The position numbers were made by a program, and so were the translations under genes. Positions 1 to 47,327 of a stretch of 47,327 nucleotides of DNA are shown piece by piece. This DNA is from Candidatus Micrarchaeota archaeon (lineage in GTDB: Archaea; Micrarchaeota; Micrarchaeia; Norongarragalinales; Norongarragalinaceae): assembly GCA_964408425.1 (NCBI GenBank), contig CAYOZI010000004.1, positions 1 to 47,327 of the forward strand. Direction: 5' to 3'. The stretch's first letter is position 1; every line of letters starts with the position of its first letter. The notes under the pieces were generated by a model. The model saw nothing but the letters and a program-made list of their open reading frames with translations, was not told where the DNA came from and ran no database searches.

Positions 1-513
1 CAGCTCGAGCGCGAGTTGAAGAGACGTAACGTTCACGACGCGTTCTTCGGCTTCACCTTGACGGATATTCTCTCGAAAATATTGAAGCTGCTCACCCTGG
101 CGGTATTTCTGGGTATAGCGGCTGAAGTAACGAGCCTGGTGTTCCTGGGAACGCTGGTAACGTGGTTCGTCGCTTACGTGCCGTTGTTCGTGCAGGGTGT
201 CGCAATCCTCCTCATAGGAATGCTTGCGGCTGATTACTTGACGGACACGATAAAGAAAGCATCCCTGCCATTCAGAAACCTGATAGGCTGGGTTCTCGAG
301 GCTTTCATCATCTACACGGCAATCGTCATCGCCCTGCCTCTGTTCCTCCCGAACGCCGACGCCTCGATCTTGAGGTTCGCATTCCTCCTGTTGCTCGGAG
401 CCGTGGCATTGGCATTCGGGTTGGGAATGGCCATAGCAATAGGCTTGGGAATGAAGGACTCGGTCATGCGCGTCGCAAAGAAGAAGGAAGGCGACCTGGA
501 AAAACTCGTGTAG
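1..513 (+). CDS. Multi-pass membrane protein, 5'-partial; resembles conserved TM-helix repeat proteins associated with small mechanosensitive channels
   Basis: ORF 16..513; the frame stays open back to nt 1 (QLERE precedes the TTG the track used as a start). About 4-5 hydrophobic helices followed by a charged C-terminal tail (KKKEGDLEKLV). Family assignment is from sequence feel only. Confidence 0.5.
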   Translation, partial: QLERELKRRNVHDAFFGFTLTDILSKILKLLTLAVFLGIAAEVTSLVFLGTLVTWFVAYVPLFVQGVAILLIGMLAADYLTDTIKKASLPFRNLIGWVLEAFIIYTAIVIALPLFLPNADASILRFAFLLLLGAVALAFGLGMAIAIGLGMKDSVMRVAKKKEGDLEKLV

Positions 514-514
514 A

Positions 515-572
515 GTTTTTCCCCTCTTTTCTTTTTTCCCCTTCTTTTTAGTTTTTTTATTTTTTTCTCTTA
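515..572 (+). terminator. Oligo-T rich intergenic tract downstream of the first CDS (archaeal-type terminator candidate)
   Basis: Several T5-T7 runs (ttttttcccc, tttttag, ttttttt, tttttttct) lie directly after the stop codon at 511-513. Confidence 0.4.
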
Positions 573-583
573 TCCCTATGCTC

Positions 584-1285
584 TTAAAACTCGCCCAGCT
601 TAGACTGCCCGGCGGGAGCGTGGTTCTTGCGTATGGTGCTCCACTCGTGCCTCAAGAACTCCTTCACTTCAGGCCTGTCGAAGTTTTTCTTCAGGAATTC
701 CACTGTTTTCGGGTCGTGGGTGTAACCGCTTCCGAAATCCCCTATTTTTTCATGCAAACTTTCAATCTGCCTGTCCCTCAACACCTTGGCTATTATCGAT
801 GCTGCGGAAACCACCGGATAATTGGCGTCCGCCTTGTTTTCGCATACCAATTCCATCTTGTGAGAGAAAAACTTCCTTATCCTCTTTTCAAACTTCGATG
901 GAACGGAATCCGGCGAGTCGATGTAAACCTTGGAAGGTTTGGACTTGAGCCTGGATAAAGCGTCCGCGGCCATCGCCGCCTCTATCGTGTTCAGGGAGAC
1001 TTTCTTCCTCATCAATTCTGTGATTTGGACTGCCGTGTATTCGACGACGGCGTTCTCCCAGCCGCGGGTTTTGGTCAGCGTGTCGAAAAGCCGCTCGCGC
1101 TGTAGCGGAGAAAGCATTTTCGAGTCCTTTACCCCGAGAGACCGCAATTCCTTTTCCGCTTCCTTGGGCGCGGAAAAAGCGCATAAGAATAACCCCCCGA
1201 AGACGCAGCCTTTTGGCTGAAATCAAACCGTAAGCTTGATTTCTCTGCCAGCCTCGTCTACGCCAGCTATTCTCGTTCTTTCCAT
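584..1285 (-). CDS. rnhB: Ribonuclease HII, coding sequence interrupted by a 33-nt in-frame insert that carries a TGA
   Basis: The ORF track shows only 584..1147: GVKDSKMLSP, DSPD, ADANYPVVSAASIIAKV, GDFGSGYTHDP. Hand translation upstream in the same frame gives MERTRIAGVDEAGR (ATG at 1283-1285), then EIKLTV-TGA-FQPK, then GCVFGGLFLCAF. Removing the 33 nt restores the canonical archaeal IAGxDEAG[KR]GCVxGPL N-terminus. Confidence 0.85.
1212..1244 (-). other. Candidate BHB (archaeal-type) intron inside the rnhB coding sequence
   Basis: mRNA sense: UGGC[aga]GAAAUCAA-gcuuacggu-UUGAUUUC-a-GCCA[aaa]ggcug. The 4-bp helix UGGC/GCCA is flanked by 3-nt bulges on opposite strands, next to an 8-bp intron helix. 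Cutting after the 2nd bulge nt on each side joins ...GGC AG|A GGC UGC..., which reads AGRGCV. Confidence 0.6.
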
Positions 1286-1341
1286 TGATACACCACTCCG
1301 AGAAACAATAATATAATGTGCGATATAAAATGTGTTTTACC

Positions 1342-1498
1342 GGGGTCATGGTATAGTGGCATTACGGCAGGCTCCAGAATCTTGAATGATTGAGCCTTCG
1401 GGCAGTGATTAGGAAAAATTGTTCTGGAGCTCTGAATTGATGAAGAGCGGAAAAGGCGAAGAAACCTGCAGATCGGAGTTCGATTCTCCGTGACCCCA
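1342..1498 (+). tRNA. tRNA-Trp(CCA) with an 86-nt intron at the canonical 37/38 position
   Basis: Acceptor stem GGGGTCA/TGACCCC, discriminator A. Anticodon stem GCAGG (1367-71) / CCTGC (1465-69). Anticodon loop CT-CCA-GA. T arm CGGAG-TTCGATT-CTCCG. Intron is about 1378..1463. Confidence 0.9.
1378..1463 (+). ncRNA. Box C/D-like guide RNA embedded in the tRNA-Trp intron
   Basis: CUGA box at 1432-1435 and UGAUGA at 1438-1443, plus AUGAUUG and GUGAUUA variants further 5'. The 11 nt directly upstream of CUGA (GUUCUGGAGCU, 1421-1431) pair with 1370-1380 of the same pre-tRNA. The 5th nt upstream of CUGA pairs with C34 (nt 1374). Confidence 0.65.
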
Positions 1499-1546
1499 CC
1501 TCTTTCTTCAAACTTTCCCTAGTCCCTTCCAAAGCCACCATAAGCC

Positions 1547-1554
1547 TTTAAATA
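1547..1554 (+). promoter_or_regulatory. TATA box (TTTAAATA) for the giant surface-protein gene; leaderless or near-leaderless transcript
   Basis: TTTAAATA lies 24-30 nt upstream of the GTG (1578) / ATG (1584) start. Confidence 0.45.
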
Positions 1555-1577
1555 CTCCCTACTGCAGAGTAGTAACA

Positions 1578-4500
1578 GTGATTATGGTGGGTTTGTCCAA
1601 CAAGCTTTTCTTACTAGCCGTTTTAGTCGGAGTGCTGGCTTTTGCAACCGGCACCCAAGCTTATTCCCAGCAGGGAATATGCAGTGCTAACGGAATTTCA
1701 ACGGGTTCGGACTGCGTTTTCAGGAACAGCCCTGAAACCATTCTGCCGGACGGTTCTTACTCTTACTCGTGCAACGCAGGAACTGCCAACGGACGGCTTG
1801 TCAGCAAATACCAGAACGGCTGCATCGGCACGACTTACTATGACTTTTCGGGCTCGTCTGCGAACATCCAAATCAAAAACAGGATTCTGACGGTGGGCGA
1901 TTACTGCGTGGCAGCGCCTACTTACAATTCTGTCCAGTGCGGTTACACCGACTATTCGGATTCAACCCCTTCGGACGGCGGTTATTACGATGCCGGCGAC
2001 ACGTACAACGATTATTCGACTGAAAACAATTACTACGACTATCCCGACGGAAGCGACTATTCTTCCTACGGCGGGTATTGCGGAAACGGGTATTGTGAGT
2101 ATGGAGAAAACGCGTGGAATTGCGCGCGGGACTGTTACAACCCGTTCGGCTCCCACTATTACTCTTCCTGCACCTTGAATTCGTTCCCTAGAAGCGTTTA
2201 TGCGGGGCAGTGGAGCGACATCGTCGTTACCTACACCGATTTGTTTTACTCCCCTTACACGATTCCCGTGAGCTGCGGAAACGGTTACGTTGCATACGCA
2301 TACGGTTCTTACGGGACTACGGGCACTTCGTTCGCCAGGTGTTATTATCCGAATGCGGGTTTGTACTACCAAACGGCTTACGCGGGCGGAATCGGTTGTA
2401 GCGCTTCTTTCGTACAGGTTTATCCCCAATCCACCACGCTTCCTCCTTCTAACGGGAATGACGGCAATGATGGAAACGGGGATAATGGGAATGGCGTTTC
2501 CCAAGCCCAGTGCTCGGTTATTTCCAACCCTGCCGAATTGACGCAGTCGGGCGTTTCAACAATCCGCGTTTATTACTCGGGCTTGAACAACGCGCCTGTG
2601 GGCGCGAGCGTCGCTTGCGGAGACGAGCCCGCGACCGTGAAGGAAGCTTCTTGTTCCAACGGCGTATGCACGACCCAATGCGCTTACACTCCCTCGAGAT
2701 TGCCTTATTACGCTGATGTGGATGTATTGCTGAAGGTTTCCTCGACCGATTCGTTGAGGTGCACTCCGGCTTTCGTCGCCATCAAAGCATCAACTCCTTC
2801 GGGAGACGGAAACGGTAACGATAACGGCAGCGGCAATAACAATAATGGAAACAGCAATGCCCCTGCTCCTGTTTCAAACCCCTCTTGCGCTATTCTTGCC
2901 AACCCGAATTCATTGCAGGACAACGGAACTTCGAAAATAACTGTTTTGTACCAGGATTTCGGAAACCAGAGCGTTCAAACCGCCAAGGTGTTTTGCGGAA
3001 ACCAGGCTGGTGAAGAGCCCAACGCCGCTTGCCCGGGCGGGGAGAACGGAATGTGCAATTCGGTTGATTGCGTTTATACCGCTCCTTCCGCTTATCCGAG
3101 GACTTTCAACGTGAGGGCCGCGATCGGAAGCGAGGTTTGCTCTTCGACTACAGTCACGCTTTACGGAAACAATCCTACCCCGCAGCCTCCGACTCCAGAG
3201 CAATTCGGCGGAATGGTGGTAACCGTTTCGGATTCATCCTCTTCCGCTCCGATAGCGAATGCTTTCGTCATCGTTTTCAAGAGCGGGGCGGCTGTTGATA
3301 CGGGTTTCACCGATTCTAATGGCGTAGTGAGCTTCACCGACTTGAAAGTGGGCGGTTATTCGCTTTCAGTTTCGAAAACAGGTTATTCTACCGCTTCCTC
3401 GACCGCGGCCGTTGCTGCGGATGAAAATTCGGGCGTTTCGATTTCCTTGTACAATGTTTTCGCCTCGCAATCTTGCGGCGTTTCACTGGTTTCTTCAATT
3501 GTCAAGCCAGACCAGATGACGGGAGTAAGAATAAATTACGACGGTTTTTCCTCGGCCCCTTCGGCAGTAGTGTCTTGCGATTCCAATGACGTTCCCGCTT
3601 CCTGTTCCAATCCGGTTAACGGAAAAGGCTCTTGCACCGCGCAGTGTTCTTTCGGAACTGAAAATTCTTATCCGCAAACCAAGCAGGTGAGCGGGTTTTT
3701 GAATTCAAACGTCGTTTGCTCTTCGGCTTTCGCCACGCTTAATGCGCCCGCTCCAACTCAAGCTACTCTCTTGACTAGGGTTTCGGAATGCGGTTCGGGC
3801 AAGGCGTTGCAAAGTGCAAGCGTTCTTGTGGACGGAACGACCCAATTGTATTCCGATTCTGACGGGGTCGCTTCTCTTTCCGTAGACCCGAATTCCGTTT
3901 ATACTATAGAAGTTTCAAAGAACGGTTTTGTTTCGGCTCAATTCACCGCCCAGGTTTTGGGTGCGGGAACGGGCGTTTCGAAAAGCGTTTGCCTGAACGC
4001 CATTCCGCAGAATGCGGTTCAGGACAATTGCGATTTCAATTCCGTTTTGATAAAAAGCCCCGTTTGCCCGTATTCAGTAACCCCGCAGCCTTACCAAGTG
4101 AAAATTTCCAGCAAAAACTCTACTGACAACATTACGGTTTCCATTCTCTATTCGACGAACGCCTTGACCGGCGCGTCGAGCGTCGTTTTGCTTCCGTTGC
4201 AACAGACTATCGTCGATTTCAATTCCACTTTGAGCGACGTGGTTGGAGCGAAGAACGCGATCGTTTCGTTCGCTTCGCAATCGTGCACTCGCAACATCGC
4301 CCTTCAAGCTTGTTCCAGCGGCGGCTTGACTCTCGAGATTCCTGAGAATTCGAAAACCGCCATAGCGGGCCAGGACGCTTGTTTCGACGTTTTGTTGAGA
4401 AACCGCGGTTTGGCGAGCGGAAAAGTAGTGATGACTTCCACTTCGAGCGACTCTTCGGTGACCGGAACGTTTTCGGAAAAGGAATTCACGATTTCCTCGC

Positions 4501-6638
4501 AGGAAACGAAGCAGCTGGAGTATTGCGTGAAAGCGCAGGGCAGCGGACAGAAGAGTTTCGTTTTGAACGCGGTCAGCGCGATGGGAGACGCTACCGCGAG
4601 CGCGGTTTTGACCATTCCCTCTTCGGCCAGCATTTCGACGAATGCCGGTTCCTGCATTTCGCTTGATGCCGATTCAACCGTTCAGAATGTGAATGTAGTT
4701 TTGACGAACAACGCGTTGGATGGCGACTACGTAGCGGAATTGATCGGTTTCGACGATCCGAATGAAGATGGCCTTCAGGCGCAGATAGTCCAGGACAAGA
4801 TTTACGATTTTGAAAAGGGAACGCTGAGGACTCTGGTGCTGAGGCTGAACCCGTTCAACTCCCAGGCTGGAGAGCACAGGTTCGACTTGCTTTTGAAGAA
4901 AGACGGGGTCGTTGCCATGCAGCAGAACATTTGTTTCGATATAGACGAAAACCGCAACCAGGCTGTTGCGTTAAACCCGTTGTCCCTGACGATTCAAGTG
5001 GGCAAGGCGGCTTCTTCGTTCTTGACCGTTGAAAACACGGGCAACATGAAGGTCACGTACTTCGTTTCCACTGCCGAAGACTTGCCCGTTCAAATATATC
5101 CCGACACTTTCTCGCTCGCGCCAGGAGAAAAGGAGGAAGTTGAAATCCAACTGACCACGCTCCAGTCGACCAGGCTGGGTTCTTACTCCATTCCGGTGCG
5201 CGTTGTTTCCAAAGCTAGCGAGGATGAAACTTATTCCGTAACCGTTTATTGCGGTAACGGCTTGAGCAAAACCGTCGCTTGCGAAGGCGGGGCCAACTCG
5301 TGCAGCGTTTCTTGCGACTACCAGAGCAACGGTTTGTATACGGTAACTTCTTCGATCGGAGGCGAGACTTGCGCTTCGACTCAAGTGCGCGTTGTCGAGA
5401 ACTATACCGATTCTTGTTATCTCTCGTTCAACCCCCAGGTGATAAAGCAGGATAATTACGCTGTTTTGACCGTGAACTACAGGGATTTGAGTGCTGGAGA
5501 GCAGGGCAACTTTACGTTGAATTGCGGCAACGGGCAGACTGCGGTAGTGCAGAATTGCGTTGGAAACACGGGCGCTTGCTCGGCGCAGTGCTATTACCCT
5601 GACGAGGGTTCTTTCGTAGCTTCCGCGCAGTCGGCGAATTATTCTTGTTCAACCGCCCAGATCGCGGTTGTGGACGACGGTTCCATTTGCAGGCTTTCCG
5701 CGCAGACGAACGTCCAGAGGAATACCGCTAATACGATAACCATGACTTACGACGTTTCCGAACTGCCTTCGGAAAGGGCGTTGTTGCTGGATTCCGTGAA
5801 AATGCTTGTCAACGTTGTCGCGGGCGCCCAGTCTTTCGAGCCCGAGGAATCAAGGAACATAATCGTTACCGCCCCCTCGTCTCTAGACCTACTGCCAGGT
5901 TCGACTGCATTATTGCCCATTACCGTGAAGAACAACGACCGTTTCGAGCTGAATACGGTGATCGTTTATTTGACGAACTTGCCTGCAGGCGTTTCGGTAA
6001 CCCAGCCTCCGGCGTTTTCGCTCGAGCCGGGCGCCAGCGCAACTCGCAACATTGTTTTGACCGCTTCGCAGGAAGCGCCGATCGCGTTGAGCACGGCGAG
6101 GATCAAGGTGGAATCGGGCGTTTTCGTAGCTCCGGACAAGAGCGTTGCCATAAACGTGCGCACTTCAACAGGCAAAGAGCTTTTGGTGTCCGAGGGAGAA
6201 CCGTCGTTCTCGTTCTCTTCAAAGGAAAACCTGACTGAAATAACCGTTTCCATTCCGGTTACGAACAACGAAAACACTGCCAGCGTGATAACAGCTTCGG
6301 CGGACTTGCCTCCTGGCTGGAGGTTCGGCTTTGCAGCCGTTTCATTGCAGCCTGGCCAGACGTCTTTGCTGGAGTTCAAACTTGTTTCCGAACAATATGA
6401 TGACAAGGAATTTGATGCCGTGATAAGGCTGCAGAATACTGAAAATAAGGTGAAGACCATTCCGCTGGCCATCCCCTCTAAGTCGAGCGCCAGCGGGTTG
6501 AGCGGCTTGTTCACCGCTTCTTCAACCACGGGCATAATCGTGCTGTTGCTGATAATCGGCATAGTGCTTGCGGGGTATTTCTTTTACAACTCGCGCGAAA
6601 CGCAGAAAAAGCTGACTGAAGATATTGAAAAGGATTAA
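1578..6638 (+). CDS. Giant secreted, C-terminally membrane-anchored surface protein (1686 aa) with repeated six-cysteine modules, CarboxypepD_reg-like domains and Ig/CARDB-like repeats
   Basis: Uninterrupted 5 kb ORF. N-terminal signal peptide (LFLLAVLVGVLAFATGTQA). At least 6 copies of a ~90-aa Cys-patterned module. Asn/Gly/Asp low-complexity linkers. Two MVVTVSD.../SECGSG... beta-sandwich segments. C-terminal TM helix plus a basic tail. Confidence 0.8.
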   Translation: MIMVGLSNKLFLLAVLVGVLAFATGTQAYSQQGICSANGISTGSDCVFRNSPETILPDGSYSYSCNAGTANGRLVSKYQNGCIGTTYYDFSGSSANIQIKNRILTVGDYCVAAPTYNSVQCGYTDYSDSTPSDGGYYDAGDTYNDYSTENNYYDYPDGSDYSSYGGYCGNGYCEYGENAWNCARDCYNPFGSHYYSSCTLNSFPRSVYAGQWSDIVVTYTDLFYSPYTIPVSCGNGYVAYAYGSYGTTGTSFARCYYPNAGLYYQTAYAGGIGCSASFVQVYPQSTTLPPSNGNDGNDGNGDNGNGVSQAQCSVISNPAELTQSGVSTIRVYYSGLNNAPVGASVACGDEPATVKEASCSNGVCTTQCAYTPSRLPYYADVDVLLKVSSTDSLRCTPAFVAIKASTPSGDGNGNDNGSGNNNNGNSNAPAPVSNPSCAILANPNSLQDNGTSKITVLYQDFGNQSVQTAKVFCGNQAGEEPNAACPGGENGMCNSVDCVYTAPSAYPRTFNVRAAIGSEVCSSTTVTLYGNNPTPQPPTPEQFGGMVVTVSDSSSSAPIANAFVIVFKSGAAVDTGFTDSNGVVSFTDLKVGGYSLSVSKTGYSTASSTAAVAADENSGVSISLYNVFASQSCGVSLVSSIVKPDQMTGVRINYDGFSSAPSAVVSCDSNDVPASCSNPVNGKGSCTAQCSFGTENSYPQTKQVSGFLNSNVVCSSAFATLNAPAPTQATLLTRVSECGSGKALQSASVLVDGTTQLYSDSDGVASLSVDPNSVYTIEVSKNGFVSAQFTAQVLGAGTGVSKSVCLNAIPQNAVQDNCDFNSVLIKSPVCPYSVTPQPYQVKISSKNSTDNITVSILYSTNALTGASSVVLLPLQQTIVDFNSTLSDVVGAKNAIVSFASQSCTRNIALQACSSGGLTLEIPENSKTAIAGQDACFDVLLRNRGLASGKVVMTSTSSDSSVTGTFSEKEFTISSQETKQLEYCVKAQGSGQKSFVLNAVSAMGDATASAVLTIPSSASISTNAGSCISLDADSTVQNVNVVLTNNALDGDYVAELIGFDDPNEDGLQAQIVQDKIYDFEKGTLRTLVLRLNPFNSQAGEHRFDLLLKKDGVVAMQQNICFDIDENRNQAVALNPLSLTIQVGKAASSFLTVENTGNMKVTYFVSTAEDLPVQIYPDTFSLAPGEKEEVEIQLTTLQSTRLGSYSIPVRVVSKASEDETYSVTVYCGNGLSKTVACEGGANSCSVSCDYQSNGLYTVTSSIGGETCASTQVRVVENYTDSCYLSFNPQVIKQDNYAVLTVNYRDLSAGEQGNFTLNCGNGQTAVVQNCVGNTGACSAQCYYPDEGSFVASAQSANYSCSTAQIAVVDDGSICRLSAQTNVQRNTANTITMTYDVSELPSERALLLDSVKMLVNVVAGAQSFEPEESRNIIVTAPSSLDLLPGSTALLPITVKNNDRFELNTVIVYLTNLPAGVSVTQPPAFSLEPGASATRNIVLTASQEAPIALSTARIKVESGVFVAPDKSVAINVRTSTGKELLVSEGEPSFSFSSKENLTEITVSIPVTNNENTASVITASADLPPGWRFGFAAVSLQPGQTSLLEFKLVSEQYDDKEFDAVIRLQNTENKVKTIPLAIPSKSSASGLSGLFTASSTTGIIVLLLIIGIVLAGYFFYNSRETQKKLTEDIEKD

Positions 6639-6666
6639 GCGCGGAAAAAAGAGGGGGTTTTGTGAA

Positions 6667-8682
6667 ATGCGCGGGAAAACCTTTGCATTCGTTTTAGCGG
6701 TTGTCGCACTAATCTCATTTCCTTCCTTTTCCCACGCCGATTCTTCCTTGTCCTTAAACCCGGGAAGCCTCGCCGCTTGCCCTTGCGATCCTTTCTATTA
6801 CGATCTGGACGTTTACAGCGACCAGGCTGACGTTTTCGACCTGTACTTTTCCCCGAGGGAAAACTTTTCTTATTTCCTGAACCCGCAGGTTCCCGTCCCC
6901 GCTTCTTCAACCGTCAAAACCACGCTCGTGTTGAATACGCATTGCGAAATGCCGCACGGCAATTATTCGTTCACCGTAACGGCCGTAGGCAGGAAATCCT
7001 CGACTTCAATCCAAGGAAATGCGATAGTCAAGAAATGCAGGGGTTTGGAGTTGTCCATGCCGCCGCAGCAGAGCGTTTGCGCCGGTTCGAGCCAAAGCAT
7101 TTCCCTATCCTTGCGCAACAACGGCGTTTTCGAAGAGCAGGGGAGATTGGTTTTCGACGGTTTGCCCAAATTCTCCTACTACCTGGCTGACGATTCTTAC
7201 GATTTGAATCCAGGAGAGTCGAAAAACTTTTTGCTTTCACTGCAGCCTTCATCAAGCACGCCTCCGGCCAGCCTGCAATACAGCGTAAAAGCGGGTTCGG
7301 CAATCGCGACTGCGGCCCTCGACATTTCTTCCTGCTCTTTTTCCGAGCCTTTCAAAATTTCCATCACCCCTTTGGCTGAAAACGTGCAGGTTTGCGCCGG
7401 CGGAAAGAAAACGGTTTCATTCAAAATAAAGAACGAAGGGCCTACCGGCGTGTTCAAGCTCGAGTCCAGCGGGCTAAGCGGAAGCTTTCCGGTGAGTTCA
7501 ATCACCGTTTCAGGGCGTTCGAGCAGGGAAGTGAATTTCATCATCGATGCCGCGCAGTTCCAGCCCGGAAATTCAACTCTCACAGTCGAAGTGCTCGGCC
7601 CGTCGGCTTCGGACTCGGCTTCGGTTGACGTGAAAGTGCTGGATTGCCCGAGCGTAGTGTTCGGGGATTTGCAGTTATGCTTAGGTGAAACGGGAAGCAT
7701 TCCCTTCTCCTTCAAGAACAACAATCCCGAAGCGCAGTATTACTCTTTCACGGTTTCGGCTTTGATTCCGTCTAAAGTCGAGCCTGCAGACGCGTTCATT
7801 CCTTCCAATTCCGCCGTTTCATCCGCGGTTTTCGTGACCGGAAGCGCGCTTGGCGTTTATCCGGTGAAAGTTTTTGCGAACGCGACTTTGCTGAGCACCC
7901 CGAAGATTATCGTGAAGGCATGCGAACAGCCGCCTTCGGACGTTGAAATCCAAGATGCGAACTTTACGATGGAGTACGGCGTGTGGCAGAAGGCTTTCGT
8001 CCAAACCTCCCCGGCCGTTTCCAACGCCATAGTTTCGCTTCCTTCAGACCTGTTTTCCATTTCAGCTTCTTTCGTGGAAGGAGAAAACGTTTTCTTCACG
8101 GTAAAGCCCTTGAGGCAGGGGATTTTCATTTCGACCCTTTCGCTCAACGTTTCCGGAAGGAGTTTCGAAAGGCAGTTTTCCTTTACGATTACGCAACCGC
8201 TGGTTTCCATCAATGAAAAAACCCAGTCGACGCTGAACTCCGAAAACGGGTTGCTTGACAATACGGTCGTTTACTCGGTGAAAAACCTCGGTTCCGAAAG
8301 CATTTCGCTTGCCCCGTCTTCCGACGTTCCCAACGCCACCTTCTCTCCGGAAACGCTTGAATTGAATTCGGGCGAGGAAAAGGAGCTTTCGCTGGCAGCG
8401 AAAGGCATAAGCGAAAACCAGACTGTGAAACTGTTCTTGTCGGCGGGCGAAAAGACCTACGCCCTCGAATCAAAGGCCTTGAACGTGCCTTCGGGAAGCG
8501 CAAGCACGGGTTTCTTCACCGCATCGCGCACCATCGGGCTTTTCGCGCTGGTGGTTTTCGTGGCGATAATCGCCCTGGCTTTCGTCTTGAAGAAGGAGTT
8601 CGAAGAGCAGAAGACGCTTGACGTGGAAACGGAAAGCGGGGTCGAACCAGGCAGCAAGGAAAAAGAAAAGAAAAAGAAGTAA
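6667..8682 (+). CDS. Secreted, C-terminally anchored surface protein (~670 aa) with repeated Ig/CARDB-like domains
   Basis: ORF 6625..8682. The likely start is the ATG at 6667 (MRGKTFAFVLAVVALISFPSFSHA signal peptide), preceded by GAGGGGG. Repeated C-x-G...S..L.N.G segments. C-terminal TM helix followed by a KEKEKKKK tail. Confidence 0.75.
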   Translation: MRGKTFAFVLAVVALISFPSFSHADSSLSLNPGSLAACPCDPFYYDLDVYSDQADVFDLYFSPRENFSYFLNPQVPVPASSTVKTTLVLNTHCEMPHGNYSFTVTAVGRKSSTSIQGNAIVKKCRGLELSMPPQQSVCAGSSQSISLSLRNNGVFEEQGRLVFDGLPKFSYYLADDSYDLNPGESKNFLLSLQPSSSTPPASLQYSVKAGSAIATAALDISSCSFSEPFKISITPLAENVQVCAGGKKTVSFKIKNEGPTGVFKLESSGLSGSFPVSSITVSGRSSREVNFIIDAAQFQPGNSTLTVEVLGPSASDSASVDVKVLDCPSVVFGDLQLCLGETGSIPFSFKNNNPEAQYYSFTVSALIPSKVEPADAFIPSNSAVSSAVFVTGSALGVYPVKVFANATLLSTPKIIVKACEQPPSDVEIQDANFTMEYGVWQKAFVQTSPAVSNAIVSLPSDLFSISASFVEGENVFFTVKPLRQGIFISTLSLNVSGRSFERQFSFTITQPLVSINEKTQSTLNSENGLLDNTVVYSVKNLGSESISLAPSSDVPNATFSPETLELNSGEEKELSLAAKGISENQTVKLFLSAGEKTYALESKALNVPSGSASTGFFTASRTIGLFALVVFVAIIALAFVLKKEFEEQKTLDVETESGVEPGSKEKEKKKK

Positions 8683-8688
8683 ACGCGT

Positions 8689-8862
8689 TTACTTCCTTAC
8701 TTTTTCCAGCGCGTGCATTTTTTCTATTCCCACCGCTTCATCAATCAGTTTTTTCAGCCTGTAGGCTTCGTAAAGCGTGAACAACACCACCGCCAGAACG
8801 ATGACGTTGAGGATGAAGATCAATTCCAAGAGATTAATGTCAAACCCGAAAACGTACGCCAT
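8689..8862 (-). CDS. Small (57 aa) single-pass membrane protein, absent from the ORF track
   Basis: Hand translation: MAYVFGFDINLLELIFILNVIVLAVVLFTLYEAYRLKKLIDEAVGIEKMHALEKVRK. The start is preceded by AAGGGGGT and lies 17 nt downstream of the stop of the 433-aa gene. Confidence 0.5.
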   Translation of the reverse strand: MAYVFGFDINLLELIFILNVIVLAVVLFTLYEAYRLKKLIDEAVGIEKMHALEKVRK

Positions 8863-8879
8863 CGTTTTTTTACCCCCTT

Positions 8880-10181
8880 TTAATCAACAGCCTCGACTTT
8901 TTCAACTTTCTCCTCGACCGTTTCGAAGCCTTTCCTCAGCCTCGCTTTGACCACGTACTCGCCTGTTTCGAAAACCCTGATTGTTTTTGAATAACTCTCG
9001 GGCGCCGGGTCTGCAATGTCCAAAAACACGTTCGTCCTTCCCTTCAACAGCTCCACTTCCAGCATCAATCCTTCACTGGAGCCCCTCAAAACCGTTAATT
9101 CCATTGAACCAACGCTTTCCCTGCCCGAAGCAGAATCGAATTCGTTTGTCGGATTGAATGAAGCGCAGATTTCGAACTTGTTCCAGTCCAGCTCGATTTT
9201 CTCCTGCCCGGCGGCTACCGGAATTCCTTCCATGTAAAGCCTGGCTTGAAACAGCAAGTCCAGCTTTTCATCAAGCATCGGAGCCTTGATCTTGAAAATG
9301 ATTTTCCTCACTTCCCACGCGTTCAGCGTAAACTCCCTTCTCATGCTTCCGACTTCAACAGCGAACTCCTTTTTCTGCGCCGCGGAGTTTTCCACCTCGA
9401 CGATGGCGTCTGCAATTTCGCACCTGCCGATTTTGTCGGGCGTTATGATCTCAAAATTGAATCCCGGCGGGACTGACGGGCTGGCGGTGGGGAGGGTTAC
9501 CGGCGTGGGCGAAGGCGGGGTGACGGGTAAGATTCCAGGCGTTGCAGAGGGCGGTATGGGAATTAAAATAAAGATATCTAGACTCCCTCCGCTTCCACCT
9601 AGCGATTGTGCTGCAGAAGGCGTCGGCGTGGGGCTCGGGATTGAAAACTCGTGAAGGTAGAATGACGACTGGAGCGTGGATGTCAACCCGTAACTGTCAA
9701 TCACCCTGGTTGTTATGTTGTAAAGCGTGCCGGAAGGGGTGGAGTCGGACAGGGTTAAAGAACAAAAATAATCGCAGTGGGTGGCGTTGCAAGAGGTGAA
9801 GCTCATGCCTGTCGTGCTCGTGAAACCGGTCGCATCCCAGACGCAGTCCGACGTCCCCGCCACGTCGTCCTCGCCGTTCACGTCGGTCTCGTTTCCTTCG
9901 ACCAGGATGCTTTCGCCGATTCCGAGCCTTACGGCAGGATACCCGCCGTATTCTTCAGTAGCGCTTGTAACCGTATGGTTCAAGTTTGTCGGGGCTTCGT
10001 TCTGCACGTTTCCCTCAACCTGCCCCGCCGCAAAGCCAGTTGGGGAAACTTCAGGCTGGGGATTTTCAAGGATGATTCCAATCGAAATTATTTGCAATGC
10101 CGTAAGAGAAAGGATGAGAAAAGCGGCTTGGTTGTTGCTCAGGCTTTTCCCGAAGAGCCTTCCCCCTTTTTCCGCGCCCAT
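8880..10181 (-). CDS. N-terminally anchored extracellular protein (433 aa) with Pro/Thr/Ser linkers
   Basis: ATG at 10179-10181. N-terminal hydrophobic anchor AAFLILSLTALQIISIGIIL. PSPTPTPS and PPSATPGILPVTPPSPTPVTLPTASPSVPP linkers separate beta-rich domains. Confidence 0.7.
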   Translation of the reverse strand: MGAEKGGRLFGKSLSNNQAAFLILSLTALQIISIGIILENPQPEVSPTGFAAGQVEGNVQNEAPTNLNHTVTSATEEYGGYPAVRLGIGESILVEGNETDVNGEDDVAGTSDCVWDATGFTSTTGMSFTSCNATHCDYFCSLTLSDSTPSGTLYNITTRVIDSYGLTSTLQSSFYLHEFSIPSPTPTPSAAQSLGGSGGSLDIFILIPIPPSATPGILPVTPPSPTPVTLPTASPSVPPGFNFEIITPDKIGRCEIADAIVEVENSAAQKKEFAVEVGSMRREFTLNAWEVRKIIFKIKAPMLDEKLDLLFQARLYMEGIPVAAGQEKIELDWNKFEICASFNPTNEFDSASGRESVGSMELTVLRGSSEGLMLEVELLKGRTNVFLDIADPAPESYSKTIRVFETGEYVVKARLRKGFETVEEKVEKVEAVD

Positions 10182-10262
10182 ATGCTATTACTCTGTCGCA
10201 ACGGCGTTAAAAACCATGCGCGAGCGTTGGTGAGACGAAAGCAATTTAACTTGCCTTTTCTA

Positions 10263-10970
10263 ATGCTTTTCATGAACCGAATCAAAAGCGGAATTCCCGG
10301 TTTGGACGATTTGATTGAAGGCGGCTTTCCCGAAGCGTCGAGCATCCTGGTCAGCGGGCCGGCTGGGACCGGAAAAAGCATTTTCTGCATGGAATACCTC
10401 TATAACGGCGCGATAGACGGCGAGCCTGGAGTGTACATTACTCTCGAGGAAGGGCCGCACAACTTGTGGTGGAACATGCAGCGTTTCAAGTGGGATTTGA
10501 TGCCCCTCGAAAGGGACGGGAAGATAAAGATTTACAAGTTCGAGCCTACCGCGGAATTCAAGAACAATCCGGAAGAGCAGGTGGCGCGAATAGTGGACAA
10601 GGCCCGGGCGATGAACGCAAAAAGGCTTGTGGTGGATAGCATCACCGCATTCTCTTTTTGGATGGAATCGACGCAATTGATCCGCTATGCGATTTATTCG
10701 CTTGCCGAAGAGTTGAGAAAAATCGATTGCACGACGCTTTTGACGTGCGAAACCACAGGGGGAAGGGACACTTTCTCGAGGTTCGGAGTCGAAGAGTTTC
10801 TCGTTGACGGCGTTATACAGCTGTTCTTCACGCCTCCGCACAGGGCTTTGTTCGTGCGGAAAATGAGGGGCACGAACCATTCGAACAAAGTCCATCCGTT
10901 GACGATCAACGACTCGGGCTTGGGCGTCAACTCGAAAGAAGAGATATTGTGGGAAGCGCTGAAAGAATAA
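10263..10970 (+). CDS. Single-domain KaiC/RecA-superfamily ATPase
   Basis: SGIPGLDDLIEGGFPE, Walker A GPAGTGKS, Walker B LVVDS, RKMRGTNH. The track ORF starts at 9777, but its first ~160 codons are antisense to the 433-aa gene. ATGs are available at 10263 and 10272. Confidence 0.85.
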   Translation: MLFMNRIKSGIPGLDDLIEGGFPEASSILVSGPAGTGKSIFCMEYLYNGAIDGEPGVYITLEEGPHNLWWNMQRFKWDLMPLERDGKIKIYKFEPTAEFKNNPEEQVARIVDKARAMNAKRLVVDSITAFSFWMESTQLIRYAIYSLAEELRKIDCTTLLTCETTGGRDTFSRFGVEEFLVDGVIQLFFTPPHRALFVRKMRGTNHSNKVHPLTINDSGLGVNSKEEILWEALKE

Positions 10971-10974
10971 AATT

Positions 10975-12180
10975 TCAAAACGCCTTTTCTATCCGCTGGA
11001 GGGCTATTGCGAACGCGGCGGTCCGCATGGAAACGTCCTTTTCCTTCGCGAAATCGAAAACAGTCCTGAACTCCTTCCTCATGGTTTTTTCCAATTCCGA
11101 ATGGTACTTTTCTATCCCCCACGTTTCCTTTTCCCTGTTCTGCTTCCACTCGAAATAAGAGCCGGTAACCCCTCCCGCGTTCGCCAGGACGTCGGGAATG
11201 ACCACGACGCCCTTCTTTTCCAGGATTTCCTCGGCTTGGGGGGTTGTCGGGCCGTTCGCCAATTCCAAAATTACTTTAGCGTTGATTTTCGAGGCGTTTT
11301 TCTCGGTAATCTGGTTTTCCAGCGCCGCGGGAATCAATACGTCCACGTCCAGCTCGAGCAGTTCCTCGTTGGAAATGCACTCGTCGCCCTCGCAGATGAA
11401 TTTAGTTTCCTTCTTTTTTTTCACTTCCTCGACTTTAACGCCTTCCTGAGCGTAGTACGCGGCTTTCGAGTCGCTTACAGCCACGACGTTATACCTCGCG
11501 TCTTCCAAAAACTTGGACATGAAATAACCCGCGTTCCCGAAACCCTGGACTGCGATGATGGCGTCTTTCGGAATGTTCAATTCTTTTGCAGCTTCCTGGA
11601 ACACGTAAAACCCGCCCCTTGCGGTCGCATCCTCCCTTCCGGCGTGCCCGCCGTTCTCGACGCTCTTGCCTGTTATTACGGCTCCACTCGAATCTCCCGT
11701 TATTTTTGCGTACTCGTCTTCCATCCAATCCATTATCTTCGCATTCGTATTGACGTCGGGCGCCGGAACGTCTTTTTCCGGGCCTATCGCGTCGGCAATA
11801 TAGCGGATGTACGCCCTGCTGAGCCCTTCCAGCTCTTTTTCACTCAGTTTTCTCGGGTCGACGCTCACGCCGCCCTTCCCCCCTCCGAACGGGATGTTGG
11901 CTACGGCGCATTTGATGCTCATCCAGAACGCGAGGCTTTTCACTTCATCCAAATCAACTTGAGGGTGGAAGCGTATTCCGCCTTTGAAAGGCCCGCGCGC
12001 GTTGTTGTGCTGGACCCTATAGCCGTAAAACAATTTCGTCTTTCCATCGTCCATTTTCACTGGAAACGTGACTTCCAAAATACGCTGGGGGGAGGAAAGC
12101 CTTTCCTTCGTTTCGTCCGTAACTCCAGACACCTTGAACGATTTTCCCAGTTGTTTCAGCGCGTTTTCAAAAGTAGACAA
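10975..12180 (-). CDS. gdhA: Glutamate dehydrogenase (Glu/Leu/Phe/Val dehydrogenase family)
   Basis: KGGIRFHP, IPFGGGKGGV and GFGNAG Rossmann motifs; 401 aa. Confidence 0.9.
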   Translation of the reverse strand: MSTFENALKQLGKSFKVSGVTDETKERLSSPQRILEVTFPVKMDDGKTKLFYGYRVQHNNARGPFKGGIRFHPQVDLDEVKSLAFWMSIKCAVANIPFGGGKGGVSVDPRKLSEKELEGLSRAYIRYIADAIGPEKDVPAPDVNTNAKIMDWMEDEYAKITGDSSGAVITGKSVENGGHAGREDATARGGFYVFQEAAKELNIPKDAIIAVQGFGNAGYFMSKFLEDARYNVVAVSDSKAAYYAQEGVKVEEVKKKKETKFICEGDECISNEELLELDVDVLIPAALENQITEKNASKINAKVILELANGPTTPQAEEILEKKGVVVIPDVLANAGGVTGSYFEWKQNREKETWGIEKYHSELEKTMRKEFRTVFDFAKEKDVSMRTAAFAIALQRIEKAF

Positions 12181-12244
12181 TGAACCTCACATCCAAACGG
12201 CGGATATTCTAGAAAAGGAAGAAGAAACTTTTTAATCCCGACCT

Positions 12245-12772
12245 TTAATTGGGCGCGGAGTGGAACGCGGGTTGTTTTACCTCGGTTTTTTCCAACGCCC
12301 ACAGCAACGCCGGAGAAGCGAGGAGGGCGAAAGCCGCGTTTCCGAGCAGGTGGCTGACCGTAAAGGGAACCTGCCCCATGAGCGTGACGGCTAGGGATTG
12401 CTTGAACTGCCATCCGAACAGCAATGCCGTGGTTATGTCGAAAAGCAGCGTTCCGGCGATTGAAAACAAAAGAAAGTTTTTCCTCGATGCTTTTCTTTCG
12501 GTGAAAAACCATCCTGCGGCAAAGCCGATTGCCGCGTAAGCCATTCCCGTATACAGCGTCCACAATCCTATCCTTCCGGTAAAAAAGTCTATCGCCACTA
12601 AAGCCAAAAGCGCAAACACGAGCCCCGCGTATTTCCCGTATTTCTTTGCGAAGGGCATCGTGAAGCCCATTATCGGCTCGACGTTGGGCGCGATGGTGAA
12701 AAGCCTCATTAAAATGCATAGCGCCAGCCCGCAGGCAAACTTCAACGAATCTAAAACCTTCATTTCTTCCAC
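12245..12772 (-). CDS. Small polytopic membrane protein, possibly a solitary ECF-type S-component (vitamin uptake)
   Basis: 175 aa with about 5-6 TM helices and an S-component-like size and hydropathy. It overlaps the 3' end of the alpha-toroid gene by 13 nt. No ECF A/T genes are present in the window. Confidence 0.4.
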   Translation of the reverse strand: MEEMKVLDSLKFACGLALCILMRLFTIAPNVEPIMGFTMPFAKKYGKYAGLVFALLALVAIDFFTGRIGLWTLYTGMAYAAIGFAAGWFFTERKASRKNFLLFSIAGTLLFDITTALLFGWQFKQSLAVTLMGQVPFTVSHLLGNAAFALLASPALLWALEKTEVKQPAFHSAPN

Positions 12773-14349
12773 CTTCTGTAAAAAGAAAATATAATTGCTA
12801 TCGCGGCAAGGCTAATAAACGCTATCGGGCTGGCGGAGAACGAAATGTTTTTCTCGTCCAAACTGAAGGAAAACCACGGCGTCGGCTGGGAAACCGCAAG
12901 GGCAGTCAAAGGCGAAGTTTCTTTCGGCTGGCTTTGCGTTTCCACCTCTTTTTGCTGGGGTGGTGCGGAGGGCAAAGCTTGCGCGGTTGCTTCAGGTGCG
13001 GAAATGGTAGGGCGAGGCGTAGGAACGAACGCGGTGGGATAAGGAGTGGCTATGACCACCTTGAATTCGGGTACTGGGATGGGCGTCGGCGTGGGCGTCG
13101 GCGAGGGGGCGGGCGTAGGCGTTGAACTTATATCCACGACTTCGAAAACCCCTCCTTTGTTCAAAACGCTTCCGAACTTCGGTTTCACCATCGCCAAAAC
13201 CGAATAATTCCCTTTCAATTCGGTTTGCGTGAAAACCGCTTGGAAAACGCCATCTTGTTTTTTCTCCGCGTTCAACTCGCTCGTGCTTCCTGAAGGGTTG
13301 GTGATTACGAGCGAAACGCTATCCACCGCCCCTTCGGCATTGACCGTAACGGTTTGAGCATTGCCTTTCACTATCGGGGTATTGAAAGACAGGGTTGCGG
13401 AAAACGGGGCGCAGTAGGACGATTCCCCCTCCGCAATGTTTTTTGCAGCGCTTAACGCCACGCCGGTGTCCAGCGCATTGGAATCCGTCGAAGAGCGAGC
13501 CGGGTCCGCGAAACCTCCGTCCTGATTTTGGTTCAAGCCGACGTAGTTAGCCGTTGCCGAAGAAAAACCATCAAGCCCCGCGTTCTTGAACGCAATCGAA
13601 GCGAGCGAAGGGCCGTATGTTTTTCCGGAATTCCCGAAGCAATTTCCTGCACTGTTCTTCAAGAATACTATTGCATTGATGCTCTGTAAGCTTTGCCCCT
13701 CGCCGTTCTCCTGCAGAGCCATTAACGCCAATGCGGTCGTTGAAACTAGGTCCGGTCCAAGCGAGTACAATTGCGTTTCGGCGCTGTTGAACGATTGCTT
13801 GAAAGAACCGTCGGCTTGCTGCAGGGAATAGAGGAATGAAACCGCGCCTTGCCTGGTTTCATCATCGAGGTTTCCGCTTTGCTTCAACGCCATCAAAGCC
13901 AACGCCGTGTCGGTTGCCGTTTCAACCTGCTCCCACTTTTGCTTGGTCCAGTCCGAATCGCTGCAATTCTCCGTGCATTCATACAACCCCTTGAAACCGC
14001 CGTTATGCCATTTGAAAAGCAATAACTTTTCCTTCAGCCTGGTTTCATTCAAATTTCCCGCAAAACCGGTTTTTTCCAACGCCCGCCATTCGGCAGCAGG
14101 CAAGTCCGCCTCCGCCCAGCTCCACGAGTTTTCGTCGTTCAAATCCGCCTCGATTTTTCCGGCAATCTGGGTTTGGAGCGAGGGGTTGGAGTTCCAATCT
14201 CCCAACGCTGCGAGTGCGAACGCGTTTCCTCCTGCAAAACCGTAATCACCGTTCGAATCATGGGAGTCTAACCACTGCAATGCATTATCGCCCGAAAAAG
14301 CGAAGGCAAAGGAGGCCGCAACCAGAATCGCAAAAACAATTTTCTTCAT
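12760..14349 (-). CDS. Secreted prenyltransferase/squalene-cyclase-repeat (alpha/alpha toroid) protein with an Ig-like domain, a PT linker and a C-terminal TM anchor
   Basis: Signal peptide MKKIVFAILVAASFAFA (ATG at 14347-14349). Repeated QxxDG[GS][FW]-type motifs (SNGDYGFAGG, WHNGGFKG, QQADGSFKQS, NQDGGFADP). TPTPAPSPTPTPTPIP linker. C-terminal TM helix plus RRWKK. Confidence 0.75.
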   Translation of the reverse strand: MKKIVFAILVAASFAFAFSGDNALQWLDSHDSNGDYGFAGGNAFALAALGDWNSNPSLQTQIAGKIEADLNDENSWSWAEADLPAAEWRALEKTGFAGNLNETRLKEKLLLFKWHNGGFKGLYECTENCSDSDWTKQKWEQVETATDTALALMALKQSGNLDDETRQGAVSFLYSLQQADGSFKQSFNSAETQLYSLGPDLVSTTALALMALQENGEGQSLQSINAIVFLKNSAGNCFGNSGKTYGPSLASIAFKNAGLDGFSSATANYVGLNQNQDGGFADPARSSTDSNALDTGVALSAAKNIAEGESSYCAPFSATLSFNTPIVKGNAQTVTVNAEGAVDSVSLVITNPSGSTSELNAEKKQDGVFQAVFTQTELKGNYSVLAMVKPKFGSVLNKGGVFEVVDISSTPTPAPSPTPTPTPIPVPEFKVVIATPYPTAFVPTPRPTISAPEATAQALPSAPPQQKEVETQSQPKETSPLTALAVSQPTPWFSFSLDEKNISFSASPIAFISLAAIAIIFSFYRRWKK

Positions 14350-14376
14350 CCACACCACCGGAAACGAAACTCTGTC

Positions 14377-14413
14377 CATCCAATATTTAATCCGATTGGA
14401 TGATACATCCAAT
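14377..14413. promoter_or_regulatory. Three CATCCAAT/ATTGGATG half-sites (including a perfect 8-3-8 palindrome) in a divergent promoter
   Basis: CATCCAAT at 14377-84. ATTGGATG-ATA-CATCCAAT at 14395-14413, abutting TTTATAAATA (14413-22). Confidence 0.5.
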
Positions 14414-14499
14414 TTATAAATACGAAAACGGTGTTTTTGAAAGGGTGCGGCATTTTGGACTTTTCACTTTTCAGGCTTCCTTCGAAATCCTACGGCCCG

Positions 14500-15057
14500 A
14501 TGCCCAAGTTCGTCTGGGAGGATGCGCTGAGGGGCTTCTGGCTGATCGGCAAAAAACAGCCTTTGGGAAGGAAGGATTTGGCGGACTCTATGGATTTGGG
14601 AGAGGGAACGGCAAGGTCGATAGTGTCTTTTTTGGAAAAAAAGGGTTTGGTGAAAAAAATCCGGGGCGGGTGCGTGCTTTCGGAAAGCGGGAAAGGCGTT
14701 TTCGCGAGGCTTTCCCTGAAAGTCTTGTCGTCGCGCCAGCTTCCCCCGCTGTTTTCCACCATGAATAGGCCCTCGTTTTGCCTGCAGTGCGTTTTGACCG
14801 AAATGCCGTCCGTGAAAAAATCGATCGAAGCGAGGGATTGCGCGGTGAAAGCGGGTTCGGACGGCGTCCTTTCGCTTTCTTTTTCGAACAAGAGGTTTTT
14901 GTTTGCTGGAACGAGAGATTCGGTTTCGCAAAAAGACGCGGGAATAATTTCCGAATACTTTCCCCCGCGAGAAGGGCAGGTTTTCATACTCAGCTTCGCG
15001 AAAAAACCGTTAGGCCGGGAAAGGGGGGCTTGGGCTGCGTTCTTGGGCCTCGCGTAA
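14500..15057 (+). CDS. Winged-helix transcription regulator with an archaeal DUF4443-like C-terminal domain
   Basis: LGRKDLADSMDLGEGTARSIVSFLEKKGLV is a wHTH motif. The ATG at 14500 lies downstream of the TATA box at 14413-22. The track's 14431 start lies only about 10 nt downstream of that TATA box (14413-22), upstream of the TSS it would predict. Confidence 0.55.
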   Translation: MPKFVWEDALRGFWLIGKKQPLGRKDLADSMDLGEGTARSIVSFLEKKGLVKKIRGGCVLSESGKGVFARLSLKVLSSRQLPPLFSTMNRPSFCLQCVLTEMPSVKKSIEARDCAVKAGSDGVLSLSFSNKRFLFAGTRDSVSQKDAGIISEYFPPREGQVFILSFAKKPLGRERGAWAAFLGLA

Positions 15058-15070
15058 AAATGAGTTTTTT

Positions 15071-15550
15071 TCAAGACGCGTTTTCAGAAGGCGCGTACGC
15101 CCCCAAGTCTGGGCTTTCCAGCCTCCACTCCAGCACGCCTTCTTCCGAAATCCTGAAGTCGCTTGCGCCCACCGGCGCGAGGTTTCCATTAAAATAATAC
15201 TGCCAGTATTCACCTTTTCCCGAATCGTCGGCAAAACCTTCCACGGAATAAACGTACGCTCCGAACGAATAGTTTTTGTAGAGCAGTTCGAACGCTTTGG
15301 AAGAGACGGCCAATGCGCTTTCGCCTTCGTCGGCCTCGACGGTTTTAGAGTTGAAATAGTTTTCGGAAGGAATGCTGACGCTCACGTTGATGCCGAGCTT
15401 TTCCAAGGAGGCGGTCGGAGATGGCGTGGGCGTTTGGATTATGGCTGTAGGCGTTAGTGATGGTGTAGGCGCGGGGGGAGCGGCGTTTTGAACGCAGCCG
15501 GCAAGCACGAACGAAAACGCCATCAGCAACACGATAATTCCTTTTTTCAT
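15071..15550 (-). CDS. DUF4430 (transcobalamin/intrinsic-factor beta-domain-like) lipoprotein
   Basis: MKKGIIVLLMAFSFVLAGC lipobox-like signal. PT linker. C-terminal GEYWQYYFNGNLAPVGASDFRISEEGVLEWRLE matches the DUF4430 signature (YW.Y.vNG....G...Y.l..gD.i.w). Confidence 0.7.
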   Translation of the reverse strand: MKKGIIVLLMAFSFVLAGCVQNAAPPAPTPSLTPTAIIQTPTPSPTASLEKLGINVSVSIPSENYFNSKTVEADEGESALAVSSKAFELLYKNYSFGAYVYSVEGFADDSGKGEYWQYYFNGNLAPVGASDFRISEEGVLEWRLESPDLGAYAPSENAS

Positions 15551-15560
15551 ATTTTCCGTT

Positions 15561-16067
15561 TCACCTTTTTTCGAATTTGCATGCGACTGCATAAAGCCAT
15601 CCGCCGAGCCTGTTGAAAAACTTGAATGCGACGGGCCTCAATTTCTTCCCCTCGAGCATGGGAAGCAAGGCTATTTCGGCTTCCCTGCTTCTCACGCGCG
15701 CTTCACTGAACGCGATGGCTGCTTTGTTCCTGAAGCGGATGAAGTGCTTGAATTCTTTTCCTTCACAAAGCCCGTCTATCCACCCTTCGAGCTTTCGAAC
15801 ATCGTTTTCTTCAACCGGGCTTTTCACCGGCCCGCCGGTGCGCCCGAACGAAATCTCACCGCACGTCTGCCACAATTTTTCCTGAACCAGGTCTACGGCC
15901 TGCTGCATTGTTTTATTCTTGCACTCTGACCTCGCATTGTCCAACGCGGCTTGCAGCGAATCTATCTTGCCTATCGCGATTATTGACGGGTCGTTCTTTT
16001 TGAGCTTGATTCCGCAAAGCGTCTTGGTGAAGCCAGAATCGCCAGTTCCGGTGTAGAGTTTCGGCAT
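15561..16067 (-). CDS. PduO-type ATP:cob(I)alamin adenosyltransferase
   Basis: MPKLYTGTGDSGFT..., IIAIGKIDSLQAAL, and a C-terminal FNRLGGWLY helix bundle. ATG at 16065-16067, 20 nt after the nrdJ stop. Confidence 0.85.
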   Translation of the reverse strand: MPKLYTGTGDSGFTKTLCGIKLKKNDPSIIAIGKIDSLQAALDNARSECKNKTMQQAVDLVQEKLWQTCGEISFGRTGGPVKSPVEENDVRKLEGWIDGLCEGKEFKHFIRFRNKAAIAFSEARVRSREAEIALLPMLEGKKLRPVAFKFFNRLGGWLYAVACKFEKR

Positions 16068-16086
16068 TTCAAACACACCCGACTTT

Positions 16087-18897
16087 TCACGAGCACCCGC
16101 TTGTGCCTCCACAGTTGAAGCATTTGTAACAGGATCCGCTTCTCACCATGATGCTTCCGCAATCGTCGCACACGGGCGCGTCGCTCTGGTTTTCGAACGA
16201 TTTGGTTACCCCCTTCTCCCCGGCAGAGTCGGAGGGAATGAAGCGGACTTTCGACTCGTCTTTCAAAAGTTTTTCCGTCGGAACCCCGCTTTCGGAATAT
16301 TGGGGCTTTACCTTGTCGGCTGCGGTCTTTCCTTCCGCGAGCTTCGTCTGCACCGTATTCCTTTCGTCCGGATTCAAGCCGAGTTCTTCCAAATCGTCGT
16401 CCCCCAAAAACTTGAACGCCAGCCACTTGAAGATGTAATCCATAATGCTTTTCGCAAAACGGATCTGCTCGTTTGTCGTCACTCCCGACGGCTCGAAGCG
16501 CATGTTGCAAAACTTCTTGGTGAGAACTTTGAGGGGAACTCCGTATTGCATGGCGATCGATATTGCCGTCGAGAATGCGTCCATCATTCCCGAAATCGTG
16601 CTTCCCTCTTTCGCCATTGTCACGAATATCTCCCCGGGCCTTCCGTCTTCGTACAAACCGACGGTTATGTAGCCTTCGTGCCCTGCCACGTCGAACTTGT
16701 GGGTAATTGCCTGCCTTTCGTCCGGCAAGCGTTCGCGCATGGGCCTGTAAACGATCCGCTCTTTTCCAGCTCCCGCGTCTCCCTTTTGTTTTGCCGAGCT
16801 GGTAGTCAAAGGCTGCGTGCGCTTGGAACCGTCGCGGTATATTGCAATCGCCTTCAGCCCTCCTTTCCACGCTTCCATGTAGGCGTTTTCTATATCCTCG
16901 GCAGTCGCTTCAGCCGGAAGGTTGACTGTTTTGGAAATGGCTCCTGAAATGAACGGCTGCACCGCGCTCATCATCCTCACGTGACCCAGATAGTGTATAG
17001 ACCGGGTTCCTTTGGAGGCTTTGAACGCGCAGTCGAAAATGTCCAAATGCTCTTTCTTCAAATGCGGAGACCCTTCAATCGTCTCGTGCTCGTTCAAGTG
17101 CTGCATGATGTCGGTAATCTCGTTCTTTTTGTAACCGATCTTTTCCAACGCAAGAGGAACAGTTGTGTTGACGATTTTCATCAACCCGCCTCCAACCAGC
17201 CACTTGTATTTTATCAACGCTATATCCGGCTCGACGCCTGTAGTGTCGCAGTCCATCAAAAACCCGATTGTCCCGGTGGGCGCGAGAACTGAAATCTGCG
17301 AGTTGCGGAAGCCGTTTTTCTTTCCGCTTTCCAACGCCCAATCCCACGCTCTCCTCGCCTCTTCAAGCAAATCCGGCTGGATGGAATCGGGAACGGCGTA
17401 GGCAGCATCGCGATGCATCGACATGACGTTCAAAAACGGCTTTTCATTCAACGCGTAACCTTTGAACGTTCCCTGCTTTTTCGCAACCAGCGTGGACGTG
17501 TAATAGGCATACCCGCTCATTAACGCCGTAATCGCAGCGGCGAAATTCCTTCCCTCTTCACTATCGTACGCCAACCCCTCGCTCATCAGCAATGCTCCGA
17601 GATTCGCATAGCCTATTCCGAGAGGGCGGAAGTCGTGGGAGTTGCGCGTAATCGCTTCAGTGGGATAAGACGCGTTGCCCACGACGATTTCCATTGCGGT
17701 TATTATCACCCTTACGGCTTTCCGGAAGCTTTCTATGTCGAAAGTCCCGTCGGGCATGCGGAATTTCATTAAATTCAAGGAAGCCAAATTGCACGACGTG
17801 TCGTCCAAAAACATGTACTCCGAGCAAGGGTTGGATGCGTTTATCCTGTCCGTGTTGGGGCACGTGTGCCACTTGTTGATCGTAGTGTCGAATTGCAATC
17901 CGGGATCCCCGCATATCCACGCCGCTTCGGAAACCTGCCTGAACAAATCGCGCGCTTGATACGAATCCGCCTTTTCCCCGTTGGTAACCATGTGCGTGGT
18001 CCATTCCTTGTTTTCCTCGACCGCACTCATGAATTCGTCCGTCACCCTCACGGAATGGTTGGCGTTCTGGAAATACACGGAACCGTATGCTTCTCCATCA
18101 ACGCTAGCATCGTAACCCGCTTCAATCAGCGCCCAAGCTTTCCTTTCTTCATTGGCCTTGCAGTTGATGAATTCCACGACATCGGGGTGGTCGATGTTGA
18201 GAATTACCATTTTCGCAGCCCTTCGCGTTCTGCCACCGCTTTTAATCACTCCTGCAAACGCATCGAATCCCTTCATGAAACTGACCGGCCCGCTGGCCCT
18301 GCCTGTTGAAAAGCTCAAGTGTTCTTTCGAAGAGCGAAGAACGGAAAAGTTCGTTCCGGTTCCGGAACCGTATTTGAAAAGCATTCCTTCCGTTACGGCC
18401 AAGTTCAAGATGCTTTTCATGTCGTCCTTCAAGGAATTGATGAAGCAAGCTGATCCCTGTGGGTGAGCCTCAATTCCAAAGTTAAACCACACCGGAGAAT
18501 TGAATGCGGCCAGCTGGTTGACGAGTATGTATGTCAACTCGTCTTCGAAAGTCTGCGCTTCCCCCTCGCCGGAAAAATAATTGCCTTGTCTCCCCCAGCT
18601 TGCAATCGTGTTTGCAACGCGTTCAATAAGCTGTTTTACGCTCGTTTCCCTGTTTGCGGTTCCCAATTGCCCGCGAAAATATTTCGAAACCGCGATTTTC
18701 ACCGCCTGCTGCGACCAGGTTGATGGGACTTCAACGTTTTTCTGCGAGAAAATGACTTTTCCGGTCGCATCGGCTATTTCCGCGTCCCTCAACTCCCATT
18801 TTATCTCGTCAAAAGGATTGGTTCCGGGTTTCGTGAAATACCTTTCGAACTTCAATTCGTTTTCGATGGTTCCAGTTACGGCAGTCGGCCTAGTCAT
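16087..18897 (-). CDS. nrdJ: Class II (adenosylcobalamin-dependent) ribonucleotide reductase
   Basis: 936 aa. NPCSEYMFLDDTSCNLASLNL active-site region, PTGTIGFLMDCDTTGVEP, and a C-terminal CxxC...CxxC zinc-ribbon tail. No intein-sized insertion. Confidence 0.9.
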   Translation of the reverse strand: MTRPTAVTGTIENELKFERYFTKPGTNPFDEIKWELRDAEIADATGKVIFSQKNVEVPSTWSQQAVKIAVSKYFRGQLGTANRETSVKQLIERVANTIASWGRQGNYFSGEGEAQTFEDELTYILVNQLAAFNSPVWFNFGIEAHPQGSACFINSLKDDMKSILNLAVTEGMLFKYGSGTGTNFSVLRSSKEHLSFSTGRASGPVSFMKGFDAFAGVIKSGGRTRRAAKMVILNIDHPDVVEFINCKANEERKAWALIEAGYDASVDGEAYGSVYFQNANHSVRVTDEFMSAVEENKEWTTHMVTNGEKADSYQARDLFRQVSEAAWICGDPGLQFDTTINKWHTCPNTDRINASNPCSEYMFLDDTSCNLASLNLMKFRMPDGTFDIESFRKAVRVIITAMEIVVGNASYPTEAITRNSHDFRPLGIGYANLGALLMSEGLAYDSEEGRNFAAAITALMSGYAYYTSTLVAKKQGTFKGYALNEKPFLNVMSMHRDAAYAVPDSIQPDLLEEARRAWDWALESGKKNGFRNSQISVLAPTGTIGFLMDCDTTGVEPDIALIKYKWLVGGGLMKIVNTTVPLALEKIGYKKNEITDIMQHLNEHETIEGSPHLKKEHLDIFDCAFKASKGTRSIHYLGHVRMMSAVQPFISGAISKTVNLPAEATAEDIENAYMEAWKGGLKAIAIYRDGSKRTQPLTTSSAKQKGDAGAGKERIVYRPMRERLPDERQAITHKFDVAGHEGYITVGLYEDGRPGEIFVTMAKEGSTISGMMDAFSTAISIAMQYGVPLKVLTKKFCNMRFEPSGVTTNEQIRFAKSIMDYIFKWLAFKFLGDDDLEELGLNPDERNTVQTKLAEGKTAADKVKPQYSESGVPTEKLLKDESKVRFIPSDSAGEKGVTKSFENQSDAPVCDDCGSIMVRSGSCYKCFNCGGTSGCS

Positions 18898-18969
18898 TGT
18901 CCCACACCCCCTCTTTCAAAAAAAAACAATGCTTCCTTTTTCAACTTTCGCTTTAATTTCCGGAAAAAT

Positions 18970-19413
18970 TCACTTGGAGAGCTTTTCCACTTCCTTGGCG
19001 AATTCCTTCGGGCTTTCGAACTCCTTGTAAATCGAAGCGAAGCGGATGTACGCGACCTTGTCGAGCTTCTTCAGCTTTTCCATGACTATCGCGCCCACCT
19101 TGGTCGAAGGGATTTCAGTCTCCTCCATTCCGCGCAATTCCATTTCAACTTCGGCAACCACGTTGTCCATCTGCTCGACGCTCACGGGGCGCTTGTGGCA
19201 GGACCTTTCTATTCCCGCCCTGAGCTTGTTGCGGTCGAATTTTTCGCGCCTCCCGTCCTTCTTTATTATTATGAGATCCAACGCTTCGGCCCGCTCGTAA
19301 GTGGTAAAACGCTTCTTGCACTTTTCGCACTCCCGCCTCCTTCTGGTGGAGTCTTCCGAATCGCGGCTTTCCAAGACTTCCGTTTCGGGACAACCGCAGT
19401 AAGGACAAATCAT
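18970..19413 (-). CDS. nrdR: NrdR-family transcriptional repressor (zinc ribbon plus ATP-cone)
   Basis: MICPYCGCPETEVLESRDS...RRRRECEKCKKRFTTYE followed by an ATP-cone (IIKKDGRREKFDRNKL...). It sits directly upstream of nrdJ. Confidence 0.85.
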   Translation of the reverse strand: MICPYCGCPETEVLESRDSEDSTRRRRECEKCKKRFTTYERAEALDLIIIKKDGRREKFDRNKLRAGIERSCHKRPVSVEQMDNVVAEVEMELRGMEETEIPSTKVGAIVMEKLKKLDKVAYIRFASIYKEFESPKEFAKEVEKLSK

Positions 19414-19575
19414 GCGACGCGCCTCCTTTCCATTTTTCTTACCCTTTCCCTTCTTTCCGAAAATGCCGGGGGAAGCTGAAAAACAGCAAAAAACCCTCTA
19501 AAAACGCCACTCGTAGCGTTCAGCCTCACAAATAAGCGCTATCGGGTTTTTAAAGCTTTTCCCTTGTTTGAAGGG

Positions 19576-20022
19576 TTAACCGCTGCGCAATAGTTTTACC
19601 GCGGCTTTCAAGACTTTTTTTTCGCTTTCAAAATGAACTTTTTTCAAAGCGGTTTTCGGGGAAGCCAACAAGATTTTTTCTATTCCCTCTTTCCTTCCGT
19701 CTTTAGTCATGCGCGGCTTTTCGTCGGTGAAAACCAAGTACGCGCTCACTTTCCTGAGCAACAGCCCTTTGGGCGCTTCAAAAGAATAAGAAAAAACCCT
19801 TTTCCCCATTTTGATTTTTTTCAACCCCGTTTCCTCTCTCAACTCCCTTTTCAAGCCTTTCTTTGCGCTTTCCCCCTTCTCGAGCTTTCCCTTGGGCAGT
19901 CGCCAGAACGATTGCTTTGTGCGAAACCACTTTCCTTTCTCGAACTTCGCATCGCGTTTTTTCAAAATCAAAATCTTTCCGCCTTTAACTATGACCGCTT
20001 CAACCTGCCCTATGGTCTTCAT
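19576..20022 (-). CDS. Nudix hydrolase
   Basis: Nudix box GKLEKGESAKKGLKRELREETGL. Its start overlaps the upstream gene's stop by 4 nt. Confidence 0.85.
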   Translation of the reverse strand: MKTIGQVEAVIVKGGKILILKKRDAKFEKGKWFRTKQSFWRLPKGKLEKGESAKKGLKRELREETGLKKIKMGKRVFSYSFEAPKGLLLRKVSAYLVFTDEKPRMTKDGRKEGIEKILLASPKTALKKVHFESEKKVLKAAVKLLRSG

Positions 20023-20780
20023 TTTCCCCTCTCCGACAGTATGATTATGTTTCCGCGTCCCTTCTTGAATTTCTTGATTACGCCCTTTTCCTCGAGCAGG
20101 TCCAGTTCTATCGAAACCTTAGCCTCGCTCCAAGGCAATAGTTTTCTCAACTCCCTCTGGGTAATCCTCCCTTCGCTCTTCCTCATTTCTTCGATTATCC
20201 TTTCCTGGAATTCGTTCAACCCCTTTAATGGTTTTTCCTTGTGCGGCGTTTCCTTCCTCGCTTCCTTCTTTTCCCTTCCGGTTTTTTCCCCCTCCGCTTT
20301 TTTTCCGAGTTTTTTCCACTTTAAAACCAGGAACGCCAAAACCGCTATTGCCGCAACAATTATCCCGGCGAAAACCCTCGGGAATTGAGGCTGGGGCGTT
20401 GGTGAAGACTCCAAACCCTCTCCAGTGTTCTGTCCCTCGAAGCCCGTTCCTTCCTCGATCTGCGGTATTTCCAAAGCCGGGTCTTCAAATCCGAACAAAA
20501 TCAAATCCAAGTTGAAAACACCTTCTTCCACAACCCGGACAGTCTCGCTTACGCTGTGGTTTCCGGCGGTTGCCGTCAAAACGTAAGTTCCTTTCTGAAT
20601 CTGGAATGAGAAAGAGCCGTTTTGCGCCACCATAGTTTGCAACGGAGTGGTGTTGAGGGAAACTATAGCTTTAATCGGGTCGAGATTCGAGTCGAAAACG
20701 GTTCCTTTGACCGTAGCGGCGTTGGCTAACGCGAAAACAAGCAAAGCCAGCAAACAAATTTTTTTCATCATTCCGGGCAC
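20019..20780 (-). CDS. Membrane-tethered winged-helix protein: signal peptide, CarboxypepD_reg-like ectodomain, TM helix, cytoplasmic wHTH
   Basis: MKKICLLALLVFALANA. TVKGTVFDSNLDPI...GTYVLTATAG beta-sandwich. TM helix FAGIIVAAIAVLAFLVL. K/E-rich spacer. ITQRELRKLLPWSEAKVSIELDLLEEKGVIKKFKKGRGN is a wHTH. Confidence 0.65.
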   Translation of the reverse strand: MPGMMKKICLLALLVFALANAATVKGTVFDSNLDPIKAIVSLNTTPLQTMVAQNGSFSFQIQKGTYVLTATAGNHSVSETVRVVEEGVFNLDLILFGFEDPALEIPQIEEGTGFEGQNTGEGLESSPTPQPQFPRVFAGIIVAAIAVLAFLVLKWKKLGKKAEGEKTGREKKEARKETPHKEKPLKGLNEFQERIIEEMRKSEGRITQRELRKLLPWSEAKVSIELDLLEEKGVIKKFKKGRGNIIILSERGK

Positions 20781-21034
20781 CGAGATTCCGTAAAGCTTTT
20801 TCTTTCTTCCCGTCTTTAAACCCCGCTTAAACCTTCAACCGAACGGCTGAACGGGGGTGAAAACGCCCGTGGAAATAAAGCCTCGTAAAGCTTATTTTCA
20901 CTAAACAACGCCCGGTGAAGCTTATTCCTCGTTCCGCAAGGCGTTTTTCCGAAAGAATCTTTTTATATTAACTTCTTTTCGATAGTTCTCGCGCTTTCGA
21001 AAAATTCGGAAAAAGCGCAAAGGTGGTTTGGAAA

Positions 21035-22177
21035 ATGAAGAGATTGTTAATTGCGTTGGCGTTGTTTTTGAGTTTGGGCGCGTCGCTGGCTTTGGCAGAC
21101 AACGGCAGTTTGGCTGCCCAGAATTCCGTAGTTGCGGATTCCGATGACGACGGCGTGGTTTCGGCGACTCCGAGCCCTTCGGCTTCGCCGAGCGCTTCGC
21201 CTAGAATAATGGTCCCGCGCCATCCCGTGAAAAAATTCTTCGTGTGCACTCTTGAGTACGAGCCTTTCAAGTGTCCTGACGGCAAGGTTTATGCGAACAA
21301 GTGTTTTGCCCGGAACGCAGGGGGTTGGGAGCCGGAAGAGGATTGCACTAGGCTGATCGGCGATGCCGGTTTTGGTTCCTCGGTGACGGCCGAACTGCGA
21401 GAGCAGATTGCCGAGAGGGAGAGATTGCGCGAAGAGTTCAAGGAAAAGATTGAAGACGAGGTTAAGGACGACTCGCGCTACCGCAGGTGCAGCCAGTTTT
21501 CAGACGCTTCCCAAAAGGAGGCATGCATCAAGACCGAAACGGGCATAGGCGAATTGGCCCGCGAGAAAAACCGGTGCTTGGGCGGTGACAACGAGTCGAG
21601 ATGCCTGGGAGGCTTGAAGGACAAGATCCGCGACGCTTGGAGGTTCCGCTTTGAAAGCGTTATTGACAACGCCGAAAAGCTGGAGAGGAAAGGCGTTTCG
21701 AACGAAACGATCGCCGCATTCGTGGCTTTCGTGAAAGAACAGGCGCTGGCTTTCGAAAGCTCGAATTCCACTGCCGAAAAGAAGGAATTCGTGAAGAACG
21801 TTGCCGCAGAGTGGAAGGAATTCAGGAAAAAGGCGTTGAACGAAATCCTGGAAAGCGGAATCGCAACCGCATCGCAGAGGCTTCAAAAAGCGCTGGACGC
21901 GCTGAAGCAAGTCCGCGACAAGCTTCAGGCGAGAAACCTGACTACGCTAGGTTTGGACAACGCGATTTCAAAACTCGAGGAAAATCTGGACAGGCTAAAC
22001 TCTGAGAATGCGACGCTGCGCGAAAAGTGGGTTTTGTCGCACGAGTCGATAGAACGCTTGAAGCACGCGAAGAACGCGGCGGTGAGGATAATGAACCGGA
22101 TGAATGTCGAGGACTTCGTACAGCCGAGCGTTGCCGTTCCGAGCGAAGTGGAAGATGCTGAAGAAGCGGAAGGCTGA
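21035..22177 (+). CDS. Secreted protein with an N-terminal Kazal-like Cys motif and a long helical/coiled-coil region
   Basis: Signal peptide MKRLLIALALFLSLGASLALA, with the ATG at 21035 preceded by AGGTGG. CTLEYEPFKCPDGKVYANKCFARNAGG resembles the Kazal core. The remainder is E/K/A-rich and helical. Confidence 0.6.
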   Translation: MKRLLIALALFLSLGASLALADNGSLAAQNSVVADSDDDGVVSATPSPSASPSASPRIMVPRHPVKKFFVCTLEYEPFKCPDGKVYANKCFARNAGGWEPEEDCTRLIGDAGFGSSVTAELREQIAERERLREEFKEKIEDEVKDDSRYRRCSQFSDASQKEACIKTETGIGELAREKNRCLGGDNESRCLGGLKDKIRDAWRFRFESVIDNAEKLERKGVSNETIAAFVAFVKEQALAFESSNSTAEKKEFVKNVAAEWKEFRKKALNEILESGIATASQRLQKALDALKQVRDKLQARNLTTLGLDNAISKLEENLDRLNSENATLREKWVLSHESIERLKHAKNAAVRIMNRMNVEDFVQPSVAVPSEVEDAEEAEG

Positions 22178-22205
22178 ATATCCCTCTCGAGCCTTTTCCC
22201 CCTTT

Positions 22206-23564
22206 TCAACCTTTCCTTTTTTTCTTTTTTCTTTTAAGCGGAATAGTTTCGGCGATTGCCGTCCGTTTTTCCAATTCGTAAACAGCAGCGCCTGAAACGA
22301 GGATCGCCAGAACCCCGTAAAACAACAGGGGATTTTTGTAAAACTCGTTGGCCGCTATCCCTATCAATGCAATACCCACTACCGCCGAAGTCAGGGGGAT
22401 GTTGCCTATGCTCAAAGGAATTTTGAAGCCCCTTTCCGCATTAGGCTCCTTCCTTCTCAGCGTAATCACCGCAGCGTTGTCCAGGAAAAAGACGACGAAT
22501 ATTCCCATGACCGTTATTTCCGCAACCAGCTTCAACTGCCCTGTAGACGCTATAAGCGCCGTGAGTATGCTGGCGACGGCAATCGCGTAGTACGGCGTAG
22601 CGTATCTGCTGGTTTTCAAAAAGATTTTCGGAACCGCGAAATCTTCGGCCATGCCGTATATCACGCGGCTCGAGCCTAGCATCATTATCAATACGGTATT
22701 GGCCGTGGAAAACAACGCGATTATTCCCAACGCTGCCAACAGCATCGCCCCGCCCGCTTTGCCTGCTGCGATGGCAAGCGGCCCCTTGGCGCTTTCGGTT
22801 GCGGATACGATTTCGTCGAAACTCAGGACGTTTGTGAACGCAAACGCTGCAAGAACGTACAATACGATGCAAATGGCTATCGAAGTGAGAATGGCTTTGG
22901 GAAGCGTTTTGCGGACTCTTTTCGTCTCCTCGGCTTCCGCGGCGAGCGTTTCAAAACCCAGGTAAGCGAAAAACGCGAGGATGCTTGCGCTCAAAATCCC
23001 TTGAAACCCGTTAGGCGATTCGAAGCTTATCTTGGAAACGTCGAACGAAAAGGAAGGGTTCAAAATCCCCAGCCCGAACGCTATCACCGCTATCAACCCC
23101 GCCACTTCCAACAGCGTGAATATCTCGTTGAACTTGCTGGCGTACTTGAGGCTGAAATAGTTTATCAACGCCAGAATTGCGATGAGCCCCACTGCGGCGG
23201 TTGAAGCGCTGACGTTTGGGAATAGAGTGGAAAAATACGTTCCGAATCCCAGCGCAACCGCCGCAGATGAAACGATGAACGTGGCTATAGTCGTCCAGCC
23301 GAGAACGAAGCTAAGCCGTCTAGAGCCGAACGCTTCCTTGGAAAAATAGTAAGAGCTTCCGGCTTTCGGAAGCATCGAGCTCAATTCCGCGTAATCCAGC
23401 GCCAGGCACGCGGCGATCAAGCCGCTTATCACGAAGCTGAGCCACAACGCGTCTCCCGCTTGCACGCCGGCTATTCCCACGAGGACGTATATCCCGGCTC
23501 CAATGATGACGCCCACGCCCATCAGCGTGAGCTGCCAAAAGCCGAGTTCCCGTTTCAAAGGCAT
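22206..23564 (-). CDS. APC-superfamily amino acid permease
   Basis: 452 aa, about 12 TM helices. N-terminal GVGVIIGAGIYVLVG motif typical of amino acid/polyamine permeases. Confidence 0.8.
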   Translation of the reverse strand: MPLKRELGFWQLTLMGVGVIIGAGIYVLVGIAGVQAGDALWLSFVISGLIAACLALDYAELSSMLPKAGSSYYFSKEAFGSRRLSFVLGWTTIATFIVSSAAVALGFGTYFSTLFPNVSASTAAVGLIAILALINYFSLKYASKFNEIFTLLEVAGLIAVIAFGLGILNPSFSFDVSKISFESPNGFQGILSASILAFFAYLGFETLAAEAEETKRVRKTLPKAILTSIAICIVLYVLAAFAFTNVLSFDEIVSATESAKGPLAIAAGKAGGAMLLAALGIIALFSTANTVLIMMLGSSRVIYGMAEDFAVPKIFLKTSRYATPYYAIAVASILTALIASTGQLKLVAEITVMGIFVVFFLDNAAVITLRRKEPNAERGFKIPLSIGNIPLTSAVVGIALIGIAANEFYKNPLLFYGVLAILVSGAAVYELEKRTAIAETIPLKRKKKKRKG

Positions 23565-23613
23565 TATTGGGTTTAAAAAAAGAAAAATAAAAAGCAGAGC
23601 TTTTTTTTCCCGT

Positions 23614-24333
23614 TCAGCCTTTTCCGGCGGCGTGGCTTATCAAGTCCATAACGCTCACCGCCTGGTTCAACTCTTCATACTCCTTCAGGCTTCCCACATC
23701 GACCCAATAGTCGTCGAAAACGCAGCCTAGAATCTTCCTTTCCTTTACAAGCTTGGGCAGGACGTCGAACGAAATCACGCCCTTCTCCGGCAGGTAATCC
23801 AAAACCTTCCTGTCGAAAACGTAAGTCGCGGAATTGACGAGGTTTTCAATGATGGGCTTTTCCCGGAAGCTGGTAATCTGGAATTTTTCGTTTATTTCCG
23901 CAGTCCCGTACTGGAACGGCGTTCCCATCCTCTTCAAACCCACTGTCGCAAGGGGCTTGTGCTTTTCGTGGAAATTAACGAGTTTCCGGTAATCGAGGTT
24001 GGTCAGGTGGTCGCCCATTTCAACGAGGAAGGACTTTTCGTTTTTCAGCAGGTGTTCCGCGTTTTTTATCCCGCCCGCGTCGCCCAATTCCGTTTGCTCG
24101 ACGTTGTACGTTATCTTGACTCCGAATTTCTTCCCGTCCCCGAAATAATCCATCACCTGTTCCTTCAAATGGCCGACGAGCAAAACAATATCCTTGAAGC
24201 CCTCTTTCCTGAAATGGTTGATAGTGTATTCGAGAATGGGCTTTCTCCCCAGCAAAAGCATGGGTTTTGGAACTGAATGCGTGTAAGGCCTGAGCCTAGT
24301 TCCCTTTCCGCCGCAGAGTATTACCACTTTCAT
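23614..24333 (-). CDS. Sugar-1-phosphate nucleotidyltransferase (NTP_transferase family)
   Basis: MKVVILCGGKGTRLRPYTHSVPKPMLLL. The ATG at 24331-33 is preceded by AAAGGTGG. Confidence 0.85.
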   Translation of the reverse strand: MKVVILCGGKGTRLRPYTHSVPKPMLLLGRKPILEYTINHFRKEGFKDIVLLVGHLKEQVMDYFGDGKKFGVKITYNVEQTELGDAGGIKNAEHLLKNEKSFLVEMGDHLTNLDYRKLVNFHEKHKPLATVGLKRMGTPFQYGTAEINEKFQITSFREKPIIENLVNSATYVFDRKVLDYLPEKGVISFDVLPKLVKERKILGCVFDDYWVDVGSLKEYEELNQAVSVMDLISHAAGKG

Positions 24334-24391
24334 TTTACCACCTTTCAAAACGGATTATTTTCTTTCGGAATAAACGCCTTTCGCTTTTTCT

Positions 24392-25339
24392 TCAAACCGA
24401 GTGCACGTACTTGTCGTTGTGCAATCCCTTGACAAACCTGGTAGTGCGGGTCTTAGAACGCATTACTATCGAATGGGTTTCGATGGTGTCGGGCTTGAAC
24501 CTCACGCCTTCCAGCATCGTCCCGTCCGTCACTCCCGTCGCCGCAAACATCGTTTCGCCCTTGACCAATTCATCAAGCTTGAGTATCCCTTCGCTGGCTC
24601 CCATTTCCCGCGCCCTTTTCCTTTCCCCCTCGTTCCTGAACGCGAGTTTTCCCTGGAACTCGCCTTCCAAGCATTTTATCGCCGCAGCCGCAATCACCCC
24701 TTCCGGCGCTCCGCCTATTCCCAACAGCAAGTCGATTCCGCTGTCTTCCAGGCATGTGGAAATCGCTCCCGAAACGTCCCCGTCGCTTATCAGCCTTATT
24801 CTCGCGCCCGTTTTCCTTACCTTTTCGACCAATTCCTTGTGCCTATCCCGCTCGAGAATAACAACAGTAACCTCGCTTTCTTCCTTTCCCAGCGCGCGCG
24901 CAACTGCTGAAACGTTTTCCTCAACGCTATTCTCCAAGCTCACCTTTCCTTTTGCCTTTTTTCCAACGGCTATTTTATCCATGTAACAATCCGGCGCGTT
25001 CAACAGGCTTCCTTTCGGGCCTGCTGCGATTACGCTCAACGCGTTCTGCCCCCCTTTCGCCGTAATGGTCGTTCCTTCGAGCGGGTCCACGGCCAAATCT
25101 ATTTCCAAACCGTTTCCTTTCCCCACTTTTTCCCCGATGTAAAGCATTGGCGCCTCGTCCCTCTCTCCCTCTCCGATCACGATTTTTCCGGAAAAGTCGA
25201 TTGAATTGAAGCAATCGCGCATGTGTTCGACAGCCGCTTTGTCGGCCGCGTTGTTGTCGCCCCTTCCGACCCAGCGTGCCGATGCTACCGCCGCGCTTTC
25301 CGTAACCCGAACCAACTCCAACGCCAAGTTCCTGTCCAT
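24392..25339 (-). CDS. glpX: Class II fructose-1,6-bisphosphatase (GlpX type)
   Basis: LALELVRVTESAAVASARWVGRGD, DPLEGTT, GIGGAPEGV; 315 aa. Confidence 0.85.
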   Translation of the reverse strand: MDRNLALELVRVTESAAVASARWVGRGDNNAADKAAVEHMRDCFNSIDFSGKIVIGEGERDEAPMLYIGEKVGKGNGLEIDLAVDPLEGTTITAKGGQNALSVIAAGPKGSLLNAPDCYMDKIAVGKKAKGKVSLENSVEENVSAVARALGKEESEVTVVILERDRHKELVEKVRKTGARIRLISDGDVSGAISTCLEDSGIDLLLGIGGAPEGVIAAAAIKCLEGEFQGKLAFRNEGERKRAREMGASEGILKLDELVKGETMFAATGVTDGTMLEGVRFKPDTIETHSIVMRSKTRTTRFVKGLHNDKYVHSV

Positions 25340-25363
25340 TTTCCATTCTCCCCTTTCTTCCGT

Positions 25364-26260
25364 TCAACTTTTTTGCTCTTGCCACAAGTCGACGAATTCC
25401 TTGTATGTATCCGCCACGAGCTCAACCGCCTGTTCGTGCGTCAGCTTTCCTTCCTTCAATCCTTTCATCGCATCCCAAAACACGGTTCTTCCGACCGCAA
25501 AGCCGATTATTCCCGGAATTTCGGCGCCGACTTTCAGCCATTCCTTCACCTTTTCCTTGTCCTCGCCCCTTCCGAGAGTGATTATTCCCGCTTTCCTCCC
25601 TCCGCTTTGCACCTGGGTTACGAGCGCCCTAGCGTCCTGTTCCTTGTCAACGCCTTCCAGCTTCCAAACGTCCGGCTCTATGCCGTTCTCTTGCAAAAGG
25701 CGTATGGTTTCAACCATCAGGCTGGGGCGTAGCGAAGAGTCGTAGTTGTGCTTGCTACCGGCTTTTTCCATTTGCCCCTGAGTTGCGGGAACCAGCAGTT
25801 CGAACAAAAACGGGCGTTGCGTTTTCTTGAGAAAATCGTTCAGCCTTTTCAATCTTTCAAACTGCCTTTCGTTCGTTTCCTTATCCCCTTCGGGGTTGAA
25901 GCGGACGAGCGCCTTCACGAGCGCGGGGTTCATCTTCTGGATGTGCAACTCCCAATCCTTATACTCGAAGTCGAACTCGTCCTGCCCGGATTTTTCAACC
26001 GGGCATGCTGTGATTATGCCTTTCTTCTGCGCGTCCCTCAATATCCACGCCCCGTACTCCTCGTCGACCAGAATCGCGCTTTTTTCCTTGGGAACGCCTT
26101 TTTCCAACGCCTTCTCAAAACCCTTGTAAACCATTTCCTTCAATTCCGCGTATTCCTTCGCCTCGGCTTCCGTCGGCTTTCTCCCTTCGATTCCGAAAAG
26201 TTTTTTCAATAAACTTCCCCGGTGGTCGAAAGGCAGTATCAACAATTCATTGAAAACCAT
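25364..26260 (-). CDS. Class I aldolase-fold protein (DUF2090 / LacD-like; candidate fructose- or tagatose-bisphosphate aldolase)
   Basis: 298 aa. LPFDHRGS..., DVWKLEG and GFAVGRTVFWD resemble the IolC C-terminal / DUF2090 aldolase family. Confidence 0.6.
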   Translation of the reverse strand: MVFNELLILPFDHRGSLLKKLFGIEGRKPTEAEAKEYAELKEMVYKGFEKALEKGVPKEKSAILVDEEYGAWILRDAQKKGIITACPVEKSGQDEFDFEYKDWELHIQKMNPALVKALVRFNPEGDKETNERQFERLKRLNDFLKKTQRPFLFELLVPATQGQMEKAGSKHNYDSSLRPSLMVETIRLLQENGIEPDVWKLEGVDKEQDARALVTQVQSGGRKAGIITLGRGEDKEKVKEWLKVGAEIPGIIGFAVGRTVFWDAMKGLKEGKLTHEQAVELVADTYKEFVDLWQEQKS

Positions 26261-26289
26261 TTTGCATCAAAACCTCCTTTTTTCCGTAT

Positions 26290-27012
26290 TCAGTGAACCC
26301 ACTTTCCGTAATACACGTATCCGAACAACTGCCCTTGCTTTGCCAGAACCGGCAGGATATTTTTCTCGAAACTCGATTGGCCTTCGAGAAAAGAAAACAC
26401 CGTAGGGTTGCATACGGCGACTCCGGCGTTGATCAGGAACCCTTCGGCGCTGGCGGGTTTTTCCTCGAAATCCGTTATTTTGACGCCAAGCAGTTTCGCA
26501 ACCCCGAAGCGGCTGGGGTGTTTGCTGGACGTAAGCACGAGCGTGCAGGAGTTCTTGTGGGAGTCGTGGAATGAAAGCAAATCCTTCAAGTTCAAGTCCT
26601 CGCAGAAAACGTCCGAATAACACAGGAGGAAAGGCTCTTTCAAAAGCGCTTGGGCTTTCTTCAATGCGAAAGCCGTTCCCTTGTTCTCGTCCCACGAATA
26701 TTCGATGCTCAACCCGAACGCCTTTCCGTCCTTGATCCTGCTCAAAACCGAGTCGTTCTGCCCTCCTGCTATGACGACTTCCCCGATCCCGTTTTTCTTC
26801 AGCCAAGGCAGGATTTTTTCCAGCAGAAAGTTCTTTTTCCCGGCGAGGACTAACGCTTTCTCCACCCCTTTCCCCCTTAACGCTTTCCTGAGGAGTGCGG
26901 AGATGGTCTGGGAGCGGTTTTTGTTCGCCTCGCCGTCCACCAGCGAATCCACCTTCTCCAACAGCCGCCTGTCGATCGTCAGACTTATCCTTTCCAGCAT
27001 GAACCCCACCAA
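26290..27012 (-). CDS. Ribbon-helix-helix (CopG-like) domain fused to a nucleotidyltransferase-fold domain that lacks the G-rich NTP loop
   Basis: N-terminus ERISLTIDRRLLEKVDSLVDGEANKNRSQTISALLRKAL is an RHH. It is followed by LVLAGKKNF (instead of LAGGxGTRLxPLT...), then GTAFAL, YSDVF, SRFGV, FEEKP and INAGV. Confidence 0.65.
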   Translation of the reverse strand: MVGFMLERISLTIDRRLLEKVDSLVDGEANKNRSQTISALLRKALRGKGVEKALVLAGKKNFLLEKILPWLKKNGIGEVVIAGGQNDSVLSRIKDGKAFGLSIEYSWDENKGTAFALKKAQALLKEPFLLCYSDVFCEDLNLKDLLSFHDSHKNSCTLVLTSSKHPSRFGVAKLLGVKITDFEEKPASAEGFLINAGVAVCNPTVFSFLEGQSSFEKNILPVLAKQGQLFGYVYYGKWVH

Positions 27013-27021
27013 AACAAAGGA

Positions 27022-27076
27022 AAGTATTACGAAGTATTATGCTTTAATACCTTTCGGTGCAAAACAGTATTTTAAA
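27022..27076. promoter_or_regulatory. Direct and inverted AAGTATTA repeats plus a TATA-like box in the divergent RHH-NTase / PMM promoter
   Basis: AAGTATTA at 27022-29 and 27032-39 (10-bp phasing). GTATTA-TGCTT-TAATAC inverted repeat (27034-27050). AGTATTTTAAA at 27066-76, about 30 nt upstream of the 27103 start. Confidence 0.4.
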
Positions 27077-27102
27077 CGCGCGCGGCGTGTTTTCTTTCAA
27101 CG

Positions 27103-28515
27103 GTGGGTTTTTTGGATACGGGAAGCATTTTCGGCGGTTACGACGTCAGGGGCGTTTACGGGGAGGACTTTTCGGAAAGGGAAGCCCTTGATCTGGGGAG
27201 GGCGTTCGGAACCTTTATTTTCAAAAAAGAGGGGCTGGATGAGCAGAAAACCAGAACGCCGAAGGTGGTTTTGGGCAGGGACAACCGTCTTTCCTCCCCT
27301 TCTTTGAGGGATTCTTTCGTCCAAGGGCTTGCTTCAACCGGTTGCAACATAATCGACGTGGGCATAGCCCCCAGTCCCGTGGTTTACTTCGCTTCATTCG
27401 CCTTGAAAGCAGACGGCGCGGCGGTGATAACCGCTTCCCACAACCCGGCGAAATACAACGGGGTGAAAATGCTGAACGGAATATGGCCGTTGTCTTCGGA
27501 AGAATTGGCTGAAGTAAAAAGGATTTTCGGGGAAAGGGATTTTTTGGAAAAGCCGAAACTGGCTTGGGGCAAGGTTTCCAAGAAAGACGTGCTGGAAGAT
27601 TACCTGAAGTTCGTTTCCTCGAAAACAAGGCGAATTGAAGGAATGAAGATCGTTGTTGACGGGGGGAACGGAATCGTGGGGGAAGTAGGGATAAAATTAT
27701 TGAAAAAGCTCGGGGCGAAAGCCGTTCCCTTGTACTGCATTCCGGACGGGCGTTTTCCCAACCACCTTCCAGACCCTTCCAAACCGGAGAACGTCAAGGA
27801 CTTGCGGAATAAGGTGGTGGAGGAGAAAGCGGTTCTCGGCATAGCGTTCGACGGGGACGGGGATAGGGCGGTTTTCGTCGACGAAAAGGGAAGCGTGGTC
27901 AAAAGCGACGATGCCAACGTTATATTCGTCCGCGATGCTTTGAAAAAACACCCGAAATCGAAAATAGGTTTTGAGTTGCGGTGTTCGCTCGTGGTGAAGG
28001 AGGAGATAGAAAAGCTGGGGGGAACGCCTTTGGAGACGAAGGCGGGAAGGATAGCCGTGAGGGAGACGATGAGGGGCGGCGCGGCGTTTGCATGTGAAAC
28101 GACAGGGCACGTTTGCTTTACGGAGAATAACGGTTTTGACGACGGGATTTTCGCTTCAGCCAAATTTTCGGGGTTGGTGGGCGAAAGCGGTCACGCTCCG
28201 TCACTCCTGGCGTCTTCTGTGAAAAAATACTTTTCGACCAGAGAATTGCGCATTCCCTGCGAGAGAAAGTTTGAAGCCGTCGGATATGTGGAAGAAAAAT
28301 TGAAGGGAAAAAAGCTCAAACTGCTTTTGATAGACGGAGTGAAGTATTCGGATGCAGGCGGGTGGGGCTTGGTCAGGGCGTCGTTGACCGAACCGCTGTT
28401 GAGCGTACGGTTCGAGGGAAAAACGAGAGGGGATTTGGAGCGGGTTTACGCGTTGTTTGAAGGGGCGTTCCCTTCTTTCGCTCGACTTCCGGCTCTTGAG
28501 CAAGCATTGCAGTAA
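27103..28515 (+). CDS. Phosphomannomutase/phosphoglucomutase (alpha-D-phosphohexomutase family)
   Basis: ITASHNPAKYNGVKM active-site Ser loop, FDGDGDR metal loop; 470 aa. Confidence 0.9.
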   Translation: MGFLDTGSIFGGYDVRGVYGEDFSEREALDLGRAFGTFIFKKEGLDEQKTRTPKVVLGRDNRLSSPSLRDSFVQGLASTGCNIIDVGIAPSPVVYFASFALKADGAAVITASHNPAKYNGVKMLNGIWPLSSEELAEVKRIFGERDFLEKPKLAWGKVSKKDVLEDYLKFVSSKTRRIEGMKIVVDGGNGIVGEVGIKLLKKLGAKAVPLYCIPDGRFPNHLPDPSKPENVKDLRNKVVEEKAVLGIAFDGDGDRAVFVDEKGSVVKSDDANVIFVRDALKKHPKSKIGFELRCSLVVKEEIEKLGGTPLETKAGRIAVRETMRGGAAFACETTGHVCFTENNGFDDGIFASAKFSGLVGESGHAPSLLASSVKKYFSTRELRIPCERKFEAVGYVEEKLKGKKLKLLLIDGVKYSDAGGWGLVRASLTEPLLSVRFEGKTRGDLERVYALFEGAFPSFARLPALEQALQ

Positions 28516-28525
28516 CGGTGAAAAA

Positions 28526-29230
28526 ATGATTTCGATAGTTATCCCGGCTTTCAACGAGGAAAATAGGATAGGCCCCACTCTCGAGGGCATAGCCTCGTTT
28601 TTGAAGCAAACGAAAAGGGATTTCGAGATAATCGTTGTTTTCGACGGGAACGATGCAACCCCTAGGGTGGTGAAAGAGTTCGCGAGAAAAAATTCTTTGG
28701 AACGGAAAGCGCGGGTTTTGGAATTCAAAAAAAGGCTGGGGAAAGGCGGGGCTGTGATGAAGGGTTTTGAGGAAGCGAAAGGGGAAATAGTTTTCCTTTC
28801 GGATGCCGACCGTTCCGTCCCCCCGAGGGAGATGGGAAAACTGCTGAATGCTTTGGAAAACAGCGACATCGCGATCGGCTCGCGTTATTTGAAATCTTCC
28901 AAAGCCAGGATTCCTTTCGAGCGGTATTTCTTCGCCTTCGTTTTTCACTTGGTCGTCGGGTTGTTTTTCGGGTTGCCTTTCAAAGACACGCAGTGCGGGT
29001 TCAAGGCTTTCAGGAAAAATGCCGTGAAGAAACTCCTGCCGCTCGTGAAAACCAAGGGTTTCGCCTGGGATGTGGACGTTTTGGTCCAGTCGCGAAAACT
29101 GAGTTTGATTGTGAAGGAAATTCCGATAGAATGGCGTTTGGAGAAAGGGGGAACGATCACTTTCAAAAACGGCTTGCAAACGGCTTTAAGGATGTTCGTC
29201 ACCCTCTTGAAACTGCGGTTTTCAAGATGA
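28526..29230 (+). CDS. Family 2 glycosyltransferase (dolichyl-phosphate hexose synthase-like)
   Basis: MISIVIPAFNEENRI..., SDADRS (DxD-like), CGFKAF. The ATG at 28526 follows the PMM stop. Confidence 0.8.
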   Translation: MISIVIPAFNEENRIGPTLEGIASFLKQTKRDFEIIVVFDGNDATPRVVKEFARKNSLERKARVLEFKKRLGKGGAVMKGFEEAKGEIVFLSDADRSVPPREMGKLLNALENSDIAIGSRYLKSSKARIPFERYFFAFVFHLVVGLFFGLPFKDTQCGFKAFRKNAVKKLLPLVKTKGFAWDVDVLVQSRKLSLIVKEIPIEWRLEKGGTITFKNGLQTALRMFVTLLKLRFSR

Positions 29231-30309
29231 AGGAATTCGATTGCATTGTAGTGGGCGCTTCGTGCGTCGGAGGAATGACTGCCAAGGCTATTGCGGATAA
29301 GGGCGTGAGCGTGGGCTTGCTGGAAGAACACGCTAAACCCGGCAAGTTCGACAAGTGCACAGCCTTGGTTTCGGCAAAAGGGCTTAAGGAAAGCGGCGTG
29401 GATTTCAAGAAAACGGTTTTGAACGAAATTCACGGCGCCGTACTGCATTCGCCCAACGTTTCCTTCACCGTTTCCCGCCGCGAGCCGGTTGCTTTCGTCT
29501 TGAACCGACAGGCTTTTGACGAGAAGTGCGTGAGCGAAGCTGTTGAGGAAGGGGCGGAATTGTTTTTGAATTCCGGCGGAAGAAGGCTTTCCGCAAACGC
29601 AGGCGGATGGCGGGTTGAAACGCCTTCGGGAGCTTTTCATTCGAAAATCGTCGCCGGTTGCGACGGGCTGGGCTCTTTCGTAGCAAGGGAAGGCGGTTTT
29701 CCTTCCTTCAAAAGATTCGTTTCAGCTTGGGAGGCCGAGTTTTCCTTCCACCAAACGCCTTCCGACAAGGTGCACGTTTTCCTCGACCAGAGCATTGCTC
29801 CAAATTTTTTCGCTTGGGTGGTCCCCGTGAATGGGGAAATGGCCAGGGTGGGTTTGGCAACCACGGAACCGCATTTGCTGAATTCGGGAAAAAAAAGGCT
29901 TTTGCAAAAACTCGGGTTGAGCGACGAAAAACAAAAAACGGGGCGGGAGTTCAATTATTCCATTCCGCTTTTTCCGAGGGCAATAACGCAAAAGCAAAAC
30001 ATCCTGCTGGTTGGCGACGCTGCGGGGCAGGTGAAATCCACGACCGGCGGGGGGATAGCCTTCGGCGGGTCGTGCGGAAGGAAAGCCTCCGAATCGATAG
30101 TGAACTATTTTTCAAACGGGGTTCTGGACTACGAGCATAGGTGGAGGAAGGAGTTCGAAAAGACCTTCCGGATGCACTGGCTTTTGCACTCGAAGTTATT
30201 TTCCCTTCCCAATGCTGCGCTGGATTTCGCTTTCGGGGTTGCAAAACTGTCGGGAGCTTCGTTCGTTTTGGAGCAGGCAGGGGATATGGATTTCATCCTG
30301 AAGAAATAG
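29227..30309 (+). CDS. Geranylgeranyl reductase-family FAD-dependent oxidoreductase
   Basis: MKEFDCIVVGASCVGGMTAKAIADKG dinucleotide fold, LVGDAAGQVKSTTGGGI. ATGA start/stop overlap with the GT2 gene. Confidence 0.8.
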   Translation: MKEFDCIVVGASCVGGMTAKAIADKGVSVGLLEEHAKPGKFDKCTALVSAKGLKESGVDFKKTVLNEIHGAVLHSPNVSFTVSRREPVAFVLNRQAFDEKCVSEAVEEGAELFLNSGGRRLSANAGGWRVETPSGAFHSKIVAGCDGLGSFVAREGGFPSFKRFVSAWEAEFSFHQTPSDKVHVFLDQSIAPNFFAWVVPVNGEMARVGLATTEPHLLNSGKKRLLQKLGLSDEKQKTGREFNYSIPLFPRAITQKQNILLVGDAAGQVKSTTGGGIAFGGSCGRKASESIVNYFSNGVLDYEHRWRKEFEKTFRMHWLLHSKLFSLPNAALDFAFGVAKLSGASFVLEQAGDMDFILKK

Positions 30310-30352
30310 CAAAAACCCGGAACTCTACTGGGTTGAAGGATGGGAAGCCCCT

Positions 30353-31075
30353 TCAGCGCCCTTTCCTGCTTTCCGTGTTCTTGTAAAAACCGATGGCGTC
30401 GTCGTAATCCCTTTTCGAGAATTCCGGCCAAAGTTTTTTGGAAAAATAGATTTCGCTGTACGCGGTTTGCCAGGGCATTAGCCCGGAAAGCCGTTGCGCA
30501 TTTCCCGTCCGGATTACCAAATCCGGCGTTTCGTTGTAATACAAGTATTTGCCGAACGCTTTTTCATCAACCTTGGAAACGTCTACCCTGCCTTCTTGTG
30601 CGTCGGTTGCCAGGGCTTTCGCGGCGGAGAGAAGCTCGTCCCTGCCGGAGTAAGCGACCGCAATGTTCAATTCCTTCTTTCCGCCTTCGGTTTGTTCTTC
30701 GAGTTTTTCGAAATGCCCGTTCAGTCTTTTCGGCAGCAATTCCCTCCTTCCGAAAAACTTCACCCTCACGCCTTCGTCAACGAACTGTTTGCTTTCCAGA
30801 TTTTCCTCGACGTGCTTTTGCATGAGCTTGTAAAGGATTTTGAGTTCGAAGTAAGAGCGTTTGGCGAAATTGTCCAGGGACAGCGCCCAAATGGTTATTT
30901 TCTCGGGCTCTTCGCTCCACCCGACGACTTGCCTCATCTTGTCGAAACCGGTTTTGTAAGCGGTTTCGAAGGAAAGCCGGTTTTTTTTCGCGTAACGCCT
31001 GTTTCCGTCGGGAGTTATAGCCAAATGGGTTAATTTCCTCATATCAAAAGACCGTTTTTCCGTTTGTAAAATCAA
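30353..31075 (-). CDS. uppS: cis-Prenyltransferase (undecaprenyl/dehydrodolichyl diphosphate synthase)
   Basis: HLAITPDGNRRYAKK, IWALSLDNF, IRTGNAQRLSGLMPWQTAYSEIYF. Confidence 0.9.
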   Translation of the reverse strand: MILQTEKRSFDMRKLTHLAITPDGNRRYAKKNRLSFETAYKTGFDKMRQVVGWSEEPEKITIWALSLDNFAKRSYFELKILYKLMQKHVEENLESKQFVDEGVRVKFFGRRELLPKRLNGHFEKLEEQTEGGKKELNIAVAYSGRDELLSAAKALATDAQEGRVDVSKVDEKAFGKYLYYNETPDLVIRTGNAQRLSGLMPWQTAYSEIYFSKKLWPEFSKRDYDDAIGFYKNTESRKGR

Positions 31076-31104
31076 ATACTCCGCGTAGTCTTTTTAAGTA
31101 TTGC

Positions 31105-31461
31105 TTGGGTTTAAATTGCATGCGTCAGGCTATCGTGAAAAAGCGGGGAAAAAAACTTTTCAAAGCTTCCCTCGCCTCTTCGTTTTCCGAAAAAGCCCGG
31201 GGCTTGATGTTTTCGCGCAAAGCTTTCCCTATCTTGTTCGAATTTTCGAGAGAGGGGACATGGGAAAACTCCATTCATTCGTTCTTCTGCCCGAGGTTCG
31301 ACGCGGTATTTCTGGATAAGCAAAAACGCGTTGTCAGCGTGGAAAAAAACATACGCCCTTTTCGTTTTTTCATCGTTTCCGAAAAACCCTGCAAATTCCT
31401 GCTTGAATTGCCCCCAGGCTGGGGCGGAAAGTTCGTGAAAGGGGAAAAAATTGGCTTTTGA
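31105..31461 (+). CDS. DUF192 family protein
   Basis: SFSEKARGLMF..., FLDKQKRVVSV, FLLELPPGW match the DUF192 pattern. The gene overlaps the downstream ATPase gene. Confidence 0.65.
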   Translation: MGLNCMRQAIVKKRGKKLFKASLASSFSEKARGLMFSRKAFPILFEFSREGTWENSIHSFFCPRFDAVFLDKQKRVVSVEKNIRPFRFFIVSEKPCKFLLELPPGWGGKFVKGEKIGF

Positions 31462-32791
31462 CCTGGGGTGGGAGCTGAAGAAGGAAAAAACTCCCTATTA
31501 CGTTCCACCGATCGAACTGCGCGACGGGGAGAAGAAAATCCTCAAGCTTTTGCTGGACGCGCTGATGGAAGAGCCTTCCAAGGACTTGAAAGCGCTTTTG
31601 GTAAAAATATGCGAGGAGAAAAACCTTCTTTTGGAAAAATCCAGCGGTGAAAAAATCATGGAAACCGCGGGAAAGTTCGTGAAAGGCTTCGGGGTTCTGG
31701 ATTTCCTTCTTGCCGATGATAACCTCGAGGAGATTTCCGTCGTGGGCGTGGGAAAGCCGATTTTCGTTTTCCACCGGAATAAAGGATGGATGGAATCCAA
31801 CGCCATATTCACCAGCGAGGAACACGCGGTCAACACGATAAACAAGATGGCCCGGCCTTTGGGAAGGAGGGTGACTTTCCAAAACCCCCGCCTTAATGCC
31901 GTCCTTCCCGACGGTTCGAGGCTTCACGCTTCCATTCCCCCCGTTTCACTCAACGGCGTGGAAATGACCATACGCAAATTCAAGCGCAACCCGTTTCATG
32001 CATTAGAGTTGGCTGACAACCAGACGATTTCCACGGAAGCATTAGCTTTCCTGTGGACGGTGATTTACGGGGACGTGTCGTTGTGCATTGCGGGAAATAC
32101 GGGCAGTGGAAAAACCACGACGCTAAACGCCTTGTTTTCCTTCATTCCGCTCAACGAGCGCATAGTCGTAACGGAAGAAACGCCCGAGCTTTATTTCCTG
32201 CATAGGCATCTGGTGAAAATACTGGCGAACGAAGAGCTGGGAGTGGGAATGAGGGAATTGGTGAAAGATACGCTGAGAATGAGGCCGGACAGGGTCGTGA
32301 TAGGCGAAGTGAGGGGGAAGGAGGAGGTTGAGGCATTATTCGATTCCCTTCTGGCGGGCCAGGCGAAAGGGTCTTTCTTTACTTTTCATGCCGATTCCGC
32401 TTCCGAAGCGCTGTTGAGGCTGAAGGCGCTGGGCGTGAGCGGGGAGGATTTGGATGCGTTGGATTTGATTCTAGTCCAAAAGAGGATTTCCTTTTTCGAT
32501 TCCAAGAACAAGCGGGCGACTGAATTAAGGCGGGTTACGGAAATCGCGGAAGTCGTCGAAGGGAACGCACGGCTGCTGTTTTGTCTGAACCCCTCGAAAG
32601 TTTTGGAGAAGACGAAAAACCTCGAATCGAGCGCCGTGGTGGAGAAAACGCTTCAGAATTACGGGTTTTCGGGAAAAAAAGAGTTTTTCTCGGAAATGGA
32701 AAAAAGAAAGAGGTTTTTGGAAAAAATGGAAGCGAAGGATTTCGAGGACTTCACGAGGCAAGTGCAGGCTTTTTCGTTCGAAAGCGGTTGA
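31451..32791 (+). CDS. Type II/IV secretion-family ATPase (archaeal type IV pilus / archaellum ArlI/FlaI-like assembly ATPase)
   Basis: Walker A IAGNTGSGKTTTLNAL, ETPEL (Asp box region), RPDRVVIGEVRGKE, GSFFTFHA. Confidence 0.85.
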   Translation: MAFDLGWELKKEKTPYYVPPIELRDGEKKILKLLLDALMEEPSKDLKALLVKICEEKNLLLEKSSGEKIMETAGKFVKGFGVLDFLLADDNLEEISVVGVGKPIFVFHRNKGWMESNAIFTSEEHAVNTINKMARPLGRRVTFQNPRLNAVLPDGSRLHASIPPVSLNGVEMTIRKFKRNPFHALELADNQTISTEALAFLWTVIYGDVSLCIAGNTGSGKTTTLNALFSFIPLNERIVVTEETPELYFLHRHLVKILANEELGVGMRELVKDTLRMRPDRVVIGEVRGKEEVEALFDSLLAGQAKGSFFTFHADSASEALLRLKALGVSGEDLDALDLILVQKRISFFDSKNKRATELRRVTEIAEVVEGNARLLFCLNPSKVLEKTKNLESSAVVEKTLQNYGFSGKKEFFSEMEKRKRFLEKMEAKDFEDFTRQVQAFSFESG

Positions 32792-32799
32792 GTGGAAAA

Positions 32800-33624
32800 A
32801 TGTTTTTGAAGCTCGTCAAGACGCTGGGCGTGGCGGAGTTCGAGTTCGATGCTCCTACGATGAAAAAACTGGGGAAAAACCTGATTCAATCCAGGCTGCC
32901 GTTTTCCCCAAAGCAATACGCAGGTTTTGCGGTGATATTGTCGGCAATGGTTTTCCTCTTCGCTTTGGTCGTCTCGTTCTTTTTCACCGGAGTGTTTTAC
33001 GCGATCGCATTTTCCATGTTTTGCTTTGCGCTAGCCCTGGTTTTTTCGTTGAATTACCTGGGCTTTTTGAAAAAACGCAGGGCGGAATCGGTGGAACGGG
33101 ACATGCCGTTGGCGTTGAGGGCGGCTGCGGTGGATTTGCAGTTCAACACGCCATTCGAAAAAGTGCTTGATTACCTTTCCCAGGGATACGGCGAGGCGAG
33201 CGTGGAATTCAAGAAAATTTCGAACGACATTCGAGTGGGATCTTCGGTCCAGGAAGCGCTTAGGGGAATGGCGGAAAGGGTGGATTCGCTTGCAGTAAAA
33301 AGAGCTGCAATGCAACTGTCGTTTTCCTACGAGCACGGGTTGAATGCGGAGGGGTTGCGAAAACTGGCTGACGAGTTGATAGAACTGCAAAAGCTCAAGA
33401 GCAAGGAATACGCGGCGAAACAATCGTTCTTCGGATTGCTGTTCGTAAGCGTGAGCACGATAATTCCCGCGTTGTTTTCCGCCTACGTGATCGTCGGTTC
33501 GGTATTCCTCTCCCTTTCGTTTACTCCCACGGACCTGTATTTGGCTTTCATAATCGTTTTTCCCCTGGCGGATTTCTCCGTGTTGTATTACTTGACCATC
33601 GTAAAACCCAAGGTGCTGCAATAA
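32800..33624 (+). CDS. Type II secretion system F-domain membrane protein (TadB/TadC / half-FlaJ-like)
   Basis: ATG at 32800 (MFLKLVKTLG). One T2SSF-like soluble domain lies between TM segments (MPLALRAAAVDLQ...VQEALRGMAERV). Confidence 0.7.
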   Translation: MFLKLVKTLGVAEFEFDAPTMKKLGKNLIQSRLPFSPKQYAGFAVILSAMVFLFALVVSFFFTGVFYAIAFSMFCFALALVFSLNYLGFLKKRRAESVERDMPLALRAAAVDLQFNTPFEKVLDYLSQGYGEASVEFKKISNDIRVGSSVQEALRGMAERVDSLAVKRAAMQLSFSYEHGLNAEGLRKLADELIELQKLKSKEYAAKQSFFGLLFVSVSTIIPALFSAYVIVGSVFLSLSFTPTDLYLAFIIVFPLADFSVLYYLTIVKPKVLQ

Positions 33625-34461
33625 ATGGCTTCGCTGTTGAAAGACAAGGTATTCCTGTACACCGCCGCTTTTTCCTTTCTCCTGGCGGTTTCCGAATTGT
33701 TTTTCGTGAAAACCCAGCTGGTTTACCTGACGCTCTTGTTCTTTGTTACACTGACGTTGCCCTCCTTGCTCCTGTTTTTCTATCGTGAGTACGAGATAGA
33801 AAAACGCCAGGGGGAGATTGACGCCTCGCTTCCGGCGGCGTTGTTCCAAATCGCCTCGTTCCCCCGCAAAACCCCTGTTGAAAAAATCTTCGAGTCGATC
33901 GCGAAAAGCGATTTCGGGCCGTTGAGCGTGGAGTTCGCCAAAGCGCTGAAGCAAATCCAAGCCGGCTATTCCGTCAAGGACGCGTTGGAAGCTATGCAAA
34001 AGCGCAATTCCTCGGCATTGCTCAACCGCACTTGCTCCATGCTATCGAAATTCTACCGTTCCGGAGCGGATTCAAGCGTGGCTTTCAAGGAAACGGCGGA
34101 AGACGTTTACTCGCTTCAAGAGATAGTTAGGGAAACTTCAGCTTCCTTTTCGCTTCAGAAATACACCCTGCTGATAGGCGGGGCGGTTCTCGTGCCGGTA
34201 ATCCTCGCTTTGCTTTACTCCGCTTCCGCTTCTTTGCAGCAGAGTTTTGCGGAAGACGTTCTCGAAATGCATTCCGACCCGGCGCTGCAACAAGCCGTAT
34301 TGTTCGGAAACCAGGCGTACCTCGCCATCTTCGCCCTCGTGGCGAGCGTTTTCATAGCGCGTTCGGAGGAAAAGCCGAGGAAAGCGGTGCTGTATTTCGC
34401 CGTAATGCTTCCCTTATCCCTCTTGCTGTTCAACCTCGTGCGGGGGGCAATAATAATATAA
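33625..34461 (+). CDS. Second T2SS F-domain membrane protein (platform half)
   Basis: The start abuts the previous stop. LPAALFQIASF...VKDALEAMQKR, flanked by TM helices. Confidence 0.65.
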   Translation: MASLLKDKVFLYTAAFSFLLAVSELFFVKTQLVYLTLLFFVTLTLPSLLLFFYREYEIEKRQGEIDASLPAALFQIASFPRKTPVEKIFESIAKSDFGPLSVEFAKALKQIQAGYSVKDALEAMQKRNSSALLNRTCSMLSKFYRSGADSSVAFKETAEDVYSLQEIVRETSASFSLQKYTLLIGGAVLVPVILALLYSASASLQQSFAEDVLEMHSDPALQQAVLFGNQAYLAIFALVASVFIARSEEKPRKAVLYFAVMLPLSLLLFNLVRGAIII

Positions 34462-34514
34462 TTCTCCCCCTAATGCAAAACGGTTCGTTTTTGCTTTAAC
34501 GCGGTGATGGGAAA

Positions 34515-35240
34515 ATGATGGTTGAGATCAAGGAAATAGAAAAAGTGAATTTGAAAAACCCGATTGTGATAGAAGGGTTTCCGGGCATAGGGATGGTCGG
34601 ACCAATTGCAGCTTCGTTCCTCGCAGGAAGGCCGTGCATGAAGCTCGTCGGTTATATTTCGTCAACCCACTTTCCGCCGATTGCAGCAATCCACGATTAC
34701 AAGCCCGTTTCGCCCGCCCGGGTTTACGCTTGCGAAGACCACAACATGATCGTATTGTTTTCCGAATTCGTCATTCCATCGGAAATCGTCCTTCCCCTGG
34801 CGCGGGAGCTGATTGAATACGCGAGGAAGAAAAAGGCCAAGGCGATCTACAGCCTGGCCGGAATAGCATCTGAACTGCCCCAGGACACGATTCACGGCAT
34901 CGCTTCAACCCCAGCCGTTTTCTCGAAATTAAAGTCGGGCGGGGTGGAATTGATCAAGGAAGGCGCTACTCAGGGGGTTTCCGGAGTGTTGATAGCCGAA
35001 TGCGCGGCCCAGAAGTTTCCGGCGGCGAACTTGATGATAGAAACTAACAAGCCATTGGACCCTTCAGGTTGCGCCAGGCTGTTGGATTTTCTGGGGAAAA
35101 TGGCCGGATTCAAAATCGACACGAAGCCCCTGAACAAGGAAGGAGAACAAGTGGAACAAAAGATGAAGGATGCGATAGAAAAAATGCAATCCCTGCACAA
35201 GGATTACAAGCAGATGGAAGAAAACCCGATGTACGGGTAG
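34515..35240 (+). CDS. PAC2-family (proteasome assembly chaperone-like) protein
   Basis: The N-terminal IVIEGFPGIGMVGPIAASFL motif is typical of the archaeal PAC2/COG1938 family. Confidence 0.75.
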   Translation: MMVEIKEIEKVNLKNPIVIEGFPGIGMVGPIAASFLAGRPCMKLVGYISSTHFPPIAAIHDYKPVSPARVYACEDHNMIVLFSEFVIPSEIVLPLARELIEYARKKKAKAIYSLAGIASELPQDTIHGIASTPAVFSKLKSGGVELIKEGATQGVSGVLIAECAAQKFPAANLMIETNKPLDPSGCARLLDFLGKMAGFKIDTKPLNKEGEQVEQKMKDAIEKMQSLHKDYKQMEENPMYG

Positions 35241-35245
35241 TAGAA

Positions 35246-35707
35246 ATGAAGATAACTATTGCTTCGGTCAAGGACGCGCCGGCGTTGGCGAGGCTGGGGC
35301 TGCAGCTTTCAAAATCCACTTCCTCGATTGCAAAATTCAAGCTGAAGAAAAACGCCCTTTCCAAAATCCGCGGTTTCCTGAAACGGCGAATGAAAAAAAG
35401 AAAGGACGTTTTGTTCAAAGCCGAGGATGGGGGGAACATCGTCGGTTACGTGCGTTTGACGGTAAAGAAGGAAAACCCGATTTACGACGACGCTTTTCTA
35501 ACCGTTTGCGATTTGATTGTGGATGAGGGGCATAGGGGAAAAGGCGTTGGAAGCGCTTTGCTGGAAAAATGCTTTTCTTACGCAAAAAGAAAAGGGAAAA
35601 CGATAATCCGGATTTCGGCTTACGTCAAGAACGCGGGGGCTTTGGGCTTGTACAAGAACAAGGGCTTTAGAGATTTCCACGTTACCCTGCAAAAGCCAAT
35701 TAAATGA
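35246..35707 (+). CDS. GNAT-family N-acetyltransferase
   Basis: LIVDEGHRGKGVGSALLEK acetyl-CoA motif A. ATG at 35246; the track ORF extends upstream into the PAC2 gene. Confidence 0.8.
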   Translation: MKITIASVKDAPALARLGLQLSKSTSSIAKFKLKKNALSKIRGFLKRRMKKRKDVLFKAEDGGNIVGYVRLTVKKENPIYDDAFLTVCDLIVDEGHRGKGVGSALLEKCFSYAKRKGKTIIRISAYVKNAGALGLYKNKGFRDFHVTLQKPIK

Positions 35708-35731
35708 CGCCAAGCACGATTTTTGTTGGAC

Positions 35732-35846
35732 GCAGGGGTAGCAAAGCCTGGTCAAATGCGATGGGTTTAGGCGGGTTTCAAGAAATTGAAATTCCTAGAA
35801 AACCCATTCCCCTAGGGGTTCGTGGGTTCAAATCCCTCCCCCTGCA
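35732..35846 (+). tRNA. tRNA-Leu(UAG), class II with a long variable arm, carrying a 30-nt intron at 37/38
   Basis: Acceptor stem GCAGGGG/CCCCTGC. Anticodon stem ATGGG/CCCAT. Loop TT-TAG-G. Intron 35772..35801. BHB: UUUA/UAGA central helix with bulges gg|c and aa|a. Variable arm CCCC-TA-GGGG. Confidence 0.85.
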
Positions 35847-35883
35847 CTACTTAAACAGGTCGATAAAACAAAGGTGTTGTAAA

Positions 35884-36276
35884 ATGGGAATAACTAATGA
35901 GAATTTGATTGAAAAGGCAAAAAAAGTGGCCAAATTACATAAAGCATCGAAAGAGGTTAGAATTGGAGATGTCGGCTGCGCATTAATCACCGATAAAAAT
36001 AACGTCTATGTCGGTGCGAGCATTCACGCCTGTTGTGGCGTGGGATTTTGTGCAGAACACAGCGCTATTGCAGGCATGGTAACTAACCGCGAATATAGAC
36101 TTAAAAAAATCGTAGCCGTTTCGGATGACGGGACTGTATTGCCTCCTTGTGGGAGATGCAGAGAATTAATGTATCAAATCAACGAGAGTAATTGGAATAC
36201 AGAGATAATTCTTGGAAAAAACAATGTGGTCAGGCTTAAAGATTTACTTCCAAATCCTTGGCAGAAAAGGTTGTAG
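35884..36276 (+). CDS. cdd: Cytidine/deoxycytidine deaminase (small tetrameric CDA / blasticidin-S deaminase type)
   Basis: CAEHSAIAGMV and PCGRCRELM zinc-ligand motifs; 130 aa. About 35-40% GC by sampled 60-nt lines. Confidence 0.8.
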   Translation: MGITNENLIEKAKKVAKLHKASKEVRIGDVGCALITDKNNVYVGASIHACCGVGFCAEHSAIAGMVTNREYRLKKIVAVSDDGTVLPPCGRCRELMYQINESNWNTEIILGKNNVVRLKDLLPNPWQKRL

Positions 36277-36324
36277 CGCAAAATGAATGTTTTGCCGCCA
36301 AGGTAGTTACCCAACTACAGACGC

Positions 36325-36345
36325 TCAAATCCCTCCCCCTGCACT
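36325..36345 (+). repeat. 21-nt direct repeat of the tRNA-Leu 3' end (att-like)
   Basis: TCAAATCCCTCCCCCTGCACT at 35828-35848 (T-loop and 3' acceptor strand of tRNA-Leu) recurs exactly at 36325-36345. Confidence 0.8.
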
Positions 36346-37067
36346 TACTCTTTGCCTATTTCATTCCAAATTCCGTAGAAAAATGCGCGCATGTCGTCAG
36401 ACAACTGCTTTGACTTTATGAGAAATCCAAAAGGCTTATCGGCCCATTCTAAAAAAGCTATCTTGTCCTCACAAATACTAATGCTTTTAGGGATTGGACG
36501 GTTTGTAAACCGCATCTTTATGCCCCTACCTTTAAACAACGATGCAAGTTTTTTCGGTGCGATGCCTTTTACTTCGAGTTTCCTTCCACGTCGTTTGAGG
36601 TCGTATTTCCTGAAGTAATTCTGCATTTCCTCATTGTGACCTTCTTTGTTAGCCGTGAAGAACAAATATTCGCTATATGGAGAAACGTTTCCAATTAATT
36701 CGTCAAACATTACATTTCTGCCTTTTATTCCCTCAAAAACTTCGACCCATCGGTCTTCAACCGCACCCTCATGGCGTCTAAGCAGTTCTGGCAGGGCTGC
36801 CTCTAAGTCGCCCTTTTGTTCGTCAATCATTCTTATTATGTTTTTTGGAGATTTTGCCGTGTAAGTTCTGATCCCACCACTAACGACGTAACTAACCAGT
36901 CCCTTGGTTATCAACTTTCTAAGGCAAAAGTGGACTACTGAATTCTGTAAACCACTTTTTTCTATTATTTTTCCGGCCCGTGCGCTTCCAAGTTCTAGCA
37001 ATGCGAGGTAAATTTCAGCCTCGCTGGGCGTGAAACCCACTTTTTCGAGTACTGCCTTAACTTCCAT
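36345..37067 (-). CDS. TrmB-family transcriptional regulator
   Basis: LEKVGFTPSEAEIYLALLELGSARAGKIIEKSGLQNSVVHFCLRKLITKGLV is a TrmB wHTH, followed by a C-terminal sensor-like domain. Confidence 0.8.
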   Translation of the reverse strand: MEVKAVLEKVGFTPSEAEIYLALLELGSARAGKIIEKSGLQNSVVHFCLRKLITKGLVSYVVSGGIRTYTAKSPKNIIRMIDEQKGDLEAALPELLRRHEGAVEDRWVEVFEGIKGRNVMFDELIGNVSPYSEYLFFTANKEGHNEEMQNYFRKYDLKRRGRKLEVKGIAPKKLASLFKGRGIKMRFTNRPIPKSISICEDKIAFLEWADKPFGFLIKSKQLSDDMRAFFYGIWNEIGKE

Positions 37068-37161
37068 ACGCTATCCTTGTTTTTTCGATTTTTAAAGTTA
37101 TCCTCCAATTTTGGAGGATTAATGGTTATCTGTTTGGCCGAGCGGATAGAATAGGTGAAAA

Positions 37162-38151
37162 ATGGTGGCGTCAAAACTAGTGGTGTTGGCATTGTTGCTT
37201 TTGGCTCTCATAGCTGCCGGTTTTTTCATTCTCAACCCGGAGCCTACGTCTGAAGCAAATGGCTTTGACCGCGTGTCGGTTAGACTGAAATGGCTGCATC
37301 AAGCCCAGTTTGCCGGAGTGTATTATGCCCAAGAAGCTGGTTTCTACAAGAGCGAGGGTCTTGACGTTGAGATCAACGAGGGTGGCGTAGATTATCCGTC
37401 TGTCCAAATGGTTGCATCAGGGTCCGATGATTTTGGAATAACCTCCGCTTCTAGCTTGCTCATGGCGCGTGAAAAGAAAATTCCGGTCGTGGGCATAGCT
37501 GTAATTTATCGTAAGACCCCCTCCGTATTTTTTGCTTTGAATAGTTCAAACATAACGACTCCGAAGGACTTTGAGGGGAAGAGCGTTGGAATCAAATACG
37601 GTTCTGAAGACGAACTGGTCTGGAATCTTCTAGTTCAAAAAACCGGGATAAATATCTCGAGGGTGGACGTCGTGCCAGTAAAGTATTACCTAACGCCGTT
37701 TTTTGCTGGAAGCGTTGACGTGTGGACTGGTTACGCTATCAATGAACTTATTGCCGCGCAAGAAAAAGGTTTCAATGTTACGGTGATAAACCCAAACGAT
37801 TATGGGATCGAGTTGTACGATGACACTATAATCACTTCAGAACGCACGCTACGGGAGCATCCTGATGTAGTAAACAAATTCGTGCGAGCCACCTTGAAGG
37901 GTTGGGAGGAAGCTGCGACTAACTGGGAAACAGCTGTAGAATATACGCTGAAGTACCAGCCTAAAACTACGTCAAGCCACGAGACGAAGATGCTTGTTGC
38001 CAGCATTCCTCTAATCGTTTCAAGCCAGTCCAGCATAGGCTGGATAGATCAACACGTGTTGAATTCAATGCAGGATCTACTCTTAAGCCAAGAGCAAATG
38101 CACTCTAAAATTGACGTTCGCACTGCTTTCACGAACGAATTTGTAGGGTGA
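37162..38151 (+). CDS. ABC transporter substrate-binding protein, NMT1/THI5 (ThiY/NitT/TauT) family
   Basis: N-terminal anchor, RLKWLHQAQFAGVYYAQEAGFYKSEGLDVEINEGG. Confidence 0.8.
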   Translation: MVASKLVVLALLLLALIAAGFFILNPEPTSEANGFDRVSVRLKWLHQAQFAGVYYAQEAGFYKSEGLDVEINEGGVDYPSVQMVASGSDDFGITSASSLLMAREKKIPVVGIAVIYRKTPSVFFALNSSNITTPKDFEGKSVGIKYGSEDELVWNLLVQKTGINISRVDVVPVKYYLTPFFAGSVDVWTGYAINELIAAQEKGFNVTVINPNDYGIELYDDTIITSERTLREHPDVVNKFVRATLKGWEEAATNWETAVEYTLKYQPKTTSSHETKMLVASIPLIVSSQSSIGWIDQHVLNSMQDLLLSQEQMHSKIDVRTAFTNEFVG

Positions 38152-38157
38152 AATCAT

Positions 38158-38922
38158 ATGCCTGCAATAAGTTTTCAGTCCGTTTCAAAAGAGTTTAAGC
38201 ATGGCAGTTCTATCAATAAAGTGCTTAACGGCATTACTTTCAACGCCAACAACCGGGAGTTTGTTTCTATAGTCGGACCTTCGGGATGCGGAAAAACAAC
38301 TATACTGAAACTCATTAGCGGGCTGTCTGAGCCCGATGGCGGGAGAATAACGATTTTTGACAAGCGCCCAGTTGACGCAAGCCGCAACAGGCTCTTCGGA
38401 ATGGTTTTCCAAGATTTGGCGCTCTTCCCTTGGCTTACCGCAGCGGAAAACGTTGCCTTGCCTATAAAAATAAAACGCGATAGTGCATATTCCGACCAGA
38501 GCATTATTCGCGCTCTTAGTGCGGTTGGGCTTGGAGATTTTGCAAAGCATTTTCCAGACCAGCTAAGCGGCGGGATGAAACAAAAGCTCGCACTAGCCCG
38601 ATGTCTGGTGATAAACCCCAAAATAATGCTTTTAGACGAACCGTTCGCAAATCTTGACGAGCTTACGCGCCACAAGCTGGATGTGGACTTGAGTCTGTTG
38701 TTTGAAAACTCAACTAAGCCGTTGAGTTCCATAGTTTTAGTTACCCATTCTATCGACGAGGCGGTTTTCCTTTCGGATAAGGTCATAGTCGTTTCAGGCC
38801 CGCCGTCTAAAGTGATGGAAATAGTTAACATTCCGCTAGAACGACCTCGTAAAAAAGAATTGAGGCACTCGAAAAAGTTTTTTGAGCTTACCGGGAAAAT
38901 ACGCCAATTGTGCGGTGGCTGA
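38158..38922 (+). CDS. ABC transporter ATP-binding protein (NitT/TauT family)
   Basis: Walker A GPSGCGKTT, signature LSGGMKQK, Walker B MLLDEP. Confidence 0.9.
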   Translation: MPAISFQSVSKEFKHGSSINKVLNGITFNANNREFVSIVGPSGCGKTTILKLISGLSEPDGGRITIFDKRPVDASRNRLFGMVFQDLALFPWLTAAENVALPIKIKRDSAYSDQSIIRALSAVGLGDFAKHFPDQLSGGMKQKLALARCLVINPKIMLLDEPFANLDELTRHKLDVDLSLLFENSTKPLSSIVLVTHSIDEAVFLSDKVIVVSGPPSKVMEIVNIPLERPRKKELRHSKKFFELTGKIRQLCGG

Positions 38923-39656
38923 CAATGCAAAAGCAAATACTGCCACTGGCATTTTTAGTGTCAATAATAATAGTGTGGCAGGCTGGCGCGGTGTTTTTCC
39001 AGATTCCTGGTTATCTGCTGCCCAAACCAACCGAAATTCTATCGGAATTTTATAATACGCCGGGTTTAGTGGGCGATTTTTGGATCACGTTCGTCGAAGC
39101 TTTTTTTGGTTTGCTCTTGGGCAGTTTTGCTGCCATACTGCTTGCAGTTCTGTTCGTTTATTCGACTACCGCCCACGATGCTTTGTTTCCAATCGCCGTG
39201 GCTTTAAAGTCAGTTCCAATAGTCGCGCTAGCCCCCTTGATGCTCTTATGGGTTGGAACGGGTTTGGAATCTAAAATAATCATGTCTGCCTTAATGAGTT
39301 TCTTTCCAGTGCTAGTCAACACCACAATAGGATTGCAGTCTATCGGAAAGTCCCATCTTGAATCCCTGCTTCACTTGGGTGCAAGCGAACTTCAGATTCT
39401 TGCCCACCTGCGTTTTCCAGTGGCCCTGCCGTACTTTTTTTCAGCCTTAAAAATTTCCGCAACTTTGGCTGTAGTTGGTGCAATAGTCGCCGAAATGGTT
39501 GGCGCAAAAAGCGGCTTGGGCTTTTTTCTAATAATCTCTACATATCACTTTGAAACCGCGAAGGTTTTCGCTGCACTGATATTAAGCGCCTTTCTCGGAA
39601 ACCTGTTTGTTTTTGCTGTGTCGGCCATCGAAAGTCTAACTTATCCGCGCAGATAA
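38910..39656 (+). CDS. ABC transporter permease (NitT/TauT family)
   Basis: 248 aa, about 6 TM helices, EAA-like loop (LGASELQILAHLRFPVALPY). Overlaps the ATPase gene by 13 nt. Confidence 0.8.
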   Translation: MRWLTMQKQILPLAFLVSIIIVWQAGAVFFQIPGYLLPKPTEILSEFYNTPGLVGDFWITFVEAFFGLLLGSFAAILLAVLFVYSTTAHDALFPIAVALKSVPIVALAPLMLLWVGTGLESKIIMSALMSFFPVLVNTTIGLQSIGKSHLESLLHLGASELQILAHLRFPVALPYFFSALKISATLAVVGAIVAEMVGAKSGLGFFLIISTYHFETAKVFAALILSAFLGNLFVFAVSAIESLTYPRR

Positions 39657-39726
39657 CTCATTTGCCCCCTCCCGCATATTTTAATGGTCTTCCTCCGTTA
39701 GGACAATAGCTTTCATTTGGAAGAAC

Positions 39727-40155
39727 GTGGTTTTATTGAAAAAGACTCCTGTGAAATCGGTCGAGAAAAGGAAGCTCATGCGCAAATTCCTGGCTGCGAA
39801 GGTTTCCAGTGTGCGTTTTTCCAAAAACCGGGTTTCCCTAGATTTTTCGGGCTACAGGGTTTCCGACTCCATCGTCGTGAAGAGGGAGAAGTTCGTGGCG
39901 GACTGGAGCAGGCGCAGGAAAGACATTTTCATCGACAGGGAAATACTGGGCAAGGATAGGGAGAAATCGTTCAGGGCTTTGTGCGTCCACGAGGTTGTCG
40001 AAAAGTTCTTGTGTGAAAAATTCAGGCTTAGCCTGGACGACGCGCACAAGGTCGCAACTCGAAAGGAAAAAGAGTATCTCGAGAAGATAGGCGGCAACTG
40101 GCGGAGCCACGAGCTGATCGTATATTGGGACTGGCACTTGCACGGGGAAAAGTGA
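39727..40155 (+). CDS. Hypothetical protein (142 aa)
   Basis: Clean ORF with protein-like composition. It contains a VHEVVEKF segment (HExxE-like) but I recognise no family. Confidence 0.4.
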   Translation: MVLLKKTPVKSVEKRKLMRKFLAAKVSSVRFSKNRVSLDFSGYRVSDSIVVKREKFVADWSRRRKDIFIDREILGKDREKSFRALCVHEVVEKFLCEKFRLSLDDAHKVATRKEKEYLEKIGGNWRSHELIVYWDWHLHGEK

Positions 40156-40162
40156 TTTTGCG

Positions 40163-40870
40163 ATGGAATTCGAAAAAGTATTTCTTGAGGACGGGGGTTT
40201 CTACTGGACGTGGAGGGACGTCGACTTCATGCCATACGCGTGGCTTGAGGAAAAAGACCTGACAAAACTTCCTCTGCCTTTTTACGTGCAGGACATCCAT
40301 CCAGACTGCCCTGTAGGGTTCGAGTGCGAAGGCGAGGAAAGCAAGACGAACGAAATCCTTCTCCCGGATTCTTTCGAGGAACTGAAGCTGGATAATGATT
40401 TGCGCAAGGACTTGAGGAGGATAGAGAAAAAAAATTCCTCGACGGAAATCGTTCCGAACGAGAAAAACGCTTTGGAAAAGGCTGGAAAATGGTTTCTGGA
40501 TCTTTGGAATGAAGAGCCTGTGGAATTCAAGCGGAGGTTGCTAGTGTGGAAGGGAGTTTCCACCCTCAGCGCGTACTCGGGAGAAAAGCTTCTAGGCGTT
40601 CATATTTCCATTCCTGCTAAAAACGGGCTGGATTACCTTGGATGTTGGTGGGACCGTTCGAGCAAAAGCCTTTCCATACCCACGTTCCTCTTGATGAAAG
40701 ACGTCGAACGGGCGATATCGATGAATCTGTCGTTCTACGACTTGGGGGTAGGGGACGAGCCTTACAAGAAACAGTGGGGGGTCGTTGAACGACAAACAAA
40801 GTACTATGCCGCGATGAAACCGCCCCTAGCAAAAAAGCTGGGGCTCAAGCGATTTGTCGACATTGCCTGA
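40163..40870 (+). CDS. GNAT-fold acetyltransferase of the CelD/BcsL (Acetyltransf_6, FemAB-like) type
   Basis: The C-terminal FYDLGVGDEPYKKQWG motif is characteristic of this family. Confidence 0.6.
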   Translation: MEFEKVFLEDGGFYWTWRDVDFMPYAWLEEKDLTKLPLPFYVQDIHPDCPVGFECEGEESKTNEILLPDSFEELKLDNDLRKDLRRIEKKNSSTEIVPNEKNALEKAGKWFLDLWNEEPVEFKRRLLVWKGVSTLSAYSGEKLLGVHISIPAKNGLDYLGCWWDRSSKSLSIPTFLLMKDVERAISMNLSFYDLGVGDEPYKKQWGVVERQTKYYAAMKPPLAKKLGLKRFVDIA

Positions 40871-40876
40871 TTCTTT

Positions 40877-41131
40877 TCAGTAGTTCTGGCGCTTCCAAAA
40901 CCACTTTACGATCAAGCCTATTGCCAAGAGCGTGATTGCAAGCGGGAACCAAGGCAGGCTGAAATTCCACCAGCCCAAATCGTTGCCCAGCCAGCTTCCT
41001 CCGATCAAAAGCAGGATTATTCCGAACAACAATTTTCCGAAACCCTTTCCGTGCATTCCGCCGTAACCACAACAGCATTTTCCGCCGCCGCAGTTTCCGC
41101 AATCGCACTCTTCTTCCTTCGCGTTTTTCAT
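40877..41131 (-). CDS. Small membrane protein with a Cys-rich N-terminus (CDCGNCGGGKCCCG) and a DUF5668-like two-helix tail
   Basis: MKNAKEEECDCGNCGGGKCCCGYGGMHGKGFGKLLFGIILLLIGGSWLGNDLGWWNF... The start could be the ATG at 41129-31 or the TTG at 41149. Confidence 0.5.
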   Translation of the reverse strand: MKNAKEEECDCGNCGGGKCCCGYGGMHGKGFGKLLFGIILLLIGGSWLGNDLGWWNFSLPWFPLAITLLAIGLIVKWFWKRQNY

Positions 41132-41192
41132 TTTCCTAGGCACTAGCAATCACCTTCAAACTTTCTAACGAAAGCAGGGCTTAAAAAAACTT

Positions 41193-41783
41193 TTATTTCA
41201 AGCGTCCTACCAAACCGGCTTTGAAAATCCGCTCGTCCGCCTTTCGCAAAACCTTTTCCGTTTTAGCGCTTATCGTCTTGAAACGTGGTTGTTCCGCCAG
41301 CAAATCGCTTATTTTGTGCAAAGGTTTTTCGGAATACTTCCAATCCAACCCGGTTTTGTTCAAATCCAGCGGCTCGGAGTAATAGCGGAGGGTCTTGCGT
41401 TTCTTGAAATTGTAATAATGGTCGAAGTAAGACAAAACCAATTCCCGTATTGAAGAGAAAACCGGTTCCCTGTACCGCAATCCCGAGAAATTGCTTTTCG
41501 CGATGGAACCCCACTTTCCGTAGAGTTGGAAGGGAACGATAATGTGGTCTTCATCCCTGACGGCAATCAAATCCACGAGCAACGGCGGAAAACCGTGTTT
41601 TTCCAGCGCAGCCGCCGCGATCAACGCTCCCTCCAGGCAATGCGCTTTTTTCAAGGAAAACGCTTTGAAAGCGGAATAAGCGGTTTCCCCCTTGTTGTAT
41701 TGCATTGAATCCAGGTAATCTTGGATTTTAGGCGGAGTGTTCAGCCTGGCCAGTGTTTTTTCGAATTGCGCGTGCATAACCAA
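41193..41783 (-). CDS. Transglutaminase-like (papain-fold Cys-His-Asp) superfamily protein
   Basis: KKAHCLEGALIAAAAL followed by RDEDHIIV is spaced like the transglutaminase-core Cys...His...Asp triad. Confidence 0.45.
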   Translation of the reverse strand: MVMHAQFEKTLARLNTPPKIQDYLDSMQYNKGETAYSAFKAFSLKKAHCLEGALIAAAALEKHGFPPLLVDLIAVRDEDHIIVPFQLYGKWGSIAKSNFSGLRYREPVFSSIRELVLSYFDHYYNFKKRKTLRYYSEPLDLNKTGLDWKYSEKPLHKISDLLAEQPRFKTISAKTEKVLRKADERIFKAGLVGRLK

Positions 41784-41867
41784 TCGTCTCGGTTAGGGGA
41801 AATAAAAAACCGCGTCTTTCAAAAGAGTTTTAAAGTTTTTCAGCTTACTTGCTTCGGTGGTTGGAAT

Positions 41868-42098
41868 ATGGTCCTTCGAAAGGCTTTGGAAAAAATGAAG
41901 TTGAAGCACACTATCCATGAGGTTCCAGGTATGCCTGGTTTTCACGACCTTCACGTTTCTGGCATAGACCAAGAGGCGTTCATAAAAATACTCAACGTCA
42001 TCGACAACGAGAAAAATCCGTACAAAATCATAATGCACCAGTACGACGGGATTCAAGGGACGCTTAAAGCCCGGTTGCGAGTTCTTCCCAAAGCGTGA
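41868..42098 (+). CDS. Small hypothetical protein (76 aa)
   Basis: ATG at 41868 inside track ORF 41721..42098. A competing antisense ORF exists at 41793..42056. The strand was chosen on composition only. Confidence 0.3.
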   Translation: MVLRKALEKMKLKHTIHEVPGMPGFHDLHVSGIDQEAFIKILNVIDNEKNPYKIIMHQYDGIQGTLKARLRVLPKA

Positions 42099-42175
42099 AT
42101 TAAACCCCCGCGGCTAGCGTTTTACGGTTTTGCGGAACTCTGCCGTTGGAGTGGACTTTGTGGACTTTAGAAACG

Positions 42176-42183
42176 TTTTTATA
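42176..42183 (+). promoter_or_regulatory. Candidate rRNA operon TATA box (TTTTTATA), preceded by a tandem GTGGACTTT repeat
   Basis: TTTTTATA at 42176-83. GTGGACTTT occurs twice at 42151-59 and 42160-68. The site is about 380 nt upstream of the 16S 5' end. Confidence 0.35.
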
Positions 42184-42463
42184 CTATTTTCATGGTTATT
42201 AGTGAGGCATCGATTCGTCAGAACCGGTGTTTTTCTAATGCTGCAGTTCCCGGCAAGCCACAGTCGAGTTTCTCTGTGACTAAAACCCCTTTTAAAAGGC
42301 GTTTTAGGAGTTTGCGTACCATGACTGGCTCTGCTGTTGATTCCGCTGCAGCGAGCATGGGCACTCAAACCAAGATCACGCTCTTCCATCTCAAAATGGA
42401 TGGCGGTTTTCATTTGGGTTCGACGTAGGGGAAGAAGGAGTATTGAATCACATCAACTCTTTA

Positions 42464-42478
42464 GGACGCCAATTTTCC
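42464..42478 (+). other. 5' arm of the 16S processing stem (pairs with 44268..44282)
   Basis: GGACGCCAATTTTCC is complementary at 14 of 15 positions to GGAAAAATGGCGTCC at 44268-82, and the two arms bracket the 16S gene. Confidence 0.6.
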
Positions 42479-42563
42479 TAGAAGTTAAGTTGGGATCTTA
42501 GAATGCGATTACGCCATCCTTACGCTCGAAACAACGCTATTTTCGAGTTTTATGTAAAGGATA

Positions 42564-44167
<1,604 letters not shown>

Positions 44168-44376
44168 AAACAAAAAATCGGTCGGGAACTGATTTTGAAA
44201 AAAAAGAGCGTTTAGTTTGGACGGAATACCCTTATACCTTTAAATCAATCACCCAACTCTTTAAATCGGAAAAATGGCGTCCGTAAAAAAGATTTCTTGT
44301 GAAAAAAATACTCTTCTTCCCCTTTTATGATTATAAAATATGCAATCGCGCCATGTCGCGCCGAGAGCGATAAGTT

Positions 44377-44494
44377 GGGCTCGTGGCGCAGTGGCAGCGC
44401 GCCTGCTTTGCAAGAACCTTTCTTGGCGAAGAAAGCTTCACCAAAGAAGATCCAGAAAAGCAGGAGGCCGTGGGTTCAAATCCCACCGAGTCCA
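44377..44494 (+). tRNA. tRNA-Ala(UGC) in the 16S-23S spacer, with a 46-nt intron at 37/38
   Basis: Acceptor stem GGGCTCG/CGAGTCC with the G3:U70 identity pair. Anticodon stem CCTGC/GCAGG. Loop TT-TGC-A. Intron 44413..44458. BHB central helix UUUG/CAGA with bulges ca|a and aa|a. Confidence 0.9.
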
Positions 44495-46617
44495 TTGAGA
44501 AAAAAGAAAAAAAAGAATATTTGCGTTTGCGTTTCGCCTCAAAACGGACGTAAGCAAAGAAAGTTTTGGAGTAAGCCCTTCCGGAAGAAGGCGTTCGAAA
44601 CTGGATGCTGACTTGGGTTTTTCCGCAGGGGAAAACCCGTTTTCATGAAGCTGTGCAGGTTTAACGAGGAGTAGTTGTTGCTATAAAGCCTTCCAGTGGA
44701 TGGTTTGGCTTGAGTGGCGAAGAAGGGCGCAGCAAGCTGCGAAAAGCTTGGGGTAGCCGCATGCGGGCTTTGAACCCAAGGTTCCCGAATTGCCCCGAGA
44801 GGGGCGCACACCCGCTGAATTGAAATATCTTAGTAAGCGGAGGAAGAGAAACCAATTGGGATTGCGTGAGTAGAGCGATCGAAAGCGCACCAGGGCAAAC
44901 CGAATCCTTTCCGCAAGGAAAGTAGAGATGTGGAGTTTGGACCTTCTCTTAGTCCTGAAGCAGAGCTGAAGGGGATTGGAAAATTCCGCCTTAGAACGTT
45001 ATAGCCGTGTAAGCAAATGCAGAGGGATTGGAGGGTATCCAGAGTAGCACAGCCTTGATAGGCTGTGTGAAATTGCGAGTATTAACTTGCAACCCTAAAA
45101 TACAACTCAAGACCGATAGCGTATCAAGTACCGTGAGGGAAAACTGAAAAGCACAGCGAAAGCTGGGTTAAAAGTGCCTGAAACTGGAACGGCGACATTA
45201 AGACTCGGCTCGAAAGGCCCCGCAAGGGGCACGGGGTCGTGTCGTACTTCTTGAAGCAAGAGCCAAGGAGTTCACGAGAGTGGCAAGCATTGTGCGAAGC
45301 GAAAGCGAAATCTCCGCAACCACGCAAGTGGCGAGGGAGGGCGTCCTAACAGGCGTCAAGTCACTCTTGTGAGACCCGAAGCCAAAGCGATCTAAGCGCG
45401 AGCAGGGTGAAGCCGACCTTCAGGTTGGTGGAAGCCCGCAACCAGTGCTAGTCTATCTGCTTGGGTGACTTGCGTTTAGGGATGAAAGTTCATTCGAGCT
45501 TGGCGATAGCGGGTTCCCTTCGAAGTGAACCGCAGTTCAGCCCGGTTTGAGGTTGTTGTCAGGTAGAGCTACCGATTGCGAAATACGGGGGCGAAAGCCC
45601 TCACTTTGCTATCAAACTCCGAAGCTGGCAACGCCGTAGAAGGCCGGAGTTGGCGACATGAGTTAAGCGCGTGCCGCGAGGGCGTAAAGACGCTTACTGA
45701 AGTTAAGGCCCCCAAGAAACTGCTGAGTGTTACTCAAGACGTGCTGGTTCCCAGACAGTGGGGAGGTAGGAACAGAAGCTGCCATCCTTTAAACAACGCG
45801 TAACAGCGGACCCATCAAGGACCGGTGCGTCGTAAACTCTCGGGACTAAGCAGTTCGCCGATACTTCAGAACAAACGCAGTTGCGTTTGGTTTAGTAGAG
45901 GGGCGTGCAGTTCGCGCAGAAGCAAGGTCGTGAGATCTTGTGGAGCGTATTGCAATGAAAATCTTGGTGCTAGTAGCAACTATTCCAGGCGAGAATCCTG
46001 GACGCCGAAAGGACTTAGGGTTTCTTGGCAACGTTAGTCGACCAAGAGTAAGTCGATCCTAAGACTAAACGAATGTGATGTCAAAAGGGAAACGCGTTAA
46101 TATTCGCGTACCACTCGAGTAAGTGCGGCAACGCAAAGCCCGTATTTCGACGCTTGGGGATATGCCCACCACCCGCATGGTGGTTAAGCTGGATAAGCCG
46201 GAGAAGTCTCGTAACGAGGAGCATTCGGCTAAACAGTGACGGGCCCCCGCAAGGGGGTTGGGTTGAATCCTCGAGCCCTTGAAAAGAAACGCGGGAGTGA
46301 TCTCGAGTGTCCGTACCCAGAACCAGTACAGGTGGTCCTGGCAGAACAAGCCAAGGCGTGGCAGGATAATCAAGGCAAGGGAATTCGGCAATCTAGGCCC
46401 GTAACTTCGGGATAAGGGCTGCCTACATTCTTCCATAGACTTTGTCGATTGGGGGTTTGTAGGTCACAGTAACAAGGGGACAGCGACTGTTTAGCAAAAA
46501 CACAAATCACCGCAAAACCGAAAGGTCTAGTACGGTGGTTGACGCCTGCTCACTACTGGTATCTCAAACTCCTTTTCAAGGGAGCAAAGGACCGGCAAAG
46601 AGCGGGAGTAACTCTGA

Positions 46618-46657
46618 ATCAAAGCCAGTCGTTTTTAGAGACTGCCTTCGAGGAGAT
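46618..46657 (+). other. 40-nt BHB mini-intron in 23S helix 69 (between ...GTAACTCTGA and CTCTCTTAAGGTAGC)
   Basis: CUCU[ga|a]UCAAAGCCAGUC-loop-GACUGCCUUCGA-GGAG[au|c]UCU: 4-bp central helix CUCU/GGAG flanked by 3-nt bulges. Excision gives AACTCTGACTCTCTTAAGGTAGC, as in other archaeal 23S sequences recalled from memory. Confidence 0.75.
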
Positions 46658-47177
46658 CTCTCTTAAGGTAGCGTAGTACCTCGCCGCTTAATTGGCGGCT
46701 TGCATGAATGGCGTAACGACTGTCCTGCTGTCCCTGCCTTGAACCTGGTGAACCTACTTCTCGGTGAACATGCCGAGGAATCCTAGAGGGAAACGAAGAC
46801 CCCGTGGAGCTTAACCACAGCCTGTTGTTGTAATTCGGTTGGAGAATCAAAGTGTAAGCAGTAGCCGTTAAGTCCGCCCTTCCGGGGGCGGGATAGGCGA
46901 AAGTGTGACACTGCTATTTTTCGACTGTATTGCTTACTCGAGAGAGGACAGCTGCAGGTGGGTGGTTTGGCTGGGGCGGCACGCCTTCGAAAAAATAACA
47001 AAGGCGCCCTAAGTTCAACTCAAGCCGGTCAGAAGTCGGCTGTAGAGGGTTAAAGACACATGTTGGACTGACTGTAATCTTAACAAAATGGGTTGCAGGT
47101 GCGAAAGCAGGGCTTAACGAACAATGATGTCCCTATTAATGGGGGCTCATTCTGACAGACAAGCTACCCCGGGGGTA

Positions 47178-47274
47178 ATTTCGTTTACAACCTATTCTAG
47201 CCACTGGAAAGTATAAGTCTGCTTAACCGCAGATTTTTTCTGATGAGTGGTATTGGTTGTAGGCGGAACCTCAT
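47178..47274 (+). other. 97-nt BHB intron in the 23S peptidyl-transferase centre (inside the GGGAUAACAGGCU motif)
   Basis: GGGG[ua|a]UUUCGUUUACAACC...GGUUGUAGGCGGAA-CCUC[au|a]CAGGC: 14-bp intron helix, 4-bp central helix GGGG/CCUC, two 3-nt bulges. Excision gives CCCCGGGGGTAACAGGCTCG. Confidence 0.8.
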
Positions 47275-47327
47275 ACAGGCTCGTCGCGGTCGAGAGTTCA
47301 TTTTTTCCCATTCGTTTTTTTTAACGA

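Follow-up and report, generated by a model that had tools for sequence, protein, structure and literature searches.

A probable bulge-helix-bulge intron in the rnhB messenger RNA of a Micrarchaeota archaeon, with same-site counterparts in Asgard archaea and Bathyarchaeia

The rnhB gene and its interrupted reading frame

The DNA analyzed here is a 47,327-nt contig of a Candidatus Micrarchaeota archaeon (CAYOZI010000004.1, assembly GCA_964408425.1), hereafter called the window. Its rnhB gene, encoding RNase HII, lies on the minus strand at 1285..584 and is interrupted at 1244..1212 by 33 nt that contain an in-frame TGA (1225..1223). Read from the ATG at 1285, the minus-strand frame runs from MERTRIAGVDEAGR through EIKLTV, the stop and FQPK into GCVFGGLFLC. 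Deletion of 1244..1212 was found to regain DEAGRGCV, and the A/G flanking the insert gives two equivalent registers for this 33-nt deletion. The parts of the gene, with boundaries as predicted, are as follows.

Exon 1, 1245..1285, minus strand: ATG at 1285, 13 codons (MERTRIAGVDEAG) and the AG of an Arg codon.
Candidate 33-nt intron, 1212..1244, minus strand: A GAAAUCAAGCUUACGGUUUGAUUUC A GCCA AA, with the in-frame UGA at 1225..1223.
Exon 2, 584..1211, minus strand: the A of the Arg codon, then GCVFGG and onward to the stop TAA at 586..584.

The virtually spliced product is a protein of 222 aa that covers positions 1-198 of the 199 in the Pfam RNase_HII profile (PF01351; E 1.6e-47). Both the full-length RNase HII domain and the N-terminal DE(A)G[RK]G motif are complete only with the 33 nt taken out. 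Alignment to solved archaeal RNase HII proteins was gapless over the junction for 1uax (AGVDEAGRGPVIG) and 3p83 (AGIDEAGKGCVIG), and gapless to 1i39 as well. An earlier sequence-only reading of this DNA had placed a 33-nt insert with an in-frame stop inside DEAGRG and had stated that its removal restores frame and motif; the former proved exact on frame reading and deletion, and the latter agrees with the profile coverage and the structural alignments. Downstream of the insert, no start codon was found in the window before residue 37-47. The DE catalytic pair encoded in exon 1 aligns to solved RNase HII structures.

Fold of the insert and its flanks

The 91-nt RNA around the insert folds with -39.4 kcal/mol (z = -5.28), and none of 200 shuffled sequences folded equally well. 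The insert holds a perfect 8-bp inverted repeat (1243-1236 / 1226-1219), which grows to 10-11 bp when G.U pairs are counted. In the rnhB RNA the elements follow one another in the order GACGAGGC (outer helix), UGGC (central helix), AG|A, a 10-bp inner helix, an extra A, GCCA (central helix), AA|A and GGCUGCGUC (outer helix), where the bar marks a predicted cut. The central 4-bp helix UGGC/GCCA sits between the bulges AGA and AAA, which lie on opposite strands, and the outer helix of the window copy has seven pairs, one G bulge and one A x G mismatch. These elements map to the minus strand as listed.

Outer helix h, 5' strand GACGAGGC, 1251..1258, minus strand: codons Asp-Glu-Al; invariant in the intron holders found by protein search.
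Central helix H, 5' strand UGGC, 1247..1250, minus strand: exon sequence, the Ala wobble base and the Gly codon; covaries with 1214-1217.
5' bulge AG|A, 1244..1246, minus strand: predicted cut between 1245 and 1244; AGA in 53 of 60 distinct sequences.
Inner helix h', 5' strand GAAAUCAAGC, 1234..1243, minus strand: seen in the fold; compensatory A-U/G-C and U-A/C-G changes in relatives.
Inner helix h', 3' strand GUUUGAUUUC, 1219..1228, minus strand: seen in the fold, the inverted repeat and covariation.
Unpaired A between h' and H, 1218, minus strand: makes a 3x1 internal loop of the 5' bulge, a relaxed feature of the window's clade.
Central helix H, 3' strand GCCA, 1214..1217, minus strand: intron side; seen in covariation.
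3' bulge AA|A, 1211..1213, minus strand: predicted cut between 1212 and 1211; AAA in 57 of 60 distinct sequences, the AAR having been fixed in the search pattern.
Outer helix h, 3' strand GGCUGCGUC, 1202..1210, minus strand: codons Gly-Cys-Val; contains the bulged G and takes part in the A x G mismatch.

For the window's element, unconstrained minimum free energy folding and RNAalifold favour a central helix of only 3 bp, next to a bulge of 4 nt (AAAA). Covariation in relatives favours the 4-bp register, which was also the version of the sequence-only reading. The bulge-helix-bulge (BHB) motif of the window is relaxed and not strict, since its outer helix is imperfect and its 5' site is a 3x1 internal loop. 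Apart from the 3-bp alternative, fold and covariation agree with the architecture first described for the element, namely a 4-bp helix, opposite 3-nt bulges, a strong inner helix and an imperfect outer helix, and the departures from a strict motif named at that time are all present (A at 1218, the G bulge and the A x G mismatch).

All three tRNA genes that an Rfam search identified in the window carry introns, as expected from the earlier remark that its tRNA genes are rich in BHB introns; ARAGORN detected none of these three intron-bearing tRNAs. Two of them compare directly with the rnhB element.

tRNA-Leu(UAG), 35732-35846: anticodon stem AUGGG/CCCAU, central helix UUUA/UAGA, bulges GG|C and AA|A.
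tRNA-Ala(UGC), 44377-44494: anticodon stem CCUGC/GCAGG, central helix UUUG/CAGA, bulges CA|A and AA|A.

With the cut placed behind the second base of each bulge, both tRNAs obtain correct 7-nt anticodon loops, and the rnhB element obeys their helix order and cut rule. The 16S rRNA match in the window is 127 nt longer than the model. A BHB scanner (4-bp H, inner helix of at least 5 or at least 7 pairs, G.U allowed) returned 865 matches over the window against ~430 in shuffles, among which rnhB stands out by an 11-pair inner helix; such a generic scan gives excess noise and cannot reveal further mRNA introns. A Pfam survey of ~50 window ORFs disclosed no second obviously interrupted gene and neither EndA nor RtcB. 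The 35-nt rnhB element occurs in one copy only in the window.

Inserts at the same site in relatives and metagenomes

A protein search with the spliced product placed the window in Candidatus Micrarchaeota. The best match, P0001, lacks the intron; it is full-length and 85% identical. The P0001 locus (L007) shares a tRNA-Trp neighbour with the window, and blastn homology to this intronless ortholog starts exactly at 1211, the first base of the predicted exon 2. Several other close matches are N-terminally truncated gene calls (P0002, P0012 and others), and the DNA upstream of truncated calls was found to hold an insert with stop codons at the identical site in five further Micrarchaeota lineages.

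P0012: 71% identical to the window, insert of 33 nt.
P0014: 61% identical, insert of 33 nt.
P0016: 62% identical, insert of 39 nt.
P0017: 60% identical, insert of 33 nt.
P0025: 55% identical, insert of 36 nt.

Exon 1 (..AGVDEAG) is undamaged in all five. Intron holder L001 is 90% identical to the intronless P0007. Comparison of related rnhB loci, a check named in the sequence-only reading, yielded inserts of 33-39 nt in some genomes and their precise absence in close relatives; this patchiness among relatives 85-90% identical points to precise recent loss, or to gain. The protein database contained no spliced-form protein for the window, L071 or L061 lineages.

Among the relatives, the central helix shows paired substitutions (UGGC/GCCA, CGGC/GCCG, CGGU/ACCG, GGGA/UCCU and others). 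In an alignment of the window's clade (A2, five sequences), 99.0% of cells were paired, compared to 25-44% when the partners were slid. Compensatory double changes occurred at four pairs. Two of these belong to the inner helix; the other two are the end pairs of the central helix, one having gone from UA to CG and the other from CG to UA. All five sequences of the clade carry the extra base at the 1218 position (A or G). All six intron holders found by protein search read GAC GAG GCN GGN AGA GGC NNN GTC, whereas at the same positions five intronless close relatives use GAT or GAC, GAA or GAG, any of CGA, AGA, AGG, CGC and CGT for Arg, and GTT, GTG or Ile ATA. Synonymous sites that contribute to the bulges and the outer helix are thus fixed only in the presence of the intron.

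A scan of contigs with a single-protein query (exact 8-residue words) returned only one unrelated bacterial locus. We also scanned metagenomes with a pattern that fixed GACGAGGCNGGNAR and AARGGNNNNGTNNTNGG and left the insert and the pairing partners free; this pattern prescribed the 5' exon as well as AAR in the 3' bulge, and the conservation of these parts among its matches is uninformative. Of 100 matches (loci plus window), 74 were rnhB after virtual splicing, giving at least 60 distinct sequences, a lower bound because the pattern is blind to the AU|A variant of the kind found in CP070831.1. Insert lengths among the 60 were 26, 28, 29, 30 (38 of 60), 31, 32, 33, 36, 37 and 39 nt. Unspliced, not one of the genes is undisrupted: 15 have an insert length not divisible by 3 and 56 an in-frame stop. 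After virtual splicing, 53 reach the stop as a complete RNase HII and the other seven run into the end of the contig. None of the 60 genes has a lesion other than the insert.

The pairing partners, left free by the pattern, also supported the central helix, which had four of four pairs in 47 sequences and three of four in 13. Its two free positions were paired in 114 of 120 cases, compared to a mean of 77.7 and a maximum of 94 in 10,000 permutations, and the Gly wobble position was paired in 60/60 with all four bases in use. In a gapless 30-nt Asgard set (A1, 35 sequences), 92.0% of cells were paired versus 29-49% for slid partners, seven pairs had double changes, and none of 500 shuffles matched the observed covariation score. 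On this AU-rich set RNAalifold did not recover the central helix and gave only -4.5 kcal/mol, so that the Asgard support comes from pair counts and not from energy.

The 30-nt class belongs to Asgard archaea, its nearest proteins being those of Promethearchaeota/Lokiarchaeota, Hodarchaeota, Hermodarchaeota, Thorarchaeota and Odinarchaeota. Most of these proteins are 213-aa calls that start M[LS]KGSVLGP, from an ATG within the intron, and Lokiarchaeota homologs without the intron read ICGIDEAGRGPVLGP. In the closed Asgard genome CP070831.1 the sequence is GAT GAG GCT GGT AG|A, then 30 nt, then AU|A GGC. The 29-nt class falls in Bathyarchaeia/Thermoproteota, where matches of 84-96% identity are truncated calls and those of 60-75% are intronless; the remaining classes are nearest to Micrarchaeota or other DPANN-like sequences. 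The inner hairpin is flush on the central helix, as in the canonical motif, in 52 of 60 sequences, with one extra base in the window's clade and three others. This extra base is missing from most Asgard and Bathyarchaeia versions, and judging from these sequences the rnhB motif appears usually to be canonical in both groups and a relaxed variant in the window's clade.

A splicing model, its alternatives and its implications

Taken as a whole, the cut rule, the relatives, the covariation and the independent assemblies described below support, as far as sequence evidence can, the proposal of an archaeal BHB intron in rnhB that the sequence-only reading first made. We consider it very likely that the 33 nt at 1244..1212 form a BHB intron in the rnhB pre-mRNA, one that had in all probability not been reported before. 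In the model that we favour, the outer helix consists of the Asp-Glu-Ala codons (GACGAGGC) paired with the Gly-Cys-Val codons (GGCUGCGUC), the 4-bp central helix of UGGC (the Gly codon and the base before it, which ends the Ala codon) paired with GCCA of the intron, and the inner helix of the intron's own 10-bp hairpin, with AG|A and AA|A as the two 3-nt bulges, one on each strand. EndA would cut past the second base of each bulge to give ends with 2',3'-cyclic phosphate and 5'-OH, and a ligase of the RtcB type would then join the exons, rebuilding AGA as the Arg codon and with it the metal-binding motif DEAGRG. The predicted junction in the spliced RNA is GGCAG|AGGCUG (...GCUGGCAG|AGGCUGCGUC...), encoding the junction peptide VDEAGRGCVFGG, and the 33-nt intron would be set free, probably as a circle. 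Active RNase HII would come from the spliced mRNA only, as translation of the unspliced mRNA should stop after 20 codons. Applied in silico, the cut rule restored DEAGRG and RNase HII here and in the 60 distinct relatives, including those 15 with lengths that are not multiples of 3.

The sequences show the structure with its conservation and covariation, the exact recovery of frame and motif, and the match to the tRNA cut rule. Cleavage by EndA, ligation by RtcB and release of the intron are steps that we infer from them, and the type of EndA in the window organism can be suggested only by analogy with relatives in the literature. A relaxed-specificity enzyme, epsilon2, occurs in Micrarchaeota (Micrarchaeum, Mancarchaeum) (PMC5829648, PMC12397907), and a loop-bearing alpha4 EndA in other DPANN (PMC5829648). 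TACK and Asgard archaea have an (alpha-beta)2 EndA with a specific loop and relaxed specificity (PMC5829648, PMC12397907).

The element might instead be an EndA site that serves mainly to destroy or throttle the rnhB mRNA, as a regulatory switch with poor or absent ligation. Expression of the Haloferax gene HVO_1309 is affected by a BHB element in its 5' UTR (PMC7714728), and the rnhB element stands at the very beginning of the coding region, where cleavage would decide expression. However, all lineages, even the 15 with frameshifting lengths, have kept exon 1 and regain frame and motif exactly, which argues that the ligated product matters, and in intronless relatives the gene works without the element. 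A site of this kind seems to us quite unlikely.

Less probable still is an inert palindromic insertion in a decaying or dispensable rnhB, that is, a pseudogene, or an error of assembly. RNase HII is not essential for every archaeon. The stop codon in the insert and the fact that gene callers return only truncated products (P0002, P0012 and others) would fit decay, but the 60 distinct sequences, from three superphyla, carry the insert at the same nucleotide with exon 1 intact and show no decay, the one lesion being conserved in position. The full-length frames on removal, the covarying helices and the single copy of the element in the window also speak against it. An assembly artefact is excluded, since the identical 33 nt are present in independent assemblies: L018 is 100% identical to window 1-1432, and L021, which comes from another JGI sample, matches window 7-1875 at 99.95% identity, both with the 33 nt included. 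Contigs nearly identical to the window are present in the JGI samples Ga0209518 and Ga0209542.

It is just as improbable that ribosomes bypass the insert or that RNase HII is made as two pieces. Ribosomes hop over a hairpin in phage T4 gene 60, and the rnhB insert likewise has features that resemble a bypass signal, namely a stable hairpin and a stop soon after a Gly codon, with a Gly codon after the insert too. A hop from Gly to Gly would nevertheless cost the invariant DEAGRG its Arg-Gly; across lineages, the Gly codons on the two sides of the insert do not match; and the covariation of the exon NGGN with the 4 nt before the 3' bulge would be left unexplained. For a second piece, the position of the first start codon past the insert (residue 37-47) tells against separate translation. 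Stop-codon reassignment was rejected on the occurrence of all three stops and of frameshifts across lineages, an intein or tolerated peptide insertion on the stops and frameshifts, a group I or II intron on the far too short insert, and a repeat or MITE on its single copy in the window.

The BHB intron that we propose for rnhB has several known counterparts. The cbf5 pre-mRNA intron of Crenarchaeota was reportedly described by Watanabe in 2002 and Yoshinari in 2006, and is also treated by Yokobori in 2009 (PMC2738675). Like that of rnhB (26-39 nt), the cbf5 intron is a short BHB-type intron (16-44 bp) in a protein-coding gene, splits a codon at a catalytic motif and often has a relaxed motif; it is cut at the same sites, between the 2nd and 3rd bulge residues, is patchy among close relatives, implying gain or loss, and is routinely missed by annotation (PMC2738675). 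The cbf5 intron occurs in Sulfolobales and Desulfurococcales, whereas the rnhB intron is in Micrarchaeota (DPANN), Asgard archaea and Bathyarchaeia, and many rnhB copies are canonical and not relaxed. In addition, splicing of cbf5 has been proven by cDNA and in vitro cleavage, while the rnhB intron is known here from sequence.

Canonical archaeal tRNA introns are said to have been characterized by Marck and Grosjean in 2003, with position 37/38 and the hBHBh' motif. The rnhB element shares their architecture and cut rule, and the 3' bulge AA|A is common to the window's tRNA-Leu, tRNA-Ala and rnhB. It differs in its mRNA host and in having outer and central helices made of codons, with a sequence limited by the protein; the window copy also differs in its one extra unpaired base and imperfect outer helix. 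In eukaryotes, HAC1/XBP1 mRNA is cleaved by IRE1 and ligated by RtcB or Trl1. The rnhB case would resemble this system in being a short mRNA intron with protein enzymes, structure-defined sites, tRNA-ligase chemistry and a change of frame on removal, but HAC1/XBP1 depends on the IRE1 nuclease and two stem-loops instead of a bulge-helix-bulge, and its regulatory role is established. HVO_1309 of Haloferax volcanii, as proposed for rnhB, provides the archaeal splicing endonuclease with an mRNA substrate in a lineage other than Crenarchaeota, but its intron lies in an untranslated leader, so that no protein depends on exact ligation, whereas that of rnhB is in the reading frame (PMC7714728).

Publications from 2018 to 2025 cite no coding-region BHB intron other than that of cbf5 (PMC5829648, PMC12397907), and the Haloferax study, which adds the HVO_1309 5' UTR, calls cbf5 the only other mRNA example (PMC7714728). 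The premise of the sequence-only reading that archaeal mRNA BHB introns are essentially limited to crenarchaeal cbf5 agrees with these papers for coding regions, with the HVO_1309 leader as a further mRNA case. The literature that we searched on RNase HII and BHB, with subscription journals mostly outside it and an earlier description therefore possible, contains no report of an rnhB intron. That the intron would be new in this lineage is consistent with this search, but it turned out to be present in Asgard archaea and Bathyarchaeia as well. The comparisons support the view that the rnhB intron is of the archaeal endonuclease-spliced mRNA type, with a spread far wider than the sequence-only reading supposed.

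Within a Micrarchaeota clade the intron was probably inherited and then precisely lost in close relatives. That Asgard archaea and Bathyarchaeia have introns at this very site may reflect an old intron or a self-complementary coding motif that acted as a recurrent landing site. We regard as possible, though rather doubtful, a single ancient mRNA intron that predates the DPANN/Asgard/TACK split, kept in the same codon phase with many losses, or as a variant of this a mobile element homing to the self-complementary DEAG|RG coding motif.

If confirmed, rnhB would be only the second archaeal protein-coding gene known with an endonuclease-spliced intron, after cbf5, and the first such coding-region case in DPANN and in Asgard archaea, which are the closest relatives of eukaryotes. 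Annotation would be systematically wrong, as public records give RNase HII proteins with a start inside the intron and without the catalytic Asp-Glu, as in the 213-aa 'MLKGSVLGP...' form that is found in CP070831.1 too. The gene would offer a test case for intron evolution, with one nucleotide position occupied in three superphyla and precisely vacant in relatives 85-90% identical, and a clear case of selection for mRNA structure at synonymous sites, since exon codons build two of the three helices. It would also supply new natural substrates of the splicing endonuclease, both canonical and relaxed. Were the intron indeed ancient, mRNA splicing by protein enzymes would be an ancestral, widespread archaeal trait that extended to the archaeal ancestor of eukaryotes.

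Intron-containing tRNA genes

Three tRNA genes with introns were found in the window:

1342-1498, plus strand: tRNA-Trp(CCA) with an intron, divergent neighbour of rnhB (the RNase HII gene)
35732-35846, plus strand: tRNA-Leu(UAG) with a canonical intron of 30 nt
44377-44494, plus strand: tRNA-Ala(UGC) with a canonical intron of 46 nt, within the 16S-23S spacer

All three were detected by Rfam (3/3) and missed by ARAGORN, which reported zero tRNAs over the window. The tRNA-Trp intron is ~86 nt long and contains C/D-box-like motifs. Immediately 5′ of a CUGA, its segment UUCUGGAG is complementary to the anticodon loop CUCCAGAA; this pairing puts C34 where methylation by a box D guide would be directed, as in the pre-tRNA-Trp intron of Haloferax. 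The splice motif of this intron looks relaxed, with CUCC/GAAG as its central helix, an AG|A bulge and an AA|A bulge (the bar marks the predicted cut). The 3′ bulge was also AA|A in both the tRNA-Leu(UAG) and tRNA-Ala(UGC) introns. The tRNA-Trp gene and its intron were both retained at L007, the locus of the intronless RNase HII ortholog P0001, and at locus L008.

16S rRNA and protein-coding genes of the window

Additional features of the window were as follows:

42564-44168, plus strand: 16S rRNA, with a match of 1605 nt versus a model of 1478 nt
1578-6638, plus strand: ORF of 1686 aa whose N-terminus is signal-like and whose C-terminus includes a hydrophobic stretch; its domains are carboxypeptidase-regulatory-like and Ig-like
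15561-19413, minus strand: clustered genes for cobalamin adenosyltransferase, class II (B12-dependent) ribonucleotide reductase and an NrdR-like repressor

Across the first ~700 model positions of the 16S rRNA alignment, all inserts were small, and the remaining extra sequence is possibly an rRNA intron. The 1686-aa ORF probably encodes a giant surface protein. The class II reductase is a 936-aa protein in which a TSCPD domain is present.

RNase HII genes of Asgard archaea and Micrarchaeota

In public Asgard RNase HII entries of 213 aa (P0121-P0151), the annotated start codon is an intron-internal ATG, so that the protein begins M[LS]KGSVLGP... and the catalytic DE motif is missing. An rnhB insert was also present in a closed Asgard genome:

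CP070831.1 (GCA_020344955.1; locus L108), about 2419320-2419380: insert of 30 nt, with a GAT codon and a bulge that reads AUA

This variant falls outside the pattern used for the metagenome search, which fixed the 5′ exon and the AAR of the 3′ bulge.

Two intronless Micrarchaeota/Norongarragalinales RNase HII genes, at L104 (P0008) and L107 (P0004), carry DDTGRG in place of the usual DEAGRG metal-binding motif. At loci L001-L005 (about 343-1416), an upstream TrmB-like ORF shares its reading frame with exon 1 of rnhB and runs on into it; gene callers prolong this ORF up to the intron-internal stop codon. The rnhB start at these loci is probably a TTG shortly 5′ of ..NENIKRIAGVDEAG.

Follow-up and report, generated by a model that had tools for sequence, protein, structure and literature searches.

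To our knowledge, the BtuFCD type is the only archaeal B12 uptake system that has been studied by experiment. Among bacterial systems, ECF-CbrT (PDB 6FNP) was shown by experiment to transport B12; its gene lies in an nrdJ-cbrS-cbrT-pduO cluster, and the transporter also carries cobinamide (PMC5997447). On the side of capture, Burroughs, Balaji, Iyer and Aravind (2007, PMC1796856) predicted that prokaryotic transcobalamin-like secreted proteins with an SLBB domain are B12 scavengers. These domains are often fused, on either side, to an alpha/alpha toroid, and cooperative B12 binding was predicted for them, in hosts without B12 synthesis (PMC1796856). A search of the literature on B12 uptake in CPR bacteria or Micrarchaeota found nothing relevant.

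Here we analyse a gene cluster in a stretch of DNA of 47,327 nucleotides, the whole of which is referred to below as the window. The window is archaeal, as judged from the 16S and 23S rRNA genes that it carries and from its closest relatives, which are Micrarchaeota MAGs. We propose, with a probability of about 70%, that the cluster serves its host, a tiny symbiotic archaeon of the Micrarchaeota (DPANN), as a module for corrinoid (vitamin B12) salvage, in which two transcription units flank the gene of a dedicated regulator.

Organization and conservation of the locus

An earlier note on this DNA had assigned seven adjacent genes to a single function. All seven ORFs are present at the coordinates it proposed, which are given here gene by gene, and all of its domain assignments held when re-checked with Pfam and other family profiles. 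Four of the genes form a string on the minus strand, in the order nrdR (18970–19413), nrdJ (16087–18897), pduO (15561–16067) and the gene of a DUF4430 lipoprotein (15071–15550), with nrdR as the first gene and with intergenic gaps of 72, 19 and 10 nt, reproducing those given before for a minus-strand operon. NrdR scores 182.1 bits against TIGR00244 (cut-off 124.65) and has a zinc ribbon and an ATP-cone. NrdJ (936 aa) is a class II, adenosylcobalamin-dependent ribonucleotide reductase (RNR), with 1444 bits against NF005122 (cut-off 859) and 597 bits against TIGR02504 (cut-off 400); Ribonuc_red_2_N is also matched, and a TSCPD domain lies at the C-terminus. The PduO-type ATP:cob(I)alamin adenosyltransferase (168 aa) scores 85.3 bits against Pfam PF01923 (Cob_adeno_trans; cut-off 24) and matches solved PduO/MMAB adenosyltransferases; its score against the TIGR00636 equivalog, 72 bits, is under the strict cut-off of 108.

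The regulator gene, on the plus strand (14431–15057), and the DUF4430 gene are convergent, their ends lying 13 nt apart. On its other side, the regulator gene is divergent from the gene of the toroid protein on the minus strand (12760–14349; 529 aa from MKK). A divergent promoter/operator region (14350–14430) separates the latter two. On the strand of the toroid gene there follows the gene of a CbrT-like ECF-type S-component, and the toroid stop codon and the S-component ATG at 12763 overlap as ATGA, which implies translational coupling of the pair. We consider this start (12245–12763, 172 aa) more likely than the GTG at 12772 (12245–12772, 175 aa).

At least five lineages of Micrarchaeota have kept the cluster (loci L001/L015, L002, L012-14 and L016, and partially L018, L024, L022 and L021). 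NrdR adjoins nrdJ in L001, L012, L018 and L024, and adjoins DUF4430 and the S-component in L022. It might be argued that such adjacency has no functional meaning, and that close relatives simply share by descent a block of unrelated genes packed into a small genome. Indeed, in the close relatives L001, L004-7 and L012-14 gene order is conserved over long distances, into unrelated flanks that encode glutamate dehydrogenase, a KaiC-like ATPase and NUDIX. The cluster, however, is kept in L002 despite both flanks differing and is kept, rearranged, in L018 and L024. Since it is found again in relatives with different flanks and with only 43–55% identity in their variable proteins, the adjacency is not due to chance. 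Moreover, dozens of CPR bacterial species, members of another domain of life, have the same five gene families together but ordered differently. These comparisons of Micrarchaeota and CPR loci effectively refute an explanation by packing and shared descent, and we give it almost no credence.

Conservation in relatives, on which the earlier note had made its proposal depend, is thus seen both as recurrence in Micrarchaeota and as a colinear arrangement in dozens of CPR bacteria. At least one partner gene was present in 48 of 67 bacterial S-component species loci (mostly CPR); near these 67 S-component genes we found a class II RNR at 44 loci (usually directly adjacent), PduO at 24, DUF4430 at 20 and a toroid at 25. 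The usual CPR order is S-component, NrdJ, PduO, DUF4430, toroid, as verified by Pfam at L061, L042 and L090. Linkage of the S-component to B12-dependent or B12-processing genes (nrdJ, pduO) was seen in 6/13 archaeal and 48/67 bacterial species loci. We count against the B12 reading those S-component relatives that lie apart from any B12 gene (L008, L011, L017, L019, L023 and L026). The wide distribution of the same colinear gene set in CPR/Patescibacteria suggests that the module is typical of genome-reduced organisms that need cobamides from their neighbours. As the same parts recur beside a B12-dependent RNR in dozens of CPR species, the supply of DNA precursors there is probably reliant on scavenged cobamides.

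The membrane protein and the two surface proteins

The earlier note had taken the membrane protein, by its size of 175 aa, for a solitary ECF S-component. A profile of its family (A1, 16 members) run against all PDB sequences matched CbrT specifically (6FNP_A, E 6.5e-7, residues 11–147, 137 aligned), and CbrT was the sole S-component matched among PDB sequences even at E ≤ 10, which bears out the assignment, with a length of probably 172 aa. Motifs common to the family and CbrT are PNV(E/Q)P, WT and (Y)H..GN. Judged by sequence, the protein and CbrT, the ECF S-component specific for B12, are distant homologues. PF07155 is matched by 8 of the 16 homologues and DUF6580 by 5, and NCBI labels an orthologue 'DUF6580 family putative transport protein'; nothing relevant to DUF6580 was found in the literature. 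A simple hydropathy scan showed 4 strong segments only. Among the scanned ORFs of the window there is no gene for EcfT/CbiQ or EcfA (the ECF-type ATPase), which we count against the B12 reading, and the sole ABC system there consists of an NMT1-type SBP, a permease and an ATPase (37162–39656).

The lipoprotein (159 aa) is composed of a lipobox (LAGC), a Pro/Thr linker and an SLBB domain of ~100 aa that resembles the transcobalamin beta domain. Its DUF4430 assignment passes the Pfam threshold (PF14478, 43.1 bits, cut-off 23.8), and the best solved relative of the DUF4430 profile (A3) in the PDB is the beta domain of haptocorrin (4KKI residues 320–428, E 1.4e-3); intrinsic factor comes next. The S-component and the two surface proteins could nevertheless import some other tetrapyrrole or cofactor, such as heme or a corrinoid precursor like cobinamide, rather than complete cobalamin. 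Such a role would agree with the separate transcobalamin-alpha-like and beta-like proteins of Lactobacillus sakei lsa1836-1840, experimentally tied to heme uptake (bioRxiv 10.1101/864751), with the 'distinct metabolite' that Burroughs et al. proposed for archaeal SLBB proteins (PMC1796856) and with the cobinamide that ECF-CbrT accepts (PMC5997447). However, the tight recurrent linkage is to NrdJ and PduO, both of which require a complete corrinoid and neither of which is heme-linked; CbrT is the one S-component that the family profile matches; and the window ORFs scanned, a part of all its ORFs, contain no cobamide-remodelling (CobS/T/U) or heme-related genes. We hold import of another cofactor to be decidedly unlikely.

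The toroid protein comprises, in order, a signal peptide, an alpha/alpha toroid (~290 aa), an Ig-like beta-sandwich, a Pro/Thr linker, a conserved juxtamembrane motif and a TM helix. It is a secreted, C-terminally membrane-anchored protein, and the signal peptide and the C-terminal anchor place it facing outward. It scores above the Pfam cut-off for SQHop_cyclase_C (27.9 bits, cut-off 26.1) and below those for Prenyltrans and TED_complement (the latter 17.1 bits, cut-off 22). The possibility that it is a genuine terpene cyclase or an alpha-macroglobulin-type domain had been named earlier as one that would speak against a transcobalamin-like role, and the catalytic and thioester motifs of such proteins are absent. 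We rejected a class II terpene cyclase or prenyltransferase beta subunit: the protein faces outward, DxDD is absent from it and from 8 homologues, and the window protein also lacks DDxxD; it shares with these enzymes the repeat and the fold and nothing further. An alpha2-macroglobulin/complement TED was also rejected, as there is no CxEQ thioester motif, the TED_complement score is sub-cut-off and a single Ig-like domain takes the place of a multi-MG protein.

The AF2 model of the protein (pLDDT 90.3) has a single Ig-like domain after the toroid. Nearest to the window toroid in a Foldseek search of the PDB were alpha2-macroglobulin/complement TED, squalene-hopene cyclase, MstE and GGTase-beta, all weakly (TM ≤ 0.51), and transcobalamin was absent from the top 50 matches. 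We read these as generic toroid matches, which neither confirm nor exclude a corrinoid pocket. The window toroid has no match to PF01122 (Cobalamin_bind) at E ≤ 0.1. The CPR toroids that adjoin DUF4430 align with it (hhalign, E 6e-10), and all four of these CPR homologues match PF01122 with E ≤ 0.01 (the best, L061, with 27.9 bits against a cut-off of 25). When toroid sequence profiles were compared with the PDB, the best matches were SHC and prenyltransferase repeats, and transcobalamin-2 appeared at E 0.25–0.75 with the CPR toroid profile only. The PF01122 matches of the CPR homologues, together with the missing match of the window toroid itself, point to a kinship with the transcobalamin alpha domain that would be clan-level and transitive only. 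Thus, the part of the earlier claim of a transcobalamin alpha half that describes a secreted, anchored alpha/alpha toroid stands, and the part that implies a specific relation to transcobalamin finds no backing, for the window protein itself, in PF01122 or in the Foldseek top 50.

Alternatively, B12 handling might be confined to the DUF4430 lipoprotein and the S-component, the toroid being a surface protein with another role (host-cell adhesion, glycan or lipid binding, or a protease-inhibitor-like TED) and merely co-operonic with the transporter. The fold and PF01122 results just described fit this explanation, as do the TED_complement matches of 36/45 toroid relatives and the absence of the toroid from L021, L022 and L025, where a DUF4430 or SLBB-like protein still lies beside the S-component, and from some CPR loci. 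The toroid is dispensable in these three lineages, which we count against the B12 reading. A 432-aa protein of L025 was considered as a divergent toroid and rejected (hhalign probability 0.06%); its N-terminal domain is probably SLBB-like (E 1e-4, probability 56%). On the other hand, the toroid is naturally fused to DUF4430 in 9 of 45 representatives of its family, it follows DUF4430 immediately in at least 20 CPR loci, and its gene is translationally coupled to that of the S-component. The missing thioester and catalytic motifs, the Cobalamin_bind matches of CPR homologues and the use of the same fold pair by transcobalamin (PMC1796856) also argue against an unrelated role, which we regard as unlikely. 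In an AF2 model of one natural fusion (P0009) the toroid part is confident, the DUF4430 part is unreliable (pLDDT 30–57) and the domain arrangement is unusable.

Regulator, operator and proposed salvage pathway

The regulator, a wHTH protein of the PH0730 family with DUF4443 as its C-terminal domain, matches Pfam DUF4443 (40.7 bits, cut-off 27), CggR_N (38.1 bits) and PH0730-like_N (37.2 bits), and PDB 2P8T (PH0730) at E 7.6e-10; its translation may in fact begin at the ATG at 14503. The position of its gene is kept in L001, L002, L012, L016 and L018, and in L025 the regulator is divergent from the capture-protein/S-component pair. Between the toroid and regulator genes lies a perfect palindrome, TTGGATG-N3-CATCCAA (14396–14412), which occurs once in the window and whose core is near-invariant in four lineages against a background of diverged non-coding flanks. 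An extra ATCCAAT half-site is found at 14378–14384, and A/T-rich TATA-like boxes lie on either side of the region; three of the four ATCCAAT heptamers in the window fall inside 14350–14430. Rfam found only rRNA and tRNA in the window, with no cobalamin riboswitch or other regulatory RNA, and no bacterial-type NrdR box is present in the window within 3 mismatches.

Together, these results suggest the following pathway. The DUF4430/SLBB lipoprotein of the first unit (nrdR-nrdJ-pduO-DUF4430) and the membrane-anchored alpha/alpha-toroid protein of the second (toroid-S-component) would be located on the cell surface and would pass corrinoid to the CbrT-like S-component for transfer across the membrane; an energising ECF module may be encoded elsewhere in the genome or may not be needed. 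PduO, as its family assignment predicts, would adenosylate cob(I)alamin, and the adenosylcobalamin would serve the class II RNR NrdJ. NrdR may tie expression of the first unit to the nucleotide pool, and the wHTH-DUF4443 regulator would bind the conserved palindrome and thereby control the toroid/S-component pair and its own gene. Capture, import and adenosylation of B12 for NrdJ are well supported by context: this logic, already outlined in the earlier note, is consistent with the CbrT match, the DUF4430-haptocorrin match, the toroid-DUF4430 fusions and the recurrent linkage.

A broader scenario is possible, though we think it doubtful. CPR bacteria and DPANN archaea may have exchanged a five-part module (SLBB lipoprotein, anchored toroid, CbrT-like S-component, PduO and NrdJ), which may be the standard cofactor route for deoxyribonucleotide synthesis in ultra-small host-dependent cells. 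The archaeal S-component would then work without a dedicated ECF module, and the bacterial B12 riboswitch would be replaced by a new corrinoid- (or nucleotide-) responsive wHTH-DUF4443 repressor acting at the palindrome.

With their tiny genomes, DPANN archaea and CPR bacteria produce few cofactors themselves. For their acquisition from hosts the cluster offers a concrete candidate route, which comprises a pair of small proteins at the cell surface, a small membrane protein and a regulator whose operator is defined.

Comparison with known systems

The closest parallel is the nrdJ-cbrS-cbrT-pduO cluster of L. delbrueckii with ECF-CbrT (Rodionov 2009; Santos et al. 2018, PMC5997447; PDB 6FNP), in which, as here, a small S-component, homologous to CbrT, is encoded beside NrdJ and PduO. 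Both clusters would serve B12 import, adenosylation and supply of a class II RNR, and the Micrarchaeota host, too, presumably needs external B12. The Micrarchaeota version differs in being archaeal and in its distant S-component, which belongs to a separate family (DUF6580 at NCBI, with members matching PF07155). It has no visible EcfAA'T module in 47 kb, adds two surface proteins (DUF4430 and toroid), and is apparently regulated by NrdR and the wHTH-DUF4443 protein, with no cobalamin riboswitch in the window. BtuM (Rempel et al. 2018, PMC6072759) is likewise a small protein of S-component fold, for which B12 transport independent of an ECF module has been proposed; the same may apply to the Micrarchaeota S-component. 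The profile of the latter, however, has no detectable similarity to BtuM (E ≤ 10), and the cysteine-ligation and decyanation chemistry of BtuM is not implied for it.

The SLBB proteins of Burroughs et al. (PMC1796856) that are encoded in CbiO/CbiQ (ECF-type) operons come mainly from Firmicutes, and archaeal versions were suggested to bind another metabolite; the direct linkage of the Micrarchaeota version to NrdJ, PduO and a CbrT-like protein argues for B12 as its ligand. In the ECF-like operon lsa1836-1840 of L. sakei (Verplaetse et al., bioRxiv 10.1101/864751) the alpha-like and beta-like halves are separate proteins encoded with an S-component, in line with the idea of a 'split transcobalamin'. 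That operon, however, is bacterial, has a full ECF module (an A/A' fusion and T) and no linkage to NrdJ or PduO, and was both tested and interpreted as serving heme uptake, which we count against the B12 reading. The Micrarchaeota cluster could help to decide between heme and corrinoid binding for the related L. sakei proteins.

With transcobalamin, intrinsic factor and haptocorrin (PF01122 and PF14478; PDB 2BB5, 2PMV and 4KKI) the Micrarchaeota pair shares an extracellular location and the alpha/alpha-toroid and beta-grasp SLBB folds, and homology of its DUF4430 half to the beta domain of haptocorrin and intrinsic factor is detectable. In the archaeon, however, the halves are separate polypeptides tethered to the membrane, one by lipid and the other by a C-terminal helix; the toroid is related at clan level only and is followed by an Ig-like domain; and delivery would go to the S-component, not to an endocytic receptor. 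As a prokaryotic two-chain counterpart of transcobalamin, the cluster could illuminate the origin of animal B12 carriers. The novelty claimed for it in the earlier note was overstated, given the binders predicted in 2007 (PMC1796856), the split pair of L. sakei (bioRxiv 10.1101/864751) and the nrdJ-cbrS-cbrT-pduO cluster of L. delbrueckii (PMC5997447). The Micrarchaeota cluster is an uncharacterised variant of a theme known or predicted in lactic acid bacteria.

The gene cluster and its conservation in Micrarchaeota

ORF calls recovered all seven genes that the earlier note had claimed, and Pfam and NCBIfam searches confirmed the domains it had assigned to NrdR (18970-19413, minus strand; TIGR00244, 182.1 bits against a cut-off of 124.65), NrdJ (16087-18897, minus; NF005122, 1444 bits against 859), the PduO-type adenosyltransferase (15561-16067, minus; PF01923, 85 bits), the DUF4430 protein (15071-15550, minus; 43.1 bits against a Pfam threshold of 23.8), the wHTH regulator, which carries a DUF4443 domain (14431-15057, plus; Pfam), and the squalene-cyclase/prenyltransferase-repeat protein, hereafter the toroid protein (12760-14349, minus; SQHop_cyclase_C, 27.9 bits against 26.1). 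Searched as a single sequence, the 175-aa membrane protein (12245-12772, minus; 12245-12763 if read from the ATG) gave no significant match in Pfam or NCBIfam. The gene spacing agreed with the earlier note, with gaps of 72 nt (nrdR-nrdJ), 19 nt (nrdJ-pduO) and 10 nt (pduO-DUF4430). The ATG of the membrane-protein gene overlaps the toroid stop codon as ATGA, implying translational coupling.

The window is archaeal: its right end carries a 16S-tRNA-23S operon, and the nearest relatives of the cluster proteins come from Candidatus Micrarchaeota MAGs, one of them labelled Norongarragalinales. The 16S match (42564-44168) spans 1605 nt against a 1478-nt model and thus has ~127 nt of insertions. Rfam also reports two long tRNAs, both missed by ARAGORN (35732-35846, 115 nt; 44377-44494, 118 nt), which probably contain introns; one sits in the 16S-23S spacer. 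Two very large ORFs of 1686 and 685 aa (1578-8682), which adjoin the cluster in close relatives too, probably encode cell-surface proteins; an orthologue of the first bears CarboxypepD_reg repeats. At 36345-39656, a TrmB-family regulator adjoins an ABC ATPase, a permease and a binding protein of the NMT1/THI5-like type. They form the sole ABC system found among the window ORFs scanned, which differs from an ECF module and may import a thiamine precursor or a sulfonate-type compound.

The earlier note had named a lack of conservation of the adjacency in relatives as refuting; the adjacency proved to be conserved. Four further places have the order nrdR-nrdJ-pduO-DUF4430, reversed regulator, toroid-S-component, and others have it partly or in rearranged form. 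The full order occurs in L001/L015 (toroid 53% identical), in L002 (toroid 43% identical, both flanks different), in L012-14 and in L016; L018 and L024 carry rearranged versions, and the DUF4430 gene adjoins the S-component gene in L022 and L021. Both the family assignments and the linkage of the genes are demonstrated. The NrdJ genes of related Micrarchaeota, including those of L012-14, contain one to three inteins (Intein_splicing plus LAGLIDADG; L012 996-5132, L013 1008-7535), which are absent from NrdJ of the window.

A different arrangement is seen in Ca. Fermentimicrarchaeum limneticum (L025), whose genome is complete. There, the DUF4443 regulator is divergent from the gene for a 432-aa secreted, C-terminally anchored protein (8691-9989), which overlaps the S-component gene; this protein stands in place of the toroid, which is missing from the locus. 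Its N-terminus resembles a divergent SLBB domain (hhalign E 1e-4, probability 56%) and, judged from this similarity, is probably SLBB-like; Ig-like repeats are also present. The constant core thus appears to consist of the SLBB protein plus the S-component, which the toroid often accompanies.

In the divergent region between the toroid and regulator genes (14378-14413) we found a perfect 17-bp palindrome, TTGGATG-N3-CATCCAA (14396-14412), which occurs once in the window and is accompanied by an extra ATCCAAT half-site and by A/T-rich boxes on both sides. This core is nearly invariant across four Micrarchaeota lineages, whereas the neighbouring non-coding DNA has diverged. The palindrome is a candidate operator, most obviously for the wHTH-DUF4443 regulator encoded next to it, whose sole solved relative is PH0730. 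Neither a riboswitch nor a bacterial NrdR box was found in the window. NrdR is a regulator familiar mainly from bacteria; it is present in this archaeon, and nrdR is kept beside nrdJ in several Micrarchaeota. Upstream of nrdR (18970-19580), a TATA-like box followed by TAGCG-N17-CGCTA is common to the window, L001 and L012.

The membrane protein and the two surface proteins

The earlier note had guessed from size that the membrane protein was an S-component. A profile of 16 family members, run against every PDB sequence, gave a single real match, ECF-CbrT of Lactobacillus delbrueckii (6FNP chain A, E 6.5e-7, 137 residues), while S-components other than CbrT were absent from the PDB matches even at E <= 10. 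ECF-CbrT has been demonstrated experimentally to transport B12, and its S-component gene sits in an nrdJ-cbrS-cbrT-pduO cluster (PMC5997447). The match both bears out the guess and sharpens it: by profile similarity, the protein is a distant homologue of a cobalamin S-component. Among the family members, several have additional matches to PF07155 (ECF riboflavin S-component) and DUF6580, and NCBI names an orthologue 'DUF6580 family putative transport protein'. No ECF module was found among the window ORFs scanned. The energising module may be encoded elsewhere in the genome or, alternatively, the S-component may act alone by analogy with BtuM and some BioY proteins, for which solitary action has been reported (PMC11109136). 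In other Micrarchaeia, S-component genes also occur on their own beside genes of DNA replication, adjoining Cdc6 (L008 8708-10555) or PCNA, primase and GINS (L011 983-6002).

A lipobox, LAGC, closes the signal peptide of the DUF4430 protein. The best solved match of its family profile was the beta domain of haptocorrin (4KKI residues 320-428, E 1.4e-3), followed by intrinsic factor, which fits the analysis of SLBB domains by Burroughs et al. (PMC1796856). For the window toroid, the other half of the proposed 'split transcobalamin', transcobalamin was absent from the top 50 Foldseek matches in the PDB.

The toroid protein has an N-terminal signal peptide and a C-terminal TM helix. Its AlphaFold2 model (pLDDT 90.3, 11-sequence alignment) consists of an alpha/alpha toroid of ~285-290 residues followed by an Ig-like beta-sandwich. 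Foldseek gave only weak PDB matches (E 1e-5 to 1e-3, TM <= 0.51), to the TED and MG domains of alpha2-macroglobulin/complement, squalene-hopene cyclase, the terpene cyclase MstE and GGTase beta subunits; sequence profiles gave the same picture. DxDD and CxEQ motifs are missing from the window toroid and the homologues examined, as is DDxxD from the window toroid, and the protein is exported, which rules out both a cyclase and a thioester protein. Few proteins belong to the family (66 representatives in a set of 1.84 billion), and in 9 of 45 full-length representatives the toroid is fused to DUF4430, which links the window's toroid and DUF4430 proteins in Rosetta-stone fashion. The model of one natural fusion, P0009, was poor in the DUF4430 part.

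All close homologues carry a juxtamembrane motif, WF(S/A)(F/L)S-x-DEK, ahead of the TM helix (window 12760-12900); it could serve in sorting or as a point of contact with the S-component. The four cysteines of the window toroid hint that the exported proteins may have disulfides; genes for disulfide-bond formation (DSBA, DsbB and thioredoxin) lie immediately beside the module in three unrelated loci (L002 12196-13131; L061 13887-14432; L090 13015-13440).

Occurrence in CPR bacteria

When each GTDB species was represented by a single genome, 211 of the genomes scanned encoded an S-component relative. The best 80 loci comprised 13 archaeal and 67 bacterial ones, the latter almost all from CPR/Patescibacteria. 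Local HMMER searches of the flanks of these 67 loci identified class II RNR in 44, mostly directly adjacent, PduO in 24, DUF4430 in 20 and the toroid in 25; at least one partner was present in 48. Chance alone, we infer as a rough estimate rather than a computed value, would place each partner gene no more than 10 kb from a given gene in about 2% of cases in ~1 Mb genomes.

The commonest bacterial order is S-component, NrdJ, PduO, DUF4430, toroid, and such colinear strings occur in dozens of CPR/Patescibacteria species (within L015-L094), for example L042 (2100-8100), L061 (7650-13320) and L090 (7580-12970), where Pfam confirmed the partner assignments. The window toroid is homologous to those of CPR (hhalign E 6e-10, 220 columns). 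All four CPR toroids tested touched Pfam Cobalamin_bind, the transcobalamin alpha domain, at up to 27.9 bits (cut-off 25); SQHop_cyclase_C outscored it. The sharing of these gene families by CPR and DPANN suggests inter-domain exchange. Two or three ORFs of similar size, ~572 aa, without a Pfam match, flank the module in CPR loci (L061 5690-7405 and 14910-16658; L090 5480-7198, 13524-15239 and 15870-17591).

A proposed corrinoid salvage module and known systems

The best explanation of the cluster is a corrinoid salvage module. We infer both the ligand and the cooperation of the surface proteins: corrinoid would be captured at the surface by the SLBB lipoprotein, with the toroid protein as its probable partner, the CbrT-like S-component would import it, PduO would adenosylate it and NrdJ would use the product. 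Such a module is of interest for its compactness and its wide occurrence in little-understood organisms, and because it lends itself to direct tests.

A literature search found no description of an archaeal version, of the distinct S-component family, of the protein regulators or of the wide CPR distribution. The novelty claimed by the earlier note is overstated, since the idea has precedents in bacteria. Burroughs et al. in 2007 predicted secreted SLBB and toroid proteins to be B12 scavengers, noting that archaeal versions might bind something else (PMC1796856). In L. sakei, an ECF operon encodes an alpha-like and a beta-like protein separately, according to Verplaetse et al., who ascribed them to heme uptake (bioRxiv 10.1101/864751), and the nrdJ-cbrS-cbrT-pduO cluster has been known since 2009 (PMC5997447).
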